This document shows positions 1-64,000 of a DNA stretch of 64,000 nt, piece after piece. How positions within the stretch are numbered: the stretch's first letter is position 1; each line of letters starts with the position of its first letter. The stretch comes from Labilithrix sp. (GTDB lineage Bacteria > Myxococcota_A > Polyangia > Polyangiales > Polyangiaceae). Made by a program: the position numbers and the translations under genes. The notes under the pieces were generated by a model. That model did no database searches, was not told where the DNA came from, and was given only the letters and a program-made list of their open reading frames with translations. The DNA lies in assembly GCA_026128965.1 (NCBI GenBank), contig JAHCIY010000002.1:1512108-1576107 (forward strand). Reading direction: 5' to 3'.

Positions 1-928
1 ATCGCGCACCGGGCTCTTCGGCGACGAGGACGGCCCCGGCGGCATCATCATCGAGGCCGACGCGAGCGTCGACGTCCGCGTCCGCTTCGACGCGAGCGGC
101 TTCATCGACGGCGAGCCGCCGCCGATCGACGCGCGGCCGCCGCCGGTCGACGTGTACCGCGCCGACTGCCCCGACAGCGACGCGCTCCTCGTCTACACGA
201 TCACGAACGACCACCGCCTCCAGAGCTTCGACCCCGCGGCGGGGACCTTCCGCGACGTCGGGCGCATCTCGTGCCCGGCCTCGCCCGGCGCGACGCCGTT
301 CTCGATGGCGGTCGATCGCAAGGGCACCGCGTACATCCTCTTCACCGACTACAAGATCTACCGCGCGAGCACGTCGAACGGCGCCTGCATCGAGACGCCG
401 TACGTCCCGCGCCAGAGCAACTTCGCGCGCTTCGGCATGGGCTTCGTCACGATCGCGGGCGGCCCGGAGGAGAGGCTCTACGTCGCCGGCGACGACGACA
501 ACGTCGGCTCGGGCGATCCGAACGGCGCGCGCGGGATCGCGTCGATCGATCCCGAGACCTTCAAGCTCACCGTCATCGGGGACGATCCTCGGTTCGACTC
601 CGCCGAGCTCACCGGCACCGGCGACGGCCGGTTGTTTGCATTCTACAGGCATACGGACGGCTTCGGCGACTCGTACATCGGCGAGGTCGACCAGGAGAGC
701 GGCTTCATCCGCGCGGAGCGCCACTTGCCGACCGTCGAGCTCGGCCAAGGATGGGCGTTCGCGTTCTGGGGCGGCGACTTCTACATGTTCCACGCGCCGT
801 CCTCGATCGGCGCCACCCTCATCACCCGCTGGCGGCCGGCGGACGACACGGTCGAGACGGTCGCGTCCGCGCCGCCCGGCACCATCATCGTCGGCGCGGG
901 CGTGTCGACCTGCGCGCCGCAGAACTGA
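1..928 (+). CDS. hypothetical protein, 5' partial (frame open to the window edge)
   Basis: The frame of ORF 152..928 stays open upstream to base 2, so the gene starts outside the window. It is followed 15 bp later by a GGAGG RBS and the next gene. No recognisable domain. Confidence 0.5.
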   Translation, partial: SRTGLFGDEDGPGGIIIEADASVDVRVRFDASGFIDGEPPPIDARPPPVDVYRADCPDSDALLVYTITNDHRLQSFDPAAGTFRDVGRISCPASPGATPFSMAVDRKGTAYILFTDYKIYRASTSNGACIETPYVPRQSNFARFGMGFVTIAGGPEERLYVAGDDDNVGSGDPNGARGIASIDPETFKLTVIGDDPRFDSAELTGTGDGRLFAFYRHTDGFGDSYIGEVDQESGFIRAERHLPTVELGQGWAFAFWGGDFYMFHAPSSIGATLITRWRPADDTVETVASAPPGTIIVGAGVSTCAPQN

Positions 929-943
929 GAGGAGGAGCGGGAG

Positions 944-2482
944 GTGGAGGGCAAAGTCACGTTCGTGGGCGCGGGCACCGGCGATCCGCGCCTCCTCACC
1001 GTACGCGCGGTGGAGGTACTCGAGTCCGCCGACTACGTGCTCTTCGATCCGGAGGTCCACCCCGACGTCCTCGGGCGCCTGCCCGAAGGCACGCCGCGCC
1101 ACCCCGTCCAGCCGCCGCTCACGCCGGAGCGGGTCGCGCAGATGCTCGCGACGGAGGCGAAGGCGGGGCGTCACGCGGTCCGGATCATGTGGGCGGACCC
1201 GCTGTTCTTCGGCCACGGCGACGTCGAGGGCCTCGCCGTCGCGCGGCACGAGGTGCCGATCGAGGTCGTCCCCGGCATCGGCCCGCTCATCGCGGTCGGC
1301 GCCTTCGCCGGCGCGGCCCTCACGCGCACGAGCGACGCGTCGCCGAGCGTCGCCGCGGTCAGCGTCACGCGCGGTCACGAGACGCTGCACGAGTGGGACA
1401 AGCTCGCCCTCGCGACCGACACGCTCGCGATCGTCTGCGACGCCGACAGCATCGCCGAGACCGCGCGCTCGCTCGTCTTCTACGGCCGCCCTCCGAGCGA
1501 GCGCGTCACCATCGTCGAGAACGTCTCGCTCCCGACCCAGACCGTCACCGACACCACGCTCTCGCAGGTCCCGCTCCTGCCGCGGATCAAGGCGTCGCGC
1601 GCGGTCGTGGTCGTGGGCGATCGCGCGGCGCGGCTCCGCGAGCTCTCGTGGCTCGAGCGCACGCCGCTCTTCGGACGTCGCATCCTCGTGACGCGCGCGA
1701 AGGAGCAGGCGACGAAGACGGCGGCGCTCCTCCGCGAGAAGGGCGCCGATCCCGTCGTCGTCCCCACGATCGAGATCCATCCGCCGCCCGATCCGGCCCC
1801 GGTGGTCGACGCCGTGACCGGCCTCGATCGCTACGACTGGGTCGTCCTCACGAGCGCGAACGGCGTCGAGAAGCTCTGGGCCGAGATCGCGCGCCAGGGC
1901 AAGGACGCCCGCGCGTTCGGGCGCGCGAAGATCGCCGCGATCGGGCCCGGGACCGCGGCCGCGCTCGCGGGCCACGGCCTCACCGCCGACCTCGTCCCGC
2001 GCGAGCACAAGGGCGAGGGGCTCGCCGCCGAGCTCCTCCGCGCGATCGGCGACGCGAACGTCCGCGTGCTCCTCGCGCGCGCTCGTGTGGCCCGCGACGT
2101 GGTCCCCGACGCCCTGAAGGGGGCGGGCCACGCCGTCGACGTCGTCGCGGTCTACGAGACGAAGAGCCCGCCGCGGCCGCTTATCGAAGCGCTCGCGGCG
2201 CTCCTCGAAGGCGAGGAGATCGACGCGGTGACCTTCACGTCGTCGAGCACGGTGGAGCACCTCGTCGCCGCGCTCGAGGACCGCGCGGTCCCGCTCCTCG
2301 CGAACACCTGCGTCGCGAGCATCGGACCGATCACGACCGAGACGGCGGAGCGGCTCGGCATCCGCGTCGACGTGACGGCCGACACGCATACCGTCCCCGG
2401 CCTCGTCGCCGCGATCGAGGCCCATTTTGCGGGCCTGAGCGACCTCGCGCTGTCGGGGATGCGAAGGGTTTCGACAAGTTGA
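944..2482 (+). CDS. cobA: uroporphyrinogen-III C-methyltransferase / uroporphyrinogen-III synthase fusion (CobA-HemD)
   Basis: GTG start preceded by GGAGGAGCGGGAG. The N-terminus reads VTFVGAGTGDPRLLTVRAVEVLESADYVLFD, a tetrapyrrole SAM-methylase signature. The C-terminal half reads LFGRRILVTRAKEQA...DWVVLTSANGV, a HemD-like fold. Confidence 0.85.
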   Translation: MEGKVTFVGAGTGDPRLLTVRAVEVLESADYVLFDPEVHPDVLGRLPEGTPRHPVQPPLTPERVAQMLATEAKAGRHAVRIMWADPLFFGHGDVEGLAVARHEVPIEVVPGIGPLIAVGAFAGAALTRTSDASPSVAAVSVTRGHETLHEWDKLALATDTLAIVCDADSIAETARSLVFYGRPPSERVTIVENVSLPTQTVTDTTLSQVPLLPRIKASRAVVVVGDRAARLRELSWLERTPLFGRRILVTRAKEQATKTAALLREKGADPVVVPTIEIHPPPDPAPVVDAVTGLDRYDWVVLTSANGVEKLWAEIARQGKDARAFGRAKIAAIGPGTAAALAGHGLTADLVPREHKGEGLAAELLRAIGDANVRVLLARARVARDVVPDALKGAGHAVDVVAVYETKSPPRPLIEALAALLEGEEIDAVTFTSSSTVEHLVAALEDRAVPLLANTCVASIGPITTETAERLGIRVDVTADTHTVPGLVAAIEAHFAGLSDLALSGMRRVSTS

Positions 2483-2547
2483 CTTGATCATCGTCGCAAG
2501 CGACTCTCGTTTCTCCCTCGCAAAGCCGGCGAGGTCGCCCGCGGCCC

Positions 2548-5500
2548 ATGTCCCTCAGCTCTCTCATCGTTCAGCGCGGCGTCGCGACGATCCGCGAGAT
2601 CGAAGAGGCGCTCGCGCGGCAAGTGCTGTACGGCGGCGACTTCGTCACGAACCTGCTCGAGGTGAGCCGCGTCGAAGAGGGCGCGCTCATGCCGGTGGTG
2701 GGCGAGTTCTACGGGCTGCCGGCCGCGCCGCCCGGGGAGCTGCCGCAGCCGGCGGGGACCGCGCTCCGCATCGTCGCGGCGGACGTGGTGCAGGAGCGCA
2801 CGTTCGTGCCGCTCGAGGCGGGCGCGTCGCTCGTCGTCGCGGTCGCGGAGCCGCTCTCGAAGGAGGCGGAGCAGGAGCTCACCTTCGCGCTCGCGCTCCC
2901 GATCGAGCAGAAGGTCGCGCCGCTCTTCCGCATCCGGCAGGCGCTCGCGCGCGACTACGGGATCCCGATCGACAAGCGCATCGCGCGCCTGATCCAGAAG
3001 GTCGTCACGAAGGGTCCGATCATCGCGAGCACCTTCCCGCCGCCGCTCGACTCGGCGCCGAAGATCCGCGTCCCGCCGCGACCGCCGAGCATGATCCCGC
3101 CGCCGGTCGCGCCCGCGCCCGCGTCGCCGAAGATGTCGGTGGAGCCGCGCACCGCCGCCGCCCCGCAAGGCACCTACGTGCGCGAGATCGAGCCGCAGCA
3201 GGCGCGTCCGCCGCGCCGGCGTCGCGGCCCGCTCACGCTCGCGGTCGCGGTCGAGGAGCTCGAGGCGTCGGTCGAGCGCGACTTCATCTTCGACGTGCTC
3301 TTCGAGTTCACGCGCCAGTTCTTCGACTACACCGCGCTCTTCGTCGTCCAGGGCGACGTCGCGGAGGGACGCGACGCCTTCGGTGACGGCGCCCCGCGCG
3401 ACAAGGTCGCGCGCCTCGCGGTGCCGCTCGACGACGAGGGGATCCTCGGCGGCGCGCGGAAGGAGAAGAAGCCGGTCCGCCGGAGGCCGAGCGCGGTCGC
3501 CGACGCGGTGCTGATGACGGACCTCGGCCGCGACGGGCAGACCGAGTGCATCGTGTTCCCGATCGTCGTGCGCACGCGCGTCGTGTCGCTCATCCTCGGC
3601 GACGGCGGCACGAGCGGGATCGAGGACATCGGCGTGCGCCAGGTCGAGAGCCTCATCGACACGGCGGCGGGCGCGTTCGAGCGCGTCATCATGCGCCGCA
3701 AGCTGAAGGGCGAGGCGCCCTCCGACGCGAAGGGGAAGAAGGACACCGTTCCGCCCCCGCCGACGATGGTCTCCGAGCCGGCGCAGCAGGAGGACCGCAT
3801 CTCGGCGGAGGAGCTCGCGGCGCCGATCCGCGAGATCATGATGGAGCCGCCGTCGAAGCGGCACGTCGTTCGCCTCGATCCCGAGCCCCCCATCAGCGCG
3901 CGGCCGCCGCTGCCGATCGAGAGCGGGCCGCCGCCGCCGAGCGGACGTCCCGGCGCGACGAACCCGCCGCGCCGCCGCGCGACCGCCCCGAGCTTCGAGT
4001 TCGGCTTCAAGTCGGAGCCGAGCATCGTCAGCGAGAGCAAGCGCCCCGAGGGCCTGCCCGTCATTCACGTGCATCATGCAAGTGTCCCGGCGAGCGATCC
4101 GGTCCCGAACATCCACGAGGCGGTGACCGCGCCGCCGCCGCCGTCACCGCGCGCGCTCGAGACCGCGCTCGAGACCGGGAACGAGGCGCCGTCGACGACG
4201 CGCGATCCCGTCCCCGGCGTCTCGCTCCCGGCGCATCCGTGGGCGGAGGGCGTCCCGCCGGTGAGCGACGCGCCGCACTCGCCGAAGGCGGAGTCGCCGC
4301 CGCCGATGCGCGCGGCCCCGATCACGGACGTGTCTCCGCAGCCGATCCAGATCGGTCCCATCAGCGAGGCGGTCCCCGACTTCAGCGAGGATCAGCTCGC
4401 GACGAAGGTCGGCCACACGACCGATCCCTCGCCGCCGAGCCTCGATCTCCCGCCCTCGAAGCCGCCGCCGCCGGTGGAGCTCGCGGAGCCGAGGACGTTC
4501 GTCGCCAGTGAGCCGCTCTTCGACGAAGAGGAGGCGGCGTCGTTCTCCCAGCTCGTCGTGCAGAACCTCGATCAGGACGCGGACATGCCGGTCTTCGATC
4601 CGGAGGCGACGCCGGTCGCGCCGACCGTGATCGAGGGCGAGACGCCGGCCGCGCCGGCGGTGCTCCGGAGCGAGCCGGTCCTCGCGCTGTCGACGCGCAA
4701 GGGCGACGCGCCGCTGCCGATCCCGTCCTTTCAGCAGAAGCCGATGCCGCCGTCGGAGGGGCAGGTCTCGGTCGGCCCGCACCATCCGCCGTCGTCGCAC
4801 AGCGATCACTCGCGCGTCCTCCCGAGCGTCATCGTCGACGTCTCGAGCGAGTACGTCGGCCTCGTCGAGCGCGCGATCGCGGGCGAGGACGAGGAGGCGG
4901 AGGCGCAGCTCCTCCGCGCCGGCGGCTACGCGATGCCGGCGATCATGGCGAAGTTCCCGGGCCCGATCACGATCGAAGCGGAGCGCCTCGACCTCGACGC
5001 CCTCCCGCGCGTCGCCGACTGCGGTCCCGTCATCCGCCTCATCGCCTCGCAGCGGCGGACCGCGCTCCCGTTCGTCCTCGCCCACGTCGAGGCGCCCGAC
5101 GCCGAGTCGCGCTTCTGGGCGACGTACCTCCTCACCGAGCTCGTCTACCCCGACGCGATCGACGCCGCGATCGCGCGCGCGTTCGACGACGACGCGAAGG
5201 TCCGCCGCGCCGCGCGGGCCGCGGTCCACGCCCTCGCGGAGTCGCATCCGCAAGCGGTGGTGGAGCGCCTCGGCGAGCTCACCCTCGCGCAGACGGTCGA
5301 CCTGCGCATCCGCGCGATCGAGGCGCTCGCGGAGACGCGCGAGCCGAGCGCGGTGCAGGTGCTGTTGCCGCTCCTCGACGAGAACGACAGCGAGGTCGCG
5401 ATCGCGACGCAGAAGGGGCTCGTCCTCCTCACGCGCCAGGACTTCGGGCTCGACCTCGAGAAGTGGACCGCGTGGTGGGACGCGAACAAGGGCCGTCATC

Positions 5501-5712
5501 GCCTCGAGTGGCTGATGGACTCGCTGATGCACGAGCAGCGTCGCATCCGCGGCCTCGCGGGCGAGGAGCTGAAGTGGATCACGAAGGAGTCCTTCGGCTA
5601 CTACGACGACCTCCCCCGCCGCGAGCGCGAGCGCTCGCAGCAGAGGTTCCGCGACTGGTGGGAGCACGTCGGCCGCGTCCGCTTCAGCCGCGCCGCCACC
5701 CGCGGCGCGTAG
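2548..5712 (+). CDS. T2SS-E N-terminal (MshEN-like) domain protein with a long Pro-rich linker and C-terminal HEAT/PBS-lyase repeats
   Basis: The N-terminus LIVQRGVATIREIEEALARQVLYGGDFVTNLLE is GspE_N-like. The central roughly 400 aa are Pro/Ser-rich and low complexity. The C-terminus has repeated DxxVRxxAxxAL HEAT-like units. Confidence 0.7.
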   Translation: MSLSSLIVQRGVATIREIEEALARQVLYGGDFVTNLLEVSRVEEGALMPVVGEFYGLPAAPPGELPQPAGTALRIVAADVVQERTFVPLEAGASLVVAVAEPLSKEAEQELTFALALPIEQKVAPLFRIRQALARDYGIPIDKRIARLIQKVVTKGPIIASTFPPPLDSAPKIRVPPRPPSMIPPPVAPAPASPKMSVEPRTAAAPQGTYVREIEPQQARPPRRRRGPLTLAVAVEELEASVERDFIFDVLFEFTRQFFDYTALFVVQGDVAEGRDAFGDGAPRDKVARLAVPLDDEGILGGARKEKKPVRRRPSAVADAVLMTDLGRDGQTECIVFPIVVRTRVVSLILGDGGTSGIEDIGVRQVESLIDTAAGAFERVIMRRKLKGEAPSDAKGKKDTVPPPPTMVSEPAQQEDRISAEELAAPIREIMMEPPSKRHVVRLDPEPPISARPPLPIESGPPPPSGRPGATNPPRRRATAPSFEFGFKSEPSIVSESKRPEGLPVIHVHHASVPASDPVPNIHEAVTAPPPPSPRALETALETGNEAPSTTRDPVPGVSLPAHPWAEGVPPVSDAPHSPKAESPPPMRAAPITDVSPQPIQIGPISEAVPDFSEDQLATKVGHTTDPSPPSLDLPPSKPPPPVELAEPRTFVASEPLFDEEEAASFSQLVVQNLDQDADMPVFDPEATPVAPTVIEGETPAAPAVLRSEPVLALSTRKGDAPLPIPSFQQKPMPPSEGQVSVGPHHPPSSHSDHSRVLPSVIVDVSSEYVGLVERAIAGEDEEAEAQLLRAGGYAMPAIMAKFPGPITIEAERLDLDALPRVADCGPVIRLIASQRRTALPFVLAHVEAPDAESRFWATYLLTELVYPDAIDAAIARAFDDDAKVRRAARAAVHALAESHPQAVVERLGELTLAQTVDLRIRAIEALAETREPSAVQVLLPLLDENDSEVAIATQKGLVLLTRQDFGLDLEKWTAWWDANKGRHRLEWLMDSLMHEQRRIRGLAGEELKWITKESFGYYDDLPRRERERSQQRFRDWWEHVGRVRFSRAATRGA

Positions 5713-5722
5713 CTCACGCCGC

Positions 5723-7105
5723 TCACGCCGCGTTCGGGAGCCGGCGCGCGGCGGGGAGGCGGATCATGAAGGCGGTGCCGCGGCCGACCTCCGTCTCGAA
5801 GGTGAGCTCGCCGCCGTGTTTGTCGACGATGATGCGGCGGGCGATGGCGAGGCTCTGCCCCGTGCCGCGGCCGACCTCCTTCGTCGTGAAGAACGGGTCG
5901 AAGATCTTGTCGCGGATCGCGACCGGGATCCCGTTCCCGGTGTCGCGGACGCAGACGTGCGCCCAGCCGTCGTCTTGCCACGTCCGCACCTTGATCCGGC
6001 CGCGCGTGCCCGCGCCGTGGTTCGCGTCGGCGACGGCGTGGGCCGCGTTCACGATCAGATCGAGCAAGACCTGGTTCACCTCGCCGCCGTGGCAGTGCAC
6101 CGGGGCGAGCTCGCCGAGCTCGGTCTGCAGCTCCGCGACCTCGGCGTACTCGGGCGCCGCGATCGCGAGCGTGCTGCGGATGCACGCGTTGAGGTCGACG
6201 GCCGATTTTTCGGTCCGGTCCGGCTGCGAGAAGTCCTTCAGCGATTTTACGATGTGGCCGATCCGCTGGAGCCCGTCGAGCGCGTTGTCGAGCGCGATCG
6301 GGACGTTCTCGAGCGCGAAGTCGGTGTCGGCGCTCTCGTCGGCGTCGCGCGCCTTCTCCATCACGTCGGGCGGCGCGAGGGAGACGGCCTCGCGGTAGCT
6401 CTCGATCACCGAGCTCACCGCGGGGAAGGTGCTCTTGATGTAGTGGACGCTGTCGGCGACGAACTGCACCGGGGTGTTGATCTCGTGCGCGATGCCGGCG
6501 GCGAGGCGGCCGAGCGACTCGAGCTTCTGCGCCGATCGCAGCTCGGCCTCGAGGCGATGGCGCGCGGTGACGTCGAGGAAGATGCCGCTCAGGAACGGCC
6601 GCGACTCGGCGTCGAGCAGCGTCTGCACGATGCCGCGGAGCACGAGCTCCTTCCCGCCCGCGGCGGCGAGGCGGAGCTCGACCTCGCGATGGGTCCCCTC
6701 CGCGACGGAGCCGAGCGCGCGGCGGAGGTCGGCGAGGTCCTCCGCGTGGACGTGGCGTTCGAGGAAGTCGGTGTCGGTCCACGCGCGGATGGGGTGCCCG
6801 ACGATCGCGACCGCCTGCGGCCCGACGTAGGTGAAGCGGAGGCTCTCGGGCGCCATCCGGAACGGGATCGCCTGCGTCGTCTCGAGGAGCTGGCGGTACT
6901 CCTCGCGGCTCACGGTGAGCTCGCGCGTGCGCTCCTCGACGCGCGCCTCGAGCTCGCGCTGCTGTCGCGAGCGCACGATCAGCGTGCCGGTCGCGGCGAT
7001 CAGCACCGTCGCGACCGGCGCGAGCTTCGCGGGCGCCGCCCACATCGTCACCACGGTGGCGATGACGGCCACCACACAAGGTTTCGCGGTCCTTCGACCC
7101 ATCTT
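5723..7105 (-). CDS. sensor histidine kinase with TM/PAS region
   Basis: H-box HEINTPVQFVADSVHY and HATPase motifs (DTGNGIP, GTGQSLAIARRI). The start is placed at MGRRTAKP, which has a GAGGG RBS. The upstream part of the 507-aa ORF is probably not coding. Confidence 0.8.
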   Translation of the reverse strand, partial: KMGRRTAKPCVVAVIATVVTMWAAPAKLAPVATVLIAATGTLIVRSRQQRELEARVEERTRELTVSREEYRQLLETTQAIPFRMAPESLRFTYVGPQAVAIVGHPIRAWTDTDFLERHVHAEDLADLRRALGSVAEGTHREVELRLAAAGGKELVLRGIVQTLLDAESRPFLSGIFLDVTARHRLEAELRSAQKLESLGRLAAGIAHEINTPVQFVADSVHYIKSTFPAVSSVIESYREAVSLAPPDVMEKARDADESADTDFALENVPIALDNALDGLQRIGHIVKSLKDFSQPDRTEKSAVDLNACIRSTLAIAAPEYAEVAELQTELGELAPVHCHGGEVNQVLLDLIVNAAHAVADANHGAGTRGRIKVRTWQDDGWAHVCVRDTGNGIPVAIRDKIFDPFFTTKEVGRGTGQSLAIARRIIVDKHGGELTFETEVGRGTAFMIRLPAARRLPNAA

Positions 7106-7217
7106 GCCCTCAGTACGGCGCGATCGGGCGGGCCTTGAGAGAGAAACGGGGACTGAACGCGCCGCCGATCGGGCCGTTTGGATCGGGGGTGAGCATGAAA
7201 CGATCGGGGGAACGAGA

Positions 7218-8168
7218 GTGCACAGCGAGTTGAAGCGGCAGCTCACGCGCCTGGGGATCGCCGGCGACGGCCGAGAGCCCCCGAGCGCGGAGCAGTGGAG
7301 CGCGTTCGTCGAGGCGATGAACGCGCGGTTCGTCGAGGTCGACGAGGAGCGGCGAGCGGTCGGGCACCGTCAGAAGCTCGAGGAGGTCGGGCGGCTCGCG
7401 GCGGGCATCGCGCACGAGATCAACACGCCGGTGCAGTTCGTGAGCGACAACGTCCACTTCCTGCAGTCGTCCTTCGAGACCGTCACCGACCTCGTCACGC
7501 GCCTCGTCGCGCTCGCTTCGAGCGAGGACGCCGCGCGCGAGGCCGTCGCCGACGCCGACTGGGGGTACCTCGGCGACGAGATCCCGTGCGCGATCAAGCA
7601 GACGCTCGAGGGCCTCACGCGCGTCGCGAGCATCGTCCGCTCGATGAAGAACTTCGCGCACAACGATCGCGGCGAGGCGACGGAGACGGACCTCAACGCC
7701 GTGCTCCGCACGACCCTCACCGTCGCCGGGCACGAGCTGAAGAGCATCGCGCACACGGTCGAGGACTTCGGCGACATCCCGCGCGTCGTCTGCTGTCGCG
7801 GCGAGCTCTCGCAGGTCTTCCTCAACCTCATCGTGAACGCGGCCCACGCCACCGCCGACGTCGTGAAGCGGACCGGGGTGCTCGGGCGGATCGCGGTCTC
7901 GACCGCGCTCGACGGCGATCACGTCGTCGTCGCCGTCTCCGACACCGGCGGCGGCATCCCCGATCACGCTCAGGGCCACATCTTCGAGCCGTTCTTCACG
8001 ACGAAGGATCCGGGCCGCGGGACCGGGCAGGGCCTCGCGCTCGCCTTCGGCGTCGTGAAGAAGCACGGCGGCACGCTCCGCTTCGAGACGGAGCAGGGGG
8101 CCGGCACCACCTTCTTCGTCCGTCTTCCGATCGCGGGTGCTCCTTCTTCTTCCGTCCGAGCAGCATGA
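7218..8168 (+). CDS. cytoplasmic histidine kinase (HisKA+HATPase)
   Basis: GTG start after GGGGGAA. H-box HEINTPVQFVSDNVHF. Motifs DTGGGIP and GTGQGLALAF. Divergent from the preceding kinase with a roughly 110 bp intergenic region. Confidence 0.8.
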   Translation: MHSELKRQLTRLGIAGDGREPPSAEQWSAFVEAMNARFVEVDEERRAVGHRQKLEEVGRLAAGIAHEINTPVQFVSDNVHFLQSSFETVTDLVTRLVALASSEDAAREAVADADWGYLGDEIPCAIKQTLEGLTRVASIVRSMKNFAHNDRGEATETDLNAVLRTTLTVAGHELKSIAHTVEDFGDIPRVVCCRGELSQVFLNLIVNAAHATADVVKRTGVLGRIAVSTALDGDHVVVAVSDTGGGIPDHAQGHIFEPFFTTKDPGRGTGQGLALAFGVVKKHGGTLRFETEQGAGTTFFVRLPIAGAPSSSVRAA

Positions 8169-9304
8169 ACCTCGAAGCTTCCTCCTCTCCCGTCGTCCCC
8201 GGCCTCCCGAAGCAGCGCGCCCTCCTCGTCGACGACGAGGCGCGCGTCGTCGACGCGATGCAGCGCGCGCTCCGCCCGCATCGCAAGACGATCGAGGTCC
8301 ACACCGCGACCTCCGGCGCCGCCGCGCTCGCGCTCCTCGAGGCGACGCACTTCGACGTCCTCGTGACCGACATGCGGATGCCGGGCATGGACGGCGCGGC
8401 GCTCCTCGCGCAGGCGCGCGTCGTCCGCCCGCAGACGATGCGGATCGTCCTCTCGGGCCAGACCGACATGGACGCCGCCCTCCGCGCGGTGCCGTACGCG
8501 CATCAGTTCCTGACGAAGCCGACCGAGCCGTCGGTCCTCGGCGAGCTCCTCGCCCGCCGCGCGTCGGCGCAGTCGGCCGTCGGCGACGCCGCCCGCGCCG
8601 CGCTCGGCGGCATCGAATCGCTCCCGAGCCCGCCCGCCTTCTGCCGCGCTCTCGCGCGCGTCCTCCTTCACGAGGAGGCCTCCGTCGAGGAGATCGCGCG
8701 CCTCGTCGAGCGCGATCCGGCGATGGCGGCGAAGGTCCTCCAGATCGTCTCCACCTCCTTCTTCGGCGTCCGCAAAGGGATCTGCTGCGTCGCGGAGGCG
8801 GTCTCGTACCTCGGCCCCGAGCTGATGGAGCGCGTCTGCATCTACGGCGGGATCATGAGCCCCGCGACCTCGAGCTCGGTGGGCTTCGACGTCGAGCGGC
8901 ACCACGAGCGCGCGGTCGAGGTCGCGACGCTCGCGCGCGCGCTCGCCGGTCCCGGCGCGGCCGGCGACGGCGCCTTCGTCGCGGGCGTCCTCCACGACGT
9001 GGGGCGCCTCGCGACCGCGATCGCGATGCCGGCCGCGTACGCCGCCGCTCCCGACGCGTGTTACGTGTCGAACGCGGTCTACCTCCTGAACCTCTGGGGC
9101 CTCCCCGCCGGCGTCGTGACCGCGATCGCGGAGCAGGCGACGGCGGACGGCACCGGCCGCGGCCCGCTCCGCCCCGCCGACGCGGTCTACGTCGCGCGCC
9201 GCCTCCTCGACACGGAGGGCGCCTACGGCTCCGCGCCGGAGGAGCGCGCGTACCTCGAGCGGCTCGGCATCCTGGACCGGGTCGTGCAGCGGAGGGCGGC
9301 GTGA
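8165..9304 (+). CDS. response regulator, REC + HDOD domain
   Basis: ATGA overlap with the kinase stop. REC: LLVDDEARVVDAMQRAL...DVLVTDMRMPGMDG. The C-terminus (EIARLVERDPAMAAKVLQIVSTSFFG) is HDOD-like. Confidence 0.85.
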   Translation: MNLEASSSPVVPGLPKQRALLVDDEARVVDAMQRALRPHRKTIEVHTATSGAAALALLEATHFDVLVTDMRMPGMDGAALLAQARVVRPQTMRIVLSGQTDMDAALRAVPYAHQFLTKPTEPSVLGELLARRASAQSAVGDAARAALGGIESLPSPPAFCRALARVLLHEEASVEEIARLVERDPAMAAKVLQIVSTSFFGVRKGICCVAEAVSYLGPELMERVCIYGGIMSPATSSSVGFDVERHHERAVEVATLARALAGPGAAGDGAFVAGVLHDVGRLATAIAMPAAYAAAPDACYVSNAVYLLNLWGLPAGVVTAIAEQATADGTGRGPLRPADAVYVARRLLDTEGAYGSAPEERAYLERLGILDRVVQRRAA

Positions 9305-10392
9305 GCGCGCCGCGCGTCCTGATCGTCGACGACGACGCGCGCGTCCTCGAGAGCCTCGGCCGCGTGCTCCGCGGATCGTTCGACGTGATCACGGCCTCGT
9401 CGGGCGCGGCCGGTCTCGAGGCGCTCGCGAAGGACCCCACCGTCGCGGCCGTCGTCTCGGACATGCGGATGCCGCTCATGAGCGGCGCCGCGTTCCTCGC
9501 GGAGGCGTGCGCGCTCCACCCCGACGCGACGCGCCTCCTCCTCACCGGCGAGTCCGACCTCGACGACGCGATCGCGGCGGTGAACCAGGGCCACATCTTC
9601 CGCTTCCTCCGCAAGCCGTGCGCGCCGGCCGACATGCGCGCCGCGCTCCTCGCCGCGGCGGAGCAGAACCGCCTCGTCCGCGCCGAGCGCGAGCTGCTCG
9701 AGCAGACCCTCCGCGGCGCGGTCCACGCCCTCACCGAGGCGCTCGCGATCACGTCGCCGACGGTCTTCGGCGCCGCGACGCGCGTGAAGCAGAACGCGTG
9801 CGCGATGGCGGCGAAGCTGGGCCTCGCGTCGACGTGGAAGCTCGAGATCGCGGCGATGCTCTGCCAGCTCGGCGCGCTCTCGCTCCCGGCGGGCGTGTAC
9901 GAGCGCCGCGCGCTGCGCGAGACGCTGGGCGTGGCGGAGGTGGCGATGCTGGAGCGGGTGCCGGTGCTGACGGAGCAGCTCCTCGCCCCGATCCCGCGCC
10001 TCGAGCCGATCGTCTCGATCATCCGCCACGCGCTCGCGGGCCCGTGCGTGTGCGAGCTCGAGGCCGACATCCTCCGCGCCGCCCTCGACTTCGAGGAGCA
10101 CGAGGAGATCGGCTCGACGAAGACCGCCCTCGCCGCGGTGCGCGGCATGGAAACGCGGCATCGCCCGGAGGTCGTCGACGCCCTCGCGGCGGTGTTCTTC
10201 GGCGCGGAGCGCGCGGAGGGCGAGATCTCGATCGCGGCGCTGAAGGAGGGCATGGTCATCGCCGCCGACGTCCGCACGACGACGGGCATCCTCGTCGTCG
10301 CCCGCGGCCACACGATCACGGAGGCGCTGGTGGAGCGCCTCCGCAACTACGTCCCGGTCCTCCCGAGCGGAACGGTGCGCGTCGCGGCGTAG
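9301..10392 (+). CDS. response regulator, REC + HDOD/HD-related non-catalytic output domain
   Basis: GTGA overlap with the upstream stop. REC: VLIVDDDARVLESL...VVSDMRMPLMSG. The C-terminal domain has no HD or GYP catalytic motifs. Confidence 0.75.
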   Translation: MSAPRVLIVDDDARVLESLGRVLRGSFDVITASSGAAGLEALAKDPTVAAVVSDMRMPLMSGAAFLAEACALHPDATRLLLTGESDLDDAIAAVNQGHIFRFLRKPCAPADMRAALLAAAEQNRLVRAERELLEQTLRGAVHALTEALAITSPTVFGAATRVKQNACAMAAKLGLASTWKLEIAAMLCQLGALSLPAGVYERRALRETLGVAEVAMLERVPVLTEQLLAPIPRLEPIVSIIRHALAGPCVCELEADILRAALDFEEHEEIGSTKTALAAVRGMETRHRPEVVDALAAVFFGAERAEGEISIAALKEGMVIAADVRTTTGILVVARGHTITEALVERLRNYVPVLPSGTVRVAA

Positions 10393-10396
10393 CCGC

Positions 10397-10801
10397 TTAG
10401 CGGAGCAGCTTCAGGCTCTCGTCCTCGCTGCCCGCGTAGGTCCCGTCGAGCCAGGCGTCGACGATCTCGTCGGCGACCGGCTCCGACAAGAGGCGGAGGC
10501 TCAGCGCGAGCACGTTGGCGTCGTTCCATTTCCGCGCGCCCGCGGCGGTGGCGGCGTCGGTGCACAGCGCCGCGCGCACGCCCGGCACCTTGTTCGCCGC
10601 GATCGACGCGCCGGTGCCGGTCCAGCAGCACACCACGCCTTGGTCGAACTCGCCCTTCGCGACGCGCTCGGCGACGCCCTTCGCCATCGCGCCCCAGGTC
10701 GTCACCGGCGCCACCGTCGCCTCGTGGCCCTTCTCGCGGAGCCGCGCCGCGAGGTGCGCCACCACCGGGCGGTCCTCGTCACTGCCGATCAAGAATCGCA
10801 T
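10397..10801 (-). CDS. rpiB: ribose-5-phosphate isomerase B (RpiB/LacA family)
   Basis: MRFLIGSDEDRPVVAHL...GVVCCWTGTGASIAANKVPGVRAAL is the typical RpiB core. Confidence 0.85.
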   Translation of the reverse strand: MRFLIGSDEDRPVVAHLAARLREKGHEATVAPVTTWGAMAKGVAERVAKGEFDQGVVCCWTGTGASIAANKVPGVRAALCTDAATAAGARKWNDANVLALSLRLLSEPVADEIVDAWLDGTYAGSEDESLKLLR

Positions 10802-10810
10802 CTATCCCCT

Positions 10811-11935
10811 CTATCCTCCGGCGGAGAGCCGCGCGCGCCAGTCGGACGGCAAATCCAAGAAGCCGTCGTTGTAGAGCATGTCGTAGACGGCGTCGCACAC
10901 GACCTCGCAGACCTCGCTGAAGATGACAGGGTCGGCGATGAAGCGGATCGTCTCGGAGCGGAACTGGCTGCTCTGCAGGCGCACGCGCGAGAGCATCTCC
11001 TCTTCCACGAACGGGACGAGGCGGCGCATGAAATGGCGCTCGAAGGCGACGCGGAAGACGGGGAACGTCGTCGCGCTGATCTTGTATCCGCCGGTCGTGC
11101 CGCGGTCGGCGAGGGAGGCCGCTTTGACCACGTCGAGCGAGAGGAAAAAGAGGTTCGGCGGTAGCTCGCGCGTGAAGAAGGTGGAGAGGACCTCGTTCAG
11201 ATAGCTGATCAGCGTATTGAGCTCCGGCGTCGTGCGGGCGAGGAAATCGTTCCGGAGCTGTTTCAGTAATTCATAATATTTGGTGGCGGCCTTCTCGCGG
11301 ACGTCGTTCTCCGGGTCGAACGCGAAGCCGTCGAGCGCGGCGAAGATGGTCGGCTCCGCGTGCTGGAGCGCGTGGAAGAGCGCCTGCTCGTAGAAGCGCA
11401 TCGTCTTCAGCTCGTCCTGCGAGCCGCGGATCTTCTCCGCGAGCTCGCTCTCGAAGAAGACGCGCGCGAAGCGCTTCGCGACCTCGCCGAGCTTCCGCTC
11501 GATCATCGTCGCGAGGCGGTCGGGGCGGAAGATGCGCCCGAGCATGTCGGCGAGGCCCTGGATGAGGTCGTGCTCCAGCTGCGCGCGGTCGAGGACCGGC
11601 GCCGGCCGCGCGTTCGGCGTGACCGACTGGGCGTACTTCACCGCCGTCTGCAGCCCCTGGAGCTCGTGCACCACCTGCGCCGTGATCGCGTCGAGATCGG
11701 GGTTCGTCTCGAGCTCGGCGCGGTAGTGGATGACCTGCGCCTCGAGCTGCTCGTCGCGGAGCGCGAGCGCGATCTCGGCGAGCGACAGCTTGGCCGCGGC
11801 CGTCATGTACCCGGCCGAGTTCGGCATCGGGTTCGAGACGGGCATCGACTCCGACGGCCGCGGCTCGGGCGGCCGCGGCTCGGACATGGGGACGCGATCG
11901 GAGCTCGGTCCCTCGCGCTCGTCCTGTTCCGCCAT
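10811..11935 (-). CDS. hypothetical protein (Pro-rich N-terminus, alpha-helical)
   Basis: Long ORF with coding-like composition and no recognisable domain. Adjacent to rpiB on the same strand. Confidence 0.55.
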   Translation of the reverse strand: MAEQDEREGPSSDRVPMSEPRPPEPRPSESMPVSNPMPNSAGYMTAAAKLSLAEIALALRDEQLEAQVIHYRAELETNPDLDAITAQVVHELQGLQTAVKYAQSVTPNARPAPVLDRAQLEHDLIQGLADMLGRIFRPDRLATMIERKLGEVAKRFARVFFESELAEKIRGSQDELKTMRFYEQALFHALQHAEPTIFAALDGFAFDPENDVREKAATKYYELLKQLRNDFLARTTPELNTLISYLNEVLSTFFTRELPPNLFFLSLDVVKAASLADRGTTGGYKISATTFPVFRVAFERHFMRRLVPFVEEEMLSRVRLQSSQFRSETIRFIADPVIFSEVCEVVCDAVYDMLYNDGFLDLPSDWRARLSAGG

Positions 11936-11969
11936 CGCTAGGCGGGATGATACCTCGTTTGGCCTCCAT

Positions 11970-13703
11970 TTAGCCGTAGCGGTTCGTGAAGCGCATCGCC
12001 TCGGAGTAGGCGAAGAGGTCCTCCTGGATCCCGGCGCGGAGGCGCTCCTGCTGCTCGCGCCAGAAGTCGGCCCGCGCGAGGTCGGGGTGGAGCTCGGTGA
12101 ACGTGTCGCGCTGCGGCCCCGGCGGGAACAGGAACGTCGGGAACTGCTCGGGAAACACGTCCCCCTTCTCGACGTTGAACCACGGCTCGCTGCTCATCTC
12201 GTCGTCGTGGTCGCGCGCCTTCGGGAGGGTGCGGAACCGACACTCGCTCATCGTCACGAGCTCGTCATAATCGTAGAACACGATCCGGCCGAACCGCGTC
12301 AGCCCGAAGTTCTTGAGGAGGAGGTCGCCGGGGAAGATGTCCGCCGCCGCGAGCTCCTTCAGCGCGCGCCCGTACTCGTCGATCGCCGCGCGCTGCTTTC
12401 TGGGGTCCTGGTTCTTCGGGTCCTTCAGGTACACGTCGAGCGGCACGAGCCGTCGCTCGACGTAGAGGTGGCGGATGACGAGCTTGTCGCCGTCGCGCTC
12501 GAGGAGCGACGGCGCGAGCTCCTCGAGCTCGGCGACGAGGCTCGGATCCATCCGGTCGAACGGGAAGGCGACGTGGGTGTACTCGAGCGTGTCGCTCATG
12601 CGGCCGACGCGGTCGGCGAGCTTCACGAACTTGTACCGCTCCTCGACGCTCTTCCGGTCGGTGTCCTTCGGCGGCACGAACCAGTCGCGGATGATCTTGA
12701 AGACGTACGGGTACGACGGCAGCGTGAAGACGACCATGACCATGCCCTTCGTCCCCTCGGCGAGCACGAACGTGTCGGTCGAGTGGCGGAGGTGGTGCTG
12801 GAGGTCACGGAAGAAGAGCGTCTTGCCCTGCTTGCCGAGCCCCACCATCGTGAAGAGCTCCGCCTTCGACTTCGCCGGCGCGACGGTCTGGAGGAACTCC
12901 ACGTAGGCCGACGGTACTTCCATATCGACGAAGAAATACGATCTGCCCAAGCTGAATATCCGCCCGATGTTCTTCTCGTCGAGCAAGAAGGCGTCGAGCT
13001 CGGCTTTTCCGTCGTCGTCGTGCCGAATGGGAATGATGAAAGGGGTAATCACGCCCCCGTTCACCACCCGCCCGATCGCGAACGCGGCTTTGTTGCGGAA
13101 GAACAGCGACCGCAACATCTGGATCTGGAAGTTCGGCCGCCGCTCGAACCCCTTCGGGAAGTGGTCCGCGACCGCGCGCTGGACGTAGGCGAGGTCCCGG
13201 TCGAGGTCGGCGAAGGGCGTCGTGAGCTGGAAATCGAGGAGCGCCTGCTTCAGCGTCTCCTTCAGGTCCGTGTCGTGCGGGTAGTAGCAGCGGTAGGTCG
13301 GCTCGGTCCCCTCGAGGTGCTCGGTCGACGTCGCGGGCCGCGAGAAGATGTAGTCGTTCCGGTAGTACCGCCGGTCGAGGATGCGCCGCGCGACGGAGTT
13401 GAAGAACGTCTCGGCGCACTCGGGCTGGTAGTGGTCGTGGAGCAGTCCGATGTACGCGCGCTTGATCGCGGGCCACAGCGCCTCTTCGATCACGGCGCCC
13501 TCGAGCGCGACGTGGATCGCGTCCACGCCCTCGCGGACGCGCTGATCGTACATGTCGATGCGCGTCCGTGACGCCTCGCGGACCTCGGCCCAGTCCTGCC
13601 GCTCCCAGCGCTCCTTCGCGCGCGCGCTCGTGGCGCGGAAGAGCCGGTAGTGGCGGTCGAACCCATCCAGGATCGTGCGAGCAATCGAGACCGCGTCGGG
13701 CAT
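11970..13703 (-). CDS. aceK: bifunctional isocitrate dehydrogenase kinase/phosphatase AceK
   Basis: The N-terminus IARTILDGFDRHYRLFRATSARAKERWERQDWAEVREASRTRIDMYDQRV aligns with the E. coli AceK N-terminus. The length is about 577 aa. Confidence 0.9.
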   Translation of the reverse strand: MPDAVSIARTILDGFDRHYRLFRATSARAKERWERQDWAEVREASRTRIDMYDQRVREGVDAIHVALEGAVIEEALWPAIKRAYIGLLHDHYQPECAETFFNSVARRILDRRYYRNDYIFSRPATSTEHLEGTEPTYRCYYPHDTDLKETLKQALLDFQLTTPFADLDRDLAYVQRAVADHFPKGFERRPNFQIQMLRSLFFRNKAAFAIGRVVNGGVITPFIIPIRHDDDGKAELDAFLLDEKNIGRIFSLGRSYFFVDMEVPSAYVEFLQTVAPAKSKAELFTMVGLGKQGKTLFFRDLQHHLRHSTDTFVLAEGTKGMVMVVFTLPSYPYVFKIIRDWFVPPKDTDRKSVEERYKFVKLADRVGRMSDTLEYTHVAFPFDRMDPSLVAELEELAPSLLERDGDKLVIRHLYVERRLVPLDVYLKDPKNQDPRKQRAAIDEYGRALKELAAADIFPGDLLLKNFGLTRFGRIVFYDYDELVTMSECRFRTLPKARDHDDEMSSEPWFNVEKGDVFPEQFPTFLFPPGPQRDTFTELHPDLARADFWREQQERLRAGIQEDLFAYSEAMRFTNRYG

Positions 13704-13752
13704 TGCCGCCCCACTCTACACCGTCGGCTCACGGCGCCGGCACAAATATACC

Positions 13753-13783
13753 TTGACGAGTACATACCTTTCAGAGCATATAA
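13753..13783 (+). promoter_or_regulatory. sigma70-like promoter for the arsR-SRPBCC operon (-35 TTGACG, -10 TATAAT)
   Basis: TTGACG, then a 19-bp spacer, then CATATAAT, ending 6 bp before the ATG at 13789. Lies in the divergent aceK/arsR intergenic region. Confidence 0.5.
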
Positions 13784-13788
13784 TCCTC

Positions 13789-14142
13789 ATGCTTCAGACG
13801 ACGCTCGCGGCGCTCGCGGAGCCGAACCGTTTCCGCATCGTCGAGCTGCTCCGCACGGGGCCGCGCGCGGTGAGCGAGATCACCGAGGGCCTGTCGCTCT
13901 ATCAGGTGCAGGTCTCGAAGCACCTCCGCGTGCTCAAGGAGGCGGGGCTGGTCGAGGTGCAGCCGCGCGCGCAGCAGCGCGTCTACACGCTGCGCTCGGA
14001 GCCGCTGCTCGAGCTCCACGGATGGTTGGAACGATACCGGCAGCTCTGGGAAGCACGCTTCGAAGAGATGGACGAGCTCCTCGAGGAGCTCAGGAAGAAG
14101 AAGGAGACGAGCCATGGCCGAAAAACCAAGCGCAAAGACTGA
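13789..14142 (+). CDS. ArsR/SmtB family transcriptional regulator
   Basis: LAEPNRFRIVELLRTGPRAVSEITEGLSLYQVQVSKHLRVLKEAGLV is an HTH_20 signature. Confidence 0.85.
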   Translation: MLQTTLAALAEPNRFRIVELLRTGPRAVSEITEGLSLYQVQVSKHLRVLKEAGLVEVQPRAQQRVYTLRSEPLLELHGWLERYRQLWEARFEEMDELLEELRKKKETSHGRKTKRKD

Positions 14143-14620
14143 CACCAAGGTGGAGCTCCGCGGCGATCGCGAGATCGTCATCGAGCGCACCTTCCGCGCG
14201 CCGCCGCGCGTCGTGTTCGAGGCGTGGACGAACCCCGACTTCGTGCGCCGCTGGTGGGCGCCGAAGTCGATGGGCGCGGAGATGAGCGAGGTCCGCGCCG
14301 ACGTGCGCGCCGGCGGCACCTACCGCTACGTGACGCGCGCCGGCGATCAGGAGCTCGCGTTCTCGGGCACGTACAGCGAGGTGACGCCGCCGAGCCGCCT
14401 CGTCTACACGATGTTCTTCGAGCCGATGAAGGACGCGGGCGCGTCCGTCGTCACGGTGACCTTCGAGGCGCGCGGCGAGCACACGCACGTCGTGTCGCAC
14501 GAGGTCTACCCCTCCGCCGAGGCGCGCCAGGCCGCGGTCGCGTCGGGGATGGAGGACGGCCTCCGCGTCACGTACGACCAGCTCGACGAGCTCGTCGTCG
14601 AAATGCACACCACGCGCTGA
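14114..14620 (+). CDS. SRPBCC family protein (AHSA1/activator of Hsp90 ATPase homolog-like)
   Basis: IVIERTFRAPPRVVFEAWTNPDFVRRWW is the SRPBCC signature. Overlaps the arsR 3' end by 29 bp, which is the classic ArsR-AHSA1 pairing. Confidence 0.8.
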   Translation: MAEKPSAKTDTKVELRGDREIVIERTFRAPPRVVFEAWTNPDFVRRWWAPKSMGAEMSEVRADVRAGGTYRYVTRAGDQELAFSGTYSEVTPPSRLVYTMFFEPMKDAGASVVTVTFEARGEHTHVVSHEVYPSAEARQAAVASGMEDGLRVTYDQLDELVVEMHTTR

Positions 14621-14660
14621 CGTCGTTCACGAGCTCGTCATGAGCTCGTCGACGAGCTCG

Positions 14661-16259
14661 TCACGAGCTCGTCGCGGGCACGTCGAGGCGCGGCGGCGTC
14701 TTGCCGAGCTTGGCGATGCGCGACCAGTCGAGGTGCACGCGCCCGCCGCTCGCGACGTGTTGCTTCTCCCACGCGGCGAGCGCCTCGTAGCAGGCGTGGT
14801 CGATGTGGTTCACGGCGTCGACGTACACGTGCACCTCGTGACCGGCGGGGATCTTCGCGAGCGTCGACGCGAGGGCGGGGAGGCGCAGGAACGTCGCCGA
14901 CCCTTCGAGCACGAGCACGGAGCGCTTCATCTCCGCGTCGTGCTCGAGGCGGACGCGGAGCTGCGTCAGCATCCACAGCACCTTGCCGAGCGCGAGGACG
15001 AGGCCGGTGAGGACGCCTTTCAGGAGGTCGGTCGACACGATCATCGCGACGGTGACGAAGAAGATGGCGACGTCGAAGCGCCCGCCGCGCGCGAGGATCG
15101 TGCGCACGTCCTGACGAACGAGCTTCGCGCCCGTGTACACGAGGAGGGCCGCGAGCGCCGACACGGGGACGAGTCGCAAGACGAACGGCACCGCCGCGAT
15201 GGCGGCGAGGAGCCACGCGCCGTGCATGATCGCGGAGAGCCGCGTCGTCGCGCCGGCCTGGATGTTGGCGCTGCTGCGGACGATGACGCCGGTCATCGGC
15301 AGCCCGCCGACGAGCCCGGCGAGGGTGTTGCCGATCCCTTGCGCGAGCATCTCGCGGTCGTATTTCGTGCGCGGCCCTTCGTGCATCCGATCGGTCGCCG
15401 TCGCGCAGAGCAACGTCTCCGTGCTCGCCACGAACGCGAGCGCGAGCGCGGCGCCGAGGACACGCGCGTCGAGGAGCACCGCGAACGTCGGCGCGGTGGG
15501 GATCTGCACGTTGGCGACGAGCCCATCCGGCATGTCCACGTGCGCGATCGGCGCGTGCACGACGTTGGCGACGACGGTGGCGAGGAGGATCCCGACGAGC
15601 GTGCCCGGAATGATCTTCGCGCGCGGCAGCCACCTCGCCGTGACCGCGTTCCACCCGAGGATCGTCACGAGCGTGAGCGAGCCGATGAGCGCCGCGTCGT
15701 CATGCGGCAACCCAGCGTGCGGGATCACGCCCTTCCAGACGGCGCCGGGGATCCCGGCGAGGTTGGCGAGCCCGCCCCCACGCGGCGCGTCGTCCACCAT
15801 CACGTGAAACTGGCTCGCGAAGATCAGCACGCCGATGCCACACAGCATCCCGAGCACGACCGCATGCGGCACGGCCTGAAACCACCGCCCGAGCCTCGCC
15901 ACACCTGCAACGATCTGCACCACACCAGCGACGACGACGATCGGCCCCAGTGCCGCGAACCCATGCGTCTGCACGAGATCCCAGACGATGACCGCGAGCC
16001 CAGCCGCGGGCCCACTCACCTGCAACGGCGCGCCCCCGATGAATCCGACGACGAGCCCCCCGATCACACCGGTGAGCAACCCAGCCGCGGGCGGCGCCCC
16101 CGACGCGATCGCGATCCCCAAACAGAGCGGCAACGCGACGAGAAACACGACGATCGAGGCAAGGAGGTCACGCACGATCGCCGCGCGCGCCCCGCCATGT
16201 TCGTCGTGATTCGCAGCGTTCATGATGTCGCAATCAGCAACGCGCGTGCCGCCATGCAT
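14661..16259 (-). CDS. SulP family inorganic anion transporter with C-terminal STAS domain
   Basis: Multiple TM segments. SulP motifs (GLVVGFIGGAPLQVSGPAAG). C-terminal STAS domain. The start may be the internal MNAANHDEH. Confidence 0.85.
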   Translation of the reverse strand: MHGGTRVADCDIMNAANHDEHGGARAAIVRDLLASIVVFLVALPLCLGIAIASGAPPAAGLLTGVIGGLVVGFIGGAPLQVSGPAAGLAVIVWDLVQTHGFAALGPIVVVAGVVQIVAGVARLGRWFQAVPHAVVLGMLCGIGVLIFASQFHVMVDDAPRGGGLANLAGIPGAVWKGVIPHAGLPHDDAALIGSLTLVTILGWNAVTARWLPRAKIIPGTLVGILLATVVANVVHAPIAHVDMPDGLVANVQIPTAPTFAVLLDARVLGAALALAFVASTETLLCATATDRMHEGPRTKYDREMLAQGIGNTLAGLVGGLPMTGVIVRSSANIQAGATTRLSAIMHGAWLLAAIAAVPFVLRLVPVSALAALLVYTGAKLVRQDVRTILARGGRFDVAIFFVTVAMIVSTDLLKGVLTGLVLALGKVLWMLTQLRVRLEHDAEMKRSVLVLEGSATFLRLPALASTLAKIPAGHEVHVYVDAVNHIDHACYEALAAWEKQHVASGGRVHLDWSRIAKLGKTPPRLDVPATSS

Positions 16260-16649
16260 CGGCCGAGCTCACGCCACACGAACCAGTCCCGTTCGGCTCG
16301 TCAAACGCGCCGCGCGCGCGAGCAGGCAGGAGCGTTGGTGAGGAGCGCAACGTCGATCGCGTCTTGGCCGCCATCGCGCGCGGTCCGCTCGAAGAGCCGA
16401 GCTCTGCTCCACGAGGAGGAGCGCGGCTCACGGCGCCGAGGTGCTCCAGCGATCAGCGTTCGTCCGTGCCTTCACCGAGGAGCCCGTACGCCAGCTACGT
16501 GAAGCATCCCAAGCACCAACCCCTCCGCGAAGCGCCCGCGCCCTACGCGAACCGCGCGAAGATCCGCACCGAACCACAGCCGCGCGAAGGGTGTTGACCT
16601 CCGTCACGCCGCGCATTACTACGACATCGTTCCGTTTCGACGGACGTGA

Positions 16650-16723
<74 letters not shown>

Positions 16724-16772
16724 CTGATAGCCGTACCACGACCCAGCCCTCGGCCCTCCGCCGGGGGCTTCG

Positions 16773-18039
16773 TCATTTCGGCGAGCGCGACGAGCGGGAG
16801 GAAGGTTGCCTCCGCGACGTAGACGCCGTCGTCTCCGGGGGTGAGCAGGATTCGTCCGCCTTCGAACATCCGGCGTAGAGCCTCGCGGGCGCGGAGGGGG
16901 TCCGCGGCGAGCACGGCGTCGAGGTCCTTCGCGCGTTCGAGGACGCGGTCGGGGTCGGGAGGTCCACGGGAGCGTTCATCCGGTCCTTGATGTTCTGAAT
17001 CGCCGTGCGTTCCGTGAGAGCTTGTGCCTCAAGGTCCCGAAGGGCGTCGCGGACCGAACTGGAATGGTCGCCGTCGGCGATGAAGGTGACGAGCCCGCGT
17101 ATGCGTTGCTCCGTCCGGGCGAGGCGGTCGAGCCTCTCCTTCATCTCGTGCTGTGCGAGCCGCGCGGCCTCACCGAGGTGCTCTGCAATGCGCTTGCGAA
17201 GGTGGGCCACCGCAGCCGGTGTGAAGACGGCTTCACGAAGCGCGCCATAGATGCGGGCGCGGACGAGGTCCTCTCGTACCGACAGGGCGTTCTTGCAGAC
17301 GCCCCGCTTCTTCGAGTCCCCGCAGCGATAGTACGAAGTTCGCGGTCCGACCGCCTTGCCGTCGACCTCCGCTCGGGAGCCGCCGGAGATGACCATCGGC
17401 GAGTGGCACGCTGCGCAGATGAGGAGTCCGGAGAGAGGGTAGGCCGTGCGGGCGCCGGGCGCAGACCGCGTCATCCGCTTTACCGTGTATCGACTCCGTA
17501 CTTCGGCGAGACGGGTCCGGACTCTTGTCGGGGACGCTGCAGTATCCAAGCGGGAGCCCGCCGGTCGAGTAGCCGGCGTTGAACTGACTCTCAAGCCCGC
17601 GCAGAGTCTTGTCGCGAAGAGCGTCGAGATAGAGGTCGGCGACCAGGCTCGACATCGTGAACGTCAGCTTGGCCGTCTTCAGTCCCGTGTTGACGCCATC
17701 GGCGACGCCTATGAGGGCGACGTCGAGGTACTGGAGGCGCTTGAAGATGAACGCCGCGTCGGCGAAGTCTCGCGACACGCGCGACATGTCCTCGACGAGA
17801 ATGACGTCGACCCGCTTCTCTTCGACGGCCTTCATCAGCCGCTCGAACCCCGGGCGTTGGAGGCTAGCGGCGCTGACGGCCTCGTCCTTGAAGATGAGCG
17901 CGGGAATCACCTCGGCTCCCGACGCTCGCGCCGCTTCCACGCACCGTCGTACTTGGTCATCGGTTGACCGTTCGTTCTGCAGGGCCGACGAGTGCCGTGC
18001 ATAGACGGCGATTTGCTTGCCGGCAAGGGTACTAGTCAT
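16773..18039 (-). pseudogene. large serine recombinase, disrupted by a frameshift and an internal deletion
   Basis: The resolvase domain (KQIAVYARHSS...VDVILVEDMSRVSR) plus GGLPLGY lie in the frame of ORF 17233..18162. The zinc ribbon (YPLSGLLICAACHSPM) and coiled coil lie in the frame of ORF 16773..17594. Only about 25 codons separate GY from the zinc ribbon where about 90 aa of recombinase domain are expected. Confidence 0.65.
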
Positions 18040-18685
18040 CGCGTACACCGGGTACGTCAGCATGACGAGCATCTCGGACGTCGGTCGTGGTCGAGGTCCG
18101 GCACCAGCCGAGCGCTTCACCGCCGAGACGCACATCGCGCCGACGCAGGTGGGCAAGGGCATCGCGGGTCCTCTCTCCGATGGCCTCGCGCTCCCACTGC
18201 GCCACCGACCCGATGATGTGGAGCACGAGACGTCCCGAGGCGGTACGGGTGTCGATGGAGTCGCCGAGGGAGAGTAGGGAGTGGCGCCGGGAGAAGTACC
18301 GCTCGACGAGGTCGCCGAGGTCGCGGACGCTGCGGGTTAGGCGGTCGAGTTTCACGACGAGAAGTCCGTCGGCTTCGTCGGCGTCGAGGCGCCCGAGGGC
18401 GCGGAGCAGTCCGGGTCGGCCCACCACCGTCTTCGCGGAGATGCCCGCGTCCTCCTCAATGGTGACGAGGTCGAGGTCCATCGCCTCTGCGTAGGCGGTG
18501 AGCTTGGCCCTCTGTGCTTCGAGGGAGGTGCCGGCGTCCGCCTGACCGTCCGTGCTGACCCGGATGTACCCGACCACGCGTGTTCCCAAGGCGTCACCTC
18601 CTTGCGAAGGGGTACCCCGGGGTGGTCCTCGTTTTCGAGATGGGCATCTCGTAAACGGCAAGTACCCCATTCCGATGGCTTCCAC
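18032..18685 (-). CDS. small serine recombinase, catalytic domain only (C-terminal HTH missing)
   Basis: VVGYIRVSTDGQ...LLVVKLDRLTRS...GSVAQWEREAIGERT is a resolvase/invertase catalytic domain. It has no DNA-binding HTH. It ends 7 bp inside the next recombinase gene. The true start is likely the GTG at 18577. Confidence 0.55.
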   Translation of the reverse strand: MEAIGMGYLPFTRCPSRKRGPPRGTPSQGGDALGTRVVGYIRVSTDGQADAGTSLEAQRAKLTAYAEAMDLDLVTIEEDAGISAKTVVGRPGLLRALGRLDADEADGLLVVKLDRLTRSVRDLGDLVERYFSRRHSLLSLGDSIDTRTASGRLVLHIIGSVAQWEREAIGERTRDALAHLRRRDVRLGGEALGWCRTSTTTDVRDARHADVPGVRDD

Positions 18686-18738
18686 TTGGCTGCGCCAGGC
18701 GGCTTGACATCCATCCAGGTCGCCATCATCATTCTTGG

Positions 18739-19212
18739 ATGACAGTTCGTCTTTCGGTCTTGCGACGCGGAACTCAGGTCGAGATTGAGGGGCCCGAGGC
18801 CTTCGTAACGAGCACTTTCGAGAGCTTGAGGGACCTGTTCGACAAGCCGAATGTTAAGGATGATAGCGCGGATGAACCGCCCACCAACGATGGCGAAAAG
18901 GCTGGCGAGGAAGGTTCGAGGGTGTCGCTCAAGACGTTCCTTGAGCAGAAGAAGCCTCAAAACTCCTACGAGGCCATCGCGTGCGTTCTCTATCACCACC
19001 AAAAGTTCCGCGAGCAGAGCGAACTGAACTCTGACGAGATACGGAAGGCGCTCCTCCAAGGCCGCGTGAAGCCGCCGGGGAACATGACGCAGACGCTTAC
19101 AGACTGCCGTCGCCGCTACGCGTACATCGAGCCTGGGACGAAGAAGGGACTCTGGAAGTTGAGCCACGACGGAGAGGTGACGGTCGACCTGGACCTGCCG
19201 CGCGAAAAATGA
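18739..19212 (+). CDS. hypothetical protein with a winged-helix-like domain shared with the two downstream proteins (cassette gene A)
   Basis: Low-GC gene with an ATGA overlap to the next gene. The region SLKTFLEQKKPQNSYEAIACVLYHH...KKGLWKLSHDGE aligns with 20391..21020 and with the N-terminus of 19209..20336. Confidence 0.6.
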   Translation: MTVRLSVLRRGTQVEIEGPEAFVTSTFESLRDLFDKPNVKDDSADEPPTNDGEKAGEEGSRVSLKTFLEQKKPQNSYEAIACVLYHHQKFREQSELNSDEIRKALLQGRVKPPGNMTQTLTDCRRRYAYIEPGTKKGLWKLSHDGEVTVDLDLPREK

Positions 19213-20336
19213 GTGAGACGTTTTCGGAGCTGTATGCGCAGCTACCTCGGGGGAAAAGGTCTCCAAGGAATGCCGTTCTTCTCGGTCTCCTCGTTCTTCG
19301 CGCGGATAAAGCCGCCTCGGCCGTCGACAGTAATGCCATTTCGGCTGAGCTGAAACTGCGCCTCGGCAAGGCGGCTCCTGGCAATGTGCCTGACGTTTTG
19401 AGGAAGGCCATTCCTCGAGTGGAATGCACTCGGGTCGCTAAAAGCGGACTGCGTTGGCATCTCACGAGGACAGGTGTCGACGAGCTTCGATCATACGGAC
19501 TTCAAGTGTCGCAGGAGAAGGCGGCACCGCCTGCTCGGTCGTTCGATGTCGCCATTGTCTGCGCTCTGCACAGTCCTGAACTTCACGAGGTTCTGAACGC
19601 GTTCGGAGGCGAGTCGAAATGGCAGAGCCAGCCCGACTTCGGTCAAACCCACATATACAAATCAATTGACGTGCCGTTGTCGGGCGCACCGCCTCTGAGT
19701 GTTGTGGCCGGAGCCCCCACGCACATGGGGCTTACTGCAACTGCCATCATCTCCACGCAAATGCTGCTCATGTTTAGACCTCGGCTCATCGTGATGGTCG
19801 GAATTGCAGCGGGCACGAAGGCCTCGGGACGAAACTACGGTGACATCTTGGTCGCTAACCCCAGCGTGGACTACGCGTCCGGCAAGATTGCGGTAGTTGA
19901 CGGCGTTGAGACATTTCAGCCCGATCCGTTTCCCTTGCCGGTCGACTCCAGACTGCACACGCTGGTCCAGGAAGATCGACGTACGAGAGAGGGACTGGAC
20001 GAGATCGCTGGTACTTGGGGCGGCGCCCGGCCCCGAACTTCGCTCAATATCCACATTGGTGCACTCGGGGCAGCGGACCAAGTGGTTGATAGCGAAAAGC
20101 GAATCCTCGATATCAAGAAGAACTGGCGAAAGTTGATCGGCGTCGAGATGGAGACGTATGCCCTCTACCGTGCTGCGCATGAGGCCCCGCGGCCGAAGCC
20201 TCTCTACGTGAGCTTCAAGTCAGTCTGTGACTTTGCTGCCGCGAAGGACGACGCGTGGCAGGAGTACGCCGCCTTTACAGCGGCTCAGTACTGTCGCCGT
20301 TTCCTGCTCAAAAACTGGTCTGTGCTCAGTGCCTGA
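19209..20336 (+). CDS. fusion of the shared winged-helix-like domain (N-terminus) with a PNP/UDP-phosphorylase family nucleosidase (MTA/SAH-nucleosidase fold) domain (cassette gene B)
   Basis: The C-terminal 270 aa read FDVAIVCALHSPE...IVMVGIAAGT...GVEMETYALYRAA, which is the PNP_UDP_1 fold. The N-terminus PRNAVLLGLLVL...PGNVPDVLRKAI...KSGLRWHLTRTG resembles the domain in genes A and C. Confidence 0.7.
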   Translation: MSETFSELYAQLPRGKRSPRNAVLLGLLVLRADKAASAVDSNAISAELKLRLGKAAPGNVPDVLRKAIPRVECTRVAKSGLRWHLTRTGVDELRSYGLQVSQEKAAPPARSFDVAIVCALHSPELHEVLNAFGGESKWQSQPDFGQTHIYKSIDVPLSGAPPLSVVAGAPTHMGLTATAIISTQMLLMFRPRLIVMVGIAAGTKASGRNYGDILVANPSVDYASGKIAVVDGVETFQPDPFPLPVDSRLHTLVQEDRRTREGLDEIAGTWGGARPRTSLNIHIGALGAADQVVDSEKRILDIKKNWRKLIGVEMETYALYRAAHEAPRPKPLYVSFKSVCDFAAAKDDAWQEYAAFTAAQYCRRFLLKNWSVLSA

Positions 20337-20390
20337 CAACTGAGTTCATTCATATCCAATATTCATTTTCGTGCGAGCGCAAGAGCGCCA

Positions 20391-21020
20391 TTGGGGACAG
20401 GAAGCTTTATGAGCGAAGATGCGAAGTCTGATTTTATGGCGGCGGAAGAGATTAAGAAGATTCTGCACGGTCGGCAAAAGGCAGAACAGGAACGCATCGT
20501 CCGATGGGTGAGTGAGAGCCTTGAGCTTGCCGGTGCAGCGGTCAAGCCGAAGGTCGAACACGCGCACCCGGGCGTTCACGTTCCCGCGACGCTTGCGGAC
20601 ACGCCCTCGAGGCCCAGAGACGGAGAGGCAGGGCCCAAGGACTTTCGAAGCTTCTTCCAAGAGAAGCAGCCGAAGAACGATGTTCAGTTCGTGGCCGTGG
20701 CCGCGTACTACCACCGCTTCATGGCACCCGCCGCTGACCGCAAGGAGGCGATTTCGTCTGCAGACCTCCAGGACGCAGCGCGTCTCGCCCCCTGGACCGT
20801 TTTCGCGAAACCGAGCAAGACACTCGGCAACGCTGTGCGGCAAGGCTACATGAACGGCTCTGGAAGAGGCACGTACCGATTGAATGCAGTGGGCGAGAAC
20901 CTGGTGTCCATGACACTTCCGGGGACGGCCACGACTGGTTCAACTAAGGGCGGCCGCGGGAAGCGGCGACCATCGAAGAAGGCGGGAGCAAAGAAGTCAC
21001 GGAAGTCCGGCAAGGGATGA
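20391..21020 (+). CDS. hypothetical protein with the shared winged-helix-like domain and a Lys/Arg/Gly-rich C-terminal tail (cassette gene C)
   Basis: DFRSFFQEKQPKNDVQFVAVAAYYHRF...GRGTYRLNAVGE is a paralogue of gene A. The tail is GSTKGGRGKRRPSKKAGAKKSRKSGKG. ATGA overlap with the next gene. Confidence 0.6.
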   Translation: MGTGSFMSEDAKSDFMAAEEIKKILHGRQKAEQERIVRWVSESLELAGAAVKPKVEHAHPGVHVPATLADTPSRPRDGEAGPKDFRSFFQEKQPKNDVQFVAVAAYYHRFMAPAADRKEAISSADLQDAARLAPWTVFAKPSKTLGNAVRQGYMNGSGRGTYRLNAVGENLVSMTLPGTATTGSTKGGRGKRRPSKKAGAKKSRKSGKG

Positions 21021-21820
21021 GTGACACACTCGGACATATCGAGGCGGCCATCGCCGAGGTGGCACGGGCACGAAGCGCAGTGCAGCGTTCAAAGTCCCCC
21101 CAAGTCCGTGGCGCCGAAGAACGTGACGGTCTGAAGGCCGTGGCCTATGCGTGGTTCAAGACCCACAAGCCGCGCGTCGGAGACCTCGACGTGAGTGCTG
21201 TCGACAATGCATACCAGAAGGTTCTCGACGCCACCGCGAAGGCCGCCGCTCGGTCTACCTACGTGAGCACGCTGAAGGCGGCAAAGGACGCGCTCGTCAC
21301 TCTCCGTCGCCTTGTGACTGCAGTCCCTGTCCGGAATAGCAAGACGACAGCGGATGCGCCGCCGCCATTTGCGTCGCTTACCGGAGATGTCGCCATGCAG
21401 GAGATTCTCACCCGACGATGGACTGAGGTGCAGACCTGCATCAACGCGGGAGCCAATCTGGCGGCGACCGTGATGATGGGCGGCCTAATGGAGACGCTGC
21501 TTCTTGCGCGCATCAACGTCGTCGCGAACAAAGCCCCCATCTACACTGCGAAGAATGCACCCAAGGACAAGGCCGGCAAGACACTGTCGCTCAATGACTG
21601 GAAGTTGGTCGCCATGGTAGAAGTTGCGCACGAAGTTGGATGGATAACGAAGTCCGCCAAGGATGTCGGGAACGTCCTTAGAGACTTTCGGAACTACATT
21701 CACCCGCACAAGGAACACACCGATGGCATCTTGATAGGCGCGGAAGACGCGCGTGTGTTCTGGGAGGTTTGCGGGGCTATCAGTCGGCAACTCCTGGCCT
21801 CGACTGGCAAGATTCCCTGA
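21017..21820 (+). CDS. HEPN-like protein with a putative R-x6-H nuclease motif (cassette gene D)
   Basis: Alpha-helical protein. The C-terminal motif DFRNYIHPHKE fits the Rx4-6H pattern of HEPN RNases. Translationally coupled to gene C. Confidence 0.55.
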   Translation: MSDTLGHIEAAIAEVARARSAVQRSKSPQVRGAEERDGLKAVAYAWFKTHKPRVGDLDVSAVDNAYQKVLDATAKAAARSTYVSTLKAAKDALVTLRRLVTAVPVRNSKTTADAPPPFASLTGDVAMQEILTRRWTEVQTCINAGANLAATVMMGGLMETLLLARINVVANKAPIYTAKNAPKDKAGKTLSLNDWKLVAMVEVAHEVGWITKSAKDVGNVLRDFRNYIHPHKEHTDGILIGAEDARVFWEVCGAISRQLLASTGKIP

Positions 21821-21854
21821 ACCCCGCCGCAAGCAGCTCGTAGCAACTTCCCGC

Positions 21855-22499
21855 CTAAGACACGTCGTCTACACGACACAGCCGGACGCCGACACGCTGC
21901 CTGAGGTCGTGGTACGGCCCGCGTATCGCCCCCGCGCAACTACTCGCAGAATACCGCGGATCTTGGTCCGCACCCCGCCGCCCTCCCTGGTCCGCCACGG
22001 AGGGCGGAGTCGTTAGTAGGACCAGCGGGAGGATCTCGGACTCGGCGACGTAGAACCCGCCCGGTTGAGGGTTGAGTCGAATCTTCCCGTCATGGAAGAG
22101 GCGCCTGAGCTCTTCCCGTCCCTTGGAGACGTCCGCCATCAGGCGACGCTCGAGATCGAAGACCAGCGCGGTCATCCCCTCCGGCGTCGGGAGGGAGATC
22201 GGCACCGTGGCGTCGCGCTCGAGGGCCTTTACCTGGCGACGGAGGACCTTCGCTTCGGTTTCGAGCGTCTTCAACCGTTCGCGGATCGTCGGCGAACCTT
22301 GGCCGTCCGCGATGAAGTCGACCATCGACGAACCGCAGACCCCGCAGACAAGGAGCGAGGAGAAGAGGTACGAGCTCGCGCGTCCCGGAAGCGCGCGCCC
22401 CTTCGGCGAAGTCCGACGACATGATCGCGACGCTCGTCGTCTTCGGGCCACCGAGCTCGGGCGGCAACGTGAGGAAGGCATCGCCGTAGCGGTCTCCAT
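21855..22499 (-). pseudogene. C-terminal remnant of a second large serine recombinase (zinc ribbon + coiled coil)
   Basis: SSYLFSSLLVCGVCGSSMV...LKTLETEAKVLRRQVKALE parallels the C-terminus of 16773..18039. There is no catalytic or recombinase domain upstream. Confidence 0.55.
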
Positions 22500-22657
22500 T
22501 GTTGGCTACTGCCGTCCCTCAAAAGAACCCCTCGTGGCCATCCACTTCGTTCCGCCAAGGGCCTCGTCGGCGAATCACGTCGGCCGTGAAGATGACCGTC
22601 TCCGCTAGCGCGCTGTCGCTCTTGAGCGAGTTCGACACGTGCCAGCCGACGATCGAC

Positions 22658-22843
22658 CTAGACGACGCCCGCCCAGGTCGCATCGTAGGTGAGGTCGGCG
22701 ACCCAGAGCTGGTTCGGTCGCTCGGCGTGGAACTCTCGCGGCGCGAGGCCCGGCGGCCGCGGCGACGCGTCGTCGGCCTCGGTGGTGATCTTGAACGCGC
22801 GTCCGCGGACGGCGGCTGCGAAGCGTTCGCCACGAAGTGACAA
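22658..22843 (-). mobile_element. IS3-family transposase (rve integrase core) fragment
   Basis: FHAERPNQLWVADLTYDATWAGVV matches the start of the IS3 OrfB catalytic core. Only about 60 codons remain. Confidence 0.5.
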
Positions 22844-22884
22844 GTGGCGTCCCCTTCAGGTATGGTCGGCTCGGAAGCGCGGTC

Positions 22885-23577
22885 ATGGTCGTCTTGCGTC
22901 AGCGGAGCACGCGGATTCGTTTCGTCATCCCTCACGCGCTGTTGGCGTTGCTGGCCGTGGTTGCGGCGTGCAGCTCATCGAGCACGGCCGGTGGAACTGT
23001 GCCGTGCGAGGTCGAATGCGACGGGGACGAGGTCTGCTCCGCAGGGAAGTGCGTCCCAGCGACGGACGCCTCGACATCCGAGACGGGCACGAAGCAGGAC
23101 GGCGAGTCGTGCGTCATCACCGGCTCGAACTGTGACCCGTCTTGCTTGGAGTCCTGCGGTGCGTCGTCGTCCTGCGTCGACCGGTGCTGTCCCGATACGA
23201 AGGGCGCGGGCATCCTCTGCGGCGGTCAGTGCGTCGCGCCGAAATGCAAAAAGGGCGAGACCTCCTCGACGTGGGAGGGGTTCTCGGAGCGCGAGTGGAC
23301 CTGCTACGAGATAGCCGGCGGCTGCGACTGCACGAACACGTCGACGCGCGCCGAACTGGTGGCGGACGGCATGAAGATCTTGCCGAGCTGCGCTGGCGCC
23401 TCCTGCGCAATCGATCTCGACTCGCCTGCTCTGACCTGCACGTGCCGCGCGACGGGCACATCACTCCCGCGCGACTGCCCCGGGACCGTCTGCACGGCAG
23501 GCGTCTTGGCTTGCACGGGACCGTTCAACTTCAAGTGCGATGACCCGTGCGTCGGGGTCGCCGTGCTCCATCCGTAA
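22885..23577 (+). CDS. cysteine-rich secreted lipoprotein
   Basis: Signal peptide with lipobox (LLALLAVVAAC-SSS). More than 30 Cys in CxxC/CxC arrangements. Native high GC, so it lies outside the island. Confidence 0.6.
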   Translation: MVVLRQRSTRIRFVIPHALLALLAVVAACSSSSTAGGTVPCEVECDGDEVCSAGKCVPATDASTSETGTKQDGESCVITGSNCDPSCLESCGASSSCVDRCCPDTKGAGILCGGQCVAPKCKKGETSSTWEGFSEREWTCYEIAGGCDCTNTSTRAELVADGMKILPSCAGASCAIDLDSPALTCTCRATGTSLPRDCPGTVCTAGVLACTGPFNFKCDDPCVGVAVLHP

Positions 23578-23984
23578 ACGACACCTGGAACGGTCCGCCG
23601 AGCACGGCGCGGTAGCCGAGCTCCGGGCGCGGGTACCGTGCAAGCGTCATCTCCGCCAAACGGGCGACGTACGGTCCGATCGTGGTTCGTGCACGAGCAA
23701 GGCGCGCTCGTTTCGGTGCTCCGCGTGGCGGCGGCGCGTGACGAGCAGATGTTCGCTTCGATGCAAAGGAAGCCTGGATGAGAGGCGCATCGCGCGGGCG
23801 GATGGGAATCGGGCGCCGGGGGCTCGGCGATCGCGCGCTCGATCACGGCGGCGATGGTCGGGGATGGCCGGTGCGACGTGGCATCCGTCCCAGAAGGCGT
23901 CGGCGAAGTCGTACGGCGCGGCATGGCCGCTCCTGCGCTCTCCGCCTCGGCGGCCTCGTCGCGGCCTCGTGTTAGCCTCCGGGC

Positions 23985-26900
23985 GTGTGGGAGCGCTTTG
24001 AGCTTGGCGCGCGTGTGAACGGCGGCGGGATGGGGGACGTGTATCGCGCGGTCGATCGCGTGACGGGGGACGTCGTCGCGGTGAAGCGGATGCGCACCGT
24101 TCAGGCGGAGGCTACGCAGCGCTTCTTGCGGGAGAGCCGGCTCCTCGAGGCCGTGAGCCATCCTGGCATCGTGCGCTACGTCGCGCACGGCATCGATGAC
24201 GACGGCGCCGCGTGGCTCGCGATGGAGTGGCTCGATGGCGAAGACCTCGGGGAGCGGCTCGCGCGAAAGGCGCTCGCGCCGGCGGAGTCGCTCGAGGTGG
24301 CCGCGCTCGTCGCGGAGGCGCTCGGCGCCGCTCATCGCGCCGGCGTCGTCCATCGCGACGTGAAGCCGAGCAACGTGTTCCTCGTCGGCCGCGACCCGAA
24401 GGACGTGCGGCTGCTCGATCTCGGGATCGCGAAGCCGCTCCGCGGCACGGCGATCACGGCCGCCGGGATGATGGTCGGTACGATCGGTTATCTCTCGCCC
24501 GAGCAGGCGCGCGGCAAGCCCGTCGACGCGCGGAGCGACGTCTTCTCGCTCGGGTGTCTGCTCTTCGAGTGCCTCACCGGGCGGTCCGCCTATCACGCGG
24601 AGCACGCCGCCGCCGTGGTCGGGAAGCTCCTCACCGAGGCGCCGCCCGCGCCGAGCAGCGTCGACCCGAGCTTCGCGCGGTACGACGCATTGTTCGCGCG
24701 GTTGCTCGCGCCGCTCGAGCAGCGCCTCTCGGACGGCGCCGCCGTGGCGCGGGCGATCCGCGCGCTCGAAGCGGAGGCGTCGGGCGCGGCGGCGAAGTCG
24801 GTCCCGCCCTCGAAGCTCACCGACCGCGAACGACAGGCGCTCACCGTCGTGCTCGCGCGCCCGCATGGGCTCGACCCGAGCGGCGCGACCGAAGCGGAGG
24901 CCTCCGAAGAGCGCAAGCGACAGCGCCTCGCGCATGCGGCCGCGGCCGCACATGCACGGCATGAATGGCTGCCGGGCGGCCTCTTCCTCTTCGTTTGGGA
25001 GCTCGACTCGGCGCGCGATCAGACCATCCGCGCCGCGCGTTTCGCGCTCGCGCTGCAGCACGAAGGCGGATACACGATCGCGCTCGCGACCGGCTTCGGC
25101 GAGCGCGCCGGCTCGAACGCGGTCGGCGGCGTCATCGATCGCGCCGCGAGCCTCGTCTCGCGCGCGGGCGAGGTCTCCGTCGCGCTGGACCCCGCGTCGA
25201 TCGAGATCCTGCGCCATCGCTTCGAGATCGACGGCGCGCGGCTGGGCGCGGAGCTCGCGCGCGCGCACGAGATCGCGGACCGAACGCCGTTCGTCGGACG
25301 CGACCGCGAGATGCGGCTCATCACGAGCTTGCTCGACGAGTGCGTCGCCGACGGCACGACGCGGGCGATCCTCGTCACCGGCGAGGCCGGCGCGGGGAAG
25401 TCGCGGCTCCTGCGCGAGCTCCTGCGACGAAGCGCTCCCGAGCGCGTCTGGATCGCGCGCGGCGATCCGATGCGCCCGGGCTCGCCCTACACGATGCTCT
25501 CGCAGCTCCTTCGGCGCGCCGCGGGAATGAGCGCGACGGCGACCGATCGCGGGGCCTTCGTCCGCGCCCTCCGCGCGCTCGTCGCGGACGAAGGCGCGCT
25601 CGAGCTGCTCGCGCACGTCGCGGGCTTCGTCGATGAAGCGCCGAGCGCCGCGTTGCGCGCGGCGCAGAATAGCCCGTCCGTCATGGCGACGCACATCCGG
25701 CAGGCGGCCCTCGCCCTCTGCGCGGCGGGCGCGGGCGAAGGCCTGCTCGTCGTGATGCTCGAAGACCTGCATTGGGCGGACGCGCCGAGCCTTCGAGTCT
25801 TCGAGTCGCTCGTGCACGCGGTGGAGCACCCGATCTTCATCGTCGGCGCCGCGCGGCCGACCTTTCACGAGACGTTCCCCGGGATCTGGACGAGCCAGGG
25901 CGTCGAAGAGCTGCGCCTCGCCGGGCTCGCGCGCAAGGCCGCGGAGGCGCTCGCGCTCGCCCTTCGGCCCGGCGCGAGCAGCGAAGCCGTTCGCCACGCC
26001 GTCGATCGCGCCGGCGGCAGCCCGCTCTGGCTCGAAGAGCTGTTCCGGCACGGCGGGGGCGACTCCGCGGAGACGCCCGATTCGCTCCTCGCCGTCATCC
26101 AGACGCACTTGGCGCGGGAGCCGTCGAACGAGCGCCTCGTCCTGCGCGCGGCGGCGGTGTTCGGCGAGCGCGCGTGGCTCGACGGTATCGCCCTGCTCGC
26201 CGGACGAGCCGCGTCCGAGATCGAGCTCGCGGTCGCTTCTCTCGTCGAGAAGGAGTGGCTGGTGCCCCTCGAAGCGTCGCGCTTCGCCGGCGAGCGCGAG
26301 GTGCGCTTCCGCCATGGCCTGCTCCGCGACGCCGCCTACGCCGCCTTGACGAGCGAAGACCGCAAGGTGGGGCACCGCCTCGCGGCGGAGTGGCTCCGGG
26401 CCGCCGGTGAACGCGACGCGCTCTCGCTCGCGGAGCACTACGAGCGCTCCGAGACGCCGGCGGCGGCGATCCCACATTTCGTCGTCGCCGCGCGCGAAGC
26501 CTCGATGGCCAACGATCTCGACGCGGCGCTCCTGTGCGCTGCGCGCGGGATCGCGCTCGGCGCCACCGGCAGCGACCTGCATCGACTCTTGCTCGCCGAA
26601 GGGAGCGCGCTCAGCTGGCGTGGCAAGGTGAGGGAAGGCTGGCGATCGTTCGACCGTGCGTTGCGCGAGACGGCGACCGCGAGCGCGGATCCGGCCGTCG
26701 TCTCGTGGGCAGCGATGAGCGGCGCGATGAACATGGACGCGTCGATGACGAGGCGCGCCGCGAACGCGCTCGAGTCGCTCGACCCCGCCACGTGCCCCGG
26801 CGACGACTACCAGCAAGCCGCTAGCTTCGTCGTCGTCGCGCTCTATTGGGACGGCGAGCGCGAGCGCGCCGACGCGGTGCTCGCCAAGCTCGCGCTCCTG

Positions 26901-27713
26901 CCCGACGATCCCGATCCGCGGGCGCGCGGCTGGAACGCGCACAGCCGCGCGCAGCACGCCCGCTTCAGCCTGGGGAACACGTGGCTCGATCGAGCGGCGT
27001 GCTTGGAGAGCGAGCGGGCCTTCGAGGAGGCGCGCGACCCCGCGGGCTACGGCCACTCGCTCAGCCAGCTCGTCATCGCGGAGCTCTCGCTCGACGCGCG
27101 TGAAGAGGCGACGGCGTACGGTACACGCGGGTACGCGCAGGCGCAGAAGTACTCGTTGCCGATCCTGAACGCGTGGTCGCTCCCGGTGACCGCGCTCGCG
27201 ATGCCCGATCCCGCCTCGGCGAGGGCGCGCGTCGAAGAGTCGATCCGCAGCGCCTCGATGCTGGGCGACGGCGTCTTCGGCGCGTATTCGCTCGTGCTCA
27301 CGGCTCACGTGCAGCGCATCCTCGGCGATCCCGAAGGCGCGATCGACACGCTGACGAAGGTGCTGTCGCAGGAGCCGGCCTTCGCCGTCGACTGCGCCTG
27401 CCACATGCAGCTCGCCGGCGCGCTCTTCGAAGCCGGCCGCGCGGAGGAGGCCGCCGCGGAGTGCATGACCGTCGTCGCGGCGACGCAGCACCGGCATCTT
27501 CACGGCGCGCTCGACCTCGACTTCTTCGCGACGAGCGCCGAGACGATGCTCGCCGTCGGACAGGTCGATGCGTGCCGGATGGTGCTCGCGCGCGGGCAGA
27601 AGGTCATCGCGCGCCGCGCGGACGCGATCGACGAGCCCGCGCGACGAGAGCGCTTCCTGACGTGCACGTTCGCGCAGCGGCTTCGACGTGTCGCCGCCGA
27701 GCTCGCCCGGTGA
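23985..27713 (+). CDS. serine/threonine protein kinase with degenerate cyclase-like domain, AAA/STAND NTPase domain and TPR repeats
   Basis: Kinase motifs VAVKRM, HRDVKPSNV, DLGIAK. Walker A GEAGAGKSRLLRE. C-terminal TPR-like repeats. This is the myxobacterial PknK-like architecture. Confidence 0.85.
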   Translation: MWERFELGARVNGGGMGDVYRAVDRVTGDVVAVKRMRTVQAEATQRFLRESRLLEAVSHPGIVRYVAHGIDDDGAAWLAMEWLDGEDLGERLARKALAPAESLEVAALVAEALGAAHRAGVVHRDVKPSNVFLVGRDPKDVRLLDLGIAKPLRGTAITAAGMMVGTIGYLSPEQARGKPVDARSDVFSLGCLLFECLTGRSAYHAEHAAAVVGKLLTEAPPAPSSVDPSFARYDALFARLLAPLEQRLSDGAAVARAIRALEAEASGAAAKSVPPSKLTDRERQALTVVLARPHGLDPSGATEAEASEERKRQRLAHAAAAAHARHEWLPGGLFLFVWELDSARDQTIRAARFALALQHEGGYTIALATGFGERAGSNAVGGVIDRAASLVSRAGEVSVALDPASIEILRHRFEIDGARLGAELARAHEIADRTPFVGRDREMRLITSLLDECVADGTTRAILVTGEAGAGKSRLLRELLRRSAPERVWIARGDPMRPGSPYTMLSQLLRRAAGMSATATDRGAFVRALRALVADEGALELLAHVAGFVDEAPSAALRAAQNSPSVMATHIRQAALALCAAGAGEGLLVVMLEDLHWADAPSLRVFESLVHAVEHPIFIVGAARPTFHETFPGIWTSQGVEELRLAGLARKAAEALALALRPGASSEAVRHAVDRAGGSPLWLEELFRHGGGDSAETPDSLLAVIQTHLAREPSNERLVLRAAAVFGERAWLDGIALLAGRAASEIELAVASLVEKEWLVPLEASRFAGEREVRFRHGLLRDAAYAALTSEDRKVGHRLAAEWLRAAGERDALSLAEHYERSETPAAAIPHFVVAAREASMANDLDAALLCAARGIALGATGSDLHRLLLAEGSALSWRGKVREGWRSFDRALRETATASADPAVVSWAAMSGAMNMDASMTRRAANALESLDPATCPGDDYQQAASFVVVALYWDGERERADAVLAKLALLPDDPDPRARGWNAHSRAQHARFSLGNTWLDRAACLESERAFEEARDPAGYGHSLSQLVIAELSLDAREEATAYGTRGYAQAQKYSLPILNAWSLPVTALAMPDPASARARVEESIRSASMLGDGVFGAYSLVLTAHVQRILGDPEGAIDTLTKVLSQEPAFAVDCACHMQLAGALFEAGRAEEAAAECMTVVAATQHRHLHGALDLDFFATSAETMLAVGQVDACRMVLARGQKVIARRADAIDEPARRERFLTCTFAQRLRRVAAELAR

Positions 27714-29057
27714 TCAGGACGTGCTCTTGAGGCCCATGCCGCCGCCGCGCCGGACGTGCTCCAAGTCGTTGGTGGCTGCGTCGAGGATGTCGCTCGCGCC
27801 GCAATCCATCGCCAGCGCGCGCGCTCGCTCGAGCGTGCTCACGCCGCTTCGCCGGCCGGTGGCGATTTCGGTTCGGCCGAGGAGGAGCCAGAGCTCGGCG
27901 ATCATGCGCCGTAGCTCCTCGGAGAAGGCGGCGCCGCGCCGGTCGAGGTTCGCGAGCGCGTCGCGGAGGCGGTCGGCGCCCGCGGCGGCGCGCCCGAGAG
28001 CGATGTGGGCGGTGCAGTCGAGACCGCACGCGCTCAAGTACGCGTCCGTCGAGCGAGCGTCGCCGCGGAGCGCCGGGATCATCTTCTTGCAGAGGCCCAT
28101 GACCCGGCCCCACTGCTGCCGTGTCGCCTCGACCTGCGCGAGCATGACGAGCATCTTCGCCGTTCGCGGGCTGGCGCCTCCGAACGTCTTCTCCTCGATC
28201 GCGCACGCACGCTCGAGCCGCTTCGCGCCCGCCGCGACGTCGCCGGACGTCAGCTCGACGAGCCCCAGCGTCGCGTGCGCGACCGACGCGCGCGGATCGT
28301 CGGCGCGGCCGATGGCCTCGAGCGTCGCCATCGCGTCCCGCGCGAGAGGGCACGCGTCGTCGGTCCGTCCGCTCGCGAGCAGGAGCTGCGCGAGGCTGAG
28401 CTTCGCCATGAGGACGCGCACGTTCGTGGGCCCCCAGAGGCTCGTCCGGAGCTCGACGCAGCGCTCCTCGTTCTCGATCGCCGCCGCGTTCGCGCCCTCC
28501 GTCTGAAGCGTGGCCGCGAGCTGGAGATGCGCGGTCGCGCGCGCCGCGCGACGTGCGTCGTCGGAGTCGGAGTCGGAGTCGGGCATGACCGCGAGCAGGC
28601 GCTCGAGGATCGCGCGTGCGCGTGGCGTTCCGCCGAACGCCTGATGGAGCACGGCGAGGACGATCCATCGTCCCGCGTGCGCGACGGTGAGGTCCTCGGC
28701 CGGCCCGGCGGCGGGGTCGGGGTCCACCTGCGCGAGCTGCGCCGTGGCGCCGTCGACGTCGTCGAGCGTGTGGAGGACGATGCCGAGCGACGCGCGCGCG
28801 TAGCGCACGTCGTTTTCGTCGGCTCCGCTCGACTCGAGCTCGGTGACGGCGCGCTTCAGCTCGTCGCGGGCCTCCGGGTAGCGGAGCCGATCGTAGGCGA
28901 TCTCGCCGCAGAGCGTCCGTGCGCGCCCCGTCGCGGTCATGTCGCCGGCGGCCTTCGCCGCAGCGAGGCAAGCACGCGCCGCGACGAGCGCGCCGTCCAG
29001 CTCCCCGCGGATGAACTGCGCGCGCGCCTCCTCGAGCCCTCCGTCTTGATCGCTCAC
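27714..29057 (-). CDS. TPR repeat protein
   Basis: Repeated Ala-rich helical TPR-like units. Convergent with the kinase and abuts its stop codon. Confidence 0.65.
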   Translation of the reverse strand: MSDQDGGLEEARAQFIRGELDGALVAARACLAAAKAAGDMTATGRARTLCGEIAYDRLRYPEARDELKRAVTELESSGADENDVRYARASLGIVLHTLDDVDGATAQLAQVDPDPAAGPAEDLTVAHAGRWIVLAVLHQAFGGTPRARAILERLLAVMPDSDSDSDDARRAARATAHLQLAATLQTEGANAAAIENEERCVELRTSLWGPTNVRVLMAKLSLAQLLLASGRTDDACPLARDAMATLEAIGRADDPRASVAHATLGLVELTSGDVAAGAKRLERACAIEEKTFGGASPRTAKMLVMLAQVEATRQQWGRVMGLCKKMIPALRGDARSTDAYLSACGLDCTAHIALGRAAAGADRLRDALANLDRRGAAFSEELRRMIAELWLLLGRTEIATGRRSGVSTLERARALAMDCGASDILDAATNDLEHVRRGGGMGLKSTS

Positions 29058-29123
29058 GCCCCGAAGATACCCGAGACGTCGCGCTCGGTCGCTACCGCTT
29101 CTTCGGCTACAGGAGGGAAAGAA

Positions 29124-29966
29124 ATGAGCACGTCTCTCGATACCGCCTCCGACGCCGAGCTGCTCGCCGCTGCGCGCGGCGGGGACAAGGCCGCGCTCTC
29201 GACGCTACTCGAGCGCTACCAGGCGCAGGTCTACCGGTTCGGGATGAAGATGTGCCGCGATCCCGAGGACGCGCAGGACGTCTTGCAGGAGACGCTGCTC
29301 GCGATGGCGCGCGGGGTTCGAGACTTCCGCGGTGCGTCGTCTCTCTCGACGTGGCTCTACACCGTCGCGCGGAGCTTCTGCATCAAGAAGCGCCGCCGCA
29401 GCAAGTTCGCGCCGAACGAGACGTCGCTCGACGCCGCCGACGCGAGCGAGGTCGAAGCGCAGGGCGATCCGGGGCGAGCGCCGGACGAGGTCCTCGCGGG
29501 CAAGGAGGTCGAGCAGGCGCTCGAGCATGCGATCCGCGCGCTCGAGCCGATGTATCGCGAGGTGCTGATCCTTCGCGACGTCGAGGGGCTCACCGCGCCC
29601 GAGGTCGCCGAGGTCCTCGGCATCAGCGCGCAGGCGGTGAAGAGCCGACTGCATCGCGCGCGCGTCGCCGTGCGTGACGGTGTCGCTCCGGTGCTCGGCA
29701 TCCCCGGCGATGCGCCTGCCGCGGCCGGCGCGTGCCCGGACGTCCTCACGCTGTTCTCGAAGCACCTCGAGGACGAGATCAGCGCGGAGGTCTGCCATGC
29801 GATGGAGCGGCACCTCGAAGGGTGCGTCCGCTGCCGCGACGCCTGCGACTCGCTCAAGCAGACCCTCGCCCTTTGCCGCACGACGGGCCCCAAGACCGAA
29901 GTGCCGACTTCGGTTCAGAGCGCGGTGAAGCGGGCGCTCAAGGACTTCCTCCAAGAGAGTCCATGA
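29124..29966 (+). CDS. ECF sigma-70 factor fused to a C-terminal zf-HC2 anti-sigma-type zinc-finger domain
   Basis: AGGAGGG RBS. Sigma region 2 (QVYRFGMKMCRDPEDAQDVLQETLL) and region 4 (EVLILRDVEGLTAPEVAEVLGISAQAVKSRLHRAR). The C-terminus CPDVL...H-x3-C-x2-C is a zf-HC2 motif. Confidence 0.8.
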   Translation: MSTSLDTASDAELLAAARGGDKAALSTLLERYQAQVYRFGMKMCRDPEDAQDVLQETLLAMARGVRDFRGASSLSTWLYTVARSFCIKKRRRSKFAPNETSLDAADASEVEAQGDPGRAPDEVLAGKEVEQALEHAIRALEPMYREVLILRDVEGLTAPEVAEVLGISAQAVKSRLHRARVAVRDGVAPVLGIPGDAPAAAGACPDVLTLFSKHLEDEISAEVCHAMERHLEGCVRCRDACDSLKQTLALCRTTGPKTEVPTSVQSAVKRALKDFLQESP

Positions 29967-29972
29967 TGACCG

Positions 29973-31010
29973 TCAGAAGATCACCGTCACTTGCGCGCCG
30001 AGGCGATCGCCGTCCGGAAGGGAGAGCCAGCGCTTCTCGTACGTCGCTTGGAGGCGTACGCGAGGGACGACGTCGTACTCGAGCATCGGGGCGAGCGACT
30101 TCGAGGCACGCACGGCGTCGTACCGAAGGCCGACGCGCGCGCGACCGAAGACGCGGGCTCGCGCTTGCACGGTTCCGCCGATCGCGCGCTGCCCGACGGA
30201 GAGCGCGCCGCTCGCGTGGACGAGCTCGGCGCGGACGCGCAGCGGCTCCTTCTCGAGGTGGACGCCGACGCCCGAGCGGATCCGCTGCGTGGGAACGCCG
30301 TCGAGCGTCCGCTCTCCGCGCTGTCCCCAAGCGAACAGCGACAGCTCCTGGCGGTGCGGATCGGTGACGTCGCCCGAGAAGACCCAGGACGCCGTCGTCC
30401 GCGCCGTAATGTCTTTCGTGTCGTTTGCATCGAAGCTGCGGCGTTGTCCGTTCGAGAGCGCGAGCGCGTAGGAGAGCGCGACGTGCCCGCGCTGGTACGT
30501 GTCGAACACCTCGACGCCGACATCGCGAAAGCCCGAGGCGCCTCCGCTGAAGCGCCCGTTCCGTACGGGGTCCTCCATGACGAGGGCCGACGCCGGGAGC
30601 GAGAGGTTGATCCACTCCGCCGCCTGGGCGTTCGACTCCACGCCTTCATCCATCAGCGGAAGGCGGAATTGTCCGATCCGGACGCGCGCGCCGGGGATGT
30701 AGCCGAGGGTGATCGACGCGTCGGCCAGCGTCGGGCCGTCGCGCGCGATCGGAGCCGTTCCGAGCTCGGCCGTGAGGTAGTAGGAGACGCGACCGTCCGT
30801 GCCGGGGAGGGCGCCGCGGAGGCCGGGGCGCGCTCGGCGAACGGTCGGCCTCGGCGACGCGGTGACCTGCACGACGCCGAACGGGCGAACGGCGGGGGCG
30901 TCCGGAGCCTCGGTGCCTTGCACCATCGGCCAGTCGGCCGCGTGCGCCGTCGAGGTGAGGGCGCACGTCGAGACGCAGGCGAGGAGGAGCCGCGCGCGTT
31001 CGATCTTCAT
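29973..31010 (-). CDS. outer-membrane beta-barrel porin-like protein
   Basis: Signal peptide MKIERARLLLACVSTCALTSTAHA. Alternating amphipathic beta strands. C-terminal Phe. Confidence 0.65.
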   Translation of the reverse strand: MKIERARLLLACVSTCALTSTAHAADWPMVQGTEAPDAPAVRPFGVVQVTASPRPTVRRARPGLRGALPGTDGRVSYYLTAELGTAPIARDGPTLADASITLGYIPGARVRIGQFRLPLMDEGVESNAQAAEWINLSLPASALVMEDPVRNGRFSGGASGFRDVGVEVFDTYQRGHVALSYALALSNGQRRSFDANDTKDITARTTASWVFSGDVTDPHRQELSLFAWGQRGERTLDGVPTQRIRSGVGVHLEKEPLRVRAELVHASGALSVGQRAIGGTVQARARVFGRARVGLRYDAVRASKSLAPMLEYDVVPRVRLQATYEKRWLSLPDGDRLGAQVTVIF

Positions 31011-31125
31011 GGTGGCCTCGCCGGTGAGAGCCGCTCCTCGTCGTTTGGGTTCCGATTTCGGCGAACCCTTTTCGTCCGCGCTGGCTCGTACACGGCATGC
31101 TGCGAGGCGGAACGTGACCACGACG

Positions 31126-32313
31126 ATGCTCGTCGCCGGCGGGCTCGCCCTGCTCATCGGCGTCGTCCTCGGGATGCTCGGCGGTGGCGGCGCGATCTTG
31201 ACCCTTCCGATGCTCGTCTACGTCGCCGGCGTCGAGCCGAAGGCCGCGATCGCGACGTCCCTCTTCGTCGTCGGCGCGACGAGCCTGGTGGGCTCGGCGA
31301 CGCATGCTCGCGCGAAGCGGGTGCGGTGGAGGATCGGCGCCACCTTCGGCGCTGCCGCGATGGGCGGCGCGTTCATGGGAGGGCGCCTCGCCCGCTTCGT
31401 CCCGGGGACGGCGCTCCTCGTTGCGTTTGCGGTCGTCATGCTCGTGACCGCTGCGGCGATGTTCAGGGGGCGCGCGGGGCGCGACGGAGCGGGGCGGGCG
31501 CCGGCGCCGCTGCGGATCCTGGCGCTCGGCGCGGCGGTCGGGATGCTCTCGGGGCTCGTGGGCGCGGGCGGCGGTTTCCTCATCGTGCCTGCGCTCACGT
31601 TCTTCGGGGGGCTCTCGATGCGCGAGGCGGTCGGGACTTCGCTCTTCGTCATCACGCTGCAGTCGTTCGCCGGGCTCGCCGGCCACGTCGGTCACGTCGA
31701 GGTGAACTGGGCCCTCGCGGCGCTGGTTACGGGCGCGACGGTGACGGGCAGCCTCGCCGGCGCGTTCTTCGGAGGGAAGGTGCCCTCCGAGGTCCTCCGG
31801 CGCGGCTTCGCGTGGTTGGTCCTCGCGATGGGGATCTTCGTCCTTGGAAAGCAGCTCTCGCTCCTGGCGATCATGGCGATGCTCGTCGCCGCGGTCGATG
31901 TCTCCGCCCTGATGGGAGGCGCGCTCGTCGGGGCGAGCGCGTCGCTGCTGTTGCTCGCGCTCGGAAGGGTCGCTGGAGTCAGCGGGTTGTACGGGGGCAT
32001 CTTCCGGAGAGGCGCCGGCGATATGCCGCTGCGAATCGCTTTCATCGCCGGGCTCCTCGCCGCCGGCGCGCTGGTTCACGCGGTTCATCCTGCGGCGTTC
32101 GAGACGACGTGGTCGCCGGCGCCGGTCCTCGCGCTCGCCGCGGGTCTGTTGGTGGGATTTGGTACCCAACTTGGCAATGGCTGCACGAGCGGTCACGGTG
32201 TGTGCGGGCTCAGCCGGCTCTCGGTTCGCTCGCTCGTCGCGACGATGACGTTCATGTTGACCGGGGGCTTTACGGTGTTCGTCGTGCGGCACATCCTCGG
32301 AGGGGGACGATGA
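31126..32313 (+). CDS. TauE/SafE family sulfite exporter domain fused to a YeeE/YedE (sulfur-transport) half-domain
   Basis: Gly-rich TM helices of TauE/SafE (DUF81). The C-terminal LGNGCTSGHGVCG motif is a YeeE/YedE signature. Confidence 0.7.
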   Translation: MLVAGGLALLIGVVLGMLGGGGAILTLPMLVYVAGVEPKAAIATSLFVVGATSLVGSATHARAKRVRWRIGATFGAAAMGGAFMGGRLARFVPGTALLVAFAVVMLVTAAAMFRGRAGRDGAGRAPAPLRILALGAAVGMLSGLVGAGGGFLIVPALTFFGGLSMREAVGTSLFVITLQSFAGLAGHVGHVEVNWALAALVTGATVTGSLAGAFFGGKVPSEVLRRGFAWLVLAMGIFVLGKQLSLLAIMAMLVAAVDVSALMGGALVGASASLLLLALGRVAGVSGLYGGIFRRGAGDMPLRIAFIAGLLAAGALVHAVHPAAFETTWSPAPVLALAAGLLVGFGTQLGNGCTSGHGVCGLSRLSVRSLVATMTFMLTGGFTVFVVRHILGGGR

Positions 32314-32729
32314 GGCAGAGAATCGTGATTGGCTTTGGCGCCGGCGCGCTATTCGGTATTGGCCTCGCGGTGTCCGGAATGACGAAGCCGTCGAAGGTCA
32401 TCGGTTTCCTCGATGTCTTCGGAGCATGGGACCCGAGCCTCGCCTTCGTGATGCTCGGCGCCATCGGAGTGCACGTCGTCGCTCTTCGCCGGATCGGCCG
32501 GTGGAGCTCGCCGCTCTTCAATCCGCATTTTCACCTCCCGACGCGGAAGGACATCGACGTTCGGCTCGTCCTCGGGGCGGCGATCTTCGGTGTTGGCTGG
32601 GGCCTCGGCGGCTACTGCCCAGGTCCCGGCCTCGTGAGCGCGATGACCGGCGCGCTCCCTGCCTTGCTGTTCGTGGCGGGCATGACCGCGGGCATGAAGG
32701 CGGAGCACCTCGCGTCGCGAGCGCTCTGA
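32310..32729 (+). CDS. YeeE/YedE family protein (second half)
   Basis: ATGA overlap. GWGLGGYCPGPGLV motif. About 140 aa TM protein. Confidence 0.7.
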   Translation: MRQRIVIGFGAGALFGIGLAVSGMTKPSKVIGFLDVFGAWDPSLAFVMLGAIGVHVVALRRIGRWSSPLFNPHFHLPTRKDIDVRLVLGAAIFGVGWGLGGYCPGPGLVSAMTGALPALLFVAGMTAGMKAEHLASRAL

Positions 32730-32742
32730 CGTCGCAGACCCG

Positions 32743-33327
32743 CTAGAGAACCACGCGACAGACGATCATGGGCTCGCCGTGATAGGCGTAGCCGACGCCG
32801 AACGGCGCGGCGATCGGCAGGGACGCGAAGTGACCGCCGTCGACGAGGCGATCGACGACGCGCGCGAGCACCGCGCGGGTGTGCCCCTCGACCCATCCGT
32901 CTTTGGACGCGGTCGCGTTGAGCGTCGCGTAGATCGGGTCGCGGACGAAGCTCGCCAGGGGCGCGTACTTCAGGTCGGCGAGCATGTGATGCGAGAAGTC
33001 GGCGACCTCGTGGTTGTAGAGCGGGAGCGATTCGAAACGGGCATGTTCGTGGGCGTTCTTCCACGCTTCGTCCGAGGTGTCCTTCAGCCAGGCGCGCCTC
33101 TCGAGGACCGAGGCCTGGTGGCCTTTCATGACGGCGGCCGCGTTCGAGCGGGTATCGAGCGAGGGCAAAAACTCCCCGTAGTACGGATTCGCGTCGATCG
33201 CGAAGAAGACGGCCGGATCCTCGCGACCGATCTCGCTCTGGACGGAGGCGATCGCTTCGGCGCAGCCGTCGAAGAGATGCTCCTCGAGAGCCTCGAAATC
33301 GAACGGGGTCGTGCTCATCCAACCCAA
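32743..33327 (-). CDS. hypothetical protein
   Basis: Coding-like composition with no recognised domain. The start may be MSTTPF at 33315. Confidence 0.5.
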   Translation of the reverse strand: MGWMSTTPFDFEALEEHLFDGCAEAIASVQSEIGREDPAVFFAIDANPYYGEFLPSLDTRSNAAAVMKGHQASVLERRAWLKDTSDEAWKNAHEHARFESLPLYNHEVADFSHHMLADLKYAPLASFVRDPIYATLNATASKDGWVEGHTRAVLARVVDRLVDGGHFASLPIAAPFGVGYAYHGEPMIVCRVVL

Positions 33328-33376
33328 CGTACACCATGCGGACGTCGGCTCGCCGAGGAGGGCGCCGCAGTCACGA

Positions 33377-33901
33377 CTACCGCGCGAGCTTTTGCACCGT
33401 CTCCCACGAGCGCGTCGTGACGTCCTTGCCGAACGTCTTCTCGATGAGCGTCATGAAGACGGCGCCGCGCGGGCTCGGGACGTAGACGGTGAAGACTTCG
33501 CGGTCCGTGGCGCGGAGGATGCGCGCGCCGTCGACCTCGATCGGCAGCTCGAGGGTGGCGCGAGGTGGGGTCCGGAGGAAGGTCACGACGCGCTTCGCCC
33601 CGGGCGCCGAGCGAACCTTCGCGAACGGATCGGCGGCGAGGATCGCCCGCAGATCGTCGACCGCGCGCACGATGGTCGCGAACGAGCGATCCATGTGCTC
33701 GGACATCGCGGCCTCGGCCTTCTTCGCCAAGGTCGCCTCCGTGGCGGCGCGAGCGCTGAAGACGACGTTGCCGCTCGACAGCACCGTCTTCACGTCCACG
33801 AACCCCGCCGCCTCGAAGGCCCGCGCGAGCTCGGGCATCTTGCAGTTCATGGGGCTCACGCCGCGCAGGAGCGCCGCGTAGCGGACGAGCGACTTCGTCA
33901 T
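33377..33901 (-). CDS. DUF1697 family protein
   Basis: MTKSLVRYAALLRGVSPMNCKMPELARAFEAAGFVDVKTVLSSGNVVF is characteristic of DUF1697. Confidence 0.75.
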   Translation of the reverse strand: MTKSLVRYAALLRGVSPMNCKMPELARAFEAAGFVDVKTVLSSGNVVFSARAATEATLAKKAEAAMSEHMDRSFATIVRAVDDLRAILAADPFAKVRSAPGAKRVVTFLRTPPRATLELPIEVDGARILRATDREVFTVYVPSPRGAVFMTLIEKTFGKDVTTRSWETVQKLAR

Positions 33902-33948
33902 TTCGCGGTCATTCTATCCGGCCCGCGCTCGTCTATCATCGACGTCGC

Positions 33949-34692
33949 TTGATGGATGCCGGTGAGCTCACCAGCGACGCCCTGACCGCGTCGTTTCGGA
34001 TCGTGCAGCGGCGGCGGGGGCATCGGTTCTCGGTCGACGATCTCGCGACCGCGTGGGAGGCCGTGCACGCCGCGCCCGCGGCGGCGAGCTTCCTCGATCT
34101 CGGGTGCGGCATCGGCTCGGTGCTGCTGATGGTGGCATGGCGCCTCGCCGCGGCGCGCGGCTTCGGCATCGAGGCGCAGGACGTCAGCATCGAGCTCGCG
34201 CGGCGGAACGTCTGCGAGAACGGGCTCGACGAGCGGGTGCGGCTCGTTCACGGCGACCTCCGCGACGCGACGCGCGGCTGGCCGCACGGCGCTTGCGATC
34301 TCGTCACCGGCACGCCGCCGTACCTGCCGCTCGGGACCGCGTCGGCGTCGCCCGATCCGCAGCGCGCGGCGGCGCGCATCGAGCTCCGCGGCGGCGTCGA
34401 GGACTACCTCGCCGCCGCGGCGCGCGTGCTCTCGCCCGACGGCGTGGTCGTCGTCTGCGCCGACGGGCGCGCGCCCGAGCGCGTCGCTCGCGGCGCGGCG
34501 GCGGCGGGGCTCGTGCCGGTGCGGCGCGTCGACGTCGTGCCGAGGGCCGGACGTTCGAGCCTCTTCTCGGTGTGGACCTGCGCCCGCGCAGCTCGCGGCG
34601 CGATGGAGCACGCCCAGGTGGTCATGCGCGACGAAGCAGGCGCGCGCACCGACGCGAGCCGCGCGATGCGGCAGACGTTCGGGCTCGGTTGA
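33949..34692 (+). CDS. class I SAM-dependent methyltransferase (N6-adenine/small-domain type, TGTPPY motif)
   Basis: LDLGCGIGSVLLMVA (motif I) and DLVTGTPPYLP (motif IV). Confidence 0.75.
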   Translation: MMDAGELTSDALTASFRIVQRRRGHRFSVDDLATAWEAVHAAPAAASFLDLGCGIGSVLLMVAWRLAAARGFGIEAQDVSIELARRNVCENGLDERVRLVHGDLRDATRGWPHGACDLVTGTPPYLPLGTASASPDPQRAAARIELRGGVEDYLAAAARVLSPDGVVVVCADGRAPERVARGAAAAGLVPVRRVDVVPRAGRSSLFSVWTCARAARGAMEHAQVVMRDEAGARTDASRAMRQTFGLG

Positions 34693-34733
34693 CGTTCGGG
34701 CTCGGTCGGCGGTCGCGACGGGCGCGCGAGGCG

Positions 34734-36965
34734 TCAGCGCGCCTTCATCATGTCGGCGAGGATGCGCGTCGTCTCGTCGACCCAGAGGTCGCGCGCGAGG
34801 CTGTCCTTCCATTTGTCGACGCGCTTCTGCGCGCGCGGATCGGCGGCCGGCGCGTCCTGCGCCGTGAGCGGCACGACCTCCAGCAGCGGCTTCGGCTCGT
34901 TCTTCTTCGGGTCGAGCGCGTCGAGCTCCGACTTCATGCGCTTGTATTCGGCCTGCCACGCGTCGCGCGCGAGGGGGCGCATCGTCTTGTCGCGCCGCGC
35001 TTCCATCAGCTTCGCGAACTTCGTGACGGTCGCGAGATCGGCGTTCGCGCCGGTGCGGGCGGCGCTCGCGGACGCGAGGGCGGCCGTCTTCCACGCGTGC
35101 GGCACCTTCGTGAAGGAGGCGGGGGCGATCGTCGACCACGGGATCGCGTGGAAGAGCGTGCGCTCGCCGGACTCGACGAAGGAGGTCGGATCGGGGAGGA
35201 GGACGTCGGGCACGATGCCCTTCAGCTGGGTGGAGCCGCCGCTCACGCGGAAATACTCCTGGACCGTGATCTTGTAGACGCCGAGCGGATCGGCCTGCGG
35301 CGGCTGCTTCACCGTGCGATCGAGGTCGAGCACCGCCTGGACGGTGCCCTTGCCGTGCGTCGCGCTCGACCCGACGACGACGGCGCGCTCGTAGTCCTGG
35401 AGCGCGCCCGCGACGATCTCGGCCGCGGAGGCGCAGAAGCGATCGACGAGGACGACGACGGGGCCGTCGAACGCGATCGAGGCGTCGGTGTCGCGCAGCA
35501 CCTCCACCGCGCCGCTGCCGTCCTTGGTCTGGACGACGGGACCTTCTTTGATGAAGAGGCCGCTGATGTCGCGCGCGTGGGTGAGGAGGCCGCCGCCGTT
35601 GCCGCGGAGATCGAAGACGAGCGACTTCACGCCCTTCTTCGTGAGCTGGGTCAGGAGCGCGCGCATGTCGGCGGTGGCGTTGCGCTCGCCGGGCTTGGGC
35701 CTGCCGCCCTCGCCGTAGAAGCCGGGGAGGTGCACGTAGCCGACGTCGCCGTTCGCCTTCGTCTTCAGGACGGCGCCGCGGGCGTAGGTCGCCTCGATGC
35801 GGACGACGTCGCGCGTGATCGAGATCGTCTTGATGCTGTCGTCGGGCTTCTTCACGGTGAGGATGACGACGGTGCCCTTCGGGCCGCGGATCATGCTCAC
35901 GACTTTGCCGATCGGCATGTCGGTCACGTCGACGGGCTCTTTGCCCTCTTGCGCGACGGCGAGGATCAAATCGCCTATCTCGAGCTTGCCCTGCTGCTCC
36001 GCCGCGCCGCCGGGGACGAGGTCGTTCACGAGGATGTAATGGTCTTGCTCGCGGAGCGTGGCGCCGATTCCCTCGAGCCGGCCCGTCATCGCAATATCGA
36101 AATCGGCCTCTTCCGCCGGGGGTAGGTAATTCGTATGCGGATCGTAAACGGCATTCAGCGCGTTGATGAACGTCTGCGCCGGCTCGAGCTTGTCCGCGGT
36201 CGCGAGGCGCACGAACTGCGTCGCGTAGCGCGTGGCGATCTCCTTTTGCACCTTGTCGCGACGCCCTTCGAACGTCGCCGGGATCTCGCCGAGCGCCTTC
36301 TCCGCCGCCGCCTCGCGCCGCGCGTCGTCGGCGTCGGCCGGCTTGTCGCCCGGCTTCGGGTTGGCCTTCCGCTCGAGGATGTCCTCGAGCTGCTGCGCGC
36401 GCTCGAGGACCTGGAGCTTGAGGACGCCGCGCCACCGCGCCGCGAGCTCCTCCTCCGTCTTGCAGAATGCACGCTTCTTCGGGTCGGTCTCGATCGTCTC
36501 GTTCGCGCTGAAGTCGAGCGGGGCGGCGAGCGTCCGCGCGATCACGTCGGCGACGACGCGGCGACGGCCGGTGAGCAGCGCGACGCCCTTGCGTCCGAGC
36601 GCGAGGTCGCCGGCGCGGAGCTCGTCGTCCATGACCGTCTCGAAGCGGGCGAGTCGCTGCACGTCGCTCTCGAGGAGGAAGAGCTTGCCGCTGTCGAGCT
36701 CCTCGATGAAGCGCTGGAAGGCCTCCTTCGAGATCGCGTCGTCGATCGCGTGCGCGCGGACGTGCTGCTGTCCGAGCAGCGTGCCGGCCGCGCTCGCGAG
36801 GAGGGGCTCGCGCGGATCGCGCGGGGCCTCTGCGAGATCGGCGTCGACGGGGCGCGCCGACGCGGTCGCCGACGGCGGCGGGGCGGTCCCGTCGCGCTTG
36901 TCCGCGGGGCGCGGCGAGCCGCACGAGAGCGCGAGCACGAGGAGGAGGAGGAGCGAACGACGCAT
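34734..36965 (-). CDS. S41 family carboxy-terminal processing (tail-specific) protease lipoprotein
   Basis: Lipoprotein signal LLLLLVLALSCGS. PDZ region. S41 catalytic region (VVILTVKKPDD...DLRGNGGGLL). Prc-like length. Confidence 0.85.
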   Translation of the reverse strand: MRRSLLLLLVLALSCGSPRPADKRDGTAPPPSATASARPVDADLAEAPRDPREPLLASAAGTLLGQQHVRAHAIDDAISKEAFQRFIEELDSGKLFLLESDVQRLARFETVMDDELRAGDLALGRKGVALLTGRRRVVADVIARTLAAPLDFSANETIETDPKKRAFCKTEEELAARWRGVLKLQVLERAQQLEDILERKANPKPGDKPADADDARREAAAEKALGEIPATFEGRRDKVQKEIATRYATQFVRLATADKLEPAQTFINALNAVYDPHTNYLPPAEEADFDIAMTGRLEGIGATLREQDHYILVNDLVPGGAAEQQGKLEIGDLILAVAQEGKEPVDVTDMPIGKVVSMIRGPKGTVVILTVKKPDDSIKTISITRDVVRIEATYARGAVLKTKANGDVGYVHLPGFYGEGGRPKPGERNATADMRALLTQLTKKGVKSLVFDLRGNGGGLLTHARDISGLFIKEGPVVQTKDGSGAVEVLRDTDASIAFDGPVVVLVDRFCASAAEIVAGALQDYERAVVVGSSATHGKGTVQAVLDLDRTVKQPPQADPLGVYKITVQEYFRVSGGSTQLKGIVPDVLLPDPTSFVESGERTLFHAIPWSTIAPASFTKVPHAWKTAALASASAARTGANADLATVTKFAKLMEARRDKTMRPLARDAWQAEYKRMKSELDALDPKKNEPKPLLEVVPLTAQDAPAADPRAQKRVDKWKDSLARDLWVDETTRILADMMKAR

Positions 36966-37029
36966 CCGCAGAAAGTATCACGCGATCGGGGAGGGTTGCG
37001 GCGGCGGTCGGCCGCGCCGCGGCGGGGCG

Positions 37030-38319
37030 TCAAACGTAGAGCTTTGCGCTCGCGAGGGACCTGGTCTCCTGGAGCGCCTTCTTGCCCTTCGGCGTGAGCC
37101 CGTTGCCGCCGACGTGGAGCGTCCGCAGGCTCTTCGCCCTGGCGAGCGCGGGGATCGCGGCGTCGGTCAACGCGTTCTTGCGGAGGTCCAGCGCGTGGAG
37201 GCGGGCGAAGAGCGGGGACTTCGCGAGCGTCGCCAGCGTCGCGTCGGTGACGCCGGACTTCTGGAGCCCGAGGCTGCGGAGCGCGCCGAGGCCCTCGCCG
37301 CTCGCCAGCGCCGCGAGCGCACCTCGGGGGAGGTCGTTGTTGCCGAGATCGAGCACGCGCAGCGCGGCGAAGCCGGCGCCGAGCGCCTTCGTGTCCGCCG
37401 CGCCGAGCTTGTTCGTGCGGAGATCGAGGGCGGCGAGGCCCGACGCCGCGAGCTCGGCGAGGAGCGGCGCGATTTCTCCAGGCCCCAGCTTCGCGTGCCG
37501 TAGCGCGAGGACGCGCAGCGTCTTCGGGAGCGAGAGCGCGCCGAGCGCCGCGGCGCCGATGCGCGTGTCGACGAGCTGCAGCTCTTCGAGCTTCGGCGTC
37601 TTCGCGACGAGGGCGGCGGCGTCGGCGGCGCTGTCCGCGAGCGAGAAGCCGCCGAGCACGAGGCCCGTCAGACGCGGGAGCCACTTCGCGCGGCGCAGGA
37701 GCGCGAGCTCGTGCGGGCCGCCGGTGTGGTTGAGGAGCAGGCGACGAAGACCCGGCAGCGGGGCGTCGGCGTACGGAGCGAGGCCGTGGCCGTGCACGTC
37801 GTAGATCTCGCGGACGCGCGCGAGGGCAGGGCGCGCGAGGAAGTCCGCGAGCTCGGCAGCGCTCTTCGCGTTGCTCGGCATCACGTAGTCGAGCGGCGTC
37901 CGCGCGGCGACCGCCTCGACGCCGCCGTCGACGCGGGCGCGAAGGTCCCACGCGACGCGCTCGGGGAACCCGCGCCAGAAGGTCACCCGCGCGGGGGCCA
38001 CGCCGCGCGGGAGGCACGCCGCGTGGAACGCCGCGCCGTGTTTCTTGAGGAGCGCCGCCTCTCGCGCGCGGAGCTTGGCGATGCGGCCGCCGGCGAGCGC
38101 CGTCTCGTCCGCGAACGCGTCGCCGACCCACTCGAGGAAGAGTCGATCGCTCGGACCGCAGCCGAGCCGCGCGAGCTCGCACTGCACCGCGACGAGCTCG
38201 CCGCGCGGATCGCCCGCCGCCTGGAGCGCGTCGGCGTAGACGAGGCGGGCGGCGTCGTCCTCCGGCTCGGCGAGCACGGCGGCGAGCAACGCGTCGATGG
38301 TCGATCCGTGGTTCCCCAT
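37030..38319 (-). CDS. TIGR02996 domain + leucine-rich repeat (RNI-like) protein
   Basis: The N-terminus LLAAVLAEPEDDAARLVYADALQAAGDPRGELVAVQ is the TIGR02996 repeat-companion domain. It is followed by about 10 LRRs (LxxLxLxxNxL). Confidence 0.8.
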   Translation of the reverse strand: MGNHGSTIDALLAAVLAEPEDDAARLVYADALQAAGDPRGELVAVQCELARLGCGPSDRLFLEWVGDAFADETALAGGRIAKLRAREAALLKKHGAAFHAACLPRGVAPARVTFWRGFPERVAWDLRARVDGGVEAVAARTPLDYVMPSNAKSAAELADFLARPALARVREIYDVHGHGLAPYADAPLPGLRRLLLNHTGGPHELALLRRAKWLPRLTGLVLGGFSLADSAADAAALVAKTPKLEELQLVDTRIGAAALGALSLPKTLRVLALRHAKLGPGEIAPLLAELAASGLAALDLRTNKLGAADTKALGAGFAALRVLDLGNNDLPRGALAALASGEGLGALRSLGLQKSGVTDATLATLAKSPLFARLHALDLRKNALTDAAIPALARAKSLRTLHVGGNGLTPKGKKALQETRSLASAKLYV

Positions 38320-38346
38320 GGCCGCATCCTAGGCGAGGATGCCGAG

Positions 38347-39318
38347 ATGATCGGGGCAGGACGTTTCCGCGGGCTGGTGGTCATGGGCGCGTGCGCGACG
38401 TTCGTCGTCGCGTGCGACAAGCGGAGCCCCAATCCCGCCGCGGGGGCGCCGGTGGGGTCCGCGACGTCGGGGACCTCCGGGACGTCGGAGCTCGATCGCC
38501 TGTGCGGGACGACGCCGCCGGCCGCGTGCGGGGCCGATCCCACGACCGAGTACGGGGCGCCTCAGCTGCACGTCGACGCGTGCAAGCTCGGCGGCGCCGC
38601 GCGCGCGATCGCCGAATGGCCGCAGGTGCAGGCCGCGCCGTCACGACCCACGCTCGCGTCCTTCGGCGCGACGAGCTCGGGCGGCGTCTATTGTCCCGCC
38701 GCGCTCGGCGGGCGTCCGGCCGTGGTCTTCGAGCGTCACGGGTTCACGCTCCCCGCCGCCGCCGCCGCGTCGTTGGACTCCGCGTCCGGCAACTTCACGC
38801 TCGTCGCCGTCATGCGCTACGCGGGCACGAAGACGCCGCTGACCGAGGCGTCCGGGATCGTGTTCCAGCGCAACGAGCCGGCCGCGCCCCACTTCAAGGG
38901 CCCTCAGCTCGGGGCAAACTTCGCCTTCGCCGCCGCGCCCGGCGGCACGGACCTCGTCCGGACCGATCGCCTCGGCATCAGCTTGCAGTTCGGCACCGAG
39001 GGCGGCGTCGACGCGACGCGATCGGTCTCCGCCGTCACGACCGCGCGCGTCGTGGGCCCGATCGTGGTGACCGCGCGGCGCGCGGGGGCGACGCTCGAGC
39101 TCCGCGTCAACGGCGCCCTCGTGAAGAGGGAGACGATCCCGGGCTCTTTCTCCGGCGGCGGCGGCAACGGCCAACCCGTCAACGTCGGCCGCACCGGCGG
39201 CGAGAACAACTACTTCGACGGCGCGCTCGGCGAGCTCGTGTACTGGAACGAGAGCCGCCCCGACGCCGCGGTCGTCGCGCTCGAGAAGGGCCTTCGCTCC
39301 AAGTGGGGGCTCCCGTAA
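38347..39318 (+). CDS. secreted lipoprotein with LamG/concanavalin-like domain
   Basis: Lipobox VVMGACATFVVAC. The C-terminus ...NYFDGALGELVYWN is typical of a LamG jelly-roll. Confidence 0.7.
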   Translation: MIGAGRFRGLVVMGACATFVVACDKRSPNPAAGAPVGSATSGTSGTSELDRLCGTTPPAACGADPTTEYGAPQLHVDACKLGGAARAIAEWPQVQAAPSRPTLASFGATSSGGVYCPAALGGRPAVVFERHGFTLPAAAAASLDSASGNFTLVAVMRYAGTKTPLTEASGIVFQRNEPAAPHFKGPQLGANFAFAAAPGGTDLVRTDRLGISLQFGTEGGVDATRSVSAVTTARVVGPIVVTARRAGATLELRVNGALVKRETIPGSFSGGGGNGQPVNVGRTGGENNYFDGALGELVYWNESRPDAAVVALEKGLRSKWGLP

Positions 39319-39427
39319 CCTGACGCCGTGCGATCGCGTCTTGCCCGCTTCGGTGAAGGCGCTCACCAAGACCCTCCGCCTCGCCAGGATGCGCGACTTC
39401 GACTGAGCGCGCTGCGCGCCAGGCGAG

Positions 39428-42400
39428 GTGGAGGCTTCGTGTGGTAAGAGACGGCGCGTGATCCCGCGTTTGACGGAGCTCGAGCCCGCTTCGGCGAGGA
39501 CGCTCGCGTTCCTGGAGGAGATCCGGCGGGGTGGGTTCGGCGGGGACTGCGCGGACGATCTCGCGACGCGCGTCGTCGGGGCGACGGACAACTCCATCTA
39601 CCAGATCCTCCCGCAGGCCATCGTCTACCCGCGGACGACGGAGGACGTCGCGACGCTCATGCGCGCCGCGGCGGGCGAGGCGTACCGGGAACTGAAGCTC
39701 ACCGCGCGCGGGGGAGGGACCGGGACGAACGGGCAGTCGCTCACGAGCGGGATCGTCGTCGACGTCGGGCGGCACATGACCCGCATCGGCGCGCGCGACG
39801 GGGACGTCGTCGAGGTCGAACCGGGCGTCGTCCTCGATCAGCTCAACGCCGCGCTCGCGCCCGACGGGGTGTTCTTCGCGCCGAACCTCTCGCCGAGCTC
39901 GCGCGCGACGATCGGCGGGATGATCTCCACCGACGCCTGCGGTCAGGGCTCGCGCGTGTACGGCAAGACCTCGCAGCACGTCTCCGCGCTGGAGGTCGTG
40001 CTCTCCGACGGCTCCGTGCTCCGCACGCGGCCGATGAAGCGGGACGAGGCCCTCGCGCTGCCGGCGTGGGACGCGGACGCGCCGCTCGCGGAGCGGATCC
40101 CGCGCGCCGTCCTCGAGCTCGCGATGCGCGTGCGCGGCGACTTCGTCGAGAAGCTCCCGCGGCTCCATCGCTTCCTCACCGGCTACAACCTCGAGCGCGC
40201 GTACGATCCCGAGACCGATACGTTCGACCTCAAGTGGGTCATCACCGGCGCCGAAGGCACGCTCGGGATCGTCACCCGCGCGTGGCTCGGCGTCGTGCCC
40301 GTCCCGACCGCGCGCCGCCTCGCCGTCCTCGAGTTCCCCAGCTTCGACGCCGCGCTCTCGTCCGCCGAGATCGTCATCGCGCGCGATCCGTCGTCGATCG
40401 AGACCGTCGACGAGCGCGTGATGGACCTCGCGCGCGAGGACGTGATCTTCCCCGCCGTCGCGGCCTACCTCCCGTCGCGGCCGGCGCCGTTCCCCAAGAC
40501 GGCCGCGATCAACCTCGTCGAGTTCGAGGGCAACGACGCGGCCGCCGTCGAGGCGAAGATGGCCGACCTCGTCGCGGCGTGCGAGCAGCATCGCGGCGAG
40601 CCAGGCTGGCCGATGGAGTGGTCGGTCGCGAAGAGCGACGCCGACCGGAACGCGCTGTGGCAGCTCCGCGCGAAGGGGGTCGGGCTCCTCGGCAACACGA
40701 AGGGGAGGCGGAAGCCGGTGCCCTTCGTCGAGGACACGGTCGTGCCGCCGGAGAAGCTCGCCGCCTACGTCGCCGAGTTCCGCGCCGTCCTCGACGGCGA
40801 AGGCCTCACCTACGGGATGTTCGGTCACGTCGACGTCGGCTGCCTCCACGTGCGGCCCGCGCTCGACCTCCGCGATCCCGAGGACGAGGCGCGCGTCCGG
40901 CGCATCTCCGATCAGGTCGCTGCGCTATGCACGAAGTACGGCGGCGTCATCTGGGGAGAGCACGGCAAGGGCTTTCGCTCGGAGTACAGCCCGCTCCACT
41001 TCGGCGAGCTGTTCGTCCACGTCGAGGCGGTGAAGGGGCTCTTCGACCCGAGCGAGCGCTTGAACCCCGGGAAGATCGCGACGCCGCCGGGGAAGCGGCG
41101 CCACCTCGCGACGATCGATCAACCCACGCGCGGCCAGCAGGACCGGCAGATCGCGCGCGCGGCGCAGGACGCGTTCGCGCTCGCGATCGACTGCAACGGC
41201 AACGGGCAGTGCTTCCACTGGGACCCCGACCACGTGATGTGCCCTTCGTCGAAGGTCACGCGCGACCGGATCCACACCCCGAAGGGGCGCGCCGGCGTCA
41301 TGCGCGAGTGGCTGCGCCAGCTCTCGAACGCGAAGGGACCGCTCCCCGGCGTCGACCCTGCGCCCGGCGCCGTCGCGACCGCGCTCGCGACGCCGCTCCG
41401 CGCGGTCCACACCCTCGCGAAGAGCTTCGGGCGCTTCGACTACTCGCACGAGGTGAACCGCGCGATGCAGGGGTGCCTCGCGTGCAAGGCGTGCGCGACG
41501 CAGTGCCCGGTGAAGGTCGACGTCCCCGCGTTCCGCAGCGAGTTCCTGCAGAGCTACCACACGCGCTACCTCCGCCCGGTCCGCGATCACCTCGTCGCCG
41601 GGCTCGAGGGCGCGCTCGCGGTGATGGCCTTCGCGCCGTGGCTCTTCAACTTCTTCCTCCGCTCGTCGCTCTTCCAGCGCGTCTTCGGCCGCCTCTCCGG
41701 CCTCGTCGACACGCCGCTCCTCGCGCGCCGCCCGCTTCGTGCGCTCCTCCGCGATCGCGGGATCCCGGTCCTCGCAGGTGGCGAGATCGCGGCGTCGAAG
41801 AAGGAGCGCGTCGTGTTGGTGCAGGACGCGTTCACCAGCTTCTACGAGCCGGAGCTGGTGCTCACGGTGCGGGAGCTGCTCACGCGCCTCGGCTGCGAGG
41901 TGCACGTCGCGCCGTACGAGCCGAACGGGAAGGGCCTCCACGTGAAGGGGTTCCTCCGCGCGTTCGAGCGGCGCGCGCGGAAGACGGCCGGCCTCCTCCG
42001 CGAGCTCGCGGCGTCGGGCGCGACGCTCGTCGCGATCGAGCCGGCGGTGGGGCTGACCTACCGCGACGAGTACCGCCACGCGCTCGGGAAGGACCTCGGC
42101 TTCGAGGTCTCGCTCCTCCAGGAGCTGCTCGTGCGTATCGTCCCGAAGGACGCCGGCGCGACGAAGGCGAGGGGACCGCGCTATCGGCTGTTCGGTCACT
42201 GCACCGAGAAGACGCTCGCGCCGGCCTCGCAGAAGCAGTGGGCCGAGGTCTTCGCGCGGCTCGGGCTCGGCCTCGAGCTCGTCGCGACCGGATGTTGCGG
42301 GATGAGCGGCGCGTTCGGCCACGAGCGCGTCCACCGCGACGAGTCGAAGGGGATCTGGGAGCTCTCGTGGGAGCGCTGGATGGGCGACGATCCCTCGCTC

Positions 42401-42523
42401 GTCCTCGCGACCGGGTATTCGTGCCGGAGCCAGGCCCACCGCTTCGGGAAGATCGCGCCGCGGCACCCGGCCGAGGTGCTCCTCGCCCACCTCTCCGCGA
42501 CGACTCCATGCGCGCGCGCGTGA
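39428..42523 (+). CDS. FAD-binding and (Fe-S)-binding domain oxidoreductase, YdiJ/D-2-hydroxyglutarate dehydrogenase-like
   Basis: FAD_binding_4 domain (ARGGGTGTNGQSL). C-terminal cysteine clusters (CLACKACATQCP, CCG domains). About 1030 aa, like E. coli YdiJ. Confidence 0.85.
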   Translation: MEASCGKRRRVIPRLTELEPASARTLAFLEEIRRGGFGGDCADDLATRVVGATDNSIYQILPQAIVYPRTTEDVATLMRAAAGEAYRELKLTARGGGTGTNGQSLTSGIVVDVGRHMTRIGARDGDVVEVEPGVVLDQLNAALAPDGVFFAPNLSPSSRATIGGMISTDACGQGSRVYGKTSQHVSALEVVLSDGSVLRTRPMKRDEALALPAWDADAPLAERIPRAVLELAMRVRGDFVEKLPRLHRFLTGYNLERAYDPETDTFDLKWVITGAEGTLGIVTRAWLGVVPVPTARRLAVLEFPSFDAALSSAEIVIARDPSSIETVDERVMDLAREDVIFPAVAAYLPSRPAPFPKTAAINLVEFEGNDAAAVEAKMADLVAACEQHRGEPGWPMEWSVAKSDADRNALWQLRAKGVGLLGNTKGRRKPVPFVEDTVVPPEKLAAYVAEFRAVLDGEGLTYGMFGHVDVGCLHVRPALDLRDPEDEARVRRISDQVAALCTKYGGVIWGEHGKGFRSEYSPLHFGELFVHVEAVKGLFDPSERLNPGKIATPPGKRRHLATIDQPTRGQQDRQIARAAQDAFALAIDCNGNGQCFHWDPDHVMCPSSKVTRDRIHTPKGRAGVMREWLRQLSNAKGPLPGVDPAPGAVATALATPLRAVHTLAKSFGRFDYSHEVNRAMQGCLACKACATQCPVKVDVPAFRSEFLQSYHTRYLRPVRDHLVAGLEGALAVMAFAPWLFNFFLRSSLFQRVFGRLSGLVDTPLLARRPLRALLRDRGIPVLAGGEIAASKKERVVLVQDAFTSFYEPELVLTVRELLTRLGCEVHVAPYEPNGKGLHVKGFLRAFERRARKTAGLLRELAASGATLVAIEPAVGLTYRDEYRHALGKDLGFEVSLLQELLVRIVPKDAGATKARGPRYRLFGHCTEKTLAPASQKQWAEVFARLGLGLELVATGCCGMSGAFGHERVHRDESKGIWELSWERWMGDDPSLVLATGYSCRSQAHRFGKIAPRHPAEVLLAHLSATTPCARA

Positions 42524-43621
42524 TCGCTCGACGGCACGTCGTCCCGCTCGTCGCGTCGATCGTGGGGACGGCGCTCGCCGGGCTCGTCTCGGTCGGGACG
42601 TTGCCCGACTGGTGGATCCCGGAGTCGATTCACGACTCCACGCTCGCCTACCGTCACGCGCGGGCGATCTCGGACGCGATGCTCGTCGCCACGAGCGTCG
42701 CCTTCGTCGTCGCCGCGCTCGTTCCATTTCTTCTGCTCCTCCGCCGCGCGCGATCGTCGAAGCTGACGCTCGAGGACGGGCTCGTTCGCGCCGGCACGAC
42801 GACGCTGCGCGCGGGAGAGGTGACGGGGCTCAGCGTCGCGCCCGACGGCCACGGCTTCAGCGTCGCGGTGCACCGGCGCGACGACGACCTTCCTCGAGGT
42901 CGACTCGCTCGACGACGCGCGCCGGATCGCGACCGCGCTGCGAAGGCGCTTCCCCGCGGACGGCGATCTCGCGTTGACGCTGCCGCGCCAGTCGCCGGTC
43001 CTCGCGGTCGCGATGTTCTCCCTCGTCGCCGTCGTCTACGCGCTCTTGTTCCCGCTCTACTACTACGCGAGCGACGCGAGGATCGAGGGCCTGTGGTTCA
43101 TCGGTGGGTTCCTCTCGCTGCTCCTCGCCGTCCTCGTGGTGCTTCGTACGCGCGCGCCGATGGAGCTGCGCTGGGGCGTGACCCGCGCGATGGGGGCCGC
43201 GCGCCGGCTCGATCGATCGCCGATCGAGCGGCACGTCCGGCGCCACCTCAAGGAACGTCTGACCGTCGCGCCTGCGCCGCCGCGGGTGAGGGTCGACCTC
43301 TTCGCTCGACGCGACGAGAGCGTCACCGCGTGGCTCGGTCGGATCGACGCGCTCGATCGCGGCGAGGGCTATCGCGGCGAGTCGGCGCCACGGGAGCTCC
43401 TCTTCGAGACCGTCGCGGACGCGCACGCGCCGATCGACGTCCGGCTCGCCGCGGCCCGCGTCCTCCGGGTACGCGATCGGGAGTCGCCGGAGCGCATCGC
43501 AGGTGCGACCTCGGACGAGGACGTCCGCGTGCGGATCGCGGCCGTGACGGTCGACGACGCGACCGCCGCCGCCGCGGAGCTCGAGGAGGTTGGCTCGATG
43601 TTCCGCGCGCGCGACGATTAG
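42508..43621 (+). pseudogene. membrane protein gene with an apparent +1 frameshift near 42860-42880
   Basis: The N-terminal TM protein (MRARVIARRHVVPLVASIVGTALAGL...) runs in frame 1 to about 42870. After that, only frame 2 looks like protein (ATTTFLEVDSLDDARRIATALRRRF...MTLPRQSPVLAVAMFSLVAVVYALLF... to 43621). Frame 1 continues as RG-rich junk. Confidence 0.45.
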
Positions 43622-43627
43622 AAGACG

Positions 43628-45241
43628 ATGGCGAGCGCGAAGACGATCGAGGCATGGTTCAGGGACCTGCGCGAAGGGACGGCGAAGAAGCGTGAGTCGG
43701 CGGCGAAGAGGCTCGTGGCGGTGGACGCGGCGCGTGCGCGCGCGGTGTTGCTGGAGGTCCTCGACGCGGCGCGCGCGGCGTCGCGTCGGCCGATCGGGCG
43801 GAGCCTGTGCTGGGTCGCCGACGCCGCCACCGCGCTGAGGATCGCCGCCGACCGGACGCTGACGCTCGTGCCGGAGCGGCTCACGCCCGCCGTGCTCGCG
43901 GAGCTCTACGAAGACCTGCGCCGTGAGCTCCCCGCCCTCGACGCGGACGGCGCACGCGAGCGGCTCGCCGCGCTCGAGGTGCTCGCGCCCACGACGGCGC
44001 ACGCGGCGAGGCTCGACGATCATCCCGCGCGGCGTGAGGCGCTCGCGGGGTTGCTCCTCGCCGTGCTCGACGATGCGCGTCTGCCGGCGGAGCAGCCTGC
44101 GGCGGCGGAGGTGCTGCGCCGGCTCGGGTCCGAGCGCGGGAGCGAGGCGCTGCTTCGTCGTTGGATCGCGGGCGGCGCGCACGTCGGTGCGCTCACCGCG
44201 TTCGCCTCGTGGGCTCGCGTCGGCTGCCCCGATCTCGGCGGCGGCGAGACGCGGCTCGTCGCGGCGCTCGTCTCGTCGATCGCGGAGGAGACACAGGACG
44301 CGCTCGAGGACGCACGGCTCGACGTGCTCCTGCCGCGCGCGATCCCGTACGTTCCGCCCTCGTTCGCGATCCCGCTCCTCGTCGCGATCGAGCGGCGTGG
44401 AGGTCTGCCCGACACCGCGGCGGCGGCCGTGCGGCGCGTGCTCGACCTCGCGACGGAGACGGACGCGCTCCTCGCGCTCCTCGACGACCGTCGGCTGACC
44501 GCGTGCCATCGCGACGCGGCGGAGGCGTTGATGGCGCGCGGGCCGATCGCGGCGCGCGCGGTGATCGAGCGCGCTCCTCGCCTCGGTCCCGAGGTGCGGA
44601 GGGCCGCGCTGGCGAAGGCCGCCGCGGCGGACGTCTACGCGCTCCTCGTGTCCGCGTCCGGTGACGGCTTCGTCGACGCATGCTGGTACGATGTCGTCGT
44701 CGAAGCACCGGGCGCGCTGCGCGATCCGCGGTGGATGGACCTCGCTGCGAACCTGCACGACGGCGGCCGCGCGCTGTACGTCGCGATCGCGCGCGATCCC
44801 TCGAACGACGCGCGCGCGGACGCGGTCGCGATGCTCTCGCAGCGGGCGGCGGAGGCGACCGATCGCCTCCAGAAGCGCCATGCGCTCTACGCCCTCGGCG
44901 AGACCGGCCACCCTGCCGCGACGACGGCGCTCGTCGCGGCGCTCGACGATCACGACGTTGGGGACTCCGCGCCGCTCGTCTGCACCGCGCTCGCGCAGTG
45001 CGGCGACACGCGGGCGATCCCGGTGCTGGAGCGGCGCCTCCACGGGCCGCACGCCTCGTTCGTGCGGGCCGCGATCGTTCGCATTCGCGAGCGCGCGGCG
45101 GAGATCCACGCGAGCGTCCTCCTCGCCGCCTGCCAGGACGACGATCCCACGCTCGCCGACCTCGCGCGCCGCGCCCGCGACGGTGACACCGACGCCGCCG
45201 TCGTCCTCGAGGACGCCTTGCGCGAGCGCGGCCGCCTGTGA
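43628..45241 (+). CDS. HEAT repeat-containing protein
   Basis: Ala/Leu/Arg-rich helical repeats. HEAT/PBS-lyase-like units (ALYALGETGHPAATTALVAALDDHD...). Confidence 0.65.
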   Translation: MASAKTIEAWFRDLREGTAKKRESAAKRLVAVDAARARAVLLEVLDAARAASRRPIGRSLCWVADAATALRIAADRTLTLVPERLTPAVLAELYEDLRRELPALDADGARERLAALEVLAPTTAHAARLDDHPARREALAGLLLAVLDDARLPAEQPAAAEVLRRLGSERGSEALLRRWIAGGAHVGALTAFASWARVGCPDLGGGETRLVAALVSSIAEETQDALEDARLDVLLPRAIPYVPPSFAIPLLVAIERRGGLPDTAAAAVRRVLDLATETDALLALLDDRRLTACHRDAAEALMARGPIAARAVIERAPRLGPEVRRAALAKAAAADVYALLVSASGDGFVDACWYDVVVEAPGALRDPRWMDLAANLHDGGRALYVAIARDPSNDARADAVAMLSQRAAEATDRLQKRHALYALGETGHPAATTALVAALDDHDVGDSAPLVCTALAQCGDTRAIPVLERRLHGPHASFVRAAIVRIRERAAEIHASVLLAACQDDDPTLADLARRARDGDTDAAVVLEDALRERGRL

Positions 45242-45270
45242 CGCGCGGTCGCCGTCGCCGTCGCCGGACG

Positions 45271-46164
45271 CTACCCCGGCTCTTCTTCGCGCGGGCGGCC
45301 GAAGACCTTCGAGCCCGGCGCGACCGAGTGCGTGAGCCACACGTTGCCGCCGATGACCGAGCCTTTGCCGATCACGGTGTCGCCGCCGAGGATCGTCGCG
45401 CCGGCGTAAATCGTGACTTCGTCCTCCAGGGTCGGGTGGCGCTTCTTCTGATCGTCGCGGCGCGGGACGCTGAGCGCGCCGAGCGTGACGCCCTGATAGA
45501 GCTTTACGTGATTGCCGATCAGCGTGGTCTCGCCGATGACGACGCCGGTGCCGTGGTCGATGAAGAAGTGCTCGCCGATCGTCGCGCCGGGACTGATGTC
45601 GACGCCGGTGCGCGAGTGGGCGTGCTCGGTGATGATGCGCGGGACCATCGGGACGCCGGCGCGGTAGAGGCGGTTCGCGATGCGGTAAGCGACGATCGCC
45701 TCGAGCGACGGGTAGGCGAAGACGATCTCCTCCACGTTCTTCGCGGCGGGATCGCCGGCGTAGGCGGCGCGCACGTCGTCGTTGAGGAGGCGGCGCAGCT
45801 CGGGGATGGCGTTGAAGAGCGCGAGCACGATGCCCTCGCCCGAGCCGGCCGCGAGCGGCTTCTCGGTGCGCTTCATCCAGTGGTCGTAGGAGAGCGCGCG
45901 CTCGATCTGGTCGACGAGGATGTGATGCGCGGCGTAGAGGTGCTCGGCGATCGCCTGGCGGAGGTTGTCGCGGTGGAGCGCGCGCGTGGCGTAGAAGCCC
46001 ACGAAGAGCGCGGACTTCAGGTGCTCGAGCGCCTCGATGACCCGGCGCTTGCTCGGCAGCGCCGCGCTCTCCAGGTTGTCGATCTCGAGCGCGCCGGTGT
46101 AGCTGGCGACGACGCCGTCGATGGCCGACTCCAGCTCGCGAAAACGTTTCGGCTCGGTTGCCAT
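45271..46164 (-). CDS. cysE: serine O-acetyltransferase
   Basis: SATase N-terminal domain followed by hexapeptide repeats (DISPGATIGEHFFIDHGTGVVIGETTLIGNHVKLYQGVTLG). Confidence 0.9.
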   Translation of the reverse strand: MATEPKRFRELESAIDGVVASYTGALEIDNLESAALPSKRRVIEALEHLKSALFVGFYATRALHRDNLRQAIAEHLYAAHHILVDQIERALSYDHWMKRTEKPLAAGSGEGIVLALFNAIPELRRLLNDDVRAAYAGDPAAKNVEEIVFAYPSLEAIVAYRIANRLYRAGVPMVPRIITEHAHSRTGVDISPGATIGEHFFIDHGTGVVIGETTLIGNHVKLYQGVTLGALSVPRRDDQKKRHPTLEDEVTIYAGATILGGDTVIGKGSVIGGNVWLTHSVAPGSKVFGRPREEEPG

Positions 46165-46188
46165 GGTCGTTACCGTACTCGAGCTCGC

Positions 46189-46697
46189 TCAGCCGCGGAG
46201 CATCGCGACGAGGTCCGTCACGCCGGGGTCGTGGCCCGCCTGCATGAGGAGGGTCGTCACCTGGCCGCGGTGGTGGGTCTGGTGGTTGAACAGGTGGGCG
46301 ACGGCGTGCCAGAGCGGGAGCTCGTTCCTGCTGCCGCGGCGGACGAAGGAGAGGGGGCCGGCGAGCTTGTCCGCCGTCAGCGCCGCGACGTACGCGTCGA
46401 GCTCGTCGTCGGTCTTCGCGCGCTCGCGGCGGAGCTCGACGAAATCGGCGTAGAGCTCCTGATCGAGCGTCCGGATCCCGCCCGGTCCCATCTCTCCCTC
46501 CGCGAGCGCCGCGCCGGTGAAGCGCCCGAGCCACACGCGGTCGGCGAGGAGGAGGTGGTTCAGCGTGCGGTGGATCGATCCGAAGAACGCGCCGCGATCC
46601 TGCTTTCGCTCCGCGTCGGCGAGCTTCTCCGCCGTCGCGTAGAGCTTGTCGTTCATCCACCGGTTGTAGCGTGCCATCACGCGGGCGTGCTCGGGCG

Positions 46698-46701
<4 letters not shown>
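46189..46701 (-). CDS. DinB family protein
   Basis: His triad in a four-helix-bundle pattern (HRTLNHLLLADRVW...HLFNHQTHHRGQ). Confidence 0.8.
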
Positions 46702-48167
<1,466 letters not shown>

Positions 48168-48301
48168 CTCAGACCTCCGCATGCGCGTGACTTTGCGGCA
48201 CGACCGGGGGCTTGCCGCAAGCCCCCGGCTCTGGCATAGATTGGAAATGAGAGGGGCGCTGGTGGCGCTCCTTTTTCGTTTCCATGGCGCGGCCTTCGCG
48301 A

Positions 48302-48619
48302 TCACATCGGTCCGCTGGTCGAGCCGATGGGGGTAGGGCCGCCGGTCGAGCCGACGACGGTGCCGCTCGCGCCGACGCTCCCGCTCGCCCCGACGCCCGG
48401 CCCGCCGCTCGTGCCGTCCGTCGTGCAAGGCTCGCGGCCCGTGTTCGTGTTGTCCTTGTCGCCGCTGCCCTCGGTCGCGCCGCTCGTGCCCGATCCGGGC
48501 AGCGGGCAGTTCGGCCCCGTCGTCGTGGTCTCGCCGTCGTCCTGGTCTTCGTCGCCGCAGGCGCCGACCGCCCCGAGCCCCACCAGCGCGACAACCCCGA
48601 GCGCATGCTTCAGTTTCAT
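48302..48619 (-). CDS. small Gly/Ser/Thr-rich secreted lipoprotein
   Basis: Signal peptide plus lipobox (VALVGLGAVGAC). Low-complexity remainder. Confidence 0.4.
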   Translation of the reverse strand: MKLKHALGVVALVGLGAVGACGDEDQDDGETTTTGPNCPLPGSGTSGATEGSGDKDNTNTGREPCTTDGTSGGPGVGASGSVGASGTVVGSTGGPTPIGSTSGPM

Positions 48620-48749
48620 GGCCGCCCACCTCTCGCTCCCGGACCTGCAACCGACGGACCGTCGTGCGAGACCGTTCCGTTGCGACCGGCATCCCCTCTA
48701 AGATGAAGGGGAATGGTGAGCGGCCTGCTGAGAGTCGGGGCATAAATCC

Positions 48750-50372
48750 TTGTTCGCCCATGACCTGCTCGAGCTGTCGCCGCTCATCGTGGCCACGCTC
48801 GTCCCCACGCTCCTCGTCCTGGCTGCGCCCTTCGCCGCGAAGCGCGCGCCCTTCCGCGCCGCCACGTTCGCCACCGCGTTGACGGCGGGCCTCTCCGCCG
48901 TCGCGGTCCTCCTCCGCGCGACGATCGCGCTGCTCGGCGTCGCGCCGTCCACCTCGAAGCTCGGCGCCGCGCTCCACGCGCTCGTGCAGCTCGACCTCGT
49001 CTCGAGCGCGATGCTCCTCCTCGTGAGCACGCTCGCGATCGTCGTCGTGCGCTACTCGCGGACCTACCTCGCCGGCGAGCGCGGCCTCGACCGCTACGTG
49101 CGCTCGCTGCTGATGACGCTCGCGTCGGTCACGATGCTCGTCGTCTCGAACCACCTCGTGTTCCTCATCGGCGGCTGGTTCGCGGCCGGCGTCTTCTTGC
49201 ACCAGCTCCTGATGTTCTATCGGACGCGGCGCCAGGCGGTCATCGTCGCGCACAAGACGTTCCTCCTCAGCCGGCTCGCGGACCTCTTCTTCGTCGGCTC
49301 GCTCGCGTTCCTCTCCGCCGAGGTCGGCTCGCTCCGCATCGACGTCGTCAACGCGTACGCGGCGGAGGCGTCCGCGTTCACCTCGCCGCTCCACGTCGCG
49401 ACCGTCCTCCTCGTCGTCGGCGTCCTCCTCAAGACGGCGCAGGTCCCGTTCCACGGCTGGGTCACGACCGTGATGGAGGCCCCCACGCCCGTCTCCGCGC
49501 TCCTCCACGCCGGCGTCGTGAACATCGGCGGCTTCGTGATGATCCGCCTGAGCCCGCTCATGGCCCACGCCTCCATCGCGCAGGGCATGCTCGTCGGCTT
49601 CGGCCTCGCCACCGCGATCATCGGCTCGCTCGTGATGACGACGCGCCTGAGCATCAAGGTCGTGCTCGCCTGGTCCACGATCGCGCAGATGGGCTTCATG
49701 CTGATGCAGTGCGGCCTCGGCGTGTGGCACCTCGCGCTCCTCCACCTCCTCGCGCACTCCTTCTACAAGGCGCACGCCTTCCTCACCGCCGGGTCGGTCG
49801 TGTCGACCTGGCGCGGCGCGTCGCTCGTGCAGCCGAAGAAGCCGTCGCTCGGCGTCGTCGCCGCGGCCGTCCTCGTCCTCTCCGTCGCCGCCGCTCCGTT
49901 CTATGCCCTCTTCAAGCTGGCCGGCGGGCACGCGTCGCCGTCGCTCACCTCGCTCGCGCTGGTGCTCGGGCTGAGCTTCGTCCCGATGGTCGGCCGCGCC
50001 CTCGCGGCGGGGTGGCGCGCCTTCGGTCTCACCGCGCTCTTCACCGCCGGCGCGGCGGCCGCGTATTTCGCGGGTCACGTGCTCTTCGAGGAGATCGTGC
50101 CTCCCCTCGAGGCGGGGGCGGCCTCGCCGTTCCAGTGGACCGTCGTCGTCGCCGGCCTCGGGGTCCTCTTCGTCGTGCAGGTCGTCGTTCAAACGAGCCC
50201 GAGCGGCGGGCTCGCGCGCTTCCTCCATCCCCACCTCCTCAGCGGCCTCTACATCGACGATTGGTTCACGCGCGTGACGTTCCGCCTCTGGCCGCCGCGC
50301 GTCGAGCGCACCACCGCCCCGAGCCCCTCCTCGATCCGCCCGCGCGCGCCGCTGGAGTCGCGGCAGTGGTGA
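48750..50372 (+). CDS. dabB: DabB, NuoL/MnhA-like proton-pumping subunit of the DAB inorganic-carbon transporter
   Basis: Multi-TM NuoL-family motifs (WVTTVMEAPTPVSALLHAGVVNIGGF). Immediately followed by the DUF2309 gene. Confidence 0.8.
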   Translation: MFAHDLLELSPLIVATLVPTLLVLAAPFAAKRAPFRAATFATALTAGLSAVAVLLRATIALLGVAPSTSKLGAALHALVQLDLVSSAMLLLVSTLAIVVVRYSRTYLAGERGLDRYVRSLLMTLASVTMLVVSNHLVFLIGGWFAAGVFLHQLLMFYRTRRQAVIVAHKTFLLSRLADLFFVGSLAFLSAEVGSLRIDVVNAYAAEASAFTSPLHVATVLLVVGVLLKTAQVPFHGWVTTVMEAPTPVSALLHAGVVNIGGFVMIRLSPLMAHASIAQGMLVGFGLATAIIGSLVMTTRLSIKVVLAWSTIAQMGFMLMQCGLGVWHLALLHLLAHSFYKAHAFLTAGSVVSTWRGASLVQPKKPSLGVVAAAVLVLSVAAAPFYALFKLAGGHASPSLTSLALVLGLSFVPMVGRALAAGWRAFGLTALFTAGAAAAYFAGHVLFEEIVPPLEAGAASPFQWTVVVAGLGVLFVVQVVVQTSPSGGLARFLHPHLLSGLYIDDWFTRVTFRLWPPRVERTTAPSPSSIRPRAPLESRQW

Positions 50373-52771
50373 CGGAGCCGAAGGAGATCGCGGAGCGCGC
50401 GTGCGCCCGCATCGCGCCGGTGTGGCCGCTCGATCGCTTCATCGCGGTAAACCCGTTCTGGGGCCACATCGACAAGCCGTTCCCCCGCGTCGCCGGCGAG
50501 CTCGCCGCGCTCTCGGGCGCGCGCCTCATCATGCCGCGGGCGTGGTTCGCGGAGGAGTGGCGCGAAGGCCGCCTCCGCCAGCAGCACCTCAGCGCCGCGA
50601 TCGGCGAGCTCGGCTCCCACCTCACCGAGGAGCAGCTGACGGCGCTCTTCTGGATCGAGGACAAGCCGCCGCCGCGGCGCCCGCTCGTCGTCGACGTCAT
50701 GGACACGCGCTGCCACCGCGCGCTCGAGCTCTCGTGGCGGGACTTCATCGTCGCGCGTCTTGGCCTCTTCTGCGCTTCCTACTTCGATGACGGCCAGGCC
50801 CAGATTCACCCCGATCGCAAGGGCGGCCTCTACAAGACGTGGCGCGCGCAGGCCCGGCGCGATCGGGGCATTTCCCTCTTCATGGGGCTCGACGAATACC
50901 GCACCGCGGTCGCGGCGCTCCCGAAGACGGCGGACGAGATGCTCGCTACGGCGTGGGCGGAGCTCGAGGTCCCCGCCGAGCAGCGCGAGGCTTACCTCAC
51001 CGCCCTCCTCCTCGACATCAACGGCTGGTCGTCGTGGTGCGCCTATCTCCGCTGGACCGCGCGCCTCGCCGATCGAGACGATCATCACATCGTCGAGCTG
51101 CTCGCGATCCGCGTCGCCTGGGAGTGGATCCTCCTCCGCGCCGGCGGGCAGGAGCTCCGGGCCGACTGGCGTCACGCCCTCGCGAGCTGGCCGGTCATCG
51201 ACAACGCGGCGCAGATGTCGCGCACCGAAGACTGGCTCCTCCAGCGCGCGGCGGAGATCGCGTGGACGTCGCGGATAACGGAGAACCTGCCGCGGGGGTT
51301 CGCCGCGGCGCGGTCCGCGAATCCCGATTTGCAGGCGGTCTTCTGCCTCGACGTGCGGTCGGAGCCTTACCGTCGCGCGCTCGAGGCAGAGAGCAAGGAC
51401 ATCGAGACGCTCGCGTGTGCCGGCTTCTTCGGATTGCCGGTGGAGTATTCGCCGCTCGCGGCCGACGGCGCGCGGCCGCAATTGCCGGGTCTCCTCGCGC
51501 CGAAATACCGTGTTACGGACGTCGGCGCGCCGGCGGGGCTCGAAGAAAAGCGGAAATCGCGCCTCTACGCGGCGCAGGCGTGGAAGGCATTCCGCTCCAA
51601 TTCGCTGTCGAGCTTTGCGTTCGTGGACGCGATTGGCCTCTTGTTCGGCGCCGACATCCTCCGTGAGTCGTTCGGAAGAGGCGCGCGGCCGTCGGCTTAT
51701 CATGAGAGCGTGGGCCTCGACCCGAAGGAGCACGTCGCGCGCGCGCCGCGGATCACGAGCCGGGTGGACGGCGCGCCGATCTCGCTCCCGGAGCGGTGCG
51801 AGCTCGCGGAGGGGATGCTGCGCGCGATGAGCCTGACGCGCGGGTTCGCGCGGACGGTGCTCCTCGTGGGGCACGGGGCGGGGACGCGGAACAACCCGCA
51901 CGCCGCGGGGCTCGACTGCGGCGCGTGCTGCGGGCAGACAGGCGAGGTGAACGCGCGCGCGGCGGCGGCGCTGCTGAACGACGCGGAGGTCCGGGCGGGG
52001 CTGGCAGGGCGGGGGATCGAGATCCCGGCGACGACGCGGTTCGTGGCGGGCCTCCACAACACGACGACGGACGACGTGGTGTTGTTCGAGGAGGCGGCCT
52101 CGATGGGGGAGCTGCGCGGCGTGCTCGAGCGGGCGAGCGTCGCGGCGCGGCGGGAGCGCGCGCCGAAGCTGGGGCTCGGGGGGCGCTCGGACGCCGAGGT
52201 GCACGCGGCGGTGCTGGAGCGCGCGAAGAACTGGGCGGAGGTGCGGCCGGAGTGGGGCCTCGCCGGGAACGCGACGCTGATCGTGGCGCCGCGCGAGCGG
52301 ACGCGGCACCTCGACCTGAGCGGGCGCGCGTTCTTGCACGACTACCGCTTCGACGAGGACCAGGACGGCGCGATCCTCGAGCTGATCATGACGGCGCCGC
52401 TGGTCGTCTCGCACTGGATCAACTTCCAGTACTACGCGTCGATGGTGGACAACCGCCGCTACGGCAGCGGGAACAAGGTCCTCCACAACGTCGTGGGCGG
52501 GCACCTCGGGGTGTACGAGGGGAACGGCGGCGACCTCCGCATCGGCCTCTCGATCCAGTCGCTCCACGACGGGGAGCGCTGGATGCACGCGCCGCTGCGG
52601 CTCAGCGTCTTCATCGAGGCCCCGCGCCCCGCGATCGACCGGGTGCTGGAGAAGCACGCCACGGTCCGGAACCTCGTCGACAACGAGTGGGTCCACCTGT
52701 TCCAGATCGACACGACCGAGCGCGGCGTCCACGCGCGCCGAAACGGGGAGTGGGTCGCGATCGTCGCGTAG
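50366..52771 (+). CDS. dabA: DabA (DUF2309), carbonic-anhydrase-like subunit of the DAB inorganic-carbon transporter
   Basis: RFIAVNPFWGH...HGAGTRNNPHAAGLDCGACCGQ...YGSGNKVLHNVVGGHLGVYEGNGGDLRIGL is diagnostic of DUF2309. GTG start overlaps the dabB stop. Confidence 0.85.
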   Translation: MVTEPKEIAERACARIAPVWPLDRFIAVNPFWGHIDKPFPRVAGELAALSGARLIMPRAWFAEEWREGRLRQQHLSAAIGELGSHLTEEQLTALFWIEDKPPPRRPLVVDVMDTRCHRALELSWRDFIVARLGLFCASYFDDGQAQIHPDRKGGLYKTWRAQARRDRGISLFMGLDEYRTAVAALPKTADEMLATAWAELEVPAEQREAYLTALLLDINGWSSWCAYLRWTARLADRDDHHIVELLAIRVAWEWILLRAGGQELRADWRHALASWPVIDNAAQMSRTEDWLLQRAAEIAWTSRITENLPRGFAAARSANPDLQAVFCLDVRSEPYRRALEAESKDIETLACAGFFGLPVEYSPLAADGARPQLPGLLAPKYRVTDVGAPAGLEEKRKSRLYAAQAWKAFRSNSLSSFAFVDAIGLLFGADILRESFGRGARPSAYHESVGLDPKEHVARAPRITSRVDGAPISLPERCELAEGMLRAMSLTRGFARTVLLVGHGAGTRNNPHAAGLDCGACCGQTGEVNARAAAALLNDAEVRAGLAGRGIEIPATTRFVAGLHNTTTDDVVLFEEAASMGELRGVLERASVAARRERAPKLGLGGRSDAEVHAAVLERAKNWAEVRPEWGLAGNATLIVAPRERTRHLDLSGRAFLHDYRFDEDQDGAILELIMTAPLVVSHWINFQYYASMVDNRRYGSGNKVLHNVVGGHLGVYEGNGGDLRIGLSIQSLHDGERWMHAPLRLSVFIEAPRPAIDRVLEKHATVRNLVDNEWVHLFQIDTTERGVHARRNGEWVAIVA

Positions 52772-52782
52772 CCGCGGCGGCG

Positions 52783-54264
52783 TCAGTGGCTGTCCGGGTC
52801 GACGCACGTCGCGGCGTCGCCGCGGGCGGCGCTGTCGTCGGTGAGGCCGATGTCGGCCGGGCCGGTGTGGCGGTGGTAGATGCCGAGCACCTCCTCCGCG
52901 ACGTCCTGATAGACGGCGCGCTTCGCCTCCGAGTCGAGCCAGATCGTGAGCTCGCGGAGCCGCGTGCCGCCGAGCATCACGTGGCGGCGGAGCGTGTTCA
53001 TCATCGCGCTCGCGCACATCTCGATGCTCACGCGGCCGACGCCGGTCCCGAGCGCCGGCGCCGCGAGCGTGGCGCAGCCCTGCTCGTCCGCGAGCAGGAG
53101 CGCGCGCGCGAACGCGCGGCCGACGCAAGAGACCTCGCTCCACGCGCTCACGGCGTGGAACACGTGACGCGCCTCGAGCGCGCCCGCGCCGGTGCGCACG
53201 CAGGAGCCGAGCGCCTGCTCGCCGTTCCGCATCGCCTCCTCTTCGATCTCGGCGCCGCCCCGCGCCTTGAGCGCGCCCGCGACGCCGAGCTCCATCCGCA
53301 TCTTGAAGTTCGCGCTCGACACGATCGCGGCCACCGACGCGTCGGCGATGTCGCCGACGACGAAGCGGAGCTGCACGCGGCCGACGCCGAGCTCGTGCGC
53401 GAGCGTGCGCGTCGCGACGGGGGGCGGCGGCTCGATCGCGTTCGAGAGCATCGTGAAGTGCGCGAGCGGCGCGAGGATGTCCCGCGGGCGCACGGCGAGG
53501 TCCTTCGCGACCATACGCCGGATCACGTCCTGGAAGTACGCCTCCGCGGGCGACGCCGGCTGCGGGAGCCGCGGCGGCGTGTCGGGATCGAGGAGCTCCT
53601 CGACGTTCGCGAACGGCCCGCGGCCGTAGCGGAGATCGCACGCCGTCGCGCCCGCGCCCCACACGTCGGTGAAGCGGCCGATCTCGCCGCGCCGCAGCTG
53701 CTCCGGCGCCATGAAGGCGGGCGTGCCCGCGCCGACCGCGCCCTCGGGGACGCTCGTGTCGCTCCGCGCGACGGCGATGCCGAAGTCGCCGAGGCGGATG
53801 CCGATCTCGGGATCGCCGAACACGTTCGACGGCTTGAGATCGCGATGGATGACGCCCGCCTGGTGCGCGGCGCGAAGACCCATGCATACTTCACACATCA
53901 CGCGGCAGACCGTCCAGAGCGGCAGGCCGACGCCGAGCGCGACGCGGCGGCGGCGGTCGAGCTCGGCGAAGTCGAGGCCGTCGACGTACTCCTGGACGAG
54001 GTACGGCGTGGGCTGCCCTTCGTCGATGACGTGCCCGGCGTCGAGCGCGCGCACGATGCGGGGGCTCGAGACGCGCGCCATCAGCCGCGCCTCGGAGAGG
54101 ATGCGGTCCGCCGCGTCGGGCGTCGTCGCGCGCAGCTCGCGGCGGAGCGTCTTCACGACGACCGGCGCCGCGAGCGCGACGTGCTTCGCGAGCCACACCT
54201 CGCTCATCCCCCCTTCGCCGAGGTGCCCCCAGACCTCGTACCCGGGAACGACGAGGTTCTTCAT
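52783..54264 (-). CDS. serine/threonine protein kinase fused to a C-terminal macro (ADP-ribose-binding) domain
   Basis: Kinase motifs GEGGMSEVWLAKH, VVKTL, HRDLKPSNVF, DFGIA. Macro motifs in the C-terminus: FVVGDIADASVAAIVSSANFKMRMELGVAGALKARGG...LAAPALGTGVGRVS. Confidence 0.8.
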   Translation of the reverse strand: MKNLVVPGYEVWGHLGEGGMSEVWLAKHVALAAPVVVKTLRRELRATTPDAADRILSEARLMARVSSPRIVRALDAGHVIDEGQPTPYLVQEYVDGLDFAELDRRRRVALGVGLPLWTVCRVMCEVCMGLRAAHQAGVIHRDLKPSNVFGDPEIGIRLGDFGIAVARSDTSVPEGAVGAGTPAFMAPEQLRRGEIGRFTDVWGAGATACDLRYGRGPFANVEELLDPDTPPRLPQPASPAEAYFQDVIRRMVAKDLAVRPRDILAPLAHFTMLSNAIEPPPPVATRTLAHELGVGRVQLRFVVGDIADASVAAIVSSANFKMRMELGVAGALKARGGAEIEEEAMRNGEQALGSCVRTGAGALEARHVFHAVSAWSEVSCVGRAFARALLLADEQGCATLAAPALGTGVGRVSIEMCASAMMNTLRRHVMLGGTRLRELTIWLDSEAKRAVYQDVAEEVLGIYHRHTGPADIGLTDDSAARGDAATCVDPDSH

Positions 54265-54270
54265 GCAGGT

Positions 54271-54431
54271 TCGAGAGGGCTCTGCCCTCTCGAGCTCTCC
54301 CGCCGGGGGTCGCTGCGCGCGCGGGGCGCGCTCCGCCGCCCCCGGACCCCCGCGAGAGGGCGCTGCCCGCGCTGTCCTCTCGAGCCGCGTGCGGGGCGCG
54401 CTCCGCCGCCCCCGCCGCCCCCGCCGCCCCC
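54271..54431. repeat. two imperfect about 75-80 bp tandem direct repeats, each containing a GAGAGGGC...GCCCTCTC hairpin, ending in a (GCCGCCCCC)x3 microsatellite
   Basis: Unit 1 is 54271-54343 and unit 2 is 54352-54431. Shared blocks are gagagggc.ctgccc, tctcgagc and gcggggcgcgctccgccgcccccg. Located between the gcvH 3' end and the kinase start. Confidence 0.6.
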
Positions 54432-54457
54432 GGGAGGGGCTTTGCGGTTCTGTCGGG

Positions 54458-54841
54458 TCAATGGGCGGAGTCTTTTACGTGGGTTTGGTAGGCGGACTGG
54501 TCCATCAGGCCGTCGATGGGGGTGTCGGTCTCGATCACGATCATCCACGCGGCGTAGGGGTCGGCGTTCACCGACTCCGGGGACGCGTCGAGGGCGCCGT
54601 TGACCTCGACGACCTTGCCGCTGATCGGCGCGTAGAGATCGGAGAGGGTCTTCACGCTCTCGATCGTGCCGAAGGTCTTCCCCGCGACGAGCTGGTCGCC
54701 GACCTTCGCGTCGATCGTCACGAGGGTGATGTCACCGAGCTGCTCGACCGCGAAGGCGGTGATCCCCACCTTGACGCGTTTTCCGTCGACCTTCGCCCAC
54801 TCGTGATCTTTGGTGTATTTGAGATCTGCGGGGAAATCCAT
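54458..54841 (-). CDS. gcvH: glycine cleavage system H protein
   Basis: Lipoyl-lysine motif FGTIESVKTLSDLYAPISG. 127 aa. Confidence 0.9.
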   Translation of the reverse strand: MDFPADLKYTKDHEWAKVDGKRVKVGITAFAVEQLGDITLVTIDAKVGDQLVAGKTFGTIESVKTLSDLYAPISGKVVEVNGALDASPESVNADPYAAWMIVIETDTPIDGLMDQSAYQTHVKDSAH

Positions 54842-54857
54842 CTCGCTTGTCTTCTCC

Positions 54858-55952
54858 TTATTGGGCGCGCTTGTAGAACGGAGTCTTCACGACGACGGCC
54901 TCGACGTCCTTGCCGCGGCAGTCGACGAGGAGCTTGGTGCCGATCGCGGTGAGCTCGGCCGGCAGGTACCCGAGCCCGATGTTCTTGCCGACGGTGGGGG
55001 CGGGGCTCCCGCTCGTGCACGCGCCGACGACCTTGCCGCTCGTGTCCTTCAGCGGGTAGCCGCCGCGTGCGATGCCGCGGCCGGTGACCTCGAAGCCGAC
55101 GAGCTTCCGCGGGAGCGGCGCGGCCTTGATCGCGGCGAGCGCCTCCTTGCCGACGAACATCGCCTTGTCGAGCTTCGTCACCCAGCCGAGGCCGGCCTCG
55201 ATCGGGTTCGTCGTCTCGTCGATGTCGTTGCCGTAGAGCGAGAGGCGCGCCTCGAGCCGCAGCGTGTCGCGCGCGCCGAGCCCGATCGGCTTCGCGCCCT
55301 TGCCGACGAGCGCGTCCCAGACCTTCGGCGCGTCGTCCCACGGGCAGAAGATCTCGACGCCGTCCTCGCCGGTGTAGCCCGTGCGCGCGGCGGTGCAGTG
55401 GACGCCCGCGATCTCGGCGTCGCGGAAGTGGAAGCTCTTGAGCTCGCGAAGCTTCGCCGCGTCTCCGCCGAGCGCGTCGAGCAGATCGAAGGCCTTCGGT
55501 CCCTGCAGCGCGAGGAGCGCGGTCGCGTCGGTCTGGTCCTTGAACTCGCAGTGGTCCACGGCCGCCTTCGCGAAGTGCGCCGCCATCTTCTCGTGGTTCG
55601 ACGCGTTGCAGACGATGAGCCACTGGTCCTTCGCCGCGCGGTAGACGATGAGGTCGTCGAGGATCGTGCCCTTCTCGTTGCAGGCGCAGGTGTACATCGC
55701 CTGCCCGTCGACGAGCTTCGACGCGTCGTTCGTGACGAGGTAGTCGACGACCGCGGCGGCGTGCTCGCCCGACATCGAGAGCTCGCCCATGTGCGACACG
55801 TCGAAGATGCCGGCGCCGGTGCGCACCGCCTGATGCTCGTCGACGATGCCGGTGTACTGGATCGGCATCTCGAAGCCGGCGAACGGCACCATCCGGGCCT
55901 TGGCCGCGACGTGGCGATCGTAGAGCGAGGTCCGGCGTGTAGCTTCCGTCAT
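54858..55952 (-). CDS. gcvT: glycine cleavage system aminomethyltransferase T
   Basis: LYDRHVAAKARMVPFAGFEMPIQYTGIVDEHQAVRTGAGIFDVSHMG is the canonical GcvT N-terminus. Start placed at MTEATRR (55952). Confidence 0.9.
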   Translation of the reverse strand: MTEATRRTSLYDRHVAAKARMVPFAGFEMPIQYTGIVDEHQAVRTGAGIFDVSHMGELSMSGEHAAAVVDYLVTNDASKLVDGQAMYTCACNEKGTILDDLIVYRAAKDQWLIVCNASNHEKMAAHFAKAAVDHCEFKDQTDATALLALQGPKAFDLLDALGGDAAKLRELKSFHFRDAEIAGVHCTAARTGYTGEDGVEIFCPWDDAPKVWDALVGKGAKPIGLGARDTLRLEARLSLYGNDIDETTNPIEAGLGWVTKLDKAMFVGKEALAAIKAAPLPRKLVGFEVTGRGIARGGYPLKDTSGKVVGACTSGSPAPTVGKNIGLGYLPAELTAIGTKLLVDCRGKDVEAVVVKTPFYKRAQ

Positions 55953-56055
55953 GCGGAGCCAAGGTACTCGGGATGCGCCGACATCGGAAGAGCGCGCCAA
56001 GCGGCGCTTCTTGCCGCTCTCGACAGAGGGAGCCGATCGCTTATCCTCCGCGTCG

Positions 56056-56967
56056 ATGGGCACGCCCTGGGATCGCGCGGCGACGAAGTACCTCGACGAG
56101 TGGGTCCCGCGCTTCGTGCCTTACCACCTCGATCTCGTGCAGGAGCTCACGCTCATGCAGGGGCAGCGCGTCCTCGTCGTCAGCGCGGGCCTCGGCGCGG
56201 AGGTGCTCGCCCTCGCGCGCGCGGTCGGTGACAAGGGCGTCGTCCGCGCGACCGATCCGAGCGAGGATCTCGTCGGCATGTGCCAGGAGCAGGTGTCGAA
56301 GGCCGGCTTCGCGGGCGTCACCTGCGAGCGCGCCGAGCCGGACGACGTCGGCGCCGGCGGCTGGCACGCGATCGTCTGCGCGTTCGGCCTCTGGAGCGTC
56401 AAGGACCGCGTCTCGCTCATGAAGGCGTGGGCCTCGGCGCTGGTCCCGACCGGCAAGGTGGGCGTCCTCATCTTCGGGCCGCCCGATCAGGAGGACCCGT
56501 TCGAGCTGCTCGCGCAGTCGCTGCGGGAGCTCGAGCCCGACGCCGTCGCGACCCCGGCGCGCATCGACTCCGATCGCGAGTCGATGGCGCGGATGTTCGA
56601 GGACGGCGGCCTCTCCCTCGTGCGCCACACCGTGCTCCGCCACACGCTGACGTTCCCGAGCGCGGAGGCGTTCATCGCCGCGATCCGCGAGGGCCGCACG
56701 TGGCGGCGCGTCTGGCAGGAGCTCGGAGACGAGCGGATGGGCCTCGTCACCGCGCGCTTCTACGATCGCGTCGGCGGCCCGACCGAGCCGATGACGTTCG
56801 AGCCCGCCGTCACCTGCGCCATCGCCGCGCTGCCCGGCGCCGAGGTCGAGCTCGCGACGCGCTCGCGCGTGACGGTGCCGCCGCTCAGCTCCGCCTCGGC
56901 GGTCCCGAACCCGGAGCCGTCGAAGCCGCAGGTCGACCCTTACAAGGACGATCCGTTCCGAGACTGA
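56056..56967 (+). CDS. class I SAM-dependent methyltransferase
   Basis: VLVVSAGLGAEVLALAR (motif I). Divergent from gcvT with a roughly 100 bp intergenic region. Confidence 0.7.
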   Translation: MGTPWDRAATKYLDEWVPRFVPYHLDLVQELTLMQGQRVLVVSAGLGAEVLALARAVGDKGVVRATDPSEDLVGMCQEQVSKAGFAGVTCERAEPDDVGAGGWHAIVCAFGLWSVKDRVSLMKAWASALVPTGKVGVLIFGPPDQEDPFELLAQSLRELEPDAVATPARIDSDRESMARMFEDGGLSLVRHTVLRHTLTFPSAEAFIAAIREGRTWRRVWQELGDERMGLVTARFYDRVGGPTEPMTFEPAVTCAIAALPGAEVELATRSRVTVPPLSSASAVPNPEPSKPQVDPYKDDPFRD

Positions 56968-56981
56968 GGGTCCGAGCCCAT

Positions 56982-57013
56982 CCGTTATAACGGAGACGTC
57001 CGCAATAACGGAC
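56982..57013 (+). promoter_or_regulatory. AT-rich palindromic pair CCGTTATAACGG / GTCCG-caataa-CGGAC upstream of metK (candidate operator)
   Basis: A perfect 12-bp palindrome is followed 4 bp later by a 5-bp inverted repeat. The half-site TAACGGA recurs. Located 75-105 bp upstream of the metK ATG. It is the most AT-rich spot in its neighbourhood. Confidence 0.4.
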
Positions 57014-57087
57014 GGTTTAGGCTTTCTCTCGGCGCGGGGCCGCGGTATTGGGGTGCCCGAACCCTCAACCCACCGGAGCACGAGCGC

Positions 57088-58359
57088 ATGGCACGTTATC
57101 AATTCACGTCGGAATCGGTCACCGAGGGGCACCCGGACAAGCTGTGTGACCACGTCTCCGACGCGATCCTCGACGCCATCCTCGCGCAGGACAAGCGCGC
57201 GCGCGTCGCGTGCGAGACGCTCGCGAAGACCGGCATGGTCGTCGTCGCCGGCGAGATCACGACGTCGGCCTGGGTCGACATGGCCAAGATCGTCCGCAAG
57301 ACGGTCGCGGACATCGGCTACACGAGCTCGGAGATGGGCTTCGACGCGGCCTCGTGCGCGGTCCTCACCGCGATCGAGCAGCAGAGCCCGGACATCGCGC
57401 AGGGCGTGACCGAGGGCGAGGGCCTCCACAAGGAGCAGGGCGCGGGCGATCAGGGCCTCATGTTCGGCTTCGCGTGCGACGAGACGCCGAACCTCATGCC
57501 GGCGCCGATCGACTACGCGCACCAGCTCGCGCGCCAGCTCGCCGCGGTCCGCAAGGCGAAGAAGGTCGACTTCCTCCGCCCCGACGGCAAGACGCAGGTC
57601 ACGCTCGAGTACGAGAACAACGTCCCCGTCCGCATCGACGCGGTCGTCGTCTCCACGCAGCACGACGAGGACGTGAAGTACAAGACGCTCCGCGAGGCCA
57701 TCGTCGACCTCGTGATCGAGAAGGTGCTCCCGAAGAAGCTCCTCGACAAGAACACGAAGTTCCACGTCAACCCGACCGGGCGCTTCGTCGTCGGCGGGCC
57801 GATGGGCGACTGCGGTCTCACCGGCCGCAAGATCATCGTCGACACCTACGGCGGCATGGGCCGTCACGGCGGCGGCGCCTTCTCGGGCAAGGACCCGTCG
57901 AAGGTCGATCGCTCGGCTTGCTACTACGCGCGCTTCATCGCGAAGAACGTCGTCGCGGCGGGCCTCGCGAAGCGCTGCGAGGTTCAGATCGCGTACGCGA
58001 TCGGCGTCGCGAAGCCGGTCGGCGTGCACATCAACACGTTCGGCACCGGCAAGGTCGACGACGAGAAGCTCGAGAAGTACATCCTCGAGAAGTTCGACAT
58101 GCGTCCGAAGGCGCTCATCGACGAGCTCGGCCTCCTCGCGCCGCAGTACCTCCCGACCGCCGGCTACGGCCACTTCGGCCGCAGCGAGTTCGCGTGGGAG
58201 AAGACGAGCCGCGCCGCGCAGCTCACCGCCGACCTCCTCGGCGGCAAGGGCAAGGGCGCCGCGCACACGAACGGCACCAACGGCACCGCGAAGAAGGCCG
58301 ACAAGAAGGACAAGAAGAAGTCCGGCAAGAAGGAGCGCTCCGCCTCGGCGAGCGCCTGA
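57088..58359 (+). CDS. metK: S-adenosylmethionine synthetase
   Basis: [25 protein letters not shown] is the canonical MetK N-terminus. GAGG(GGGAF)[11 protein letters not shown] motif. Lys-rich tail. Confidence 0.95.
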
Positions 58360-58632
58360 CGTCCGCGCGGCTCCACGTCTGCGACGTCCGCGACGTCCAC
58401 TACGTCCGCGAAGCGAGCGCCCCTCCTCACGGAGCGGCGCTCGCCGCCGTTTGTGCGCGTCGCTGGAATTTTCCAAGATCGACCGGATCATCATGGTCGC
58501 GCGTGCTGAGCGGGCGGGGATCGGCGTGTGCCCGATGTAGGCACCTGGCGGGACCCCTGATTTTCGCGGATCCCCGCGGCATCTTCAGGGATCACCCTGC
58601 GTGGCATGTGGGCTGCTCACCTACCTCGCATC

Positions 58633-59973
58633 ATGAAGTCGACGGTTCGTTGGGTGGTCCTCGGTTCTCTCCTCGCGCTCGCGGCCGGCTGCGCCGCGGA
58701 GCCGGAAGGGGCGGGCGAAGAGGTGAAGGAGGAGGACTTCGCGGTCCTCCCCGTCGACAGCACCTCGTCGATCCTCTCCGCGATCGAGGTCTCGGAGGGC
58801 ATGCCCGACGTCTGCGTCGGCATGATCGGCTACTCCGAGGCCGAGCGCCCCGCCGCCTACGCGCGGCTCACCGCGGCGATCACGAGCGCGGCGAACCAGT
58901 GGAACGCGCTCCTCGTCGGCAACCCGATGTGGCGCCTCAAGGCGCGCATCTCGCCGAACTACATGCTGCAGACGACCGAGTGCACGCAGATGATGTACAC
59001 CGGCTTCAACGTCAACATCTGGAAGGACGTCGAGCGCTTCAAGAACGAGTACTGCGCGAAGTCGAACATGGCCGACGGCTGCTCCGCCGCCGCCTCGTGG
59101 CGTCGCCGCACCTTCTCGCTCGGTCCGTGGAACCGCTACCGCGAGGTCGATCCGCTCGACAGCTTCACCGTCCTCCACGAGTACGGCCATCTCCTCGGCC
59201 TCGGCGACACGTACCGCATCCTCGGCAAGAACGACTGGAGGGGCGAGCAGCCGCCGTCGGTCATGAACGGCGAGTCGGCGACGCTGACGGAAGACGACAA
59301 GCTCGGCCTCGCCGCCACGCTCCGCGCCGTGAAGACGGGCGTTCGCAGCTGCGACGGGATCGCGAAGCCGGCGCAGCTCACGTCGAACGTGTTCGGCTCG
59401 ATCCTCTGCAACCCGAAGGCGGACCCGATCTACACGCACCCGGGCCGCGAGGACGAGCCAGCGATCGCCGAGCCGCCGACGGGCCCGATCCCGGAGACCA
59501 CGCTCCGCGAGGTCTTCGACTACGAGGTCGCCGCGATCCAGCTCAACTGCCGCGCCGGCGCGGGCACGGAGCACGCGGTCGTGCAGAAGCTCCTCCAGGG
59601 CGCGGCGATCCGCTCCACCGGCCGCATCGGCTACTCGACCGAGGGCCGCCCCTGGATCCAGGTCAAGGCGAACGGCGCCACCTGCTACGCGTCCGCGAGC
59701 CTCCAGTTCATCATGCCGCAGGGCCCGATCCCGTACTCGACGATCGACGAGATCGACGACTACGCGATCTCCACCCTGCGCCTGAACTGCCGCTCGGGCC
59801 CCGGCACGGAGTACCCGGTCCTCACGGAAATGCCGATGGGCACGCGCGTCACGATCGAGCCGGACCGCGTCCGCTACTCGACCGAGGGCAACCCGTGGAT
59901 CCACATCCGCGCCAACTCCCGCGTCTGCTACGCCTCCGCGAACTTCAAGTTCCTGGTCCCGCAGGTGCTCTGA
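58633..59973 (+). CDS. secreted lipoprotein: zinc metalloprotease-like domain (HEYGHLLGLGD) with two C-terminal SH3b-like domains
   Basis: Lipobox LALAAGCAA. HExxHxxGxxD zinc-binding motif. Two repeated about 70-aa modules (LNCRAGAGTEHAVV...GRPWIQVKANGATCYASASL, then LNCRSGPGTEYPVL...GNPWIHIRANSRVCYASANF). Confidence 0.7.
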   Translation: MKSTVRWVVLGSLLALAAGCAAEPEGAGEEVKEEDFAVLPVDSTSSILSAIEVSEGMPDVCVGMIGYSEAERPAAYARLTAAITSAANQWNALLVGNPMWRLKARISPNYMLQTTECTQMMYTGFNVNIWKDVERFKNEYCAKSNMADGCSAAASWRRRTFSLGPWNRYREVDPLDSFTVLHEYGHLLGLGDTYRILGKNDWRGEQPPSVMNGESATLTEDDKLGLAATLRAVKTGVRSCDGIAKPAQLTSNVFGSILCNPKADPIYTHPGREDEPAIAEPPTGPIPETTLREVFDYEVAAIQLNCRAGAGTEHAVVQKLLQGAAIRSTGRIGYSTEGRPWIQVKANGATCYASASLQFIMPQGPIPYSTIDEIDDYAISTLRLNCRSGPGTEYPVLTEMPMGTRVTIEPDRVRYSTEGNPWIHIRANSRVCYASANFKFLVPQVL

Positions 59974-61351
59974 GCACCTCGAGCGCGCGCTCCATCACGG
60001 TGTCGACGCCGCGGGCGAGGTCCTCCGGCTCGAGCTCGACCGCGATCGTCGGCTCGGTGCCTTTGCCCTCCAGGACGGAGCCGTCGTCTTCGACGCCGAG
60101 CCATGGATCGGTGCGGACGACGACGCTCGGGAACTGGCCGACCGTGACCGTCTCGCCGCCGCCGCCGTATGCGCCGGCGGCGGGGGCGCCGAGGAGGACC
60201 GCGTCGCTCGCGAGCTTGGCCGCGCGCGCGGTGTAGTCCGCCGCGCTGATGGTGAGGCCGTCGATGAGCATCGCCACCTTGCCGTCGTAGGCGAAGACGC
60301 CGCGGGCGGGGAGGCGATACGTGTAAGGGTCACGGAACACGTTCGTGCCCGCGTGGCGGCCGCGGTAGGTGCCCGCCGCCGCGCCTGCGCGCGCACCGGG
60401 GAAGCCGGCGACGATCTCGAGGCCGAAGGGGGTCGTGCCGCCGCCGTTGTTGCGGAGGTCCCAGACGATCGCGCGCGCGTGCTTCACCTGCTCGAACGCC
60501 GCGACGAGCTCGGCGTGCATGCGCTCCTGGGCCTGCTCCATCGTCTCGCCGTCACGCTGCGGCGTGTTGAAGCTCGGGACGCGCACGACGCCGACGTCGC
60601 CTTGCATCCACGACTTCGCGACGAAGCGCGTGTCGCGGCCGAACGCGTCGCGGCACTCGAGCGGCTGCGTGACGGCGGTGACGGTCTTCGTCTCGATCGT
60701 GCCGTCGACGTGCTTCACCTCGATCTGCATCCCCGGCTTCGCGAGCGCGAAGAGCGAGGTCGCCGCGGTGTAGCGGCGGTTCGAGGGCGACGCCGAGGCC
60801 GACGTGCACATCGGTTGCTCGAGCGACGCGGTGAGCATCTCCTCGCCGCGCCGCCCGTCCACCGCGAGGACCTCGTCGCCGGCCTTCAGGATCGAGCCCG
60901 GCCCCGCGACCGACACGACGGCGTGATCGCCGTACGGCTGCGTGCACGCCGCGAGCTTCGTCGTGCTCGCGAGCGCGACGTCGCCGCCCGACCAGCACGC
61001 GTTGTCGTTCGTCCAGAAGCCGAGGTGCCCGCTCGGGTACGCGAGCGTCGCCTTGCGGAGCGCGCCGATGAACGCGGCCGGCGCCTCGGGCGCGGCGAAG
61101 AGCTCCTGCTCGAGGCGGGCGTAGAGGGCCGTCCGATCGACGCGCGCGCTCGGCGCGACGGCGGTGTTCACGTCGATCGCGTCGATCGTCGCGCGCAGCG
61201 ACTGCGCCCACGCGATCTGCTGCGGCGACGGCGCGGAGGTGAGGTCGGCGTCGGAGGCCGCGGCCTCCTCTTCCGCCGACTCCGCCGACTCCGCCGCGCA
61301 GCCGGCGAGGGCGGCGAGCCCCAGGACGAGCCCATAAGCAAAGAAGCGCAT
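59945..61351 (-). CDS. S41 family peptidase lipoprotein
   Basis: Lipobox LAALAGCAA. S41 motifs (VWDLRNNGGGT...GAPAAGAYGGG). Confidence 0.75.
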   Translation of the reverse strand: MRFFAYGLVLGLAALAGCAAESAESAEEEAAASDADLTSAPSPQQIAWAQSLRATIDAIDVNTAVAPSARVDRTALYARLEQELFAAPEAPAAFIGALRKATLAYPSGHLGFWTNDNACWSGGDVALASTTKLAACTQPYGDHAVVSVAGPGSILKAGDEVLAVDGRRGEEMLTASLEQPMCTSASASPSNRRYTAATSLFALAKPGMQIEVKHVDGTIETKTVTAVTQPLECRDAFGRDTRFVAKSWMQGDVGVVRVPSFNTPQRDGETMEQAQERMHAELVAAFEQVKHARAIVWDLRNNGGGTTPFGLEIVAGFPGARAGAAAGTYRGRHAGTNVFRDPYTYRLPARGVFAYDGKVAMLIDGLTISAADYTARAAKLASDAVLLGAPAAGAYGGGGETVTVGQFPSVVVRTDPWLGVEDDGSVLEGKGTEPTIAVELEPEDLARGVDTVMERALEVLRAPAGPGT

Positions 61352-61396
61352 GCGCCGGGGTCTAGCGCACGGCGGCCGGCGCGCCAGGCGCGCGCT

Positions 61397-62506
<1,110 letters not shown>

Positions 62507-62550
62507 GCGGCCCAGTCTCGCGCGACCCGGCCTCCGCGGACAAGAGTCGC

Positions 62551-62952
62551 TTGGATCCGGCCGCCACTCGGCTTAGGTTCGGGCGCGTGGCCAGCGAGAC
62601 TTTCCACGAACGCTTCGAAGACCTGACGCCGGAGACGCGCGACATGCACCGCGCGATCACCTCCTTGATGGAGGAGCTCGAGGCGGTCGACTGGTACCAG
62701 CAGCGCGTCGACGCGACGACGGACGAGGAGCTCAAGGCGATCCTCGGCCACAACCGCGACGAGGAGATCGAGCACGCGATGATGGTGCTCGAGTGGATCC
62801 GCCGCCGGAACCCGACCTTCGACGCGAACGCGAAGACGTACCTCTTCTCGGAGGGACCGATCACCGAGGTCGAAGACGCGGCGACGGAAGGCGAAGGCGA
62901 GCCGGAGCAGCCCGACGACGGCTCGCTCGGCATCGGCAGCCTCAAGACCTGA
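62551..62952 (+). CDS. encapsulated ferritin-like protein (EncFtn/Flp cargo) with C-terminal encapsulin targeting peptide
   Basis: Ferritin-like ExxH motifs (EELEAVDWYQQR, EEIEHAMMVLEW). The C-terminus DGSLGIGSLKT matches the family-1 cargo-loading peptide. An alternative GTG start at 62587 is possible. Confidence 0.8.
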   Translation: MDPAATRLRFGRVASETFHERFEDLTPETRDMHRAITSLMEELEAVDWYQQRVDATTDEELKAILGHNRDEEIEHAMMVLEWIRRRNPTFDANAKTYLFSEGPITEVEDAATEGEGEPEQPDDGSLGIGSLKT

Positions 62953-62966
62953 TCAGGAAAGACAAA

Positions 62967-63791
62967 GTGGACCTCCTCAAGCGCAAGCTCGCCCCGATCC
63001 TCCCCGAAGCCTGGAAGCTCATCGACGAGGAGGCCACGCGCGTCCTCAAGCTCCACCTCGCCGGCCGCAAGATCGTCGACTTCGACGGCCCGAAGGGCTG
63101 GCGCAAGGCGGCGGTGTCGACCGGCCGCCTCGAGCTCCTCGACGACGAGTCGCTCGGGTCCGACGTCGGCCTCGGCATCCGCGAGGTGCAGCCGCTCATC
63201 GAGGTGCGGATCCCGATCAAGCTGTCGATCATGGAGCTCGACACGGTCGCCCGCGGCGCGGACGATCCCGATCTCGAGCCGGTCGTCCGCGCGGCGGAGA
63301 AGATCGCGGCGGTCGAGAACCGCGCGATCTTCCACGGCCTCGCGACCGCGCACATGCACGGCATCCTCGAGTCGAGCCCGCACCCGACGTTCCCGCTCCA
63401 CAACGACGCGACGGACCTTCCGCGCGCGATCCTCGGCGCGAAGGACGTGCTGCGGAAGGCGGGCGTGAACGGCCCCTACGCGCTCGTGCTCGGCCCGTAC
63501 CTCTACGATCAGGTCTACGCGACGACGGACGAGGGCTACCCGCTCGCGAAGCGCATCGAGCAGCAGCTCGTCGATCGCCCGATCATCCGCGCGGAGGGCG
63601 TCCGCGGCGCGGCGGTCGTCTCGCTCCGCGGCGGCGACTACGAGCTCACCGTCGGCCAGGACCTCTCGATCGGCTACGCGTACCACACGAAGGACGAGGT
63701 CGAGCTCTACATCACGGAGTCGTTCACCTTCCGCGTCCTCGAGCCGAGCGCCGCCGTGTGCATCGCCGCCGCCGACGTCGTGAAGGCCTGA
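62967..63791 (+). CDS. family 1 encapsulin nanocompartment shell protein
   Basis: AGGAAAG RBS plus GTG. The N-terminus DLLKRKLAPILPEAWKLIDEEA and the overall sequence match linocin M18/encapsulin. Placed 15 bp after the cargo gene. Confidence 0.85.
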   Translation: MDLLKRKLAPILPEAWKLIDEEATRVLKLHLAGRKIVDFDGPKGWRKAAVSTGRLELLDDESLGSDVGLGIREVQPLIEVRIPIKLSIMELDTVARGADDPDLEPVVRAAEKIAAVENRAIFHGLATAHMHGILESSPHPTFPLHNDATDLPRAILGAKDVLRKAGVNGPYALVLGPYLYDQVYATTDEGYPLAKRIEQQLVDRPIIRAEGVRGAAVVSLRGGDYELTVGQDLSIGYAYHTKDEVELYITESFTFRVLEPSAAVCIAAADVVKA

Positions 63792-64000
63792 AGCGCGCGC
63801 AAGCACTGAGCGCGCGGTGCGTGTCGCACCTTTCCGCCGGATCTTCCTGGTCCGCGCTGTTGCGTGGCGGTGACGCTCTCCCGGCTCCGAGCGCTCGAAA
63901 TCGCGGCCATTTTCAACGATCGTCGCCGGCATCGCTCGTGCACGAAGGGAGGCATGGCGGCCGTCGAAGTTCCCGCGCTCGGGACGATGCTCGTGAAGCG

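Follow-up and report, generated by a model that had tools for sequence, protein, structure and literature searches.

Two candidate two-gene conflict modules pairing small winged-helix proteins with PNP and HEPN effectors on a decayed integrative element

Several described immune systems resemble parts of the locus analyzed here. In Detocs, the free REC protein DtcB buffers the REC-PNP protein DtcC (bioRxiv 10.1101/2023.01.24.525353). DtcC and Cap17 of CBASS are immune ATP nucleosidases, and DtcC has been validated as such (Rousset et al. 2023, bioRxiv 10.1101/2023.01.24.525353). RAZR is composed of a ZnF and a DUF4145 HEPN domain and acts as an abortive-infection RNase (PMC13017515), and Ishtar combines a HEPN domain of the DUF4145/DUF3644 type with a beta domain (bioRxiv 10.64898/2026.07.06.735840). 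In the type IX retron, the N-terminal domains of a winged-helix (WH) protein wrap a HEPN nuclease and its C-terminal HTH binds nucleic acid, and the WH protein restrains the nuclease until it is triggered by a phage (bioRxiv 10.64898/2026.07.14.738597). Ymh (PF09509) is a further HEPN family (PMC3710099), and abortive infection by PD-lambda-3 has been validated (PMC13190303).

The locus lies in a window of 64 kb, the whole stretch of DNA that was analyzed. Four intact ORFs on the same strand, designated genes A–D, are flanked by remnants of mobile elements. The features are as follows.

16650..16724, + strand: tRNA-Met gene (ARAGORN)
16773..18685, − strand: broken serine-recombinase genes, present as overlapping or out-of-frame ORFs
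16773–17594, − strand: Zn-ribbon fragment of a serine recombinase (Pfam PF13408, E=3.9e-10)
17233–18162, − strand: Resolvase-domain fragment (PF00239; the two Resolvase pieces score E=1e-25 and E=1e-34)
18032–18685, − strand: second Resolvase N-terminal domain, truncated (PF00239, the other of these two pieces)
18704..18732, + strand: weak sigma-70-like promoter match, TTGACA-17-CATCAT, just 5' of A (consensus scan)
18739..19212, + strand: gene A, 157 aa, intact ORF
19209..20336, + strand: gene B, 375 aa (the NCBI call covers only 276 aa)
20391..21020, + strand: gene C, an ORF of 209 aa from TTG 20391 or 203 aa from ATG 20409
21017..21820, + strand: gene D, 267 aa, intact ORF
21855..22499, − strand: C-terminal piece of another serine recombinase, without the catalytic domain (weak PF13408, E=0.0099)
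22658..22843, − strand: IS3-type transposase fragment (motif RPNQLWVADLTY read off the ORF translation)

The four genes differ in composition from their surroundings. The G+C content of 18739–21820 is 0.590, against 0.712 elsewhere in the window. Genes A–D form the 3-kb stretch with the lowest GC in the 64 kb, and the runner-up outside the region reaches 0.66. GC3 is 0.65–0.75 in genes A–D and about 0.90 in host genes. A previous reading made from the sequence alone (the sequence-only reading) had described a low-GC segment acquired horizontally with a now decayed integrative element. The low G+C is confirmed, and the acquisition is supported. The broken recombinases, which that reading had also noted, are frameshifted or truncated pieces of serine recombinase on both sides of A–D. 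The tRNA-Met gene is the likely integration site of the element. Selection on the cargo, as read from the intact ORFs, is plausible. The promoter scan near A was not above chance, with one match against 0.6 expected. An imperfect 9-nt inverted repeat (18705–18713 / 18736–18744) lies upstream of A and overlaps this sigma-70-like match.

The ATGA overlaps reported earlier are both real, at 19209–19212 between A and B and at 21017–21020 between C and D, and the four genes form two translationally coupled pairs. The pairs are separated by an AT-rich gap of 54–72 nt. The 54 bp originally given for this gap are correct if C starts at TTG 20391, but the gap measures 72 nt if C starts at ATG 20409. 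The latter is more likely the true start, because it is preceded at 6 nt by an AGGAAG Shine–Dalgarno sequence and is where the homologues start.

Protein A is sequentially composed of a β-hairpin plus helix (residues 1–35; 18739–18843), a disordered linker (residues 36–62), and a winged-helix (wHTH) domain (residues 63–152; 18925–19194). Protein C contains an N-terminal helical module (20418–20537) followed by a linker, a wHTH domain (residues 78–177 of the 209-aa form; 20622–20921), and a Lys/Arg-rich tail (20946–21017). The two proteins are paralogues, as had been proposed, with 28% identity over about 100 aa (BLASTP E=1e-8). The proposal that A, C, and the N terminus of B share one domain is also borne out. 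Residues 4–93 of B (19218–19487) constitute a wHTH of the A/C type fused to the PNP domain. They align to residues 63–149 of A in hhalign (90%, E=1.7e-6), which was needed because BLASTP of A or C against the B N terminus was not significant (E=1.4). A profile search with the A family against PDB sequences gave no match, and Pfam, NCBIfam, PADLOC, and PHROGs returned nothing significant for A, C, or D.

The C-terminal domain of B (residues ~112–370; 19542–20318) has the PNP fold that had been assigned to it (Pfam PF01048, E=2.7e-15) and is ATP-nucleosidase-like. The PADLOC model PDC-M60C matches B with E=4e-63, DtcC of V. alginolyticus with 84 bits (BLASTP, E=3e-22), and a Bacillus REC-PNP protein from a Detocs-like operon shares 40% identity with it. 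Housekeeping MTANs in the PDB reach 30 bits or less, and the NCBIfam MtnN model gives 43 bits (E=3e-11) against a cutoff of 169. Judged by these match scores, the PNP domain of B appears nearer to Cap17/DtcC than to housekeeping MtnN/DeoD. The catalytic-type residues E124, E313, E315, and D341 are invariant in 109 homologues, and D341 is aligned to D353 of DtcC. The earlier statement that B is not DtcC of Detocs stands as to the protein, yet the PNP domain itself is of the Detocs/Cap17 immune ATP-nucleosidase type. The statement that the locus matches no named system stands as well: PADLOC matches only the PNP domain of B, via PDC-M60C and the CBASS PN effector.

Protein D consists of a four-helix domain (residues 1–102; 21017–21322), a linker, and a C-terminal DUF4145-like HEPN domain (residues 125–261; 21389–21799), and it contains no wHTH. 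The Rx6H motif is present as R222-x6-H229 inside a family-wide invariant block, VLRDFRNYIHPHK, and the residues R222..R225-N226..H229..K232 are encoded at 21680–21712. Among 64 divergent members of the D family, R225, N226, H229, and K232 never vary, and conservation of R222 is 90% or higher. The all-alpha HEPN core fold is found in D. DUF4145 (PF13643) matches 11 of the 64 members, with a best E of 4e-4, but every score falls short of the 23.1-bit cutoff; any other family is hit by at most three members. The assignment of D as a HEPN protein holds on motif and fold and is refined to a divergent DUF4145-like member, and the locus does combine a PNP with a HEPN effector. A Foldseek search of the D model against the PDB returned nothing at E<=1e-3, with weak Csm2 and HEPN matches only, and a profile search with the D family against PDB sequences gave no match. 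Clustered at 90%, the family counts more than 1,600 proteins and spans more than 10 phyla. A search of 50,697 phage genomes did not find it, IMG/VR gave one partial match, and plasmids carried only distant relatives of the D C-terminal domain.

The sequence-only reading had described the four genes as one cassette, and its conservation as a unit does not hold. A homologue of C is located immediately upstream of a D relative in 72 of 80 genome loci, spanning more than 10 phyla, and the remaining eight are mostly cut by contig ends. Of 63 loci, 58 have the two genes spaced by −4 to +27 nt. None of the 80 loci contains a relative of B within 6 kb of D. Conversely, the closest homologues of B (58–60% identity) have neither A nor C–D alongside. 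Because C–D travels alone and these homologues of B stand apart from A and C–D, genes A–D are not a conserved cassette; C–D is an autonomous pair, and A–B and C–D are two independent modules side by side. The genes flanking C–D differ and are unrelated between loci, a pattern resembling that of individually mobile TA/Abi pairs. In a non-quantitative test, 123 flanking ORFs of C–D loci were heterogeneous and included only a sprinkling of defence or mobile-element genes, which does not establish enrichment in defence islands.

The partners and effectors also recombine. Relatives of B are mostly paired with a different small protein, the E-type partner. E-type partners are unrelated to the wHTH of A and C (hhalign below 5%), but their N-terminal module is homologous to that of C (hhalign 94%). 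In 11 of 13 close relatives of A, collected with a narrow A-family alignment, and additionally at locus L006, the gene next after the A-type gene encodes a wHTH-Ymh(HEPN) protein. These Ymh-type HEPN effectors match PD-Lambda-3_B (E=1.6e-9). The effectors paired with A-type partners are thus swappable and share the wHTH of the B N terminus, and small partners and swappable effectors together form a combinatorial network. The effector enzymes are of known kinds, B because its PNP domain is Detocs/Cap17-type; the partner proteins, the D HEPN family, and the pairings are uncharacterized. A broader view may be offered tentatively. The wHTH proteins of the A/C type, about 1,700 clusters at 50% identity, might constitute an undescribed superfamily of hyperpromiscuous partners, in which mosaic N-terminal modules plus the wHTH serve suicide effectors that can be exchanged for one another (an immune ATP nucleosidase, HEPN proteins of the Ymh and DUF4145-like types, and probably more). 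They would then define a new combinatorial two-gene class of anti-phage or TA systems in more than 10 bacterial phyla, and the wHTH common to partner and effector could be a signal-sensing or homotypic switch, like REC in Detocs.

The most likely function is that of toxin–antitoxin or abortive-infection modules. A–B and C–D are probably two independent two-gene conflict modules of the TA or Abi type, residing on a decayed integrative element at tRNA-Met, in which the partner holds the effector inactive. Both pairs have the generic layout of type II TA loci: they are bicistronic and tightly coupled, with a small partner of wHTH fold 5' of the effector. This proposal builds on observed domain identities, pair conservation, effector swapping, and conserved catalytic residues. 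We infer the enzymatic activities and toxicity of the effectors, their inhibition by the partner, and what triggers them. The upstream coupled partner would bind its effector and hold it inactive, making contact through its N-terminal module and, in A–B, possibly also from winged helix to winged helix. In A, the wHTH sits behind a long disordered linker. The partner's winged helix would bind nucleic acid. Upon phage infection or stress, the partner may be lost, titrated, or re-targeted, which would free the effector. Active B is predicted to convert ATP/dATP to adenine and ribose triphosphate, depleting ATP and stopping growth. D would act as a HEPN RNase with an extra N-terminal four-helix domain, kept by C as its dedicated partner, and would cleave RNA once freed. 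The scarcity of defence or mobile-element genes beside C–D and the single partial match of D in the viral and phage collections count against the proposal. A crude test of the regions 5' of 61 C-type and 11 A-type genes showed no enrichment of perfect inverted repeats, so the classic picture of an autorepressor on a palindrome is unsupported. It is also unusual, for a simple antitoxin model, that effector and partner carry one and the same wHTH.

The last two points bear on a different role for the small winged-helix proteins. They could be sensors or activators: on recognizing a nucleic acid or protein of a phage, they would turn on effectors that are otherwise inert, with oligomerization as one conceivable route. 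This reading is possible but less probable. It agrees with the presence of the wHTH in B itself, as would be expected of a sensor domain, and with the failure to find upstream operator-like palindromes. This is how RAZR, Avs, and Detocs become active, and among immune effectors of the PNP and DUF4145-HEPN types, those characterized to date respond to a trigger and are not restrained by a labile antitoxin (bioRxiv 10.1101/2023.01.24.525353; PMC13017515). However, a small first gene that overlaps its effector and encodes a long disordered linker is typical of an antitoxin-like partner, and the WH protein of the type IX retron acts as an inhibitor. The shared wHTH would also suit a role of A in buffering B or acting as its decoy, in which a free copy of the regulatory domain competes for ligand or signal and prevents auto-activation, by analogy to DtcB and DtcC. 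In its favour, B carries a PNP domain of the Detocs type, and Detocs-like operons place a gene for REC alone ahead of the one for REC-PNP. This analogy is purely architectural; it leaves C–D unexplained, since D has no wHTH, as well as the usual pairing of B homologues with the unrelated E-type partner, and we consider the buffer role improbable.

Adjacency on one strand within a single low-GC block, together with the relatedness of A and C, would fit one integrated system of four components. The neighbourhood data largely refute it: no relative of B was found near D in the 80 loci, the closest B homologues stand without A or C–D, relatives of A are paired with other effectors, and the AT-rich gap separates B from C. 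Such a system is very unlikely. It is scarcely credible that the genes are ordinary metabolic and regulatory ones, namely a nucleoside-salvage nucleosidase, MarR-like regulators, and an unrelated helical protein. The wHTH is a common regulator fold and B does match MtnN-type models weakly (NCBIfam, far below the cutoff), but B is far closer to DtcC than to MTANs, the composition is foreign with recombinase remnants on both sides, effectors are swapped to HEPN domains, and D keeps the invariant HEPN motif.

If confirmed, two independent modules with inhibitory partners would reveal a new regulatory logic for immune ATP nucleosidases, with a winged-helix switch replacing a two-component phosphorelay, a CBASS module, or an NLR module. 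They would also add a new widespread HEPN toxin family with a dedicated partner, currently without a Pfam or PADLOC model, and a second case, besides antitoxins of the Panacea type, of a single partner domain that works with many unrelated effectors. Models for the C, D, and A families could improve the annotation of defence and TA genes in environmental genomes. Homologues of C–D occur in the cultured strains Alloalcanivorax marinus R8-12, Niastella caeni HX-16-21, and Anaeromyxobacter soli SG29, and the idea is therefore directly testable.

Detocs, HEPN-MNT, RAZR, AbiE, and the retron were each rejected as an identity for the locus because a defining component is absent. Like Detocs, B has a PNP effector domain of the Cap17/DtcC type and retains the catalytic Asp (D353 in DtcC, D472 in Cap17) as D341. 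In contrast to Detocs, a winged helix replaces the regulatory domain and the sole partner is a small wHTH protein: residues 1–105 of B are wHTH, not REC, and in place of a free REC buffer there is A, likewise a wHTH protein. HisKA/HATPase matches are absent from A–D and the flanking ORFs, so the TPR-histidine kinase DtcA is missing. PD-lambda-3 (Vassallo et al. 2022) is similar only through the operons of A relatives with their Ymh-type effectors, and its models match none of the A–D proteins.

D may resemble RAZR and Ishtar in its divergent DUF4145-like HEPN domain with presumably essential Arg/His, a similarity to DUF4145 that is sub-threshold. RAZR and Ishtar each consist of one gene and carry different accessory domains, whereas D has a four-helix N terminus, without a Cys4 motif, and an obligate upstream wHTH partner. 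In HEPN-MNT (HepT-MntA, type II/VII TA), the partner is a nucleotidyltransferase; C gave no NTase match and is, like its paralogue A, a wHTH protein, and D carries an extra N-terminal domain. AbiE (AbiEi wHTH antitoxin and AbiEii toxin) and Panacea (NetFlax, PMC10440598) offer an analogy in the small upstream wHTH partner and in one partner domain serving several unrelated toxin domains. The effectors here are PNP or HEPN proteins instead of an AbiEii nucleotidyltransferase; A–D contain no AbiEii, and similarity to AbiEi is not significant, the best being AbiEi_4 with one C homologue (E=0.1). A type IX retron carries a reverse transcriptase (RT) and an msr/msd ncRNA beside its HEPN and WH genes. 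The domain search found no RT domain in A–D or the flanks, and RVT is not among the top families in the 123 flanking ORFs of D loci. The HEPN nuclease of the type IX retron has no canonical Rx4-6H, a motif that D possesses. By analogy, the likeness to this retron lies in the pairing of a HEPN nuclease with a partner in which N-terminal modules for effector binding precede a C-terminal wHTH and which would hold the nuclease inactive.

The cassette consists of four same-strand genes, A to D, which lie exactly where the sequence-only reading had placed them. The genes and the flanking remnants are as follows:

16650-16724, tRNA-Met gene
16773-18685, -, serine-recombinase fragments, frameshifted or truncated, downstream of the tRNA-Met gene
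18739-19212, gene A, 157 aa
19209-20336, gene B, 375 aa
20391-21020, gene C, 209 aa from TTG
21017-21820, gene D, 267 aa
21855-22499, -, further recombinase tail, past the cassette

The A/B and C/D junctions both read ATGA, and the suspected drop in base composition is borne out by windowed calculation, with a G+C of 0.590 versus 0.712 in the remaining window. The cassette is the lowest-GC 3-kb stretch of the 64 kb, and GC3 is 0.65-0.75 in A-D versus ~0.90 in adjacent host genes. An IS3-like fragment also lies past the cassette, with the recombinase tail. Together with the tRNA-Met gene and the broken serine recombinases, it confirms the proposed context of a decayed integrative element.

G+C is also lowered (0.65-0.67 versus about 0.71) across 11000-14000, on the other side of a sulfate-permease gene; this second stretch is possibly more foreign DNA. 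The island edge harbors a Cys-rich 246-aa ORF (22837-23577, +) with a hydrophobic N terminus and no match in Pfam. Directly 3' of the island, a 1,242-aa ORF (23985-27713, +) contains Ser/Thr-kinase motifs (HRDVKPSN) ahead of a P-loop (GEAGAGKS) and an extended helical region; it looks like a kinase-STAND/AAA-TPR-type protein.

The C-D pair is autonomous and individually mobile. The D loci analyzed, 80 in all, span Myxococcota, Verrucomicrobiota, Planctomycetota, Acidobacteriota, Pseudomonadota, Bacteroidota, Chloroflexota, Actinomycetota, Nitrospirota, Saccharibacteria, and others. A C homolog lies immediately upstream of the D relative in 72 of them, and most of the remaining 8 are interrupted by contig ends. 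C and D are separated by -4 to +27 nt at 58 of 63 loci. No B relative is present within 6 kb of D at any of the 80 loci. The flanks vary by locus and comprise housekeeping genes plus a few defense or mobile-element genes, including RhuM, AbiEii, TrwB, Cro/C1 HTH, and NYN. Cultured strains with C-D homologs include Alloalcanivorax marinus R8-12, Niastella caeni HX-16-21, and Anaeromyxobacter soli SG29. It is this recurrent adjacency, the lack of a nearby B, and the variable flanks that establish C-D as a unit. Thus, the modular organization claimed earlier holds for C-D as a conserved pair, but the four-gene neighborhood is not conserved. A single A-D system is rejected, because C-D travels without B, and B homologs occur without A or C-D.

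A and C are paralogs, as proposed, with 28% identity across about 100 aa (BLASTP E=1e-8). At a cutoff of E<=1e-3, a profile of A plus C retrieves 1,703 clusters (50% identity) among 1.84 billion representatives. The clusters are mostly proteins of 150-220 aa, and the family has no match in Pfam, NCBIfam, PADLOC, or PDB sequences. In the AlphaFold2 model of A (pLDDT 89.5), residues 1-35 form an N-terminal β-hairpin plus helix and residues 36-62 a disordered linker. ATG 20409 is a more probable start for C than TTG 20391, since an AGGAAG Shine-Dalgarno sequence is located 6 nt upstream and homolog N termini begin there; C would then have 203 aa and follow B after a 72-nt gap.

An imperfect 9-nt inverted repeat (TGACATCCA / TGGATGACA) at 18705-18744 extends across a promoter-like -35 box and the A start codon, and is a possible operator candidate. 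Homologous loci show no enrichment of similar inverted repeats, nor did a crude search find palindromes enriched upstream of A-type or C-type genes. Classic operator autoregulation is therefore unsupported.

B is composed of an N-terminal winged-helix (wHTH) domain and a C-terminal PNP domain. The claim that B begins with the domain shared by A and C is upheld by hhalign (90%, E=1.7e-6, B residues 4-93), but BLASTP detects no such relationship. The deposited NCBI protein (KIT84_18635) has 276 aa and leaves out the wHTH-containing N terminus (19209-19505). The 375-aa ORF predicted from ATG 19209 is supported as B by 109 full-length homologs. The PNP fold expected at the C terminus is recognized as PF01048 (E=2.7e-15). 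This domain aligns with V. alginolyticus DtcC, the validated ATP nucleosidase of Detocs (bioRxiv 10.1101/2023.01.24.525353, supplement for the sequence), at 84 bits (E=3e-22), whereas the best PDB MTAN scores 30 bits; a housekeeping identity is rejected on this comparison. The catalytic D353 of DtcC aligns to D341 of B, which is invariant in the B family along with E124, the G198-G202 loop, and E313-M314-E315.

The PNP domain of B also shares 40% identity with a REC-PNP protein of 407 aa. The latter is encoded on a Bacillus toyonensis plasmid, in a three-gene operon resembling Detocs, and this operon accounts for the strong match of B to the PADLOC profile PDC-M60C (E=4e-63). Besides the REC-PNP protein, the operon (pBtP18, locus L111, 675-5777) encodes a response regulator of 159 aa and a protein of 1,141 aa. 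Given this composition and the PDC-M60C profile length of 407, the candidate system that PADLOC lists as PDC-M60 appears to be Detocs.

D belongs to a family of >1,687 proteins (90% clusters) in which no Pfam domain is found. In its model (pLDDT 89), residues 1-102 fold into a four-helix domain at the N terminus, and residues 125-261 form a helical domain at the C terminus. The HEPN Rx6H motif reported for D is R222-x6-H229, within the block VLRDFRNYIHPHK, which is invariant or nearly so across 64 members down to 27-30% identity. The sole recurring Pfam family among these members is DUF4145 (PF13643), in 11 of 64, all sub-threshold (best E=4e-4). It also matches distant relatives of the D C-terminal domain and the effector of one A-type operon. 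DUF4145 is a HEPN family (PMC3710099). The conserved block and the recurring matches make it likely that D is a divergent DUF4145-like HEPN RNase.

Other conflict-type contexts harbor distant relatives of the D C-terminal domain. On Paraburkholderia pBIL (L108, 3557-5640), one such relative adjoins an integrase and has an overlap with a PIN-domain gene. On a Streptomyces plasmid (L109, 1-8393), another is coupled with a giant AAA protein, and TIGR02679/TIGR02680 (Wadjet-like) genes lie alongside.

In other genomes, partners and effectors are recombined. Close relatives of A are followed by an overlapping 241-258-aa protein in 11 of 13 metagenome loci and in one further locus (L006). The first ~100 residues of these proteins are 35-49% identical to the B wHTH, and the C terminus is a Ymh (PF09509) HEPN domain in place of PNP. 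They match PD-Lambda-3_B and Aga_HEPN in PADLOC. B homologs, including the closest (58-60% identity), pair with another small protein, the E-type, upstream or downstream, with neither A nor C-D nearby. The N-terminal helical module of the E-type protein is homologous to the C N terminus (hhalign 94%, E=1.5e-7), and E-type partners show no relation to the A/C wHTH. The result is a combinatorial network of small mosaic partners, each joining an alpha or beta N-module to a wHTH or another C-terminal domain, and interchangeable effectors: wHTH-PNP, wHTH-Ymh, and four-helix-HEPN. The window holds a rare combination (A with wHTH-PNP) beside a very common one (C-D).

Several variants were also observed. 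At L094 (3992-5736) and L093, a three-gene unit encodes an A-type protein, a second small protein (142 aa), and a protein of 253 aa that matches DUF4145 (HEPN) below threshold (E=2.4e-4). L106 (206-1434) encodes a 252-aa protein with an Rx4H-like motif (RSKRGTAH), overlapped by a divergent member of the A family. The C-terminal tail of the 252-aa protein is wHTH-like by eye, with weak hhalign support (2%), and the protein may be a HEPN-wHTH effector of reversed domain order. At L110 (429-1031), a 200-aa protein encoded two genes 5' of the closest B homolog has an RNTFAH motif and a weak match to MtlR, a HEPN family.

A-B and C-D are, on balance, probably two modules of toxin-antitoxin (TA) or abortive-infection (Abi) type, each with an effector controlled by its partner. 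This prediction draws on the conserved catalytic residues of B and D, the tight two-gene operons led by a small protein of nucleic-acid-binding fold, the long disordered linker of the partner, the individual mobility of the pairs, and the swapping of effectors between related operons. PNP domains of the Cap17/DtcC type cleave ATP/dATP and abort infection (Rousset et al., bioRxiv 10.1101/2023.01.24.525353), and Rx4-6H HEPN domains are RNases in TA, Abi, and CRISPR systems (PMC3710099). RAZR, of DUF4145 type, is an RNase activated by phage (PMC13017515).

The partner, A or C, may inhibit its effector or may instead sense a signal and activate the effector. Inhibition is preferred, the analogies being antitoxins and the WH protein of type IX retrons, which wraps and silences its HEPN nuclease (bioRxiv 10.64898/2026.07.14.738597). 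A further option, by analogy with Detocs, is that A acts as a buffer: carrying the regulatory domain of the effector in free form, it would serve as a sink. Under the favored inhibitor model, A and C would each restrain the effector encoded next to them.

Neither the D family itself nor the partner superfamily defined by the A/C wHTH is described in the literature and libraries searched, and the same goes for the partner-effector combinatorics and for an immune ATP nucleosidase whose REC domain is replaced by a wHTH. Assignment to Detocs, HEPN-MNT, RAZR, AbiE, PD-lambda-3, or retron IX is rejected, as the defining components fail in each case; for Detocs, this agrees with the earlier statement that B is not its REC-PNP protein. 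The effector domains of B and D are of known kinds. B resembles DtcC in its PNP domain but differs in that a wHTH replaces REC.

Follow-up and report, generated by a model that had tools for sequence, protein, structure and literature searches.

Why a small winged-helix domain should recur in three of four consecutive genes, and in one of them be joined to a predicted effector enzyme, is the question raised by genes A to D of Labilithrix sp. The preliminary description of the 64,000-nucleotide stretch analysed here (the window) had read the pattern as three copies of a domain of approximately 75 amino acids, alone in A and C and fused N-terminally to a PNP effector in B. The ORF list places the four genes where that description had them, and they sit in a mobile island of this myxobacterial genome. 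GC content is 59-66% across 17-23 kb of the window, compared with 70-75% in the flanks, and a tRNA-Met gene (16,650-16,724, forward strand; ARAGORN) marks the left edge. Between the tRNA and gene A lie fragmented serine-recombinase genes on the reverse strand (16,773-18,685; two Resolvase domains and one Zn_ribbon_recom in Pfam), and a further Zn_ribbon_recom fragment is found at 21,855-22,499, also on the reverse strand (Pfam). Long repeats or att-like sites that might bound the island were sought, and only short, chance-level matches emerged.

By both sequence and comparative genomics, the genes form two separable bicistrons, A-B and C-D. The start of B overlaps the stop of A in an ATGA (19,209-19,212), and the start of D overlaps the stop of C in the same way (21,017-21,020), whereas an AT-rich spacer of 55-72 nt separates the two pairs. 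The pairing of A with B and of C with D, suggested earlier, is upheld by these overlaps and by the recurrence of C-D on its own elsewhere. Both pairs have the layout of a type II toxin-antitoxin operon, with a small winged-helix protein coupled to a downstream enzyme.

Gene A (18,739-19,212, forward strand) encodes a protein of 157 residues, identical to KIT84_18630 of a Labilithrix sp. MAG. It starts with a strand-strand-helix unit (approximately residues 1-36), continues through a low-complexity linker and has its winged helix in the C-terminal part (residues 62-150; 18,922-19,188), the last placed by homology to the domain of C and by hhalign to two further families, BN and I, introduced below. 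The family is rare (5 clusters and 17 metagenome loci), and A matched none of the Pfam, NCBIfam or PADLOC models. Just upstream, a consensus scan found a promoter-like site, TTGACA-17-CATCAT (18,704-18,732, part of 18,704-18,744, forward strand), the single hit against 0.7 expected by chance. A repeat scan showed that an imperfect inverted repeat, TGACATCCA / TGGATGACA (18,705-18,713 and 18,736-18,744), flanks this site and overlaps the start codon of A; this arrangement weakly suggests a candidate operator.

Gene B (19,209-20,336, forward strand) encodes 375 residues, comprising a winged helix and a PNP effector, of which the NCBI annotation contains only 276. Since more than 100 homologues of 371-388 residues span the full length of the protein (44-60% identity over 98-100% of B), the long ORF is correct. 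The N-terminal domain, which we call BN (residues 1-95; 19,209-19,493), was modelled by AF2 with a pLDDT of 91.9 as helices 5-11, 19-29, 41-55 and 60-66, strands 71-76 and 80-85, and a final helix 87-95. Every Foldseek match of BN was a winged helix (TubR, forkhead, MarR, CzrA and F93). An exhaustive search of 1.84e9 proteins recovered only 103 representative BN clusters. Searches of PDB sequence profiles with the BN, C and D families gave sub-threshold matches only (the CooA HTH at 1.6 and the eS10 wing at 0.05); D produced no match.

The remainder of B is a PNP_UDP_1 nucleosidase domain (residues 95-368; 19,491-20,312), scoring 56.9 bits with PF01048 against a cut-off of 25.1 and with the acidic motifs conserved. 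Residues G311, E313-M314-E315 and D341 do not vary among 40 homologues and lie within G-x-E-M-E and C-D-F motifs; the GVEME of B aligns with the corresponding motif of MTA/SAH nucleosidases (MTANs), and we infer that D341 is the counterpart of the catalytic Asp. B also matches the PADLOC profile PDC-M60C (E 4.4e-63) and the CBASS 'PN-superfamily' effector (E 4.5e-10). From its sequence, B is predicted to be an adenine-nucleotide (ATP-type) nucleosidase of the PNP fold.

The solved structures closest to this domain are MTANs (3e-8), and some relatives of B carry the database label 5'-methylthioadenosine/S-adenosylhomocysteine nucleosidase, as might be expected if B were a housekeeping MTA/SAH-type enzyme, A and C ordinary transcription factors, and no conflict system were present. 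Several results make this highly improbable. The NCBIfam MTAN equivalog gives B only 43 bits against a cut-off of 169, while the match to PDC-M60C, a defence candidate, is very strong. At other loci, BN carries HEPN domains in place of the PNP domain. Furthermore, the island around the genes is low in GC, adjoins a tRNA and contains remnants of recombinases, and the occurrence of the genes across phyla is patchy: BN-PNP proteins, numbering more than 700, are distributed in this way over Acidobacteriota, Verrucomicrobiota, Planctomycetota, Bacteroidota, Nitrospirota, Pseudomonadota and Myxococcota.

Downstream of B, the AT-rich spacer (20,337-20,408, forward strand) carries TTCATT and GAGCGC direct repeats. 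It is probably the promoter region of C-D; a consensus scan called no promoter in it. Gene C extends from 20,391 to 21,020 on the forward strand if read from a TTG (209 residues), but a start at ATG 20,409 (203 residues), which is preceded by a Shine-Dalgarno-like GGAAG, is more likely. The protein matches KIT84_18640 (203 residues) and 121 family clusters. In the AF2 model, helices at residues 14-25 and 30-43 are followed by a disordered stretch (45-83) and by a winged helix (85-174; 20,643-20,912) with a pLDDT above 95. The K/R-rich tail noted previously is indeed present at residues 183-209 (20,937-21,017), where the model is disordered (pLDDT below 60), and is conserved in the C family, whose consensus is also K-rich. 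A likeness of C to linker histone H1 is a fold-level analogy confined to architecture, since many bacterial repressors score higher, and C differs from H1 in having an extra N-terminal helical domain and in being tied to a gene for an HEPN-like protein. No Pfam, NCBIfam or PADLOC model matched C, and neither A nor C of the window matched PF13338 (AbiEi_4) at E ≤ 1; however, 27 of 91 C-family members matched it, the best at 2.7e-5. On these profile matches the partner winged helix is related to the AbiEi_4 family, of which A and C themselves are not certified members.

Gene D (21,017-21,820, forward strand; 267 residues) has a helical N-terminal half and an HEPN-like C-terminal half (residues 117-265; 21,365-21,811). 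The latter contains invariant columns, among them the motif R222-D-F-R225-N-Y-I-H229-P-H231 (RNYIHPH; 21,680-21,709), with R-x6-H and R-x5-H spacings. The C-terminal half also occurs alone on plasmids (tblastn), and one such plasmid relative gives a sub-threshold match to DUF4145 of the HEPN clan (E 0.0011). Comparison of D with the C-terminal domain of family I gave a sensible register (hhalign P 0.008), and D itself matched nothing in Pfam, NCBIfam, PADLOC or the PDB. These similarities point weakly to an HEPN assignment, on which D would be an HEPN-type RNase. Assignment of D as a Ymh protein was rejected, the hhalign comparison of D with the Ymh domain having matched spuriously on the winged-helix part (P 0.1).

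How, then, are the three winged helices related? A and C are genuinely homologous as judged by sequence comparison: BLASTP aligned them over 104 residues at 28% identity (E 1e-8), their family HMMs match reciprocally at about 5e-9, and hhalign gave 97.6% (P 2.8e-12). The N-terminus of B behaved differently. Its BLASTP E values against A and C were 1.4 and 2.2, and it was not reported at all by either family HMM, so that, at the level of single sequences and HMMs, B fails the significance tests that the preliminary description had itself named. A remote relationship of BN to A is nevertheless rescued by other evidence. A profile of 113 BN sequences matched a profile of 19 A sequences (hhalign 80%, P 1.4e-5), aligning B22-91 with A79-147 in the register proposed in the preliminary description, whereas reversed decoys gave P values of 0.1-0.6. 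An intermediate, family I, was found in the exhaustive search and is composed of a winged helix and an HEPN-like domain: it matched BN at 99.1% (P 5.5e-19), and its N-terminal winged helix matched the A domain at 97.2% (P 3.9e-11), against decoys of 0.15-0.33. Direct profile comparison of BN with C detected nothing (P 0.22; range 0.11-0.94).

The structural models agree with this picture. A, C and the B N-terminus each have a three-helix core, a beta-hairpin wing and winged-helix structural neighbours, and the AF2 models of BN and C share the element order H0-H1-b-H2-H3-hairpin wing-H4. It might be argued that BN resembles A and C merely as any winged helix would, with no specific evolutionary or functional link. 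We consider this improbable, given the matches of family I to both BN and A with clean decoys, the direct BN-A match in the same register, and the extra H0 and H4 helices common to the BN and C models; in addition, BN genes persistently adjoin partner genes, and natural chimeras (P0334 and P0345) exist. The locus therefore contains one homologous pair (A, C) and a much more diverged third winged helix from a separate family. The earlier observation is thus partly confirmed: the three domains are not equivalent copies, and the modelled domain spans about 90 rather than 75 residues. Nor does the domain stand alone in A and C, both of which have three parts: an N-terminal domain, a disordered linker and the winged helix.

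Other genomes revealed how these parts are combined. BN is a mobile N-terminal module, fused to PNP (in more than 100 full-length proteins) or to Hypoth_Ymh HEPN domains, behaviour that accords with the sensor or adaptor role suggested for it. BN effectors nearly always adjoin a small partner composed of an N-terminal domain, a linker and a winged helix, which is either A-type or of a second class that we designate E-type. An A-type gene is followed by a BN-Ymh(HEPN) gene in 13 of 18 loci; such proteins are the usual effectors beside A-type partners, with Ymh E values of 1e-20 to 1e-23. Of 40 genome loci with BN-PNP genes, drawn from many phyla, at least 37 have an E-type partner after the effector. 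In the four nearest relatives of B whose DNA is readable, the E-type partner lies upstream. The N-terminal domain of the E-type partner is homologous to that of C (hhalign 82%, P 1e-5). Its C-terminal domain, a putative winged helix, gave P values of 0.034, 0.0095 and 0.15 against A, BN and I, and no PADLOC, Pfam or NCBIfam model matched the protein. Upstream of family I effectors, too, lies an overlapping gene for a partner built in the same three-part way. Among the chimeras, P0334 has a C/E-type N-terminus joined to a BN-type winged helix, and in P0345 an A-type protein is naturally fused to such a winged helix, which fits a physical or functional partnership of A-type proteins with BN. C-D forms more than 120 clusters, and a C-type gene precedes a D-type gene in all three distinct loci examined, whose neighbourhoods are unrelated (D homologues of 269-276 residues).

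The frequency of an E-type gene after B relatives, together with the homology of the E and C N-terminal domains, raises the possibility that A-D is a single four-component system, in which C partners both B, from downstream, and D, with A as an extra regulator. Indeed, the gene after B in the window is C, and multi-partner variants are known in which two or three small winged-helix genes precede one HEPN effector (L073 and L087). We think such a system unlikely. C-D occurs in isolation, with no PNP gene, in the three unrelated neighbourhoods; conversely, pairs of an A-type partner and a BN effector exist without C or D. The C of the window is an orthodox member of the C family (67% identity to its nearest relative), not an E-type protein, and it is set apart from B by the AT-rich spacer, unlike the overlapping junctions within each pair.

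Parallels with described systems help to define what is new here. PDC-M60 has a PNP effector, PDC-M60C, close to the catalytic part of B, and its design is similar: a small upstream protein of about 150 residues, PDC-M60B, is homologous to the N-terminal domain of PDC-M60C, and its gene overlaps the effector gene, as at A/B. At locus L050, the B-type protein matches the PDC-M60C profile over its initial 132 positions (3.3e-9), and the PDC-M60B profile is matched by the C-type protein (4e-9). However, the duplicated domain is another one: residues 1-95 of B do not align to PDC-M60C 1-131, and the partner in the window is a three-part protein only remotely related to the effector N-terminus. Assignment of A-B to PDC-M60 was rejected because B matches only positions 132-400 of the 407 in the PDC-M60C profile. 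A, C and D gave no match to PDC-M60 profiles at E ≤ 1, A against PDC-M60B included, no equivalent of PDC-M60A was found, and true PDC-M60 B/C pairs (L050, L054 and L059) look different from the window. Genes of 149-164 codons upstream of distant PNP proteins (L050-L068) were considered as A-type and proved to be PDC-M60B.

In AbiE, AbiEi carries its winged helix at the N-terminus, with a dedicated antitoxin domain after it; the AbiEii toxin is a DUF1814 nucleotidyltransferase. The window shares with AbiE a bicistron in which a small AbiEi_4-type winged-helix protein adjoins a toxic or, here, putatively toxic enzyme, and by this analogy autoregulation by the winged helix is plausible. The genes do not belong to AbiE: the winged helix lies at the C-terminal end, the enzymes beside it are of PNP or HEPN-like type, and Pfam and PADLOC scans found no nucleotidyltransferase domain. 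B also resembles Cap17 and the Detocs protein DtcC, in which a PNP_UDP_1 effector is preceded in the same protein by a sensor or receiver domain that varies, but it carries a winged helix instead of a SAVED or receiver domain, and the window has no cyclase, kinase or NLR partner. PNP domains of the Cap17 clade are ATP nucleosidases that convert ATP or dATP to adenine and ribose-5'-triphosphate, and a catalytic-Asp mutant loses defence (10.1101/2023.01.24.525353). In some Detocs systems, PNP is replaced by other toxic domains (10.1101/2023.01.24.525353), much as PNP is exchanged for HEPN here. Hypoth_Ymh (PF09509) and DUF4145 HEPN proteins are known from abortive-infection and R-M contexts, component B of PD-lambda-3 among them; D and family I have HEPN-like motifs of the R-N-x-x-x-H type. 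In BN-Ymh proteins, the Ymh portion gives a match to PD-Lambda-3_B (6e-7), and PD-lambda-3 is an experimentally validated abortive-infection system (PMC13190303). Published Ymh fusions comprise paraMORC, AbiJ-NTD1 and AbiTii; a fusion to a BN winged helix with a small partner is absent from that list (PMC3710099). No description of the A/C winged-helix partner together with the BN architecture was found in the literature.

Taken with the observed homologies, folds, gene order, overlaps, effector and partner swapping, fusions and island context, these comparisons lead us to consider it probable that two neighbouring cassettes of two genes each, A-B and C-D, make up the locus, each mobile independently of the other and both belonging to a single modular toxin-antitoxin or abortive-infection-like family. 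The label 'defence' rests on the effector domains and the context, because A, C, D and the E-type partner match no models. For both cassettes we infer toxicity, neutralisation, a trigger and substrates as follows. The partner, a short N-terminal domain joined by a disordered linker to a C-terminal AbiEi_4-like winged helix (with the K/R tail in C), would be translationally coupled to its effector and bind DNA, possibly regulating its own expression at the palindrome over the A promoter. It would keep the effector inactive; in B, where BN is a distant paralogue of the partner's winged helix, restraint might involve contact between the two winged helices or joint binding of nucleic acid. Phage infection, or loss of a labile partner, would release the effector, which would then deplete ATP (B) or cleave RNA (D), so that growth stops. 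The partner might instead be an activator or sensor and not an antitoxin; the downstream position of E-type partners in most loci is atypical for classical antitoxins. Because A with BN-PNP is seen only here, all other B relatives examined using E-type partners, A-B may be a recent, possibly non-functional recombination in a decaying island.

If the cassette model holds, the locus represents a family of two-gene immune or toxin-antitoxin modules that is widespread and has as yet no name. ATP-nucleosidase and HEPN effectors would thereby gain a new kind of regulatory partner, and further systems could be sought by a simple rule: a small protein bearing a diverged copy of the effector's N-terminal domain. 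A bolder and rather doubtful extension posits an undescribed anti-phage superfamily in which the winged helix of the effector (BN or I-type) pairs with its paralogue on a small, exchangeable partner (A, C, E-type and others), the heterodimer acting as a switch that senses nucleic acid. Interchangeable suicide enzymes (ATP nucleosidase, or Ymh, DUF4145-like or AF_1680-like HEPN domains) would then be unlocked when nucleic acid of a phage is recognised or the partner is lost. Such a switch would have a parallel in PDC-M60, where another domain is duplicated in like manner; if real, it would imply that PNP and HEPN effectors are generally regulated by free-standing copies of their own N-terminal domains.

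Irrespective of mechanism, the analysis corrects the truncated annotation of gene B and provides names and boundaries for four 'hypothetical' protein families. No relatives of the B and C families turned up in scans of IMG/VR viral contigs. In keeping with a mobile or defence setting, genes found near relatives include those for BrnT, RhuM, PIN, integrase, JetC/JetD, SLATT and MtlR-type HEPN proteins.

The window holds an adjacent pair of cassettes from an unnamed modular family, in which a small winged-helix partner is combined with a winged-helix-tagged PNP or HEPN effector. They lie in a stretch of 59-66% GC, against a genome background of 70-75%, that runs from a tRNA-Met gene at its left edge (16650-16724) to ~22.5 kb and is framed by serine-recombinase fragments (Resolvase, Zn_ribbon_recom). 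Two serine-recombinase genes, frameshifted or fragmented, follow the tRNA (16650-18685), and past the last gene of the pair come a further Zn-ribbon fragment of a recombinase and a remnant resembling a transposase (21855-22935). The region has the appearance of a decayed integrative element, or of several elements in a mosaic, carrying the four genes; a search for clean att repeats bounding it found none. Directly downstream is a gene for a 1242-aa Ser/Thr kinase with an AAA/STAND-like and TPR-like region (23985-27713, + strand), overlapped by a 1399-aa antisense ORF (23304-27503, - strand) that is spurious and typical of high-GC DNA.

All four genes are on the + strand. The partner gene A (18739-19212, 157 aa) precedes the PNP effector gene B (19209-20336, 375 aa), and the partner gene C (20391 or 20409-21020) precedes the HEPN-like effector gene D (21017-21820, 267 aa). 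An ATGA overlap joins A to B and C to D, and an AT-rich spacer of 55-72 nt separates B from C. The A and C proteins are identical to hypothetical proteins KIT84_18630 and KIT84_18640, respectively, of a Labilithrix sp. MAG (Myxococcota). The start of C is ambiguous between TTG 20391 (209 aa) and ATG 20409 (203 aa), the latter with GGAAG upstream; the ATG is the better fit to the NCBI model (203 aa) and to the family consensus. Ahead of A is a promoter-like site, TTGACA-17-CATCAT (18704-18732), flanked by a 9-nt imperfect inverted repeat (TGACATCCA / TGGATGACA; 18705-18744) that extends into the A start codon and is a candidate operator for a winged-helix dimer.

The preliminary description had proposed three copies of one ~75-aa domain, in A, in C and at the N-terminus of B (BN, residues 1-95). 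This was partly confirmed. A and C are one clear homologous pair, matching over ~100 residues (BLASTP E 1e-8; reciprocal family HMM matches, ~5e-9; hhalign 97.6%, P 2.8e-12), whereas BN is a third winged helix, much more divergent and in a family of its own, and the domain measures ~90 aa. By the tests proposed at the outset BN did not resemble A or C: BLASTP gave E values of 1.4 and 2.2, and the A and C family HMMs did not match it. Once a metagenome scan had enlarged the A family from 5 to 19 sequences, hhalign aligned it with BN (113 sequences) at 80%, P 1.4e-5, pairing B22-91 with A79-147 and recovering the register originally suggested; reversed-profile decoys gave P 0.1-0.6. A BN-profile search run exhaustively over 1.84e9 representative proteins yielded no more than 103 clusters, among them a family of winged-helix plus HEPN-like proteins (family I, 241-253 aa) whose N-terminal winged helix matches both BN (hhalign 99.1%, P 5.5e-19) and the A domain (97.2%, P 3.9e-11; decoys, P 0.15-0.33). 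By these comparisons, BN is a winged helix and a distant relative of the A domain. Direct comparison of the BN and C profiles detected nothing (P 0.22), so the relationship is a chain from C to A to family I to BN. In view of the family I matches and their decoys, we consider a resemblance of BN to A and C merely at the level of fold unlikely.

The NCBI model of B (KIT84_18635, 276 aa) omits the winged helix. Since more than 100 full-length homologues (371-388 aa) span 98-100% of the 375-aa ORF, which begins at the ATGA overlap with A, that model has lost BN. A PNP_UDP_1 domain (Pfam, 56.9 bits) occupies residues 95-368 and is related to PADLOC PDC-M60C (4.4e-63) and to a CBASS PN-superfamily effector (4.5e-10), and the G-x-EME and CDF motifs are invariant in the family. 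The closest solved structures are MTA/SAH nucleosidases (3e-8), as a housekeeping role for these genes might predict, and yet the MTAN equivalog model scores 43 bits, far short of its 169-bit cut-off; we regard such a role as very improbable.

In C, two N-terminal helices predicted with confidence (residues 14-43) are followed by a disordered linker (45-83), the winged helix and a K/R tail; the tail was pointed out from the outset and is conserved in the C family. Among 91 C relatives, 27 match Pfam AbiEi_4 and 5 match Mrr_N. A has a short N-terminal segment unlike that of C, a linker and the winged helix. D had no database match, but conservation is extreme in its C-terminal half, where the RDFRNYIHPH motif is invariant; this half has homologues on plasmids in other architectures. 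One of these plasmid relatives gave a sub-threshold match to DUF4145 (HEPN clan), and alignment of the half with the 'LRNxCGHP' domain of family I is weak (P 0.008) but in a plausible register. D is probably a HEPN-type RNase.

C homologues occur in three unrelated neighbourhoods, each followed directly by a D homologue (269-276 aa) with no PNP gene nearby. Given these separate C-D pairs, a single four-gene system, A-B-C-D, seems rather unlikely. B relatives were surveyed in 64 genome loci from many phyla. A ~210-aa (E-type) gene immediately follows BN-PNP in at least 37 of 40 full-length cases, and lies immediately upstream instead in the four closest relatives with readable DNA (56-60% identity). 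E-type proteins begin with a helical domain homologous to the one at the N-terminus of C (hhalign 82%, P 1e-5); a linker follows, and then a C-terminal domain with a wing-like GYTLTARG end, for which comparison with the other winged helices established no homology (P 0.01-0.15). At 13 of 18 A-homologue loci the next gene, usually overlapping, encodes not PNP but a 241-258 aa protein of BN (E 1e-19 to 1e-27) and Hypoth_Ymh HEPN (E 1e-20 to 1e-23). The Ymh motif of the BN-Ymh proteins (L001, L074-L085) reads A-N-V-D-K-H-G, without Arg at the usual HEPN R-x4-6-H position.

Overall, a small three-part partner accompanies BN genes in at least 54 of 62 loci with readable DNA. At one examined locus (L093), a 167-aa three-part protein precedes a family I gene with a 1-nt overlap. 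Chimeras also occur: P0334 joins a C/E-type N-terminus to a BN-type winged helix, and P0345 (L094, 3001-3900; complete genome CP041731.1) fuses an A-type protein to a further winged helix of BN type. The gene immediately before P0345 encodes 244 aa and has a DUF4145-like 'LGNFAAHK' HEPN motif, and SLATT_5 and Hol_Tox genes lie in the region. In multi-partner variants (L073, 3992-5736; L087, 3830-6120), an A-type gene and one or two additional genes for small winged-helix proteins precede a DUF4145-like HEPN gene; the L087 HEPN protein starts with a winged-helix-like segment. BN is thus a mobile module found at the N-terminus of at least two effector types, and partners and effectors are shuffled between loci. 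Among the loci examined, A is paired with BN-PNP in the window only. Neighbours of the relatives include BrnT, RhuM, PIN, integrase, JetC/JetD, SLATT and MtlR-type HEPN genes, and a scan of IMG/VR viral contigs found neither the B nor the C family.

Of the known systems, the PADLOC candidate PDC-M60 comes closest. The PNP domains of PDC-M60 and of the window's B protein are close relatives, and in PDC-M60 the small upstream protein, component B, shares homology with the N-terminal domain of the PNP protein, component C (reciprocal E 3e-9 and 4e-9; L050, L054 and L059, genes ~4100-5800). The design of stand-alone copy plus effector fusion, taken initially as typical of sensors or adaptors in conflict systems, recurs there, built from a different domain. 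Taken as a whole, the initial interpretation is partly supported. A literature search found no description of this internal duplication. The shared PDC-M60 domain weakly matches the N-terminal part of the PADLOC SduA (DUF4263) profile. Assignment of A-B to PDC-M60 itself failed, the N-terminal profile region being unmatched and A not being PDC-M60B. AbiE shares an AbiEi_4-like winged helix but differs in domain order and toxin. The literature search likewise found no description of the present winged-helix partner and effector architecture.

By analogy, the layout of A-B and C-D is that of a type II toxin-antitoxin or abortive-infection bicistron: a small, translationally coupled protein with a DNA-binding domain and a disordered linker, and a potentially lethal enzyme as second product. 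Cap17-clade PNP domains convert ATP to adenine and ribose-5'-triphosphate, aborting infection (10.1101/2023.01.24.525353), and Ymh and DUF4145 are HEPN families tied to Abi and R-M systems (PMC3710099). PD-lambda-3 is an abortive-infection system that has been validated (PMC13190303), and its component B is matched by the Ymh region of the BN-Ymh proteins. From this layout and these precedents we infer every functional step of the following mechanism. A and C would repress their own operons and hold B and D, respectively, inactive, and infection or partner loss would free the enzymes. We somewhat favour this general toxin-antitoxin or abortive-infection-like model, which would place the cassettes with modules whose effector folds are already known. 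More tentatively, the winged helix of B may serve as a docking or co-sensing surface for that of its partner. Finally, at L097, the locus of the closest B relative, a gene of 200 aa whose HEPN motif is MtlR-like (KIRNTFAHN; 429-1031) lies just upstream of the E-type and BN-PNP pair, which suggests that HEPN and PNP cassettes also cluster elsewhere.

Follow-up and report, generated by a model that had tools for sequence, protein, structure and literature searches.

A winged-helix–PNP protein from a low-GC island of Labilithrix as the probable effector of a two-component conflict module

Immunity by way of ATP nucleosidase (PNP) effectors was recognised only recently and is common to bacteria, fungi, and animals. 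The effectors are so far known to be switched by cyclic nucleotides (CBASS), by phosphotransfer (Detocs), or by sensors of the NLR or Argonaute type. Cap17, a TPALS-PNP ATP nucleosidase, is a CBASS effector, and for both Cap17 and DtcC, the effector of Detocs, ATP/dATP nucleosidase activity and defence have been demonstrated (bioRxiv 10.1101/2023.01.24.525353). Mutation of D353 in DtcC abolished Detocs defence, and the Z-alpha-PNP proteins of arthropods and nematodes combine a winged-helix–type nucleic-acid-sensing domain with a Cap17-like PNP domain (Rousset et al., bioRxiv 10.1101/2023.01.24.525353).

The protein described here is encoded on the forward strand at positions 19209 to 20336 of the window, meaning the whole stretch of 64,000 nucleotides of Labilithrix sp. 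DNA that was analysed. It consists of 375 aa and shows a winged helix (residues ~5-95), a disordered linker, and a PNP/MTAN-fold domain with an intact catalytic Glu/Glu/Asp set. Judged from its sequence, it is probably the effector in a horizontally mobile conflict module with two components, of the anti-phage or abortive-infection type, which is apparently undescribed as such; a literature search returned no paper on a module of a partner and a winged-helix effector. Observed for this protein are the fold, the catalytic residues, a DtcC-like clade, a strict partner linkage, an effector swap, and a mobile low-GC context. The features of the locus are as follows, in the order of their position.

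16650..16724 (+): tRNA-Met (CAT), from ARAGORN; Rfam tRNA 65.3 bits
16773..18685 (-): large serine recombinase remnants; Pfam Resolvase E 1e-34 and 1e-25, Zn_ribbon_recom E 4e-10
18704..18732 (+): sigma-70-like promoter match TTGACA-17-CATCAT, 7 nt 5' of the island's leading gene
18739..19212 (+): small partner type B (W_157), 157 aa; ORF with homology to a gene of locus L072
19209..19499 (+): winged-helix N-domain of the target, residues 1-97; helices 19-29, 41-55, and 60-66, β-hairpin wing 71-76 and 80-85
19545..20336 (+): PNP/MTAN-fold effector domain of the target, residues 113-375; Pfam PNP_UDP_1, PADLOC PDC-M60C, Foldseek MTAN
19578-19580, 20145-20153, and 20229-20231: codons of the catalytic residues E124, E313/E315, and D341
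20409..21020 (+): small partner type B2 (W_209), 203 aa from the ATG at 20409; the ORF opens at a TTG at 20391
21017..21820 (+): second candidate effector W_267, 267 aa, of a large uncharacterised family; translationally coupled to B2
21855..22499 (-): C-terminal part of a further large serine recombinase (Pfam Zn_ribbon_recom, weak), on the right side of the cargo island
22658-22843: IS3-like transposase fragment

The island is a 3.2-kb low-GC cargo beside tRNA-Met and recombinase remnants. The tRNA likely marks where a mobile element integrated, at the left edge of the element remnant in which the island lies. Three recombinase ORFs (16773-17594, 17233-18162, and 18032-18685), which together encode two Resolvase N-domains and one Zn_ribbon_recom domain, have frameshifts or truncations, and the recombinase fragment on the right shares the paralogous repeat D2 with positions 17752-17777. 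A search for att-type direct repeats bounding the island gave only short, chance-level repeats, and a perfect inverted repeat of 14 nt (16730-16743 / 21905-21918) is close to chance expectation. The promoter match is the sole one in 18.3-22.2 kb and is not above chance (1 found vs 0.6 expected in shuffles). Type IX retrons pair a winged helix with HEPN, which prompted a check for a retron or other ncRNA in the island; this was rejected since Rfam at E <= 1 gives only the tRNA and there is no reverse transcriptase ORF.

The winged helix of the target resembles the DNA binders of the MarR, PadR, and TubR type. It is a family-specific N-domain with N59 and W83 invariant, and its HMM finds the window ORF with E 3.9e-28. 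No Response_reg match is found in the target by Pfam, so that the fusion to a non-REC N-terminal domain, as read in an earlier note made from the letters alone, holds true. The same note had placed the C-terminal part in the PNP_UDP_1 fold of MTA/SAH nucleosidases, with which Pfam (PNP_UDP_1) and Foldseek (MTAN fold, E 2e-11, TM ~0.65-0.7 on the target) agree. In the alignment with MtnN, E124 of the target corresponds to E12, E313-M314-E315 to E172-M173-E174, and D341 to D197, and in that with DtcC, D341 takes the place of D353. E124, E313/E315, and D341 are invariant across 24 homologues, and the window copy keeps every family-invariant residue, the catalytic ones included. The analysis also corrects a wrongly annotated start codon of the gene.

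The target shares with MtnN/Pfs the fold and the positions of the catalytic Glu/Glu/Asp, at an identity of 22% in the alignment. MtnN/Pfs is a single-domain protein of ~230 aa in a conserved chromosomal context, whereas the target, with its 375 aa, carries a winged helix in addition, is accompanied by an obligatory partner gene as the only gene conserved nearby, and lies in a mobile low-GC context. Ser76 of MtnN is replaced by Ile199 within the GIAAG motif of the target, as is likewise the case in Cap17 (MGIAAG) and DtcC (SGICAG). The NCBIfam equivalog models of MtnN (PRK05584 / TIGR01704) score the target far below their cut-offs, with 43.1 bits vs 169 and 25.2 bits vs 73.8. Based on these comparisons, the target is not a housekeeping MtnN, which the earlier note had likewise doubted. 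Since the catalytic residues are kept and neither orthology to MtnN nor synteny beyond the one partner gene is found, both outcomes that this note had named as speaking against it, a pseudo-enzyme and a housekeeping MTA nucleosidase, fall away.

The PNP domain is considerably closer to the Detocs effector than to MtnN. BLASTP gives 84 bits (E 3e-22) to DtcC of V. alginolyticus vs 31 bits to MtnN of E. coli, and the PADLOC model PDC-M60C gives 211.5 bits for the target vs 42.5 bits for E. coli MtnN. The characterised VaDtcC itself scores 216.5 bits on PDC-M60C in a full-length match, whereas the match on the target comprises the PNP part alone and leaves the profile positions 1-131 unmatched. 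The PNP domain of a REC-PNP protein, encoded in a Detocs-like triad on a plasmid of Bacillus toyonensis, is 40.5% identical to that of the target; to characterised or Detocs-type ATP nucleosidases in general, the identity is only ~29-40%. Placed by score comparison, the PNP domain belongs to the Cap17/DtcC-like immune clade.

As in DtcC, a regulatory N-domain is connected by a linker to a PNP effector, and both proteins keep the conserved GIAAG and EME motifs. In contrast to Detocs, the N-domain is a winged helix instead of a receiver (REC) domain, and the associated gene encodes a small protein of unknown fold. The models PDC-M60A/B/C represent the Detocs triad, and a true Detocs triad matches all three. 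The island contains neither a DtcA histidine kinase nor a DtcB buffer gene by ORFs and Pfam, and its proteins match no PDC-M60A/B. PDC-M60 (Detocs) was hence rejected as the system assignment because the match covers the PNP part only and the A and B components are absent. With neither a REC domain nor DtcA/DtcB in the island, activation of the target therefore cannot work by phosphotransfer. With Cap17, the target shares a defensive-clade PNP-fold effector located behind an N-terminal sensor domain and the MGIAAG motif, and by analogy its expected chemistry would be the cleavage of the N-glycosidic bond of ATP/dATP. Pfam and PADLOC reveal no TPALS/PF18178 domain, CD-NTase, or Cap genes in the four island proteins; the PADLOC CBASS effector model 'PN' does not discriminate, with E. 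coli MtnN scoring 54.5 bits and the target 36.6 bits. Thus, the target, being without REC or TPALS domain, kinase, and cyclase, is neither Detocs nor CBASS. The Z-alpha-PNP proteins appear to follow an analogous logic, combining a winged-helix sensor with an ATP nucleosidase, and the target family may offer a bacterial counterpart to these insect and nematode proteins.

More than 700 homologues of ~373 aa match the target over its full length with the N-domain kept. They are patchily distributed over seven phyla (Acidobacteriota, Verrucomicrobiota, Planctomycetota, Nitrospirota, Bacteroidota, Alphaproteobacteria, and Myxococcota). The family is common in soil and freshwater phyla, which are poorly sampled by experiment. 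Automatic annotation names the homologues MTA/SAH nucleosidase or nucleoside phosphorylase; the former label is misleading for this family and spreads through the databases. The winged helix–PNP gene is adjoined by a small partner gene, type A (~205 aa), in 42/42 full-length loci (38/38 distinct). This partner is located downstream in 37 loci and upstream in L001, and also upstream in L070, L071, and L073. Beyond the partner, no gene family is common to more than four of the 38 neighbourhoods. Some homologues have NIR/DUF4062 genes, AbiJ-like PDC-S32 genes, or integrase or excisionase genes as neighbours, and individual neighbourhoods also match MADS, type II RM, Csa3, or PARIS-like systems; many look like ordinary chromosome, and several are without defence genes. 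Some homologues are frameshifted (L042, L043, L051, and L054). A tblastn search of 50,697 phage records, made to look into a phage origin, gave no match for the family, and no homologues with the winged helix were found on plasmids, where the matches span the PNP domain only.

In the window, an adjacent small partner gene of the A/B/B2 superfamily is present on the same strand, in a variant arrangement. A profile search of the whole window gives no canonical type A partner; instead, two divergent paralogues flank the PNP gene, type B upstream and type B2 downstream, and the second candidate effector follows B2. Type B and the PNP gene have 4 nt in common (ATGA, 19209-19212), which hold the stop codon of the former and the start codon of the latter. 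Between the PNP stop and B2 there are 55-72 nt, depending on whether B2 is taken to start at its TTG (55) or at its ATG (72); at the other end of B2, its stop and the gene at 21017 overlap by 4 nt (21017-21020). Type B has only four homologues in a search of 5.8 billion proteins and is 46% identical to the 115-aa gene of L072 that runs into the PNP start there; type B matches the B profile, the alignment of which includes the type B sequence itself, with E 8.6e-80. In L074 and L075, the genes upstream of the W_267 homologues are 49-51% identical to B2, and L078, from a metagenome scan, has a winged helix–PNP gene whose stop is overlapped by a gene of the B2 type.

Type B and B2 are paralogues (BLASTP 2.8e-7; hhalign probability 94%), and the N-terminal ~50 aa of B2 match the N terminus of type A (hhalign probability 75%). 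A and B2 share an N-motif, and B and B2 a C-domain. When compared with the N-domain of the PNP protein by hhalign, the partner C-domain gives a probability of 72% (E 3.5e-5) for type B and of 11% for type A, whereas E-values by HMM against the winged helix are 0.5-0.9. The C-terminal ~70 aa of type B thus look like a remote relative of the winged helix of the target, with weak homology. No matches for the type A, B, and B2 partners were found in Pfam, PADLOC (E <= 10), NCBIfam, and PHROGs.

The winged-helix profile finds only 90 representatives among 1.84 billion proteins. In some of them, Hypoth_Ymh (E 1e-20 to 1e-24) or a CAP12/Pycsar TIR domain (E 1e-37 to 1e-42) takes the place of the PNP domain behind this winged helix, and these fusions match PADLOC PDC-S35, PycTIR, Aga_HEPN, and PD-Lambda-3_B. 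PDC-S35, CAP12/PycTIR, and the Ymh-type HEPN proteins (PD-Lambda-3_B, Argonaute-associated HEPN) accordingly share the winged-helix N-domain with the target and differ in the enzymatic domain; in PADLOC, PDC-S35 is a single-gene candidate without a partner model. These fusions make the conflict role, which the earlier note considered plausible, more so. In L081, the one locus that links partner and winged helix outside PNP genes, two type A partner genes flank the winged helix–TIR gene (E 3e-52 and 2e-35), and one of them is 58% identical to a partner beside a PNP gene. Since this gene is flanked by the same partner family, partner and winged helix would form the constant core. The shared winged helix and these type A partners therefore make the PNP, TIR, and Ymh-HEPN proteins appear as sister variants of one module. 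Its core would be the small partner (~160-210 aa) and a MarR/TubR-like winged helix on the N terminus of the effector, with an interchangeable C-terminal enzyme.

Most likely, the target would be a triggered ATP/dATP nucleosidase that acts by abortive infection. MTAN-fold enzymes are obligate dimers. We infer a substrate, a trigger, a direction of regulation, and a defence phenotype for the target as follows. In the uninfected cell, the winged helix and the co-translated partner would hold the PNP domain inactive. An infection cue, which may be phage nucleic acid, a phage protein, or loss of the partner, would hit the pair of partner and winged helix, whereupon the PNP domains would assemble into an active oligomer. 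The enzyme would then hydrolyse the N-glycosidic bond of ATP/dATP to adenine and (deoxy)ribose-5'-triphosphate, and as energy and dATP run out, phage replication would abort.

The same gene pair could be viewed as a type II toxin-antitoxin–like addiction module, in which a labile antitoxin partner, possibly an autorepressor, neutralises a PNP toxin and stabilises the mobile element. This reading overlaps with that of a triggered effector and is compatible with a defence role, but taken on its own, it is rather unlikely. It would account for the translational coupling of a small gene to a larger enzyme gene by 4-nt overlaps (window, L072, and L078), for a gene order that reverses between clades as in many toxin-antitoxin families, for a self-contained gene pair in variable contexts and on integrative-element remnants, and for the toxicity of the PNP domain of the related Cap17 when expressed alone (bioRxiv 10.1101/2023.01.24.525353). 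However, searches of Pfam, NCBIfam, and PADLOC relate the partners to no known antitoxin family, winged-helix homologues were not found on plasmids, and a swappable set of PNP, CAP12-type TIR, and Ymh-HEPN domains is that of a sensor-effector immune repertoire. In addition, the effector has a DNA-binding–type winged helix of its own, which classical toxins are not known to have.

That the target is a metabolic or regulatory enzyme, i.e., a nucleoside or MTA/SAH-type nucleosidase with a DNA-binding domain attached (e.g., a salvage enzyme that doubles as a ligand-responsive transcription factor), with no conflict role, is improbable. The MTAN fold with MTAN-type catalytic residues, the automatic annotations, an N-domain like that of MarR/PadR/TubR DNA binders, and the neighbourhoods without defence genes would be in line with it, whereas the wide margin by which both MtnN equivalog cut-offs are missed, the much closer relation to the Detocs effector than to MtnN, the patchy occurrence across seven phyla with nothing syntenic except the partner, and the low-GC island among recombinase remnants are not; the TIR and HEPN-type domains that carry the same winged helix have no salvage role. 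There is only the slightest probability that the gene is a non-functional relic, carried along by a decayed integrative element, with neither expression nor selection persisting in the Labilithrix genome. All four island ORFs are intact with coupled starts and stops, the family-invariant residues are kept throughout, catalytic ones included, and intact orthologues of type B take the same place at another locus (L072). The decay of the flanking serine recombinase genes, the transposase fragment, the missing canonical type A partner, and the frameshifted homologues would fit a relic.

If the reading as an effector of a conflict module is true, the family adds a simpler control logic to the known PNP switches, consisting of a DNA-binding–type winged helix and one small partner. 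Because the same core is coupled to TIR and HEPN-type effectors, solving one trigger would explain several uncharacterised families, among them the PADLOC candidate PDC-S35 and possibly the W_267 family with its >1,600 members, which has a different N-domain and is tied to the module only via related B2-type partners and a domain swap. More tentatively, partner and winged helix may constitute a new general infection-sensing or regulatory cassette that drives a PNP ATP nucleosidase, a CAP12-type TIR NADase, or a Ymh-type HEPN. The island in the window might then be a dual-effector system with B-type adaptors serving both the winged helix–PNP protein and W_267, in the manner of a combinatorial adaptor-effector kit.

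The earlier note had located the gene in a low-GC island next to a HEPN gene; the island is borne out, and the HEPN label of the neighbour is unproven. Neither Pfam, NCBIfam, PADLOC, PHROGs, a PDB profile search, nor a 21-member scan gave a HEPN match for W_267, and hhalign against an MtlR-like HEPN-motif protein (L070) gave nothing. Its C-terminal domain contains the invariant motif LRDFRNYIHPHKE, and the invariant R225-N-Y-I-H-P-H231 fits Rx5H, with no profile support for HEPN. The family comprises 1687 homologues, none of which has a Pfam domain. The N-terminal ~115-aa domain of W_267 is found elsewhere (P0016/P0017) fused to a PNP domain that is 57% identical to that of the target. A 194-aa gene upstream of P0017 is a candidate B2 partner.

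In this window, which comes from a Labilithrix sp. metagenome-assembled genome, the open reading frame at 19209–20336 (+) starts with an ATG and encodes a protein of 375 amino acids. Its AlphaFold2 model, calculated from an alignment of 24 homologues (pLDDT 83.8), consists of three parts: a compact N-terminal winged-helix domain (residues ~5–95, pLDDT >90), a disordered linker (~96–112), and an α/β domain (113–375). The latter has an MTAN-type fold, as it matches PNP_UDP_1 in Pfam (residues 114–355, E 2.7e-15), and the best PDB matches of the model are MTA/SAH nucleosidases and futalosine hydrolase (Foldseek, E 2e-11). The three motifs from which the earlier note had read this fold are found at residues 112–120, 196–203, and 311–323. 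The public record KIT84_18635 (hypothetical protein, 276 aa) is identical to the C-terminal 276 residues and begins at V100 (GTG); this start leaves out 19209–19505 and, with it, the conserved winged helix as well as the 4 nt shared with the preceding gene. Among the homologues, labels vary between "MTA/SAH nucleosidase" and "nucleoside phosphorylase." Since Z-alpha–PNP fusions are known from insects and nematodes (Rousset et al., bioRxiv 10.1101/2023.01.24.525353), a Z-alpha resemblance of the N-terminal domain was tested and found to be unsupported.

The active site is intact. Aligned with the housekeeping nucleosidase MtnN of Escherichia coli (NC_000913.3), E124 corresponds to Glu12, E313-M314-E315 to Glu172-Met173-Glu174, and D341 to Asp197; all are invariant among 24 family members. 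D341 also aligns with D353 of the Detocs effector DtcC, whose mutation abolishes Detocs defense (Rousset et al., bioRxiv 10.1101/2023.01.24.525353). By BLASTP, the protein matches Vibrio alginolyticus DtcC (VaDtcC; sequence as given in the supplementary data of Rousset et al.) with 84 bits (E 3e-22, 29% identity over 193 aa) and E. coli MtnN with only 31 bits. The PADLOC model PDC-M60C scores 211.5 bits on it, restricted to profile positions 132–400 of 407, compared with 216.5 bits over the full length for VaDtcC and 42.5 bits for E. coli MtnN. From these scores, the PNP domain appears to group with the immune PNPs of the DtcC/Cap17 type and not with housekeeping MtnN. The NCBIfam MtnN equivalogs miss their cut-offs widely (43 versus 169 bits and 25 versus 74 bits), which bears out the earlier view that this is not a housekeeping gene. 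The CBASS "PN" effector model of PADLOC is uninformative, as MtnN outscores the target on it. The PADLOC candidate PDC-M60A/B/C is Detocs (DtcA/DtcB/DtcC), since a plasmid triad of Bacillus toyonensis matches all three models and VaDtcC, which has been characterized by experiment, matches PDC-M60C along its entire length. Detocs-like triads that carry no annotation lie on the plasmids pBtP18 of B. toyonensis (L079, 675–5777) and pKTa005_3 of E. coli (L080).

More than 700 proteins match the target at E ≤ 1e-3, mostly with 372–383 aa, 44–60% identity, and 98–100% query coverage; because of this coverage, the two-domain architecture of winged helix and PNP is the norm. A scan of GTDB species representatives yielded 64 loci in Acidobacteriota, Verrucomicrobiota, Planctomycetota, Nitrospirota, Bacteroidota, and Alphaproteobacteria. 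In all 42 full-length loci (38 distinct), a small gene termed the type A partner (~205–215 aa) is the immediate same-strand neighbor of the PNP gene, being located 3′ of it in 37 of the distinct loci and 5′ in one (L001). In the subclade nearest to the window (55–60% identity; L070, L071, L073, L001), type A lies upstream. Apart from these two genes, no family is common to more than 4 of the 38 neighborhoods. The pair is, thus, a self-contained two-gene module that moves between genomes. Type A has no match in Pfam, PADLOC, or PHROGs. Several winged-helix–PNP genes are split between the two domains, and splits or truncations also affect some partner genes (L042, L043, L051, and L054 around 7900–9100; L034, 9098–9735; L021, 9260–9661); these are frameshifts, pseudogenes, or assembly errors of metagenome-assembled genomes. 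Two Nostoc proteins of 529 aa (L045, 7215–8801; L046, 684–2270) carry a PNP domain of the target subfamily (43–44% identity) behind an N-terminal region of ~260 aa that is not the winged helix and not a clear REC domain either.

The winged helix and its partner are the constant elements, and the effectors are interchangeable. A winged-helix-only profile, searched against 1.84 billion representative proteins, matched only 90 of them, and the domain is, therefore, specific to this system. Its carriers are PNP proteins and their fragments, plus three other classes. The first (~241–256 aa) ends in Hypoth_Ymh (PF09509, E 1e-20 to 1e-24) and also matches Aga_HEPN and PD-Lambda-3_B of PADLOC; the second (~254–263 aa) ends in a CAP12/Pycsar TIR domain (PF10137, E 1e-37 to 1e-42) and matches PDC-S35 and PycTIR; the third (~245 aa) carries a C-terminal "DLRNxCGHP" motif and has no Pfam match. 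In L081 (2379–4420), the winged-helix–TIR gene lies between two type A partner genes (E 3e-52 and 2e-35), one of which is 58% identical to the PNP-adjoining partner in L071. From this one non-PNP locus, the partner appears to go with the winged helix and not with the enzyme. The two L081 partners represent one each of two type A subtypes known beside PNP genes, mirroring the two-partner layout of the window. Conversely, two proteins (P0016 and P0017) carry a PNP domain 57% identical to that of the target, fused to the N-terminal ~115-aa domain (E 2e-7) of the family of W_267, a second candidate effector of the window; a 194-aa gene lies just 5′ of P0017. Because the winged helix swaps effectors and the PNP domain swaps N-terminal domains, these proteins show what is probably a modular sensor/adaptor–effector organization, as typical of immune systems. 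In a Verrucomicrobia metagenome-assembled genome (L012, 14473–15291), a 272-aa protein is encoded ~5 kb 3′ of a PNP and partner pair; over its C-terminal half, this protein shares 51% identity with the TIR domain found in the winged-helix–TIR protein.

In the proposed mechanism, a cue would act on the pair of partner and winged helix and thereby switch on the PNP enzyme. This would hydrolyze ATP and dATP to adenine and (deoxy)ribose-5′-triphosphate, and their loss may arrest growth or bring about abortive infection. Enzymes with the MTAN fold act as dimers; hence, controlled oligomerization via the winged helix would be the most economical switch. The partner may act as a sensor, as an antitoxin-like inhibitor, or as both. 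The target is predicted to work like the CBASS effector Cap17 and DtcC, yet it stands outside CBASS and Detocs, since the defining parts of both were tested for and are absent. No description of the partner and winged-helix module was found in the searched literature, and PADLOC covers the effector halves only (PDC-M60C, PDC-S35). The system is best classed as an established type of effector under a new kind of control module; the more novel of the possible readings is a modular cassette, in which a core of partner and winged helix serves several effectors.

In the window, the module takes an unusual form and lies within a decaying element. A profile search found no type A gene in the entire 64 kb; instead, the PNP gene sits between two paralogous small genes. 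The surrounding features are as follows.

16650–18685, left of the island: tRNA-Met, then large serine recombinase genes in tandem (two or three), frameshifted or truncated
18739–19212, + strand: W_157, type B partner, 4-nt overlap with the PNP start
20409 (probable start), + strand: W_209, type B2 partner, downstream of the PNP gene
21017–21820, + strand: W_267, second candidate effector, possibly of HEPN type
21855–22935, right of the island: recombinase C-terminal fragment and IS3-like transposase fragment
22658–22843: the IS3-like transposase fragment ("NQLWVADLTY")

The four + strand genes at 18.74–21.82 kb have 52–65% GC compared with 69–75% in the genome, in line with the low-GC island described in the earlier note, and an integrative element that has since decayed carried the island as cargo. 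The perfect 14-nt inverted repeat at 16730–16743/21905–21918 is of uncertain meaning. W_157 and the PNP gene are translationally coupled; the sole promoter-like match just 5′ of W_157 is not above chance, and besides the tRNA no Rfam RNA was found in the region searched. W_157 is rare (four homologues) and 46% identical to an L072 gene holding the same overlapping position. W_209 is related to it (BLASTP 2.8e-7; hhalign probability 94%). The partner of L078 bridges the types: it matches type A over the N-terminal ~50 aa (E 5e-8) and type B in the C-terminal domain (E 5e-9). The C-terminal domains of the partners may be remote relatives of the effector winged helix (register-consistent, with hhalign probabilities of 72% for type B and 11% for type A), which is a weak lead rather than a result.

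B2-type genes occur in two settings, either overlapping the stop of a winged-helix–PNP gene (L078) or directly 5′ of W_267 homologues with no PNP present (L074, L075). W_209 and W_267 are a separate conserved two-gene module (window 20409–21820; L074, 3415–4810; L075, 3226–4828). W_267 has more than 1,600 homologues of ~275 aa; the family lacks Pfam domains and shares the invariant motif LRDFRNYIHPHKE.

Integrase or excisionase genes adjoin some of the homologues elsewhere. Among 147 neighboring ORFs, drawn from 19 loci or, counting a single ORF of L022, from 20, MADS, type II restriction–modification, Csa3, PARIS-like, and PDC candidates were matched; as raw occurrences, these are suggestive of a defense association. 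In Chryseosolibacter histidini (L004, 4818–5861 and 7957–8802), the winged-helix–PNP and partner genes lie between those of a DUF4062 protein (NIR NADase, described in bioRxiv 10.64898/2026.09.04.749371) and an AbiJ_NTD4 protein that matches PADLOC PDC-S32 (E 1e-108), and the neighborhood looks like a small defense island. A protein of 200 aa encoded just 5′ of the partner–PNP pair in L070 (429–1031) matches MtlR weakly in Pfam and carries the canonical HEPN-type motif "IRNTFAHN."

Follow-up and report, generated by a model that had tools for sequence, protein, structure and literature searches.

[quoted passage not shown] Among the latter are the type II TA systems RnlA-RnlB and LsoA-LsoB and the HEPN-MNT type VII system HepT-MntA, and the bicistronic type IV system AbiE (AbiEi-AbiEii) is a further point of reference for the locus described here. 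RAZR (PD-T7-4), a DUF4145-type HEPN protein with a role in abortive infection, has been shown experimentally to be an RNase and combines a non-canonical spacing of the active-site Arg and His with the catalytic residues R146 and H154 (PMC13017515). In retron type IX (Retron-Kva2) the catalytic motif of the HEPN RNase is non-canonical too, and the RNase is wrapped by a winged-helix (WH) protein, which alone mitigates toxicity and is required for defence (bioRxiv 10.64898/2026.07.14.738597).

The window, that is the whole stretch of 64,000 nucleotides of Labilithrix sp. DNA that was analysed, contains a gene for a HEPN-domain protein directly behind the gene for a small winged-helix protein, its partner (Table 1). 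We think it rather likely that this pair is a self-contained, horizontally mobile two-gene module of the toxin-antitoxin or abortive-infection type, in which a HEPN RNase would be silenced by the partner. The HEPN protein resembles RAZR in its fold, in an R..N..H-type motif that ends helix 3 and in the non-canonical spacing of this motif, and it resembles the DUF4145 branch in its fusion partners (zinc ribbon, restriction-modification (R-M) modules, Abi N-terminal domains). It differs from RAZR, however, in that its N-terminus is a four-helix bundle instead of a zinc finger and in being obligately paired with a separate winged-helix protein; RAZR consists of a single gene and becomes active when it assembles on phage ring proteins. 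RnlA-RnlB and LsoA-LsoB bear no sequence relationship to the pair and have different N-terminal domains, and the putative antitoxin of the pair differs from theirs in being encoded upstream and in containing a winged helix. Different from HepT-MntA, the effector has an extra N-terminal domain and the partner is devoid of a nucleotidyltransferase (NTase) domain; as this holds for the partner family, neutralisation by AMPylation is excluded. In retron type IX, too, the gene for a HEPN protein with a non-canonical catalytic motif adjoins that for a winged-helix protein, yet the WH protein of Kva2 carries two extra HEPN-binding domains, and gene order and catalytic residues differ. We found no evidence for homology of the pair to the retron type IX proteins, no retron RT among the called neighbours in seven loci and no retron ncRNA in positions 16000-24000 of the window. 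With AbiE, finally, the pair has in common the bicistronic organisation and a winged helix that matches AbiEi_4, but its putative toxin is a HEPN protein and not an AbiEii/DUF1814 nucleotidyltransferase, and the winged helix-turn-helix (wHTH) is C-terminal rather than N-terminal. A literature search found no published description of the HEPN-family/partner pair, although one may exist, and we regard the HEPN family, its partner, its N-terminal domain and the Rx3H core as new.

Table 1. Coordinates of the partner-HEPN pair, of its domains and conserved residues, and of the module next to it.
Feature	Position in the window	Strand	Remarks
Gene A/PNP module	18739..20336	+	Lies next to the pair but is distinct from it
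Gene A	18739-19212	+	157 aa; winged helix homologous to that of the partner
PNP_UDP_1 (phosphorylase-superfamily) protein gene	19209-20336	+	375 aa; ATGA-coupled to gene A
Partner gene	20409..21020	+	203 aa from the NCBI start; longest ORF from TTG 20391
ATGA start/stop overlap of partner and HEPN genes	21017..21020	+	Sequence GGGATGAGT
HEPN-domain protein gene	21017..21820	+	267 aa; ATG start
N-terminal four-helix domain	21017..21322	+	Residues 1-102; AF2 helices 2-24, 33-53, 60-74, 79-102
HEPN-fold domain	21377..21802	+	Residues 121-262
E159, conserved acidic residue in core helix 2	21491..21493	+	Kept in 264/265 sequences
Motif region R222 to P230	21680..21706	+	From conservation counts and AF2 secondary structure

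Family, fold and conserved residues of the HEPN protein

The HEPN protein is identical to NCBI protein KIT84_18645, a hypothetical protein of a Labilithrix sp. MAG. Its homologues form 1687 clusters at 90% identity and 1430 clusters, each with a representative, at 50% identity; at neither level does any cluster carry a Pfam domain, and the only name given is 'hypothetical protein'. Direct scans of the 267-aa protein against Pfam, NCBIfam, PADLOC and PHROGs returned nothing but noise, and sequence searches of the PDB gave no match, whether with the single protein or with the domain profile. A large family of about 1,400 clusters at 50% identity is thus invisible to Pfam, NCBIfam, PADLOC and PHROGs, and for this reason it is missed by the current defence and TA censuses. 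A genome scan located 80 loci of the family, which are patchily distributed over many phyla: Myxococcota, Verrucomicrobiota, Planctomycetota, Chloroflexota, Acidobacteriota, Alpha-, Beta- and Gammaproteobacteria, Desulfobacterota, Chlorobiota, Bacteroidota, Nitrospirota, Actinomycetota, Armatimonadota, Bdellovibrionota, Saccharibacteria and others. Three of these loci come from cultured strains (Alloalcanivorax marinus R8-12, Niastella caeni HX-16-21 and Anaeromyxobacter soli SG29), which renders the pair experimentally tractable. The phage collection held no match to the family, and the plasmid search found only distant relatives of the C-terminal domain, located on megaplasmids.

As foreseen in the original prediction the protein is all-alpha, save for one small beta bridge in the AF2 models. 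The HEPN four-helix core on which that prediction depended is present in the C-terminal half, in the AF2 models as well as in the structure searches: core helices 125-143, 147-168, 212-228 and 242-262, with residues 169-211 as an insert, reproduce a trait of the HEPN superfamily (Pfam clan CL0291), an up-down core of four helices in which a variable insert separates helices 2 and 3. The leading matches of the structure search were the HepT toxins 5yep (10.8) and 7ae2 (10.5) and AbiA (10.5), next came TTHA0636, YutE, ST0689, Roquin, Csm6, GlnE, Csx1 and MtlR, and further matches were kanamycin nucleotidyltransferase, DrrA, LsoA, AbiV, RnlA and HepS. Foldseek against the PDB also placed HEPN proteins at the head of its list, with MtlR as the top match, but none of them significantly (all E values at least 0.45, the best being 0.45). 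Relatives that consist of the C-terminal domain only, without the N-terminal four-helix domain, are also without a partner gene. Since only the partner-bearing members of the family have this N-terminal domain, the pattern suggests that it is a candidate docking site for the partner.

Residue conservation was computed over 269 family sequences. In the motif D223-F-R225-N-Y-I-H229-P-H231-K-E233 (21683-21715), R225 is kept in 236/237, N226 in 234/235 and H229 and P230 in 233/234 each. R222, which is followed by D or E, is kept in 220/238 (92%) and replaced by K, M, G, C or Q in the remaining 8%, and H231 is variable (134/233 overall and 15/113 among the 50%-identity representatives). E159, R225, N226, H229 and P230 are invariant also in 32 distant relatives which share the HEPN domain only and have unrelated N-termini. 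In the AF2 models R225-N226 close core helix 3 (212-228), H229 opens the loop that follows and E159 lies within helix 147-168, and this is how the catalytic motif and the acidic residue of helix 2 are placed in HEPN RNases (PMC3710099). The DFRNYIHPHKE stretch had originally been read as a fit to the canonical Rx4-6H motif. The motif is indeed present and comes within the canonical range through R222-x6-H229, a reading that depends on the not fully conserved R222, but the invariant Arg-His pair is spaced by x3 (R225, H229) and thus lies outside of it, and the pairing R225-x5-H231 that had been implied is to be rejected because H231 is not conserved. The context of E159 is E-x5-R as opposed to the typical Ex3[KR] of HEPN proteins. 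As 68% of shuffled versions of the HEPN protein hold at least one Rx4-6H match, such a match alone means little and is uninformative, so that the case rests on fold and conservation. Both speak for the HEPN-like putative RNase of the original prediction, with the RNase activity itself as the part that we infer, and the motif has turned out to be conserved among the homologues, where E159, R225, N226, H229 and P230 are near-invariant. The family offers a natural test of how far the Arg-His spacing of a HEPN active site can vary.

The placement of the family within the HEPN superfamily comes from its relatives. None of the curated HEPN profiles of Pfam, NCBIfam and PADLOC reaches threshold for the 267-aa protein, which in particular has no match to DUF4145 (PF13643). 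Relatives do match DUF4145, but below the Pfam gathering threshold of 23.1 bits (14-19.4 bits, E 0.054 to 0.0011), and the best score, that of a Streptomyces relative (19.4 bits, E 0.0011), falls short of this cutoff as well; weak matches were obtained for 4/33 distant members (E about 0.03 or weaker). In relatives the HEPN domain is fused to N-terminal AbiTii (six), to a DNA-methylase (one) and in some cases to zinc ribbons, which recalls the kinds of fusion known in the DUF4145-like clade (PMC3710099). Because of the sub-threshold matches and the similar fusions, the family is placed by sequence as an unnamed branch close to DUF4145, though by the Pfam rule it is not a member. AbiTii-fused HEPN domains are also known from the c2405 family, which has a conserved His and no Arg (PMC3710099). 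Identity with that family appears unlikely, since the family described here has an invariant Arg and since C_RS11400 of E. coli CFT073, which probably is c2405 and was picked by position and C-terminal HhH domain only, is unlike the domain profile in hmmsearch and hhalign. In the distant relatives PADLOC recognised only the N-terminal AbiTii or R-M modules and not PD-T7-4/RAZR.

Two relatives that have the HEPN domain only were found in conspicuous company. On a Streptomyces chartreusis plasmid (L087, 217-5417) one of them overlaps the end of a 1453-aa AAA protein beside TIGR02679/TIGR02680 genes, which we take to be JetD/JetC-like and likely Wadjet, and on plasmid pBIL of Paraburkholderia fungorum (L086, 2679-6640) another one overlaps the gene for a PIN-domain protein of 395 aa, which has a site-specific integrase next to it. 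A role in conflict is supported by the modules to which the domain is fused (AbiTii, methylase, zinc ribbon) and by the genes beside which it occurs (integrase, PIN, likely Wadjet).

These same fusions and neighbours have to be weighed when it is asked whether the protein cleaves RNA at all. It could be a non-catalytic regulator of HEPN fold in the manner of MtlR or of nucleotidyltransferase-associated HEPN domains, which binds a ligand or a partner protein and controls transcription together with the winged-helix protein. The DUF4145-like clade to which the family is close also includes MtlR (PMC3710099), which both structure searches found, the spacing of Arg and His departs from the canonical one and the partner is a predicted DNA-binding protein. 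Non-catalytic HEPN families, however, lose the motif (PMC3710099), whereas R-N...H and the helix-2 Glu are near-invariant here in over 230 sequences that represent over 15 phyla, which is the pattern of catalytic HEPN proteins. Moreover, the cassette is patchily distributed and without conserved metabolic neighbours, and together with the fusions to AbiTii, methylase and zinc-ribbon modules and the nearby integrase, PIN and likely Wadjet genes this makes a purely regulatory protein quite improbable.

The winged-helix partner and its coupling to the HEPN gene

The partner protein is composed, in this order, of a conserved N-terminal helix (KSDFxAAEEIKxIL...EQERIxRWVxESL), a variable linker that is probably disordered, a conserved C-terminal winged-helix domain and a Lys/Arg-rich tail. 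Six of 25 members of the partner family match Pfam AbiEi_4 (best E 2.7e-5), the winged helix with which AbiEi, an antitoxin and autorepressor, binds DNA.

The ATGA coupling to the upstream gene that had been predicted is borne out, as the ATG of the HEPN gene (21017-21019) overlaps the TGA of the partner gene (21018-21020) in the sequence GGGATGAGT. Over 72 related loci the median distance from stop to start is 6.5 nt, and the 4-nt overlap recurs in six further loci. A partner homologue lies directly upstream and on the same strand in about 72/80 genome loci, and the exceptions are truncated, decayed or C-domain-only relatives. In the reverse direction, a search with the partner profile collected 80 metagenome loci, seven of which end too early to be judged; the HEPN gene is directly downstream in 72 and frameshifted in one, that is in 73/73 loci with enough sequence. 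The pairing is thus obligate, and with its bicistronic operon, its tight or overlapping junction and its strict co-occurrence the pair displays the layout of type II TA systems. It represents a clean two-gene system in which to ask how a winged-helix partner controls a HEPN nuclease. In one representative at 50% identity (P0258, 255 aa) the second half of the HEPN domain follows directly, within a single protein, on a partner-like N-terminal helix and winged helix, while the N-terminal domain and HEPN helices 1-2 are missing; this protein is probably a chimera produced by deletion or assembly and not a functional fusion.

Upstream of the partner gene no operator-like inverted repeat or palindrome was found in the window. 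The 72-nt spacer between the PNP and the partner genes (20337-20408, TTCATTCATATCCAATATTCATTTTC) is unusually AT-rich for the genome and contains a good AGGAAG Shine-Dalgarno sequence ahead of the ATG at 20409. This spacer may hold the pair's own promoter; a promoter consensus scan of it found no promoter, and the promoter/terminator scan remained at background level.

For a toxin-antitoxin or abortive-infection module of this kind we infer RNase activity, toxicity, neutralisation by the partner and a trigger along the following lines. The effector would consist of the N-terminal four-helix domain, a flexible linker and the C-terminal HEPN domain. To judge from HEPN enzymes that have been characterised, two such domains would form a dimer and cut cellular RNA in a metal-independent manner, with H229 as the putative general base, R225 (with R222) and N226 as residues that may bind or stabilise the phosphate and a possible contribution of E159 from helix 2. 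Cleavage of RNA by the effector would stop growth. The partner would be made in step with the effector from one transcript and would silence the RNase, most likely by direct binding and possibly via the N-terminal domain of the effector; it probably also binds nucleic acid, which could be the promoter of its own operon or a trigger. When the partner is lost or displaced, as might happen upon phage infection or loss of the element, the RNase would be freed.

The adjoining gene A/PNP module

The pair is preceded by two genes that themselves are translationally coupled (Table 1). The PNP protein matches Pfam PNP_UDP_1 (2.7e-15) and PADLOC PDC-M60C (4.4e-63), and gene A is related to the partner family (hhalign probability 83%, E 8.6e-6), with 34/34 of the tblastn cross-hits falling on partner genes. 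Could all four genes form one system, akin to the PDC-M60 candidate defence system, in which the pair is not functional alone? Their location on the same strand and in one low-GC block (18739-21820), the PDC-M60C match of the PNP protein and the homologous wHTH of gene A and the partner would agree with this, but the genomic survey largely refutes it. A homologue of the PNP protein is absent from 165/165 related loci, from which we conclude that the pair is independent of the gene A/PNP module; in addition, seven annotated neighbourhoods show the pair only, no PDC-M60 model has a match in either protein of the pair and gene A homologues elsewhere pair with their own effector. A four-gene system is therefore highly improbable.

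One such gene A homologue, 45% identical and encoded on a metagenome contig (L092, 323-1548), is coupled to a Ymh-family (PF09509) HEPN protein, whose first ~100 residues, an adaptor domain that it has in common with the PNP protein, are 40% identical to the N-terminus of the latter (E 2e-16). Since gene A pairs with a PNP protein and its homologue with a Ymh HEPN protein, small winged-helix proteins appear to precede interchangeable toxic effectors, and to judge from sequence such an exchange of effectors behind a small winged-helix protein fits a role in a conflict system.

The exchange of effectors also bears on what the partner does. If the two proteins were a sensor-effector defence pair, the winged-helix protein with its basic tail would recognise phage nucleic acid or protein and activate an auto-inhibited RNase, and without the partner the system would be inactive instead of toxic. 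Small proteins with a homologous wHTH do precede different effectors (PNP in the case of gene A, a Ymh HEPN protein in that of its 45%-identical homologue), and it is common in defence systems that effectors are exchanged while the partner stays the same. Likewise, the WH protein of retron type IX is required for defence, and the extra N-terminal domain of the effector could be auto-inhibitory. On the other hand, the partner is small, is encoded upstream and has a disordered linker, which is the layout usual for antitoxins, and the protein from which the AbiEi_4 wHTH is known acts as antitoxin and autorepressor. Although the observations fit inhibition and activation alike, we consider a sensor or activator rather unlikely and maintain a partner that silences the RNase as the preferred explanation.

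It is possible, though we would not call it probable, that the pair is one representative of a broader unnamed class in which one type of winged helix is combined with swappable effector heads and the wHTH acts as a nucleic-acid-sensing guard. Members of this class would consist of a small winged-helix protein translationally coupled to a two-domain toxic effector with one of three heads, namely the RNxxHP HEPN family described here, a Ymh-family HEPN protein or a PNP-type nucleosidase. The window would then carry two modules of this class one behind the other, on an island linked to tRNA-Met, and the winged-helix guard, by sensing nucleic acid, would both restrain and trigger its effector. 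If this were true, the invariant Rx3H would represent a distinct catalytic geometry among HEPN RNases.

Genomic setting of the pair

In the seven annotated neighbourhoods it is only the partner-HEPN pair that is conserved, and in this sense the pair is autonomous. Its neighbours vary between loci and often are TA genes (BrnT, Phd/YefM, AbiEi/AbiEii, MqsA-type), integrases or transposases (a Y1 transposase), with RhuM and plain housekeeping genes in other cases; the neighbourhoods are not consistently defence islands, as illustrated by locus L001.

In the window the four-gene block 18739-21820 has a GC content of 57-62% as compared to 68-74% in its flanks, and on account of this difference the region from 18.7 to 21.8 kb looks like an integrated island. 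The block sits between tRNA-Met and serine-recombinase genes on one side and recombinase/IS remnants on the other. After the tRNA-Met(CAT) gene (16650-16724) come minus-strand ORFs for serine recombinases, of which a Resolvase ORF (17233-18162) and a Zn_ribbon_recom ORF (16773-17594) overlap in different frames, and a second Resolvase ORF extends from 18032 to 18685. The two overlapping ORFs may be one frameshifted large serine recombinase. Recombinase-like and IS-like remnants follow the HEPN gene (21855-22935). An Rfam search of 16000-24000 for an ncRNA of the type III antitoxin or retron kind returned only the tRNA-Met.

A perfect 14-nt inverted repeat, GCCGTACCACGACC at 16730-16743 and GGTCGTGGTACGGC at 21905-21918, has one copy close behind the tRNA and the other close behind the HEPN gene and so encloses the recombinases and the four genes. 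By our estimate about 0.1 inverted repeats of 14 nt are expected by chance in 8 kb, and the repeat could be a recombination site or a coincidence. A short way downstream of the island, at 23985-27713 on the plus strand, lies a gene for a 1242-aa protein that combines a Ser/Thr kinase with AAA_16 and TPR in a STAND-like architecture.
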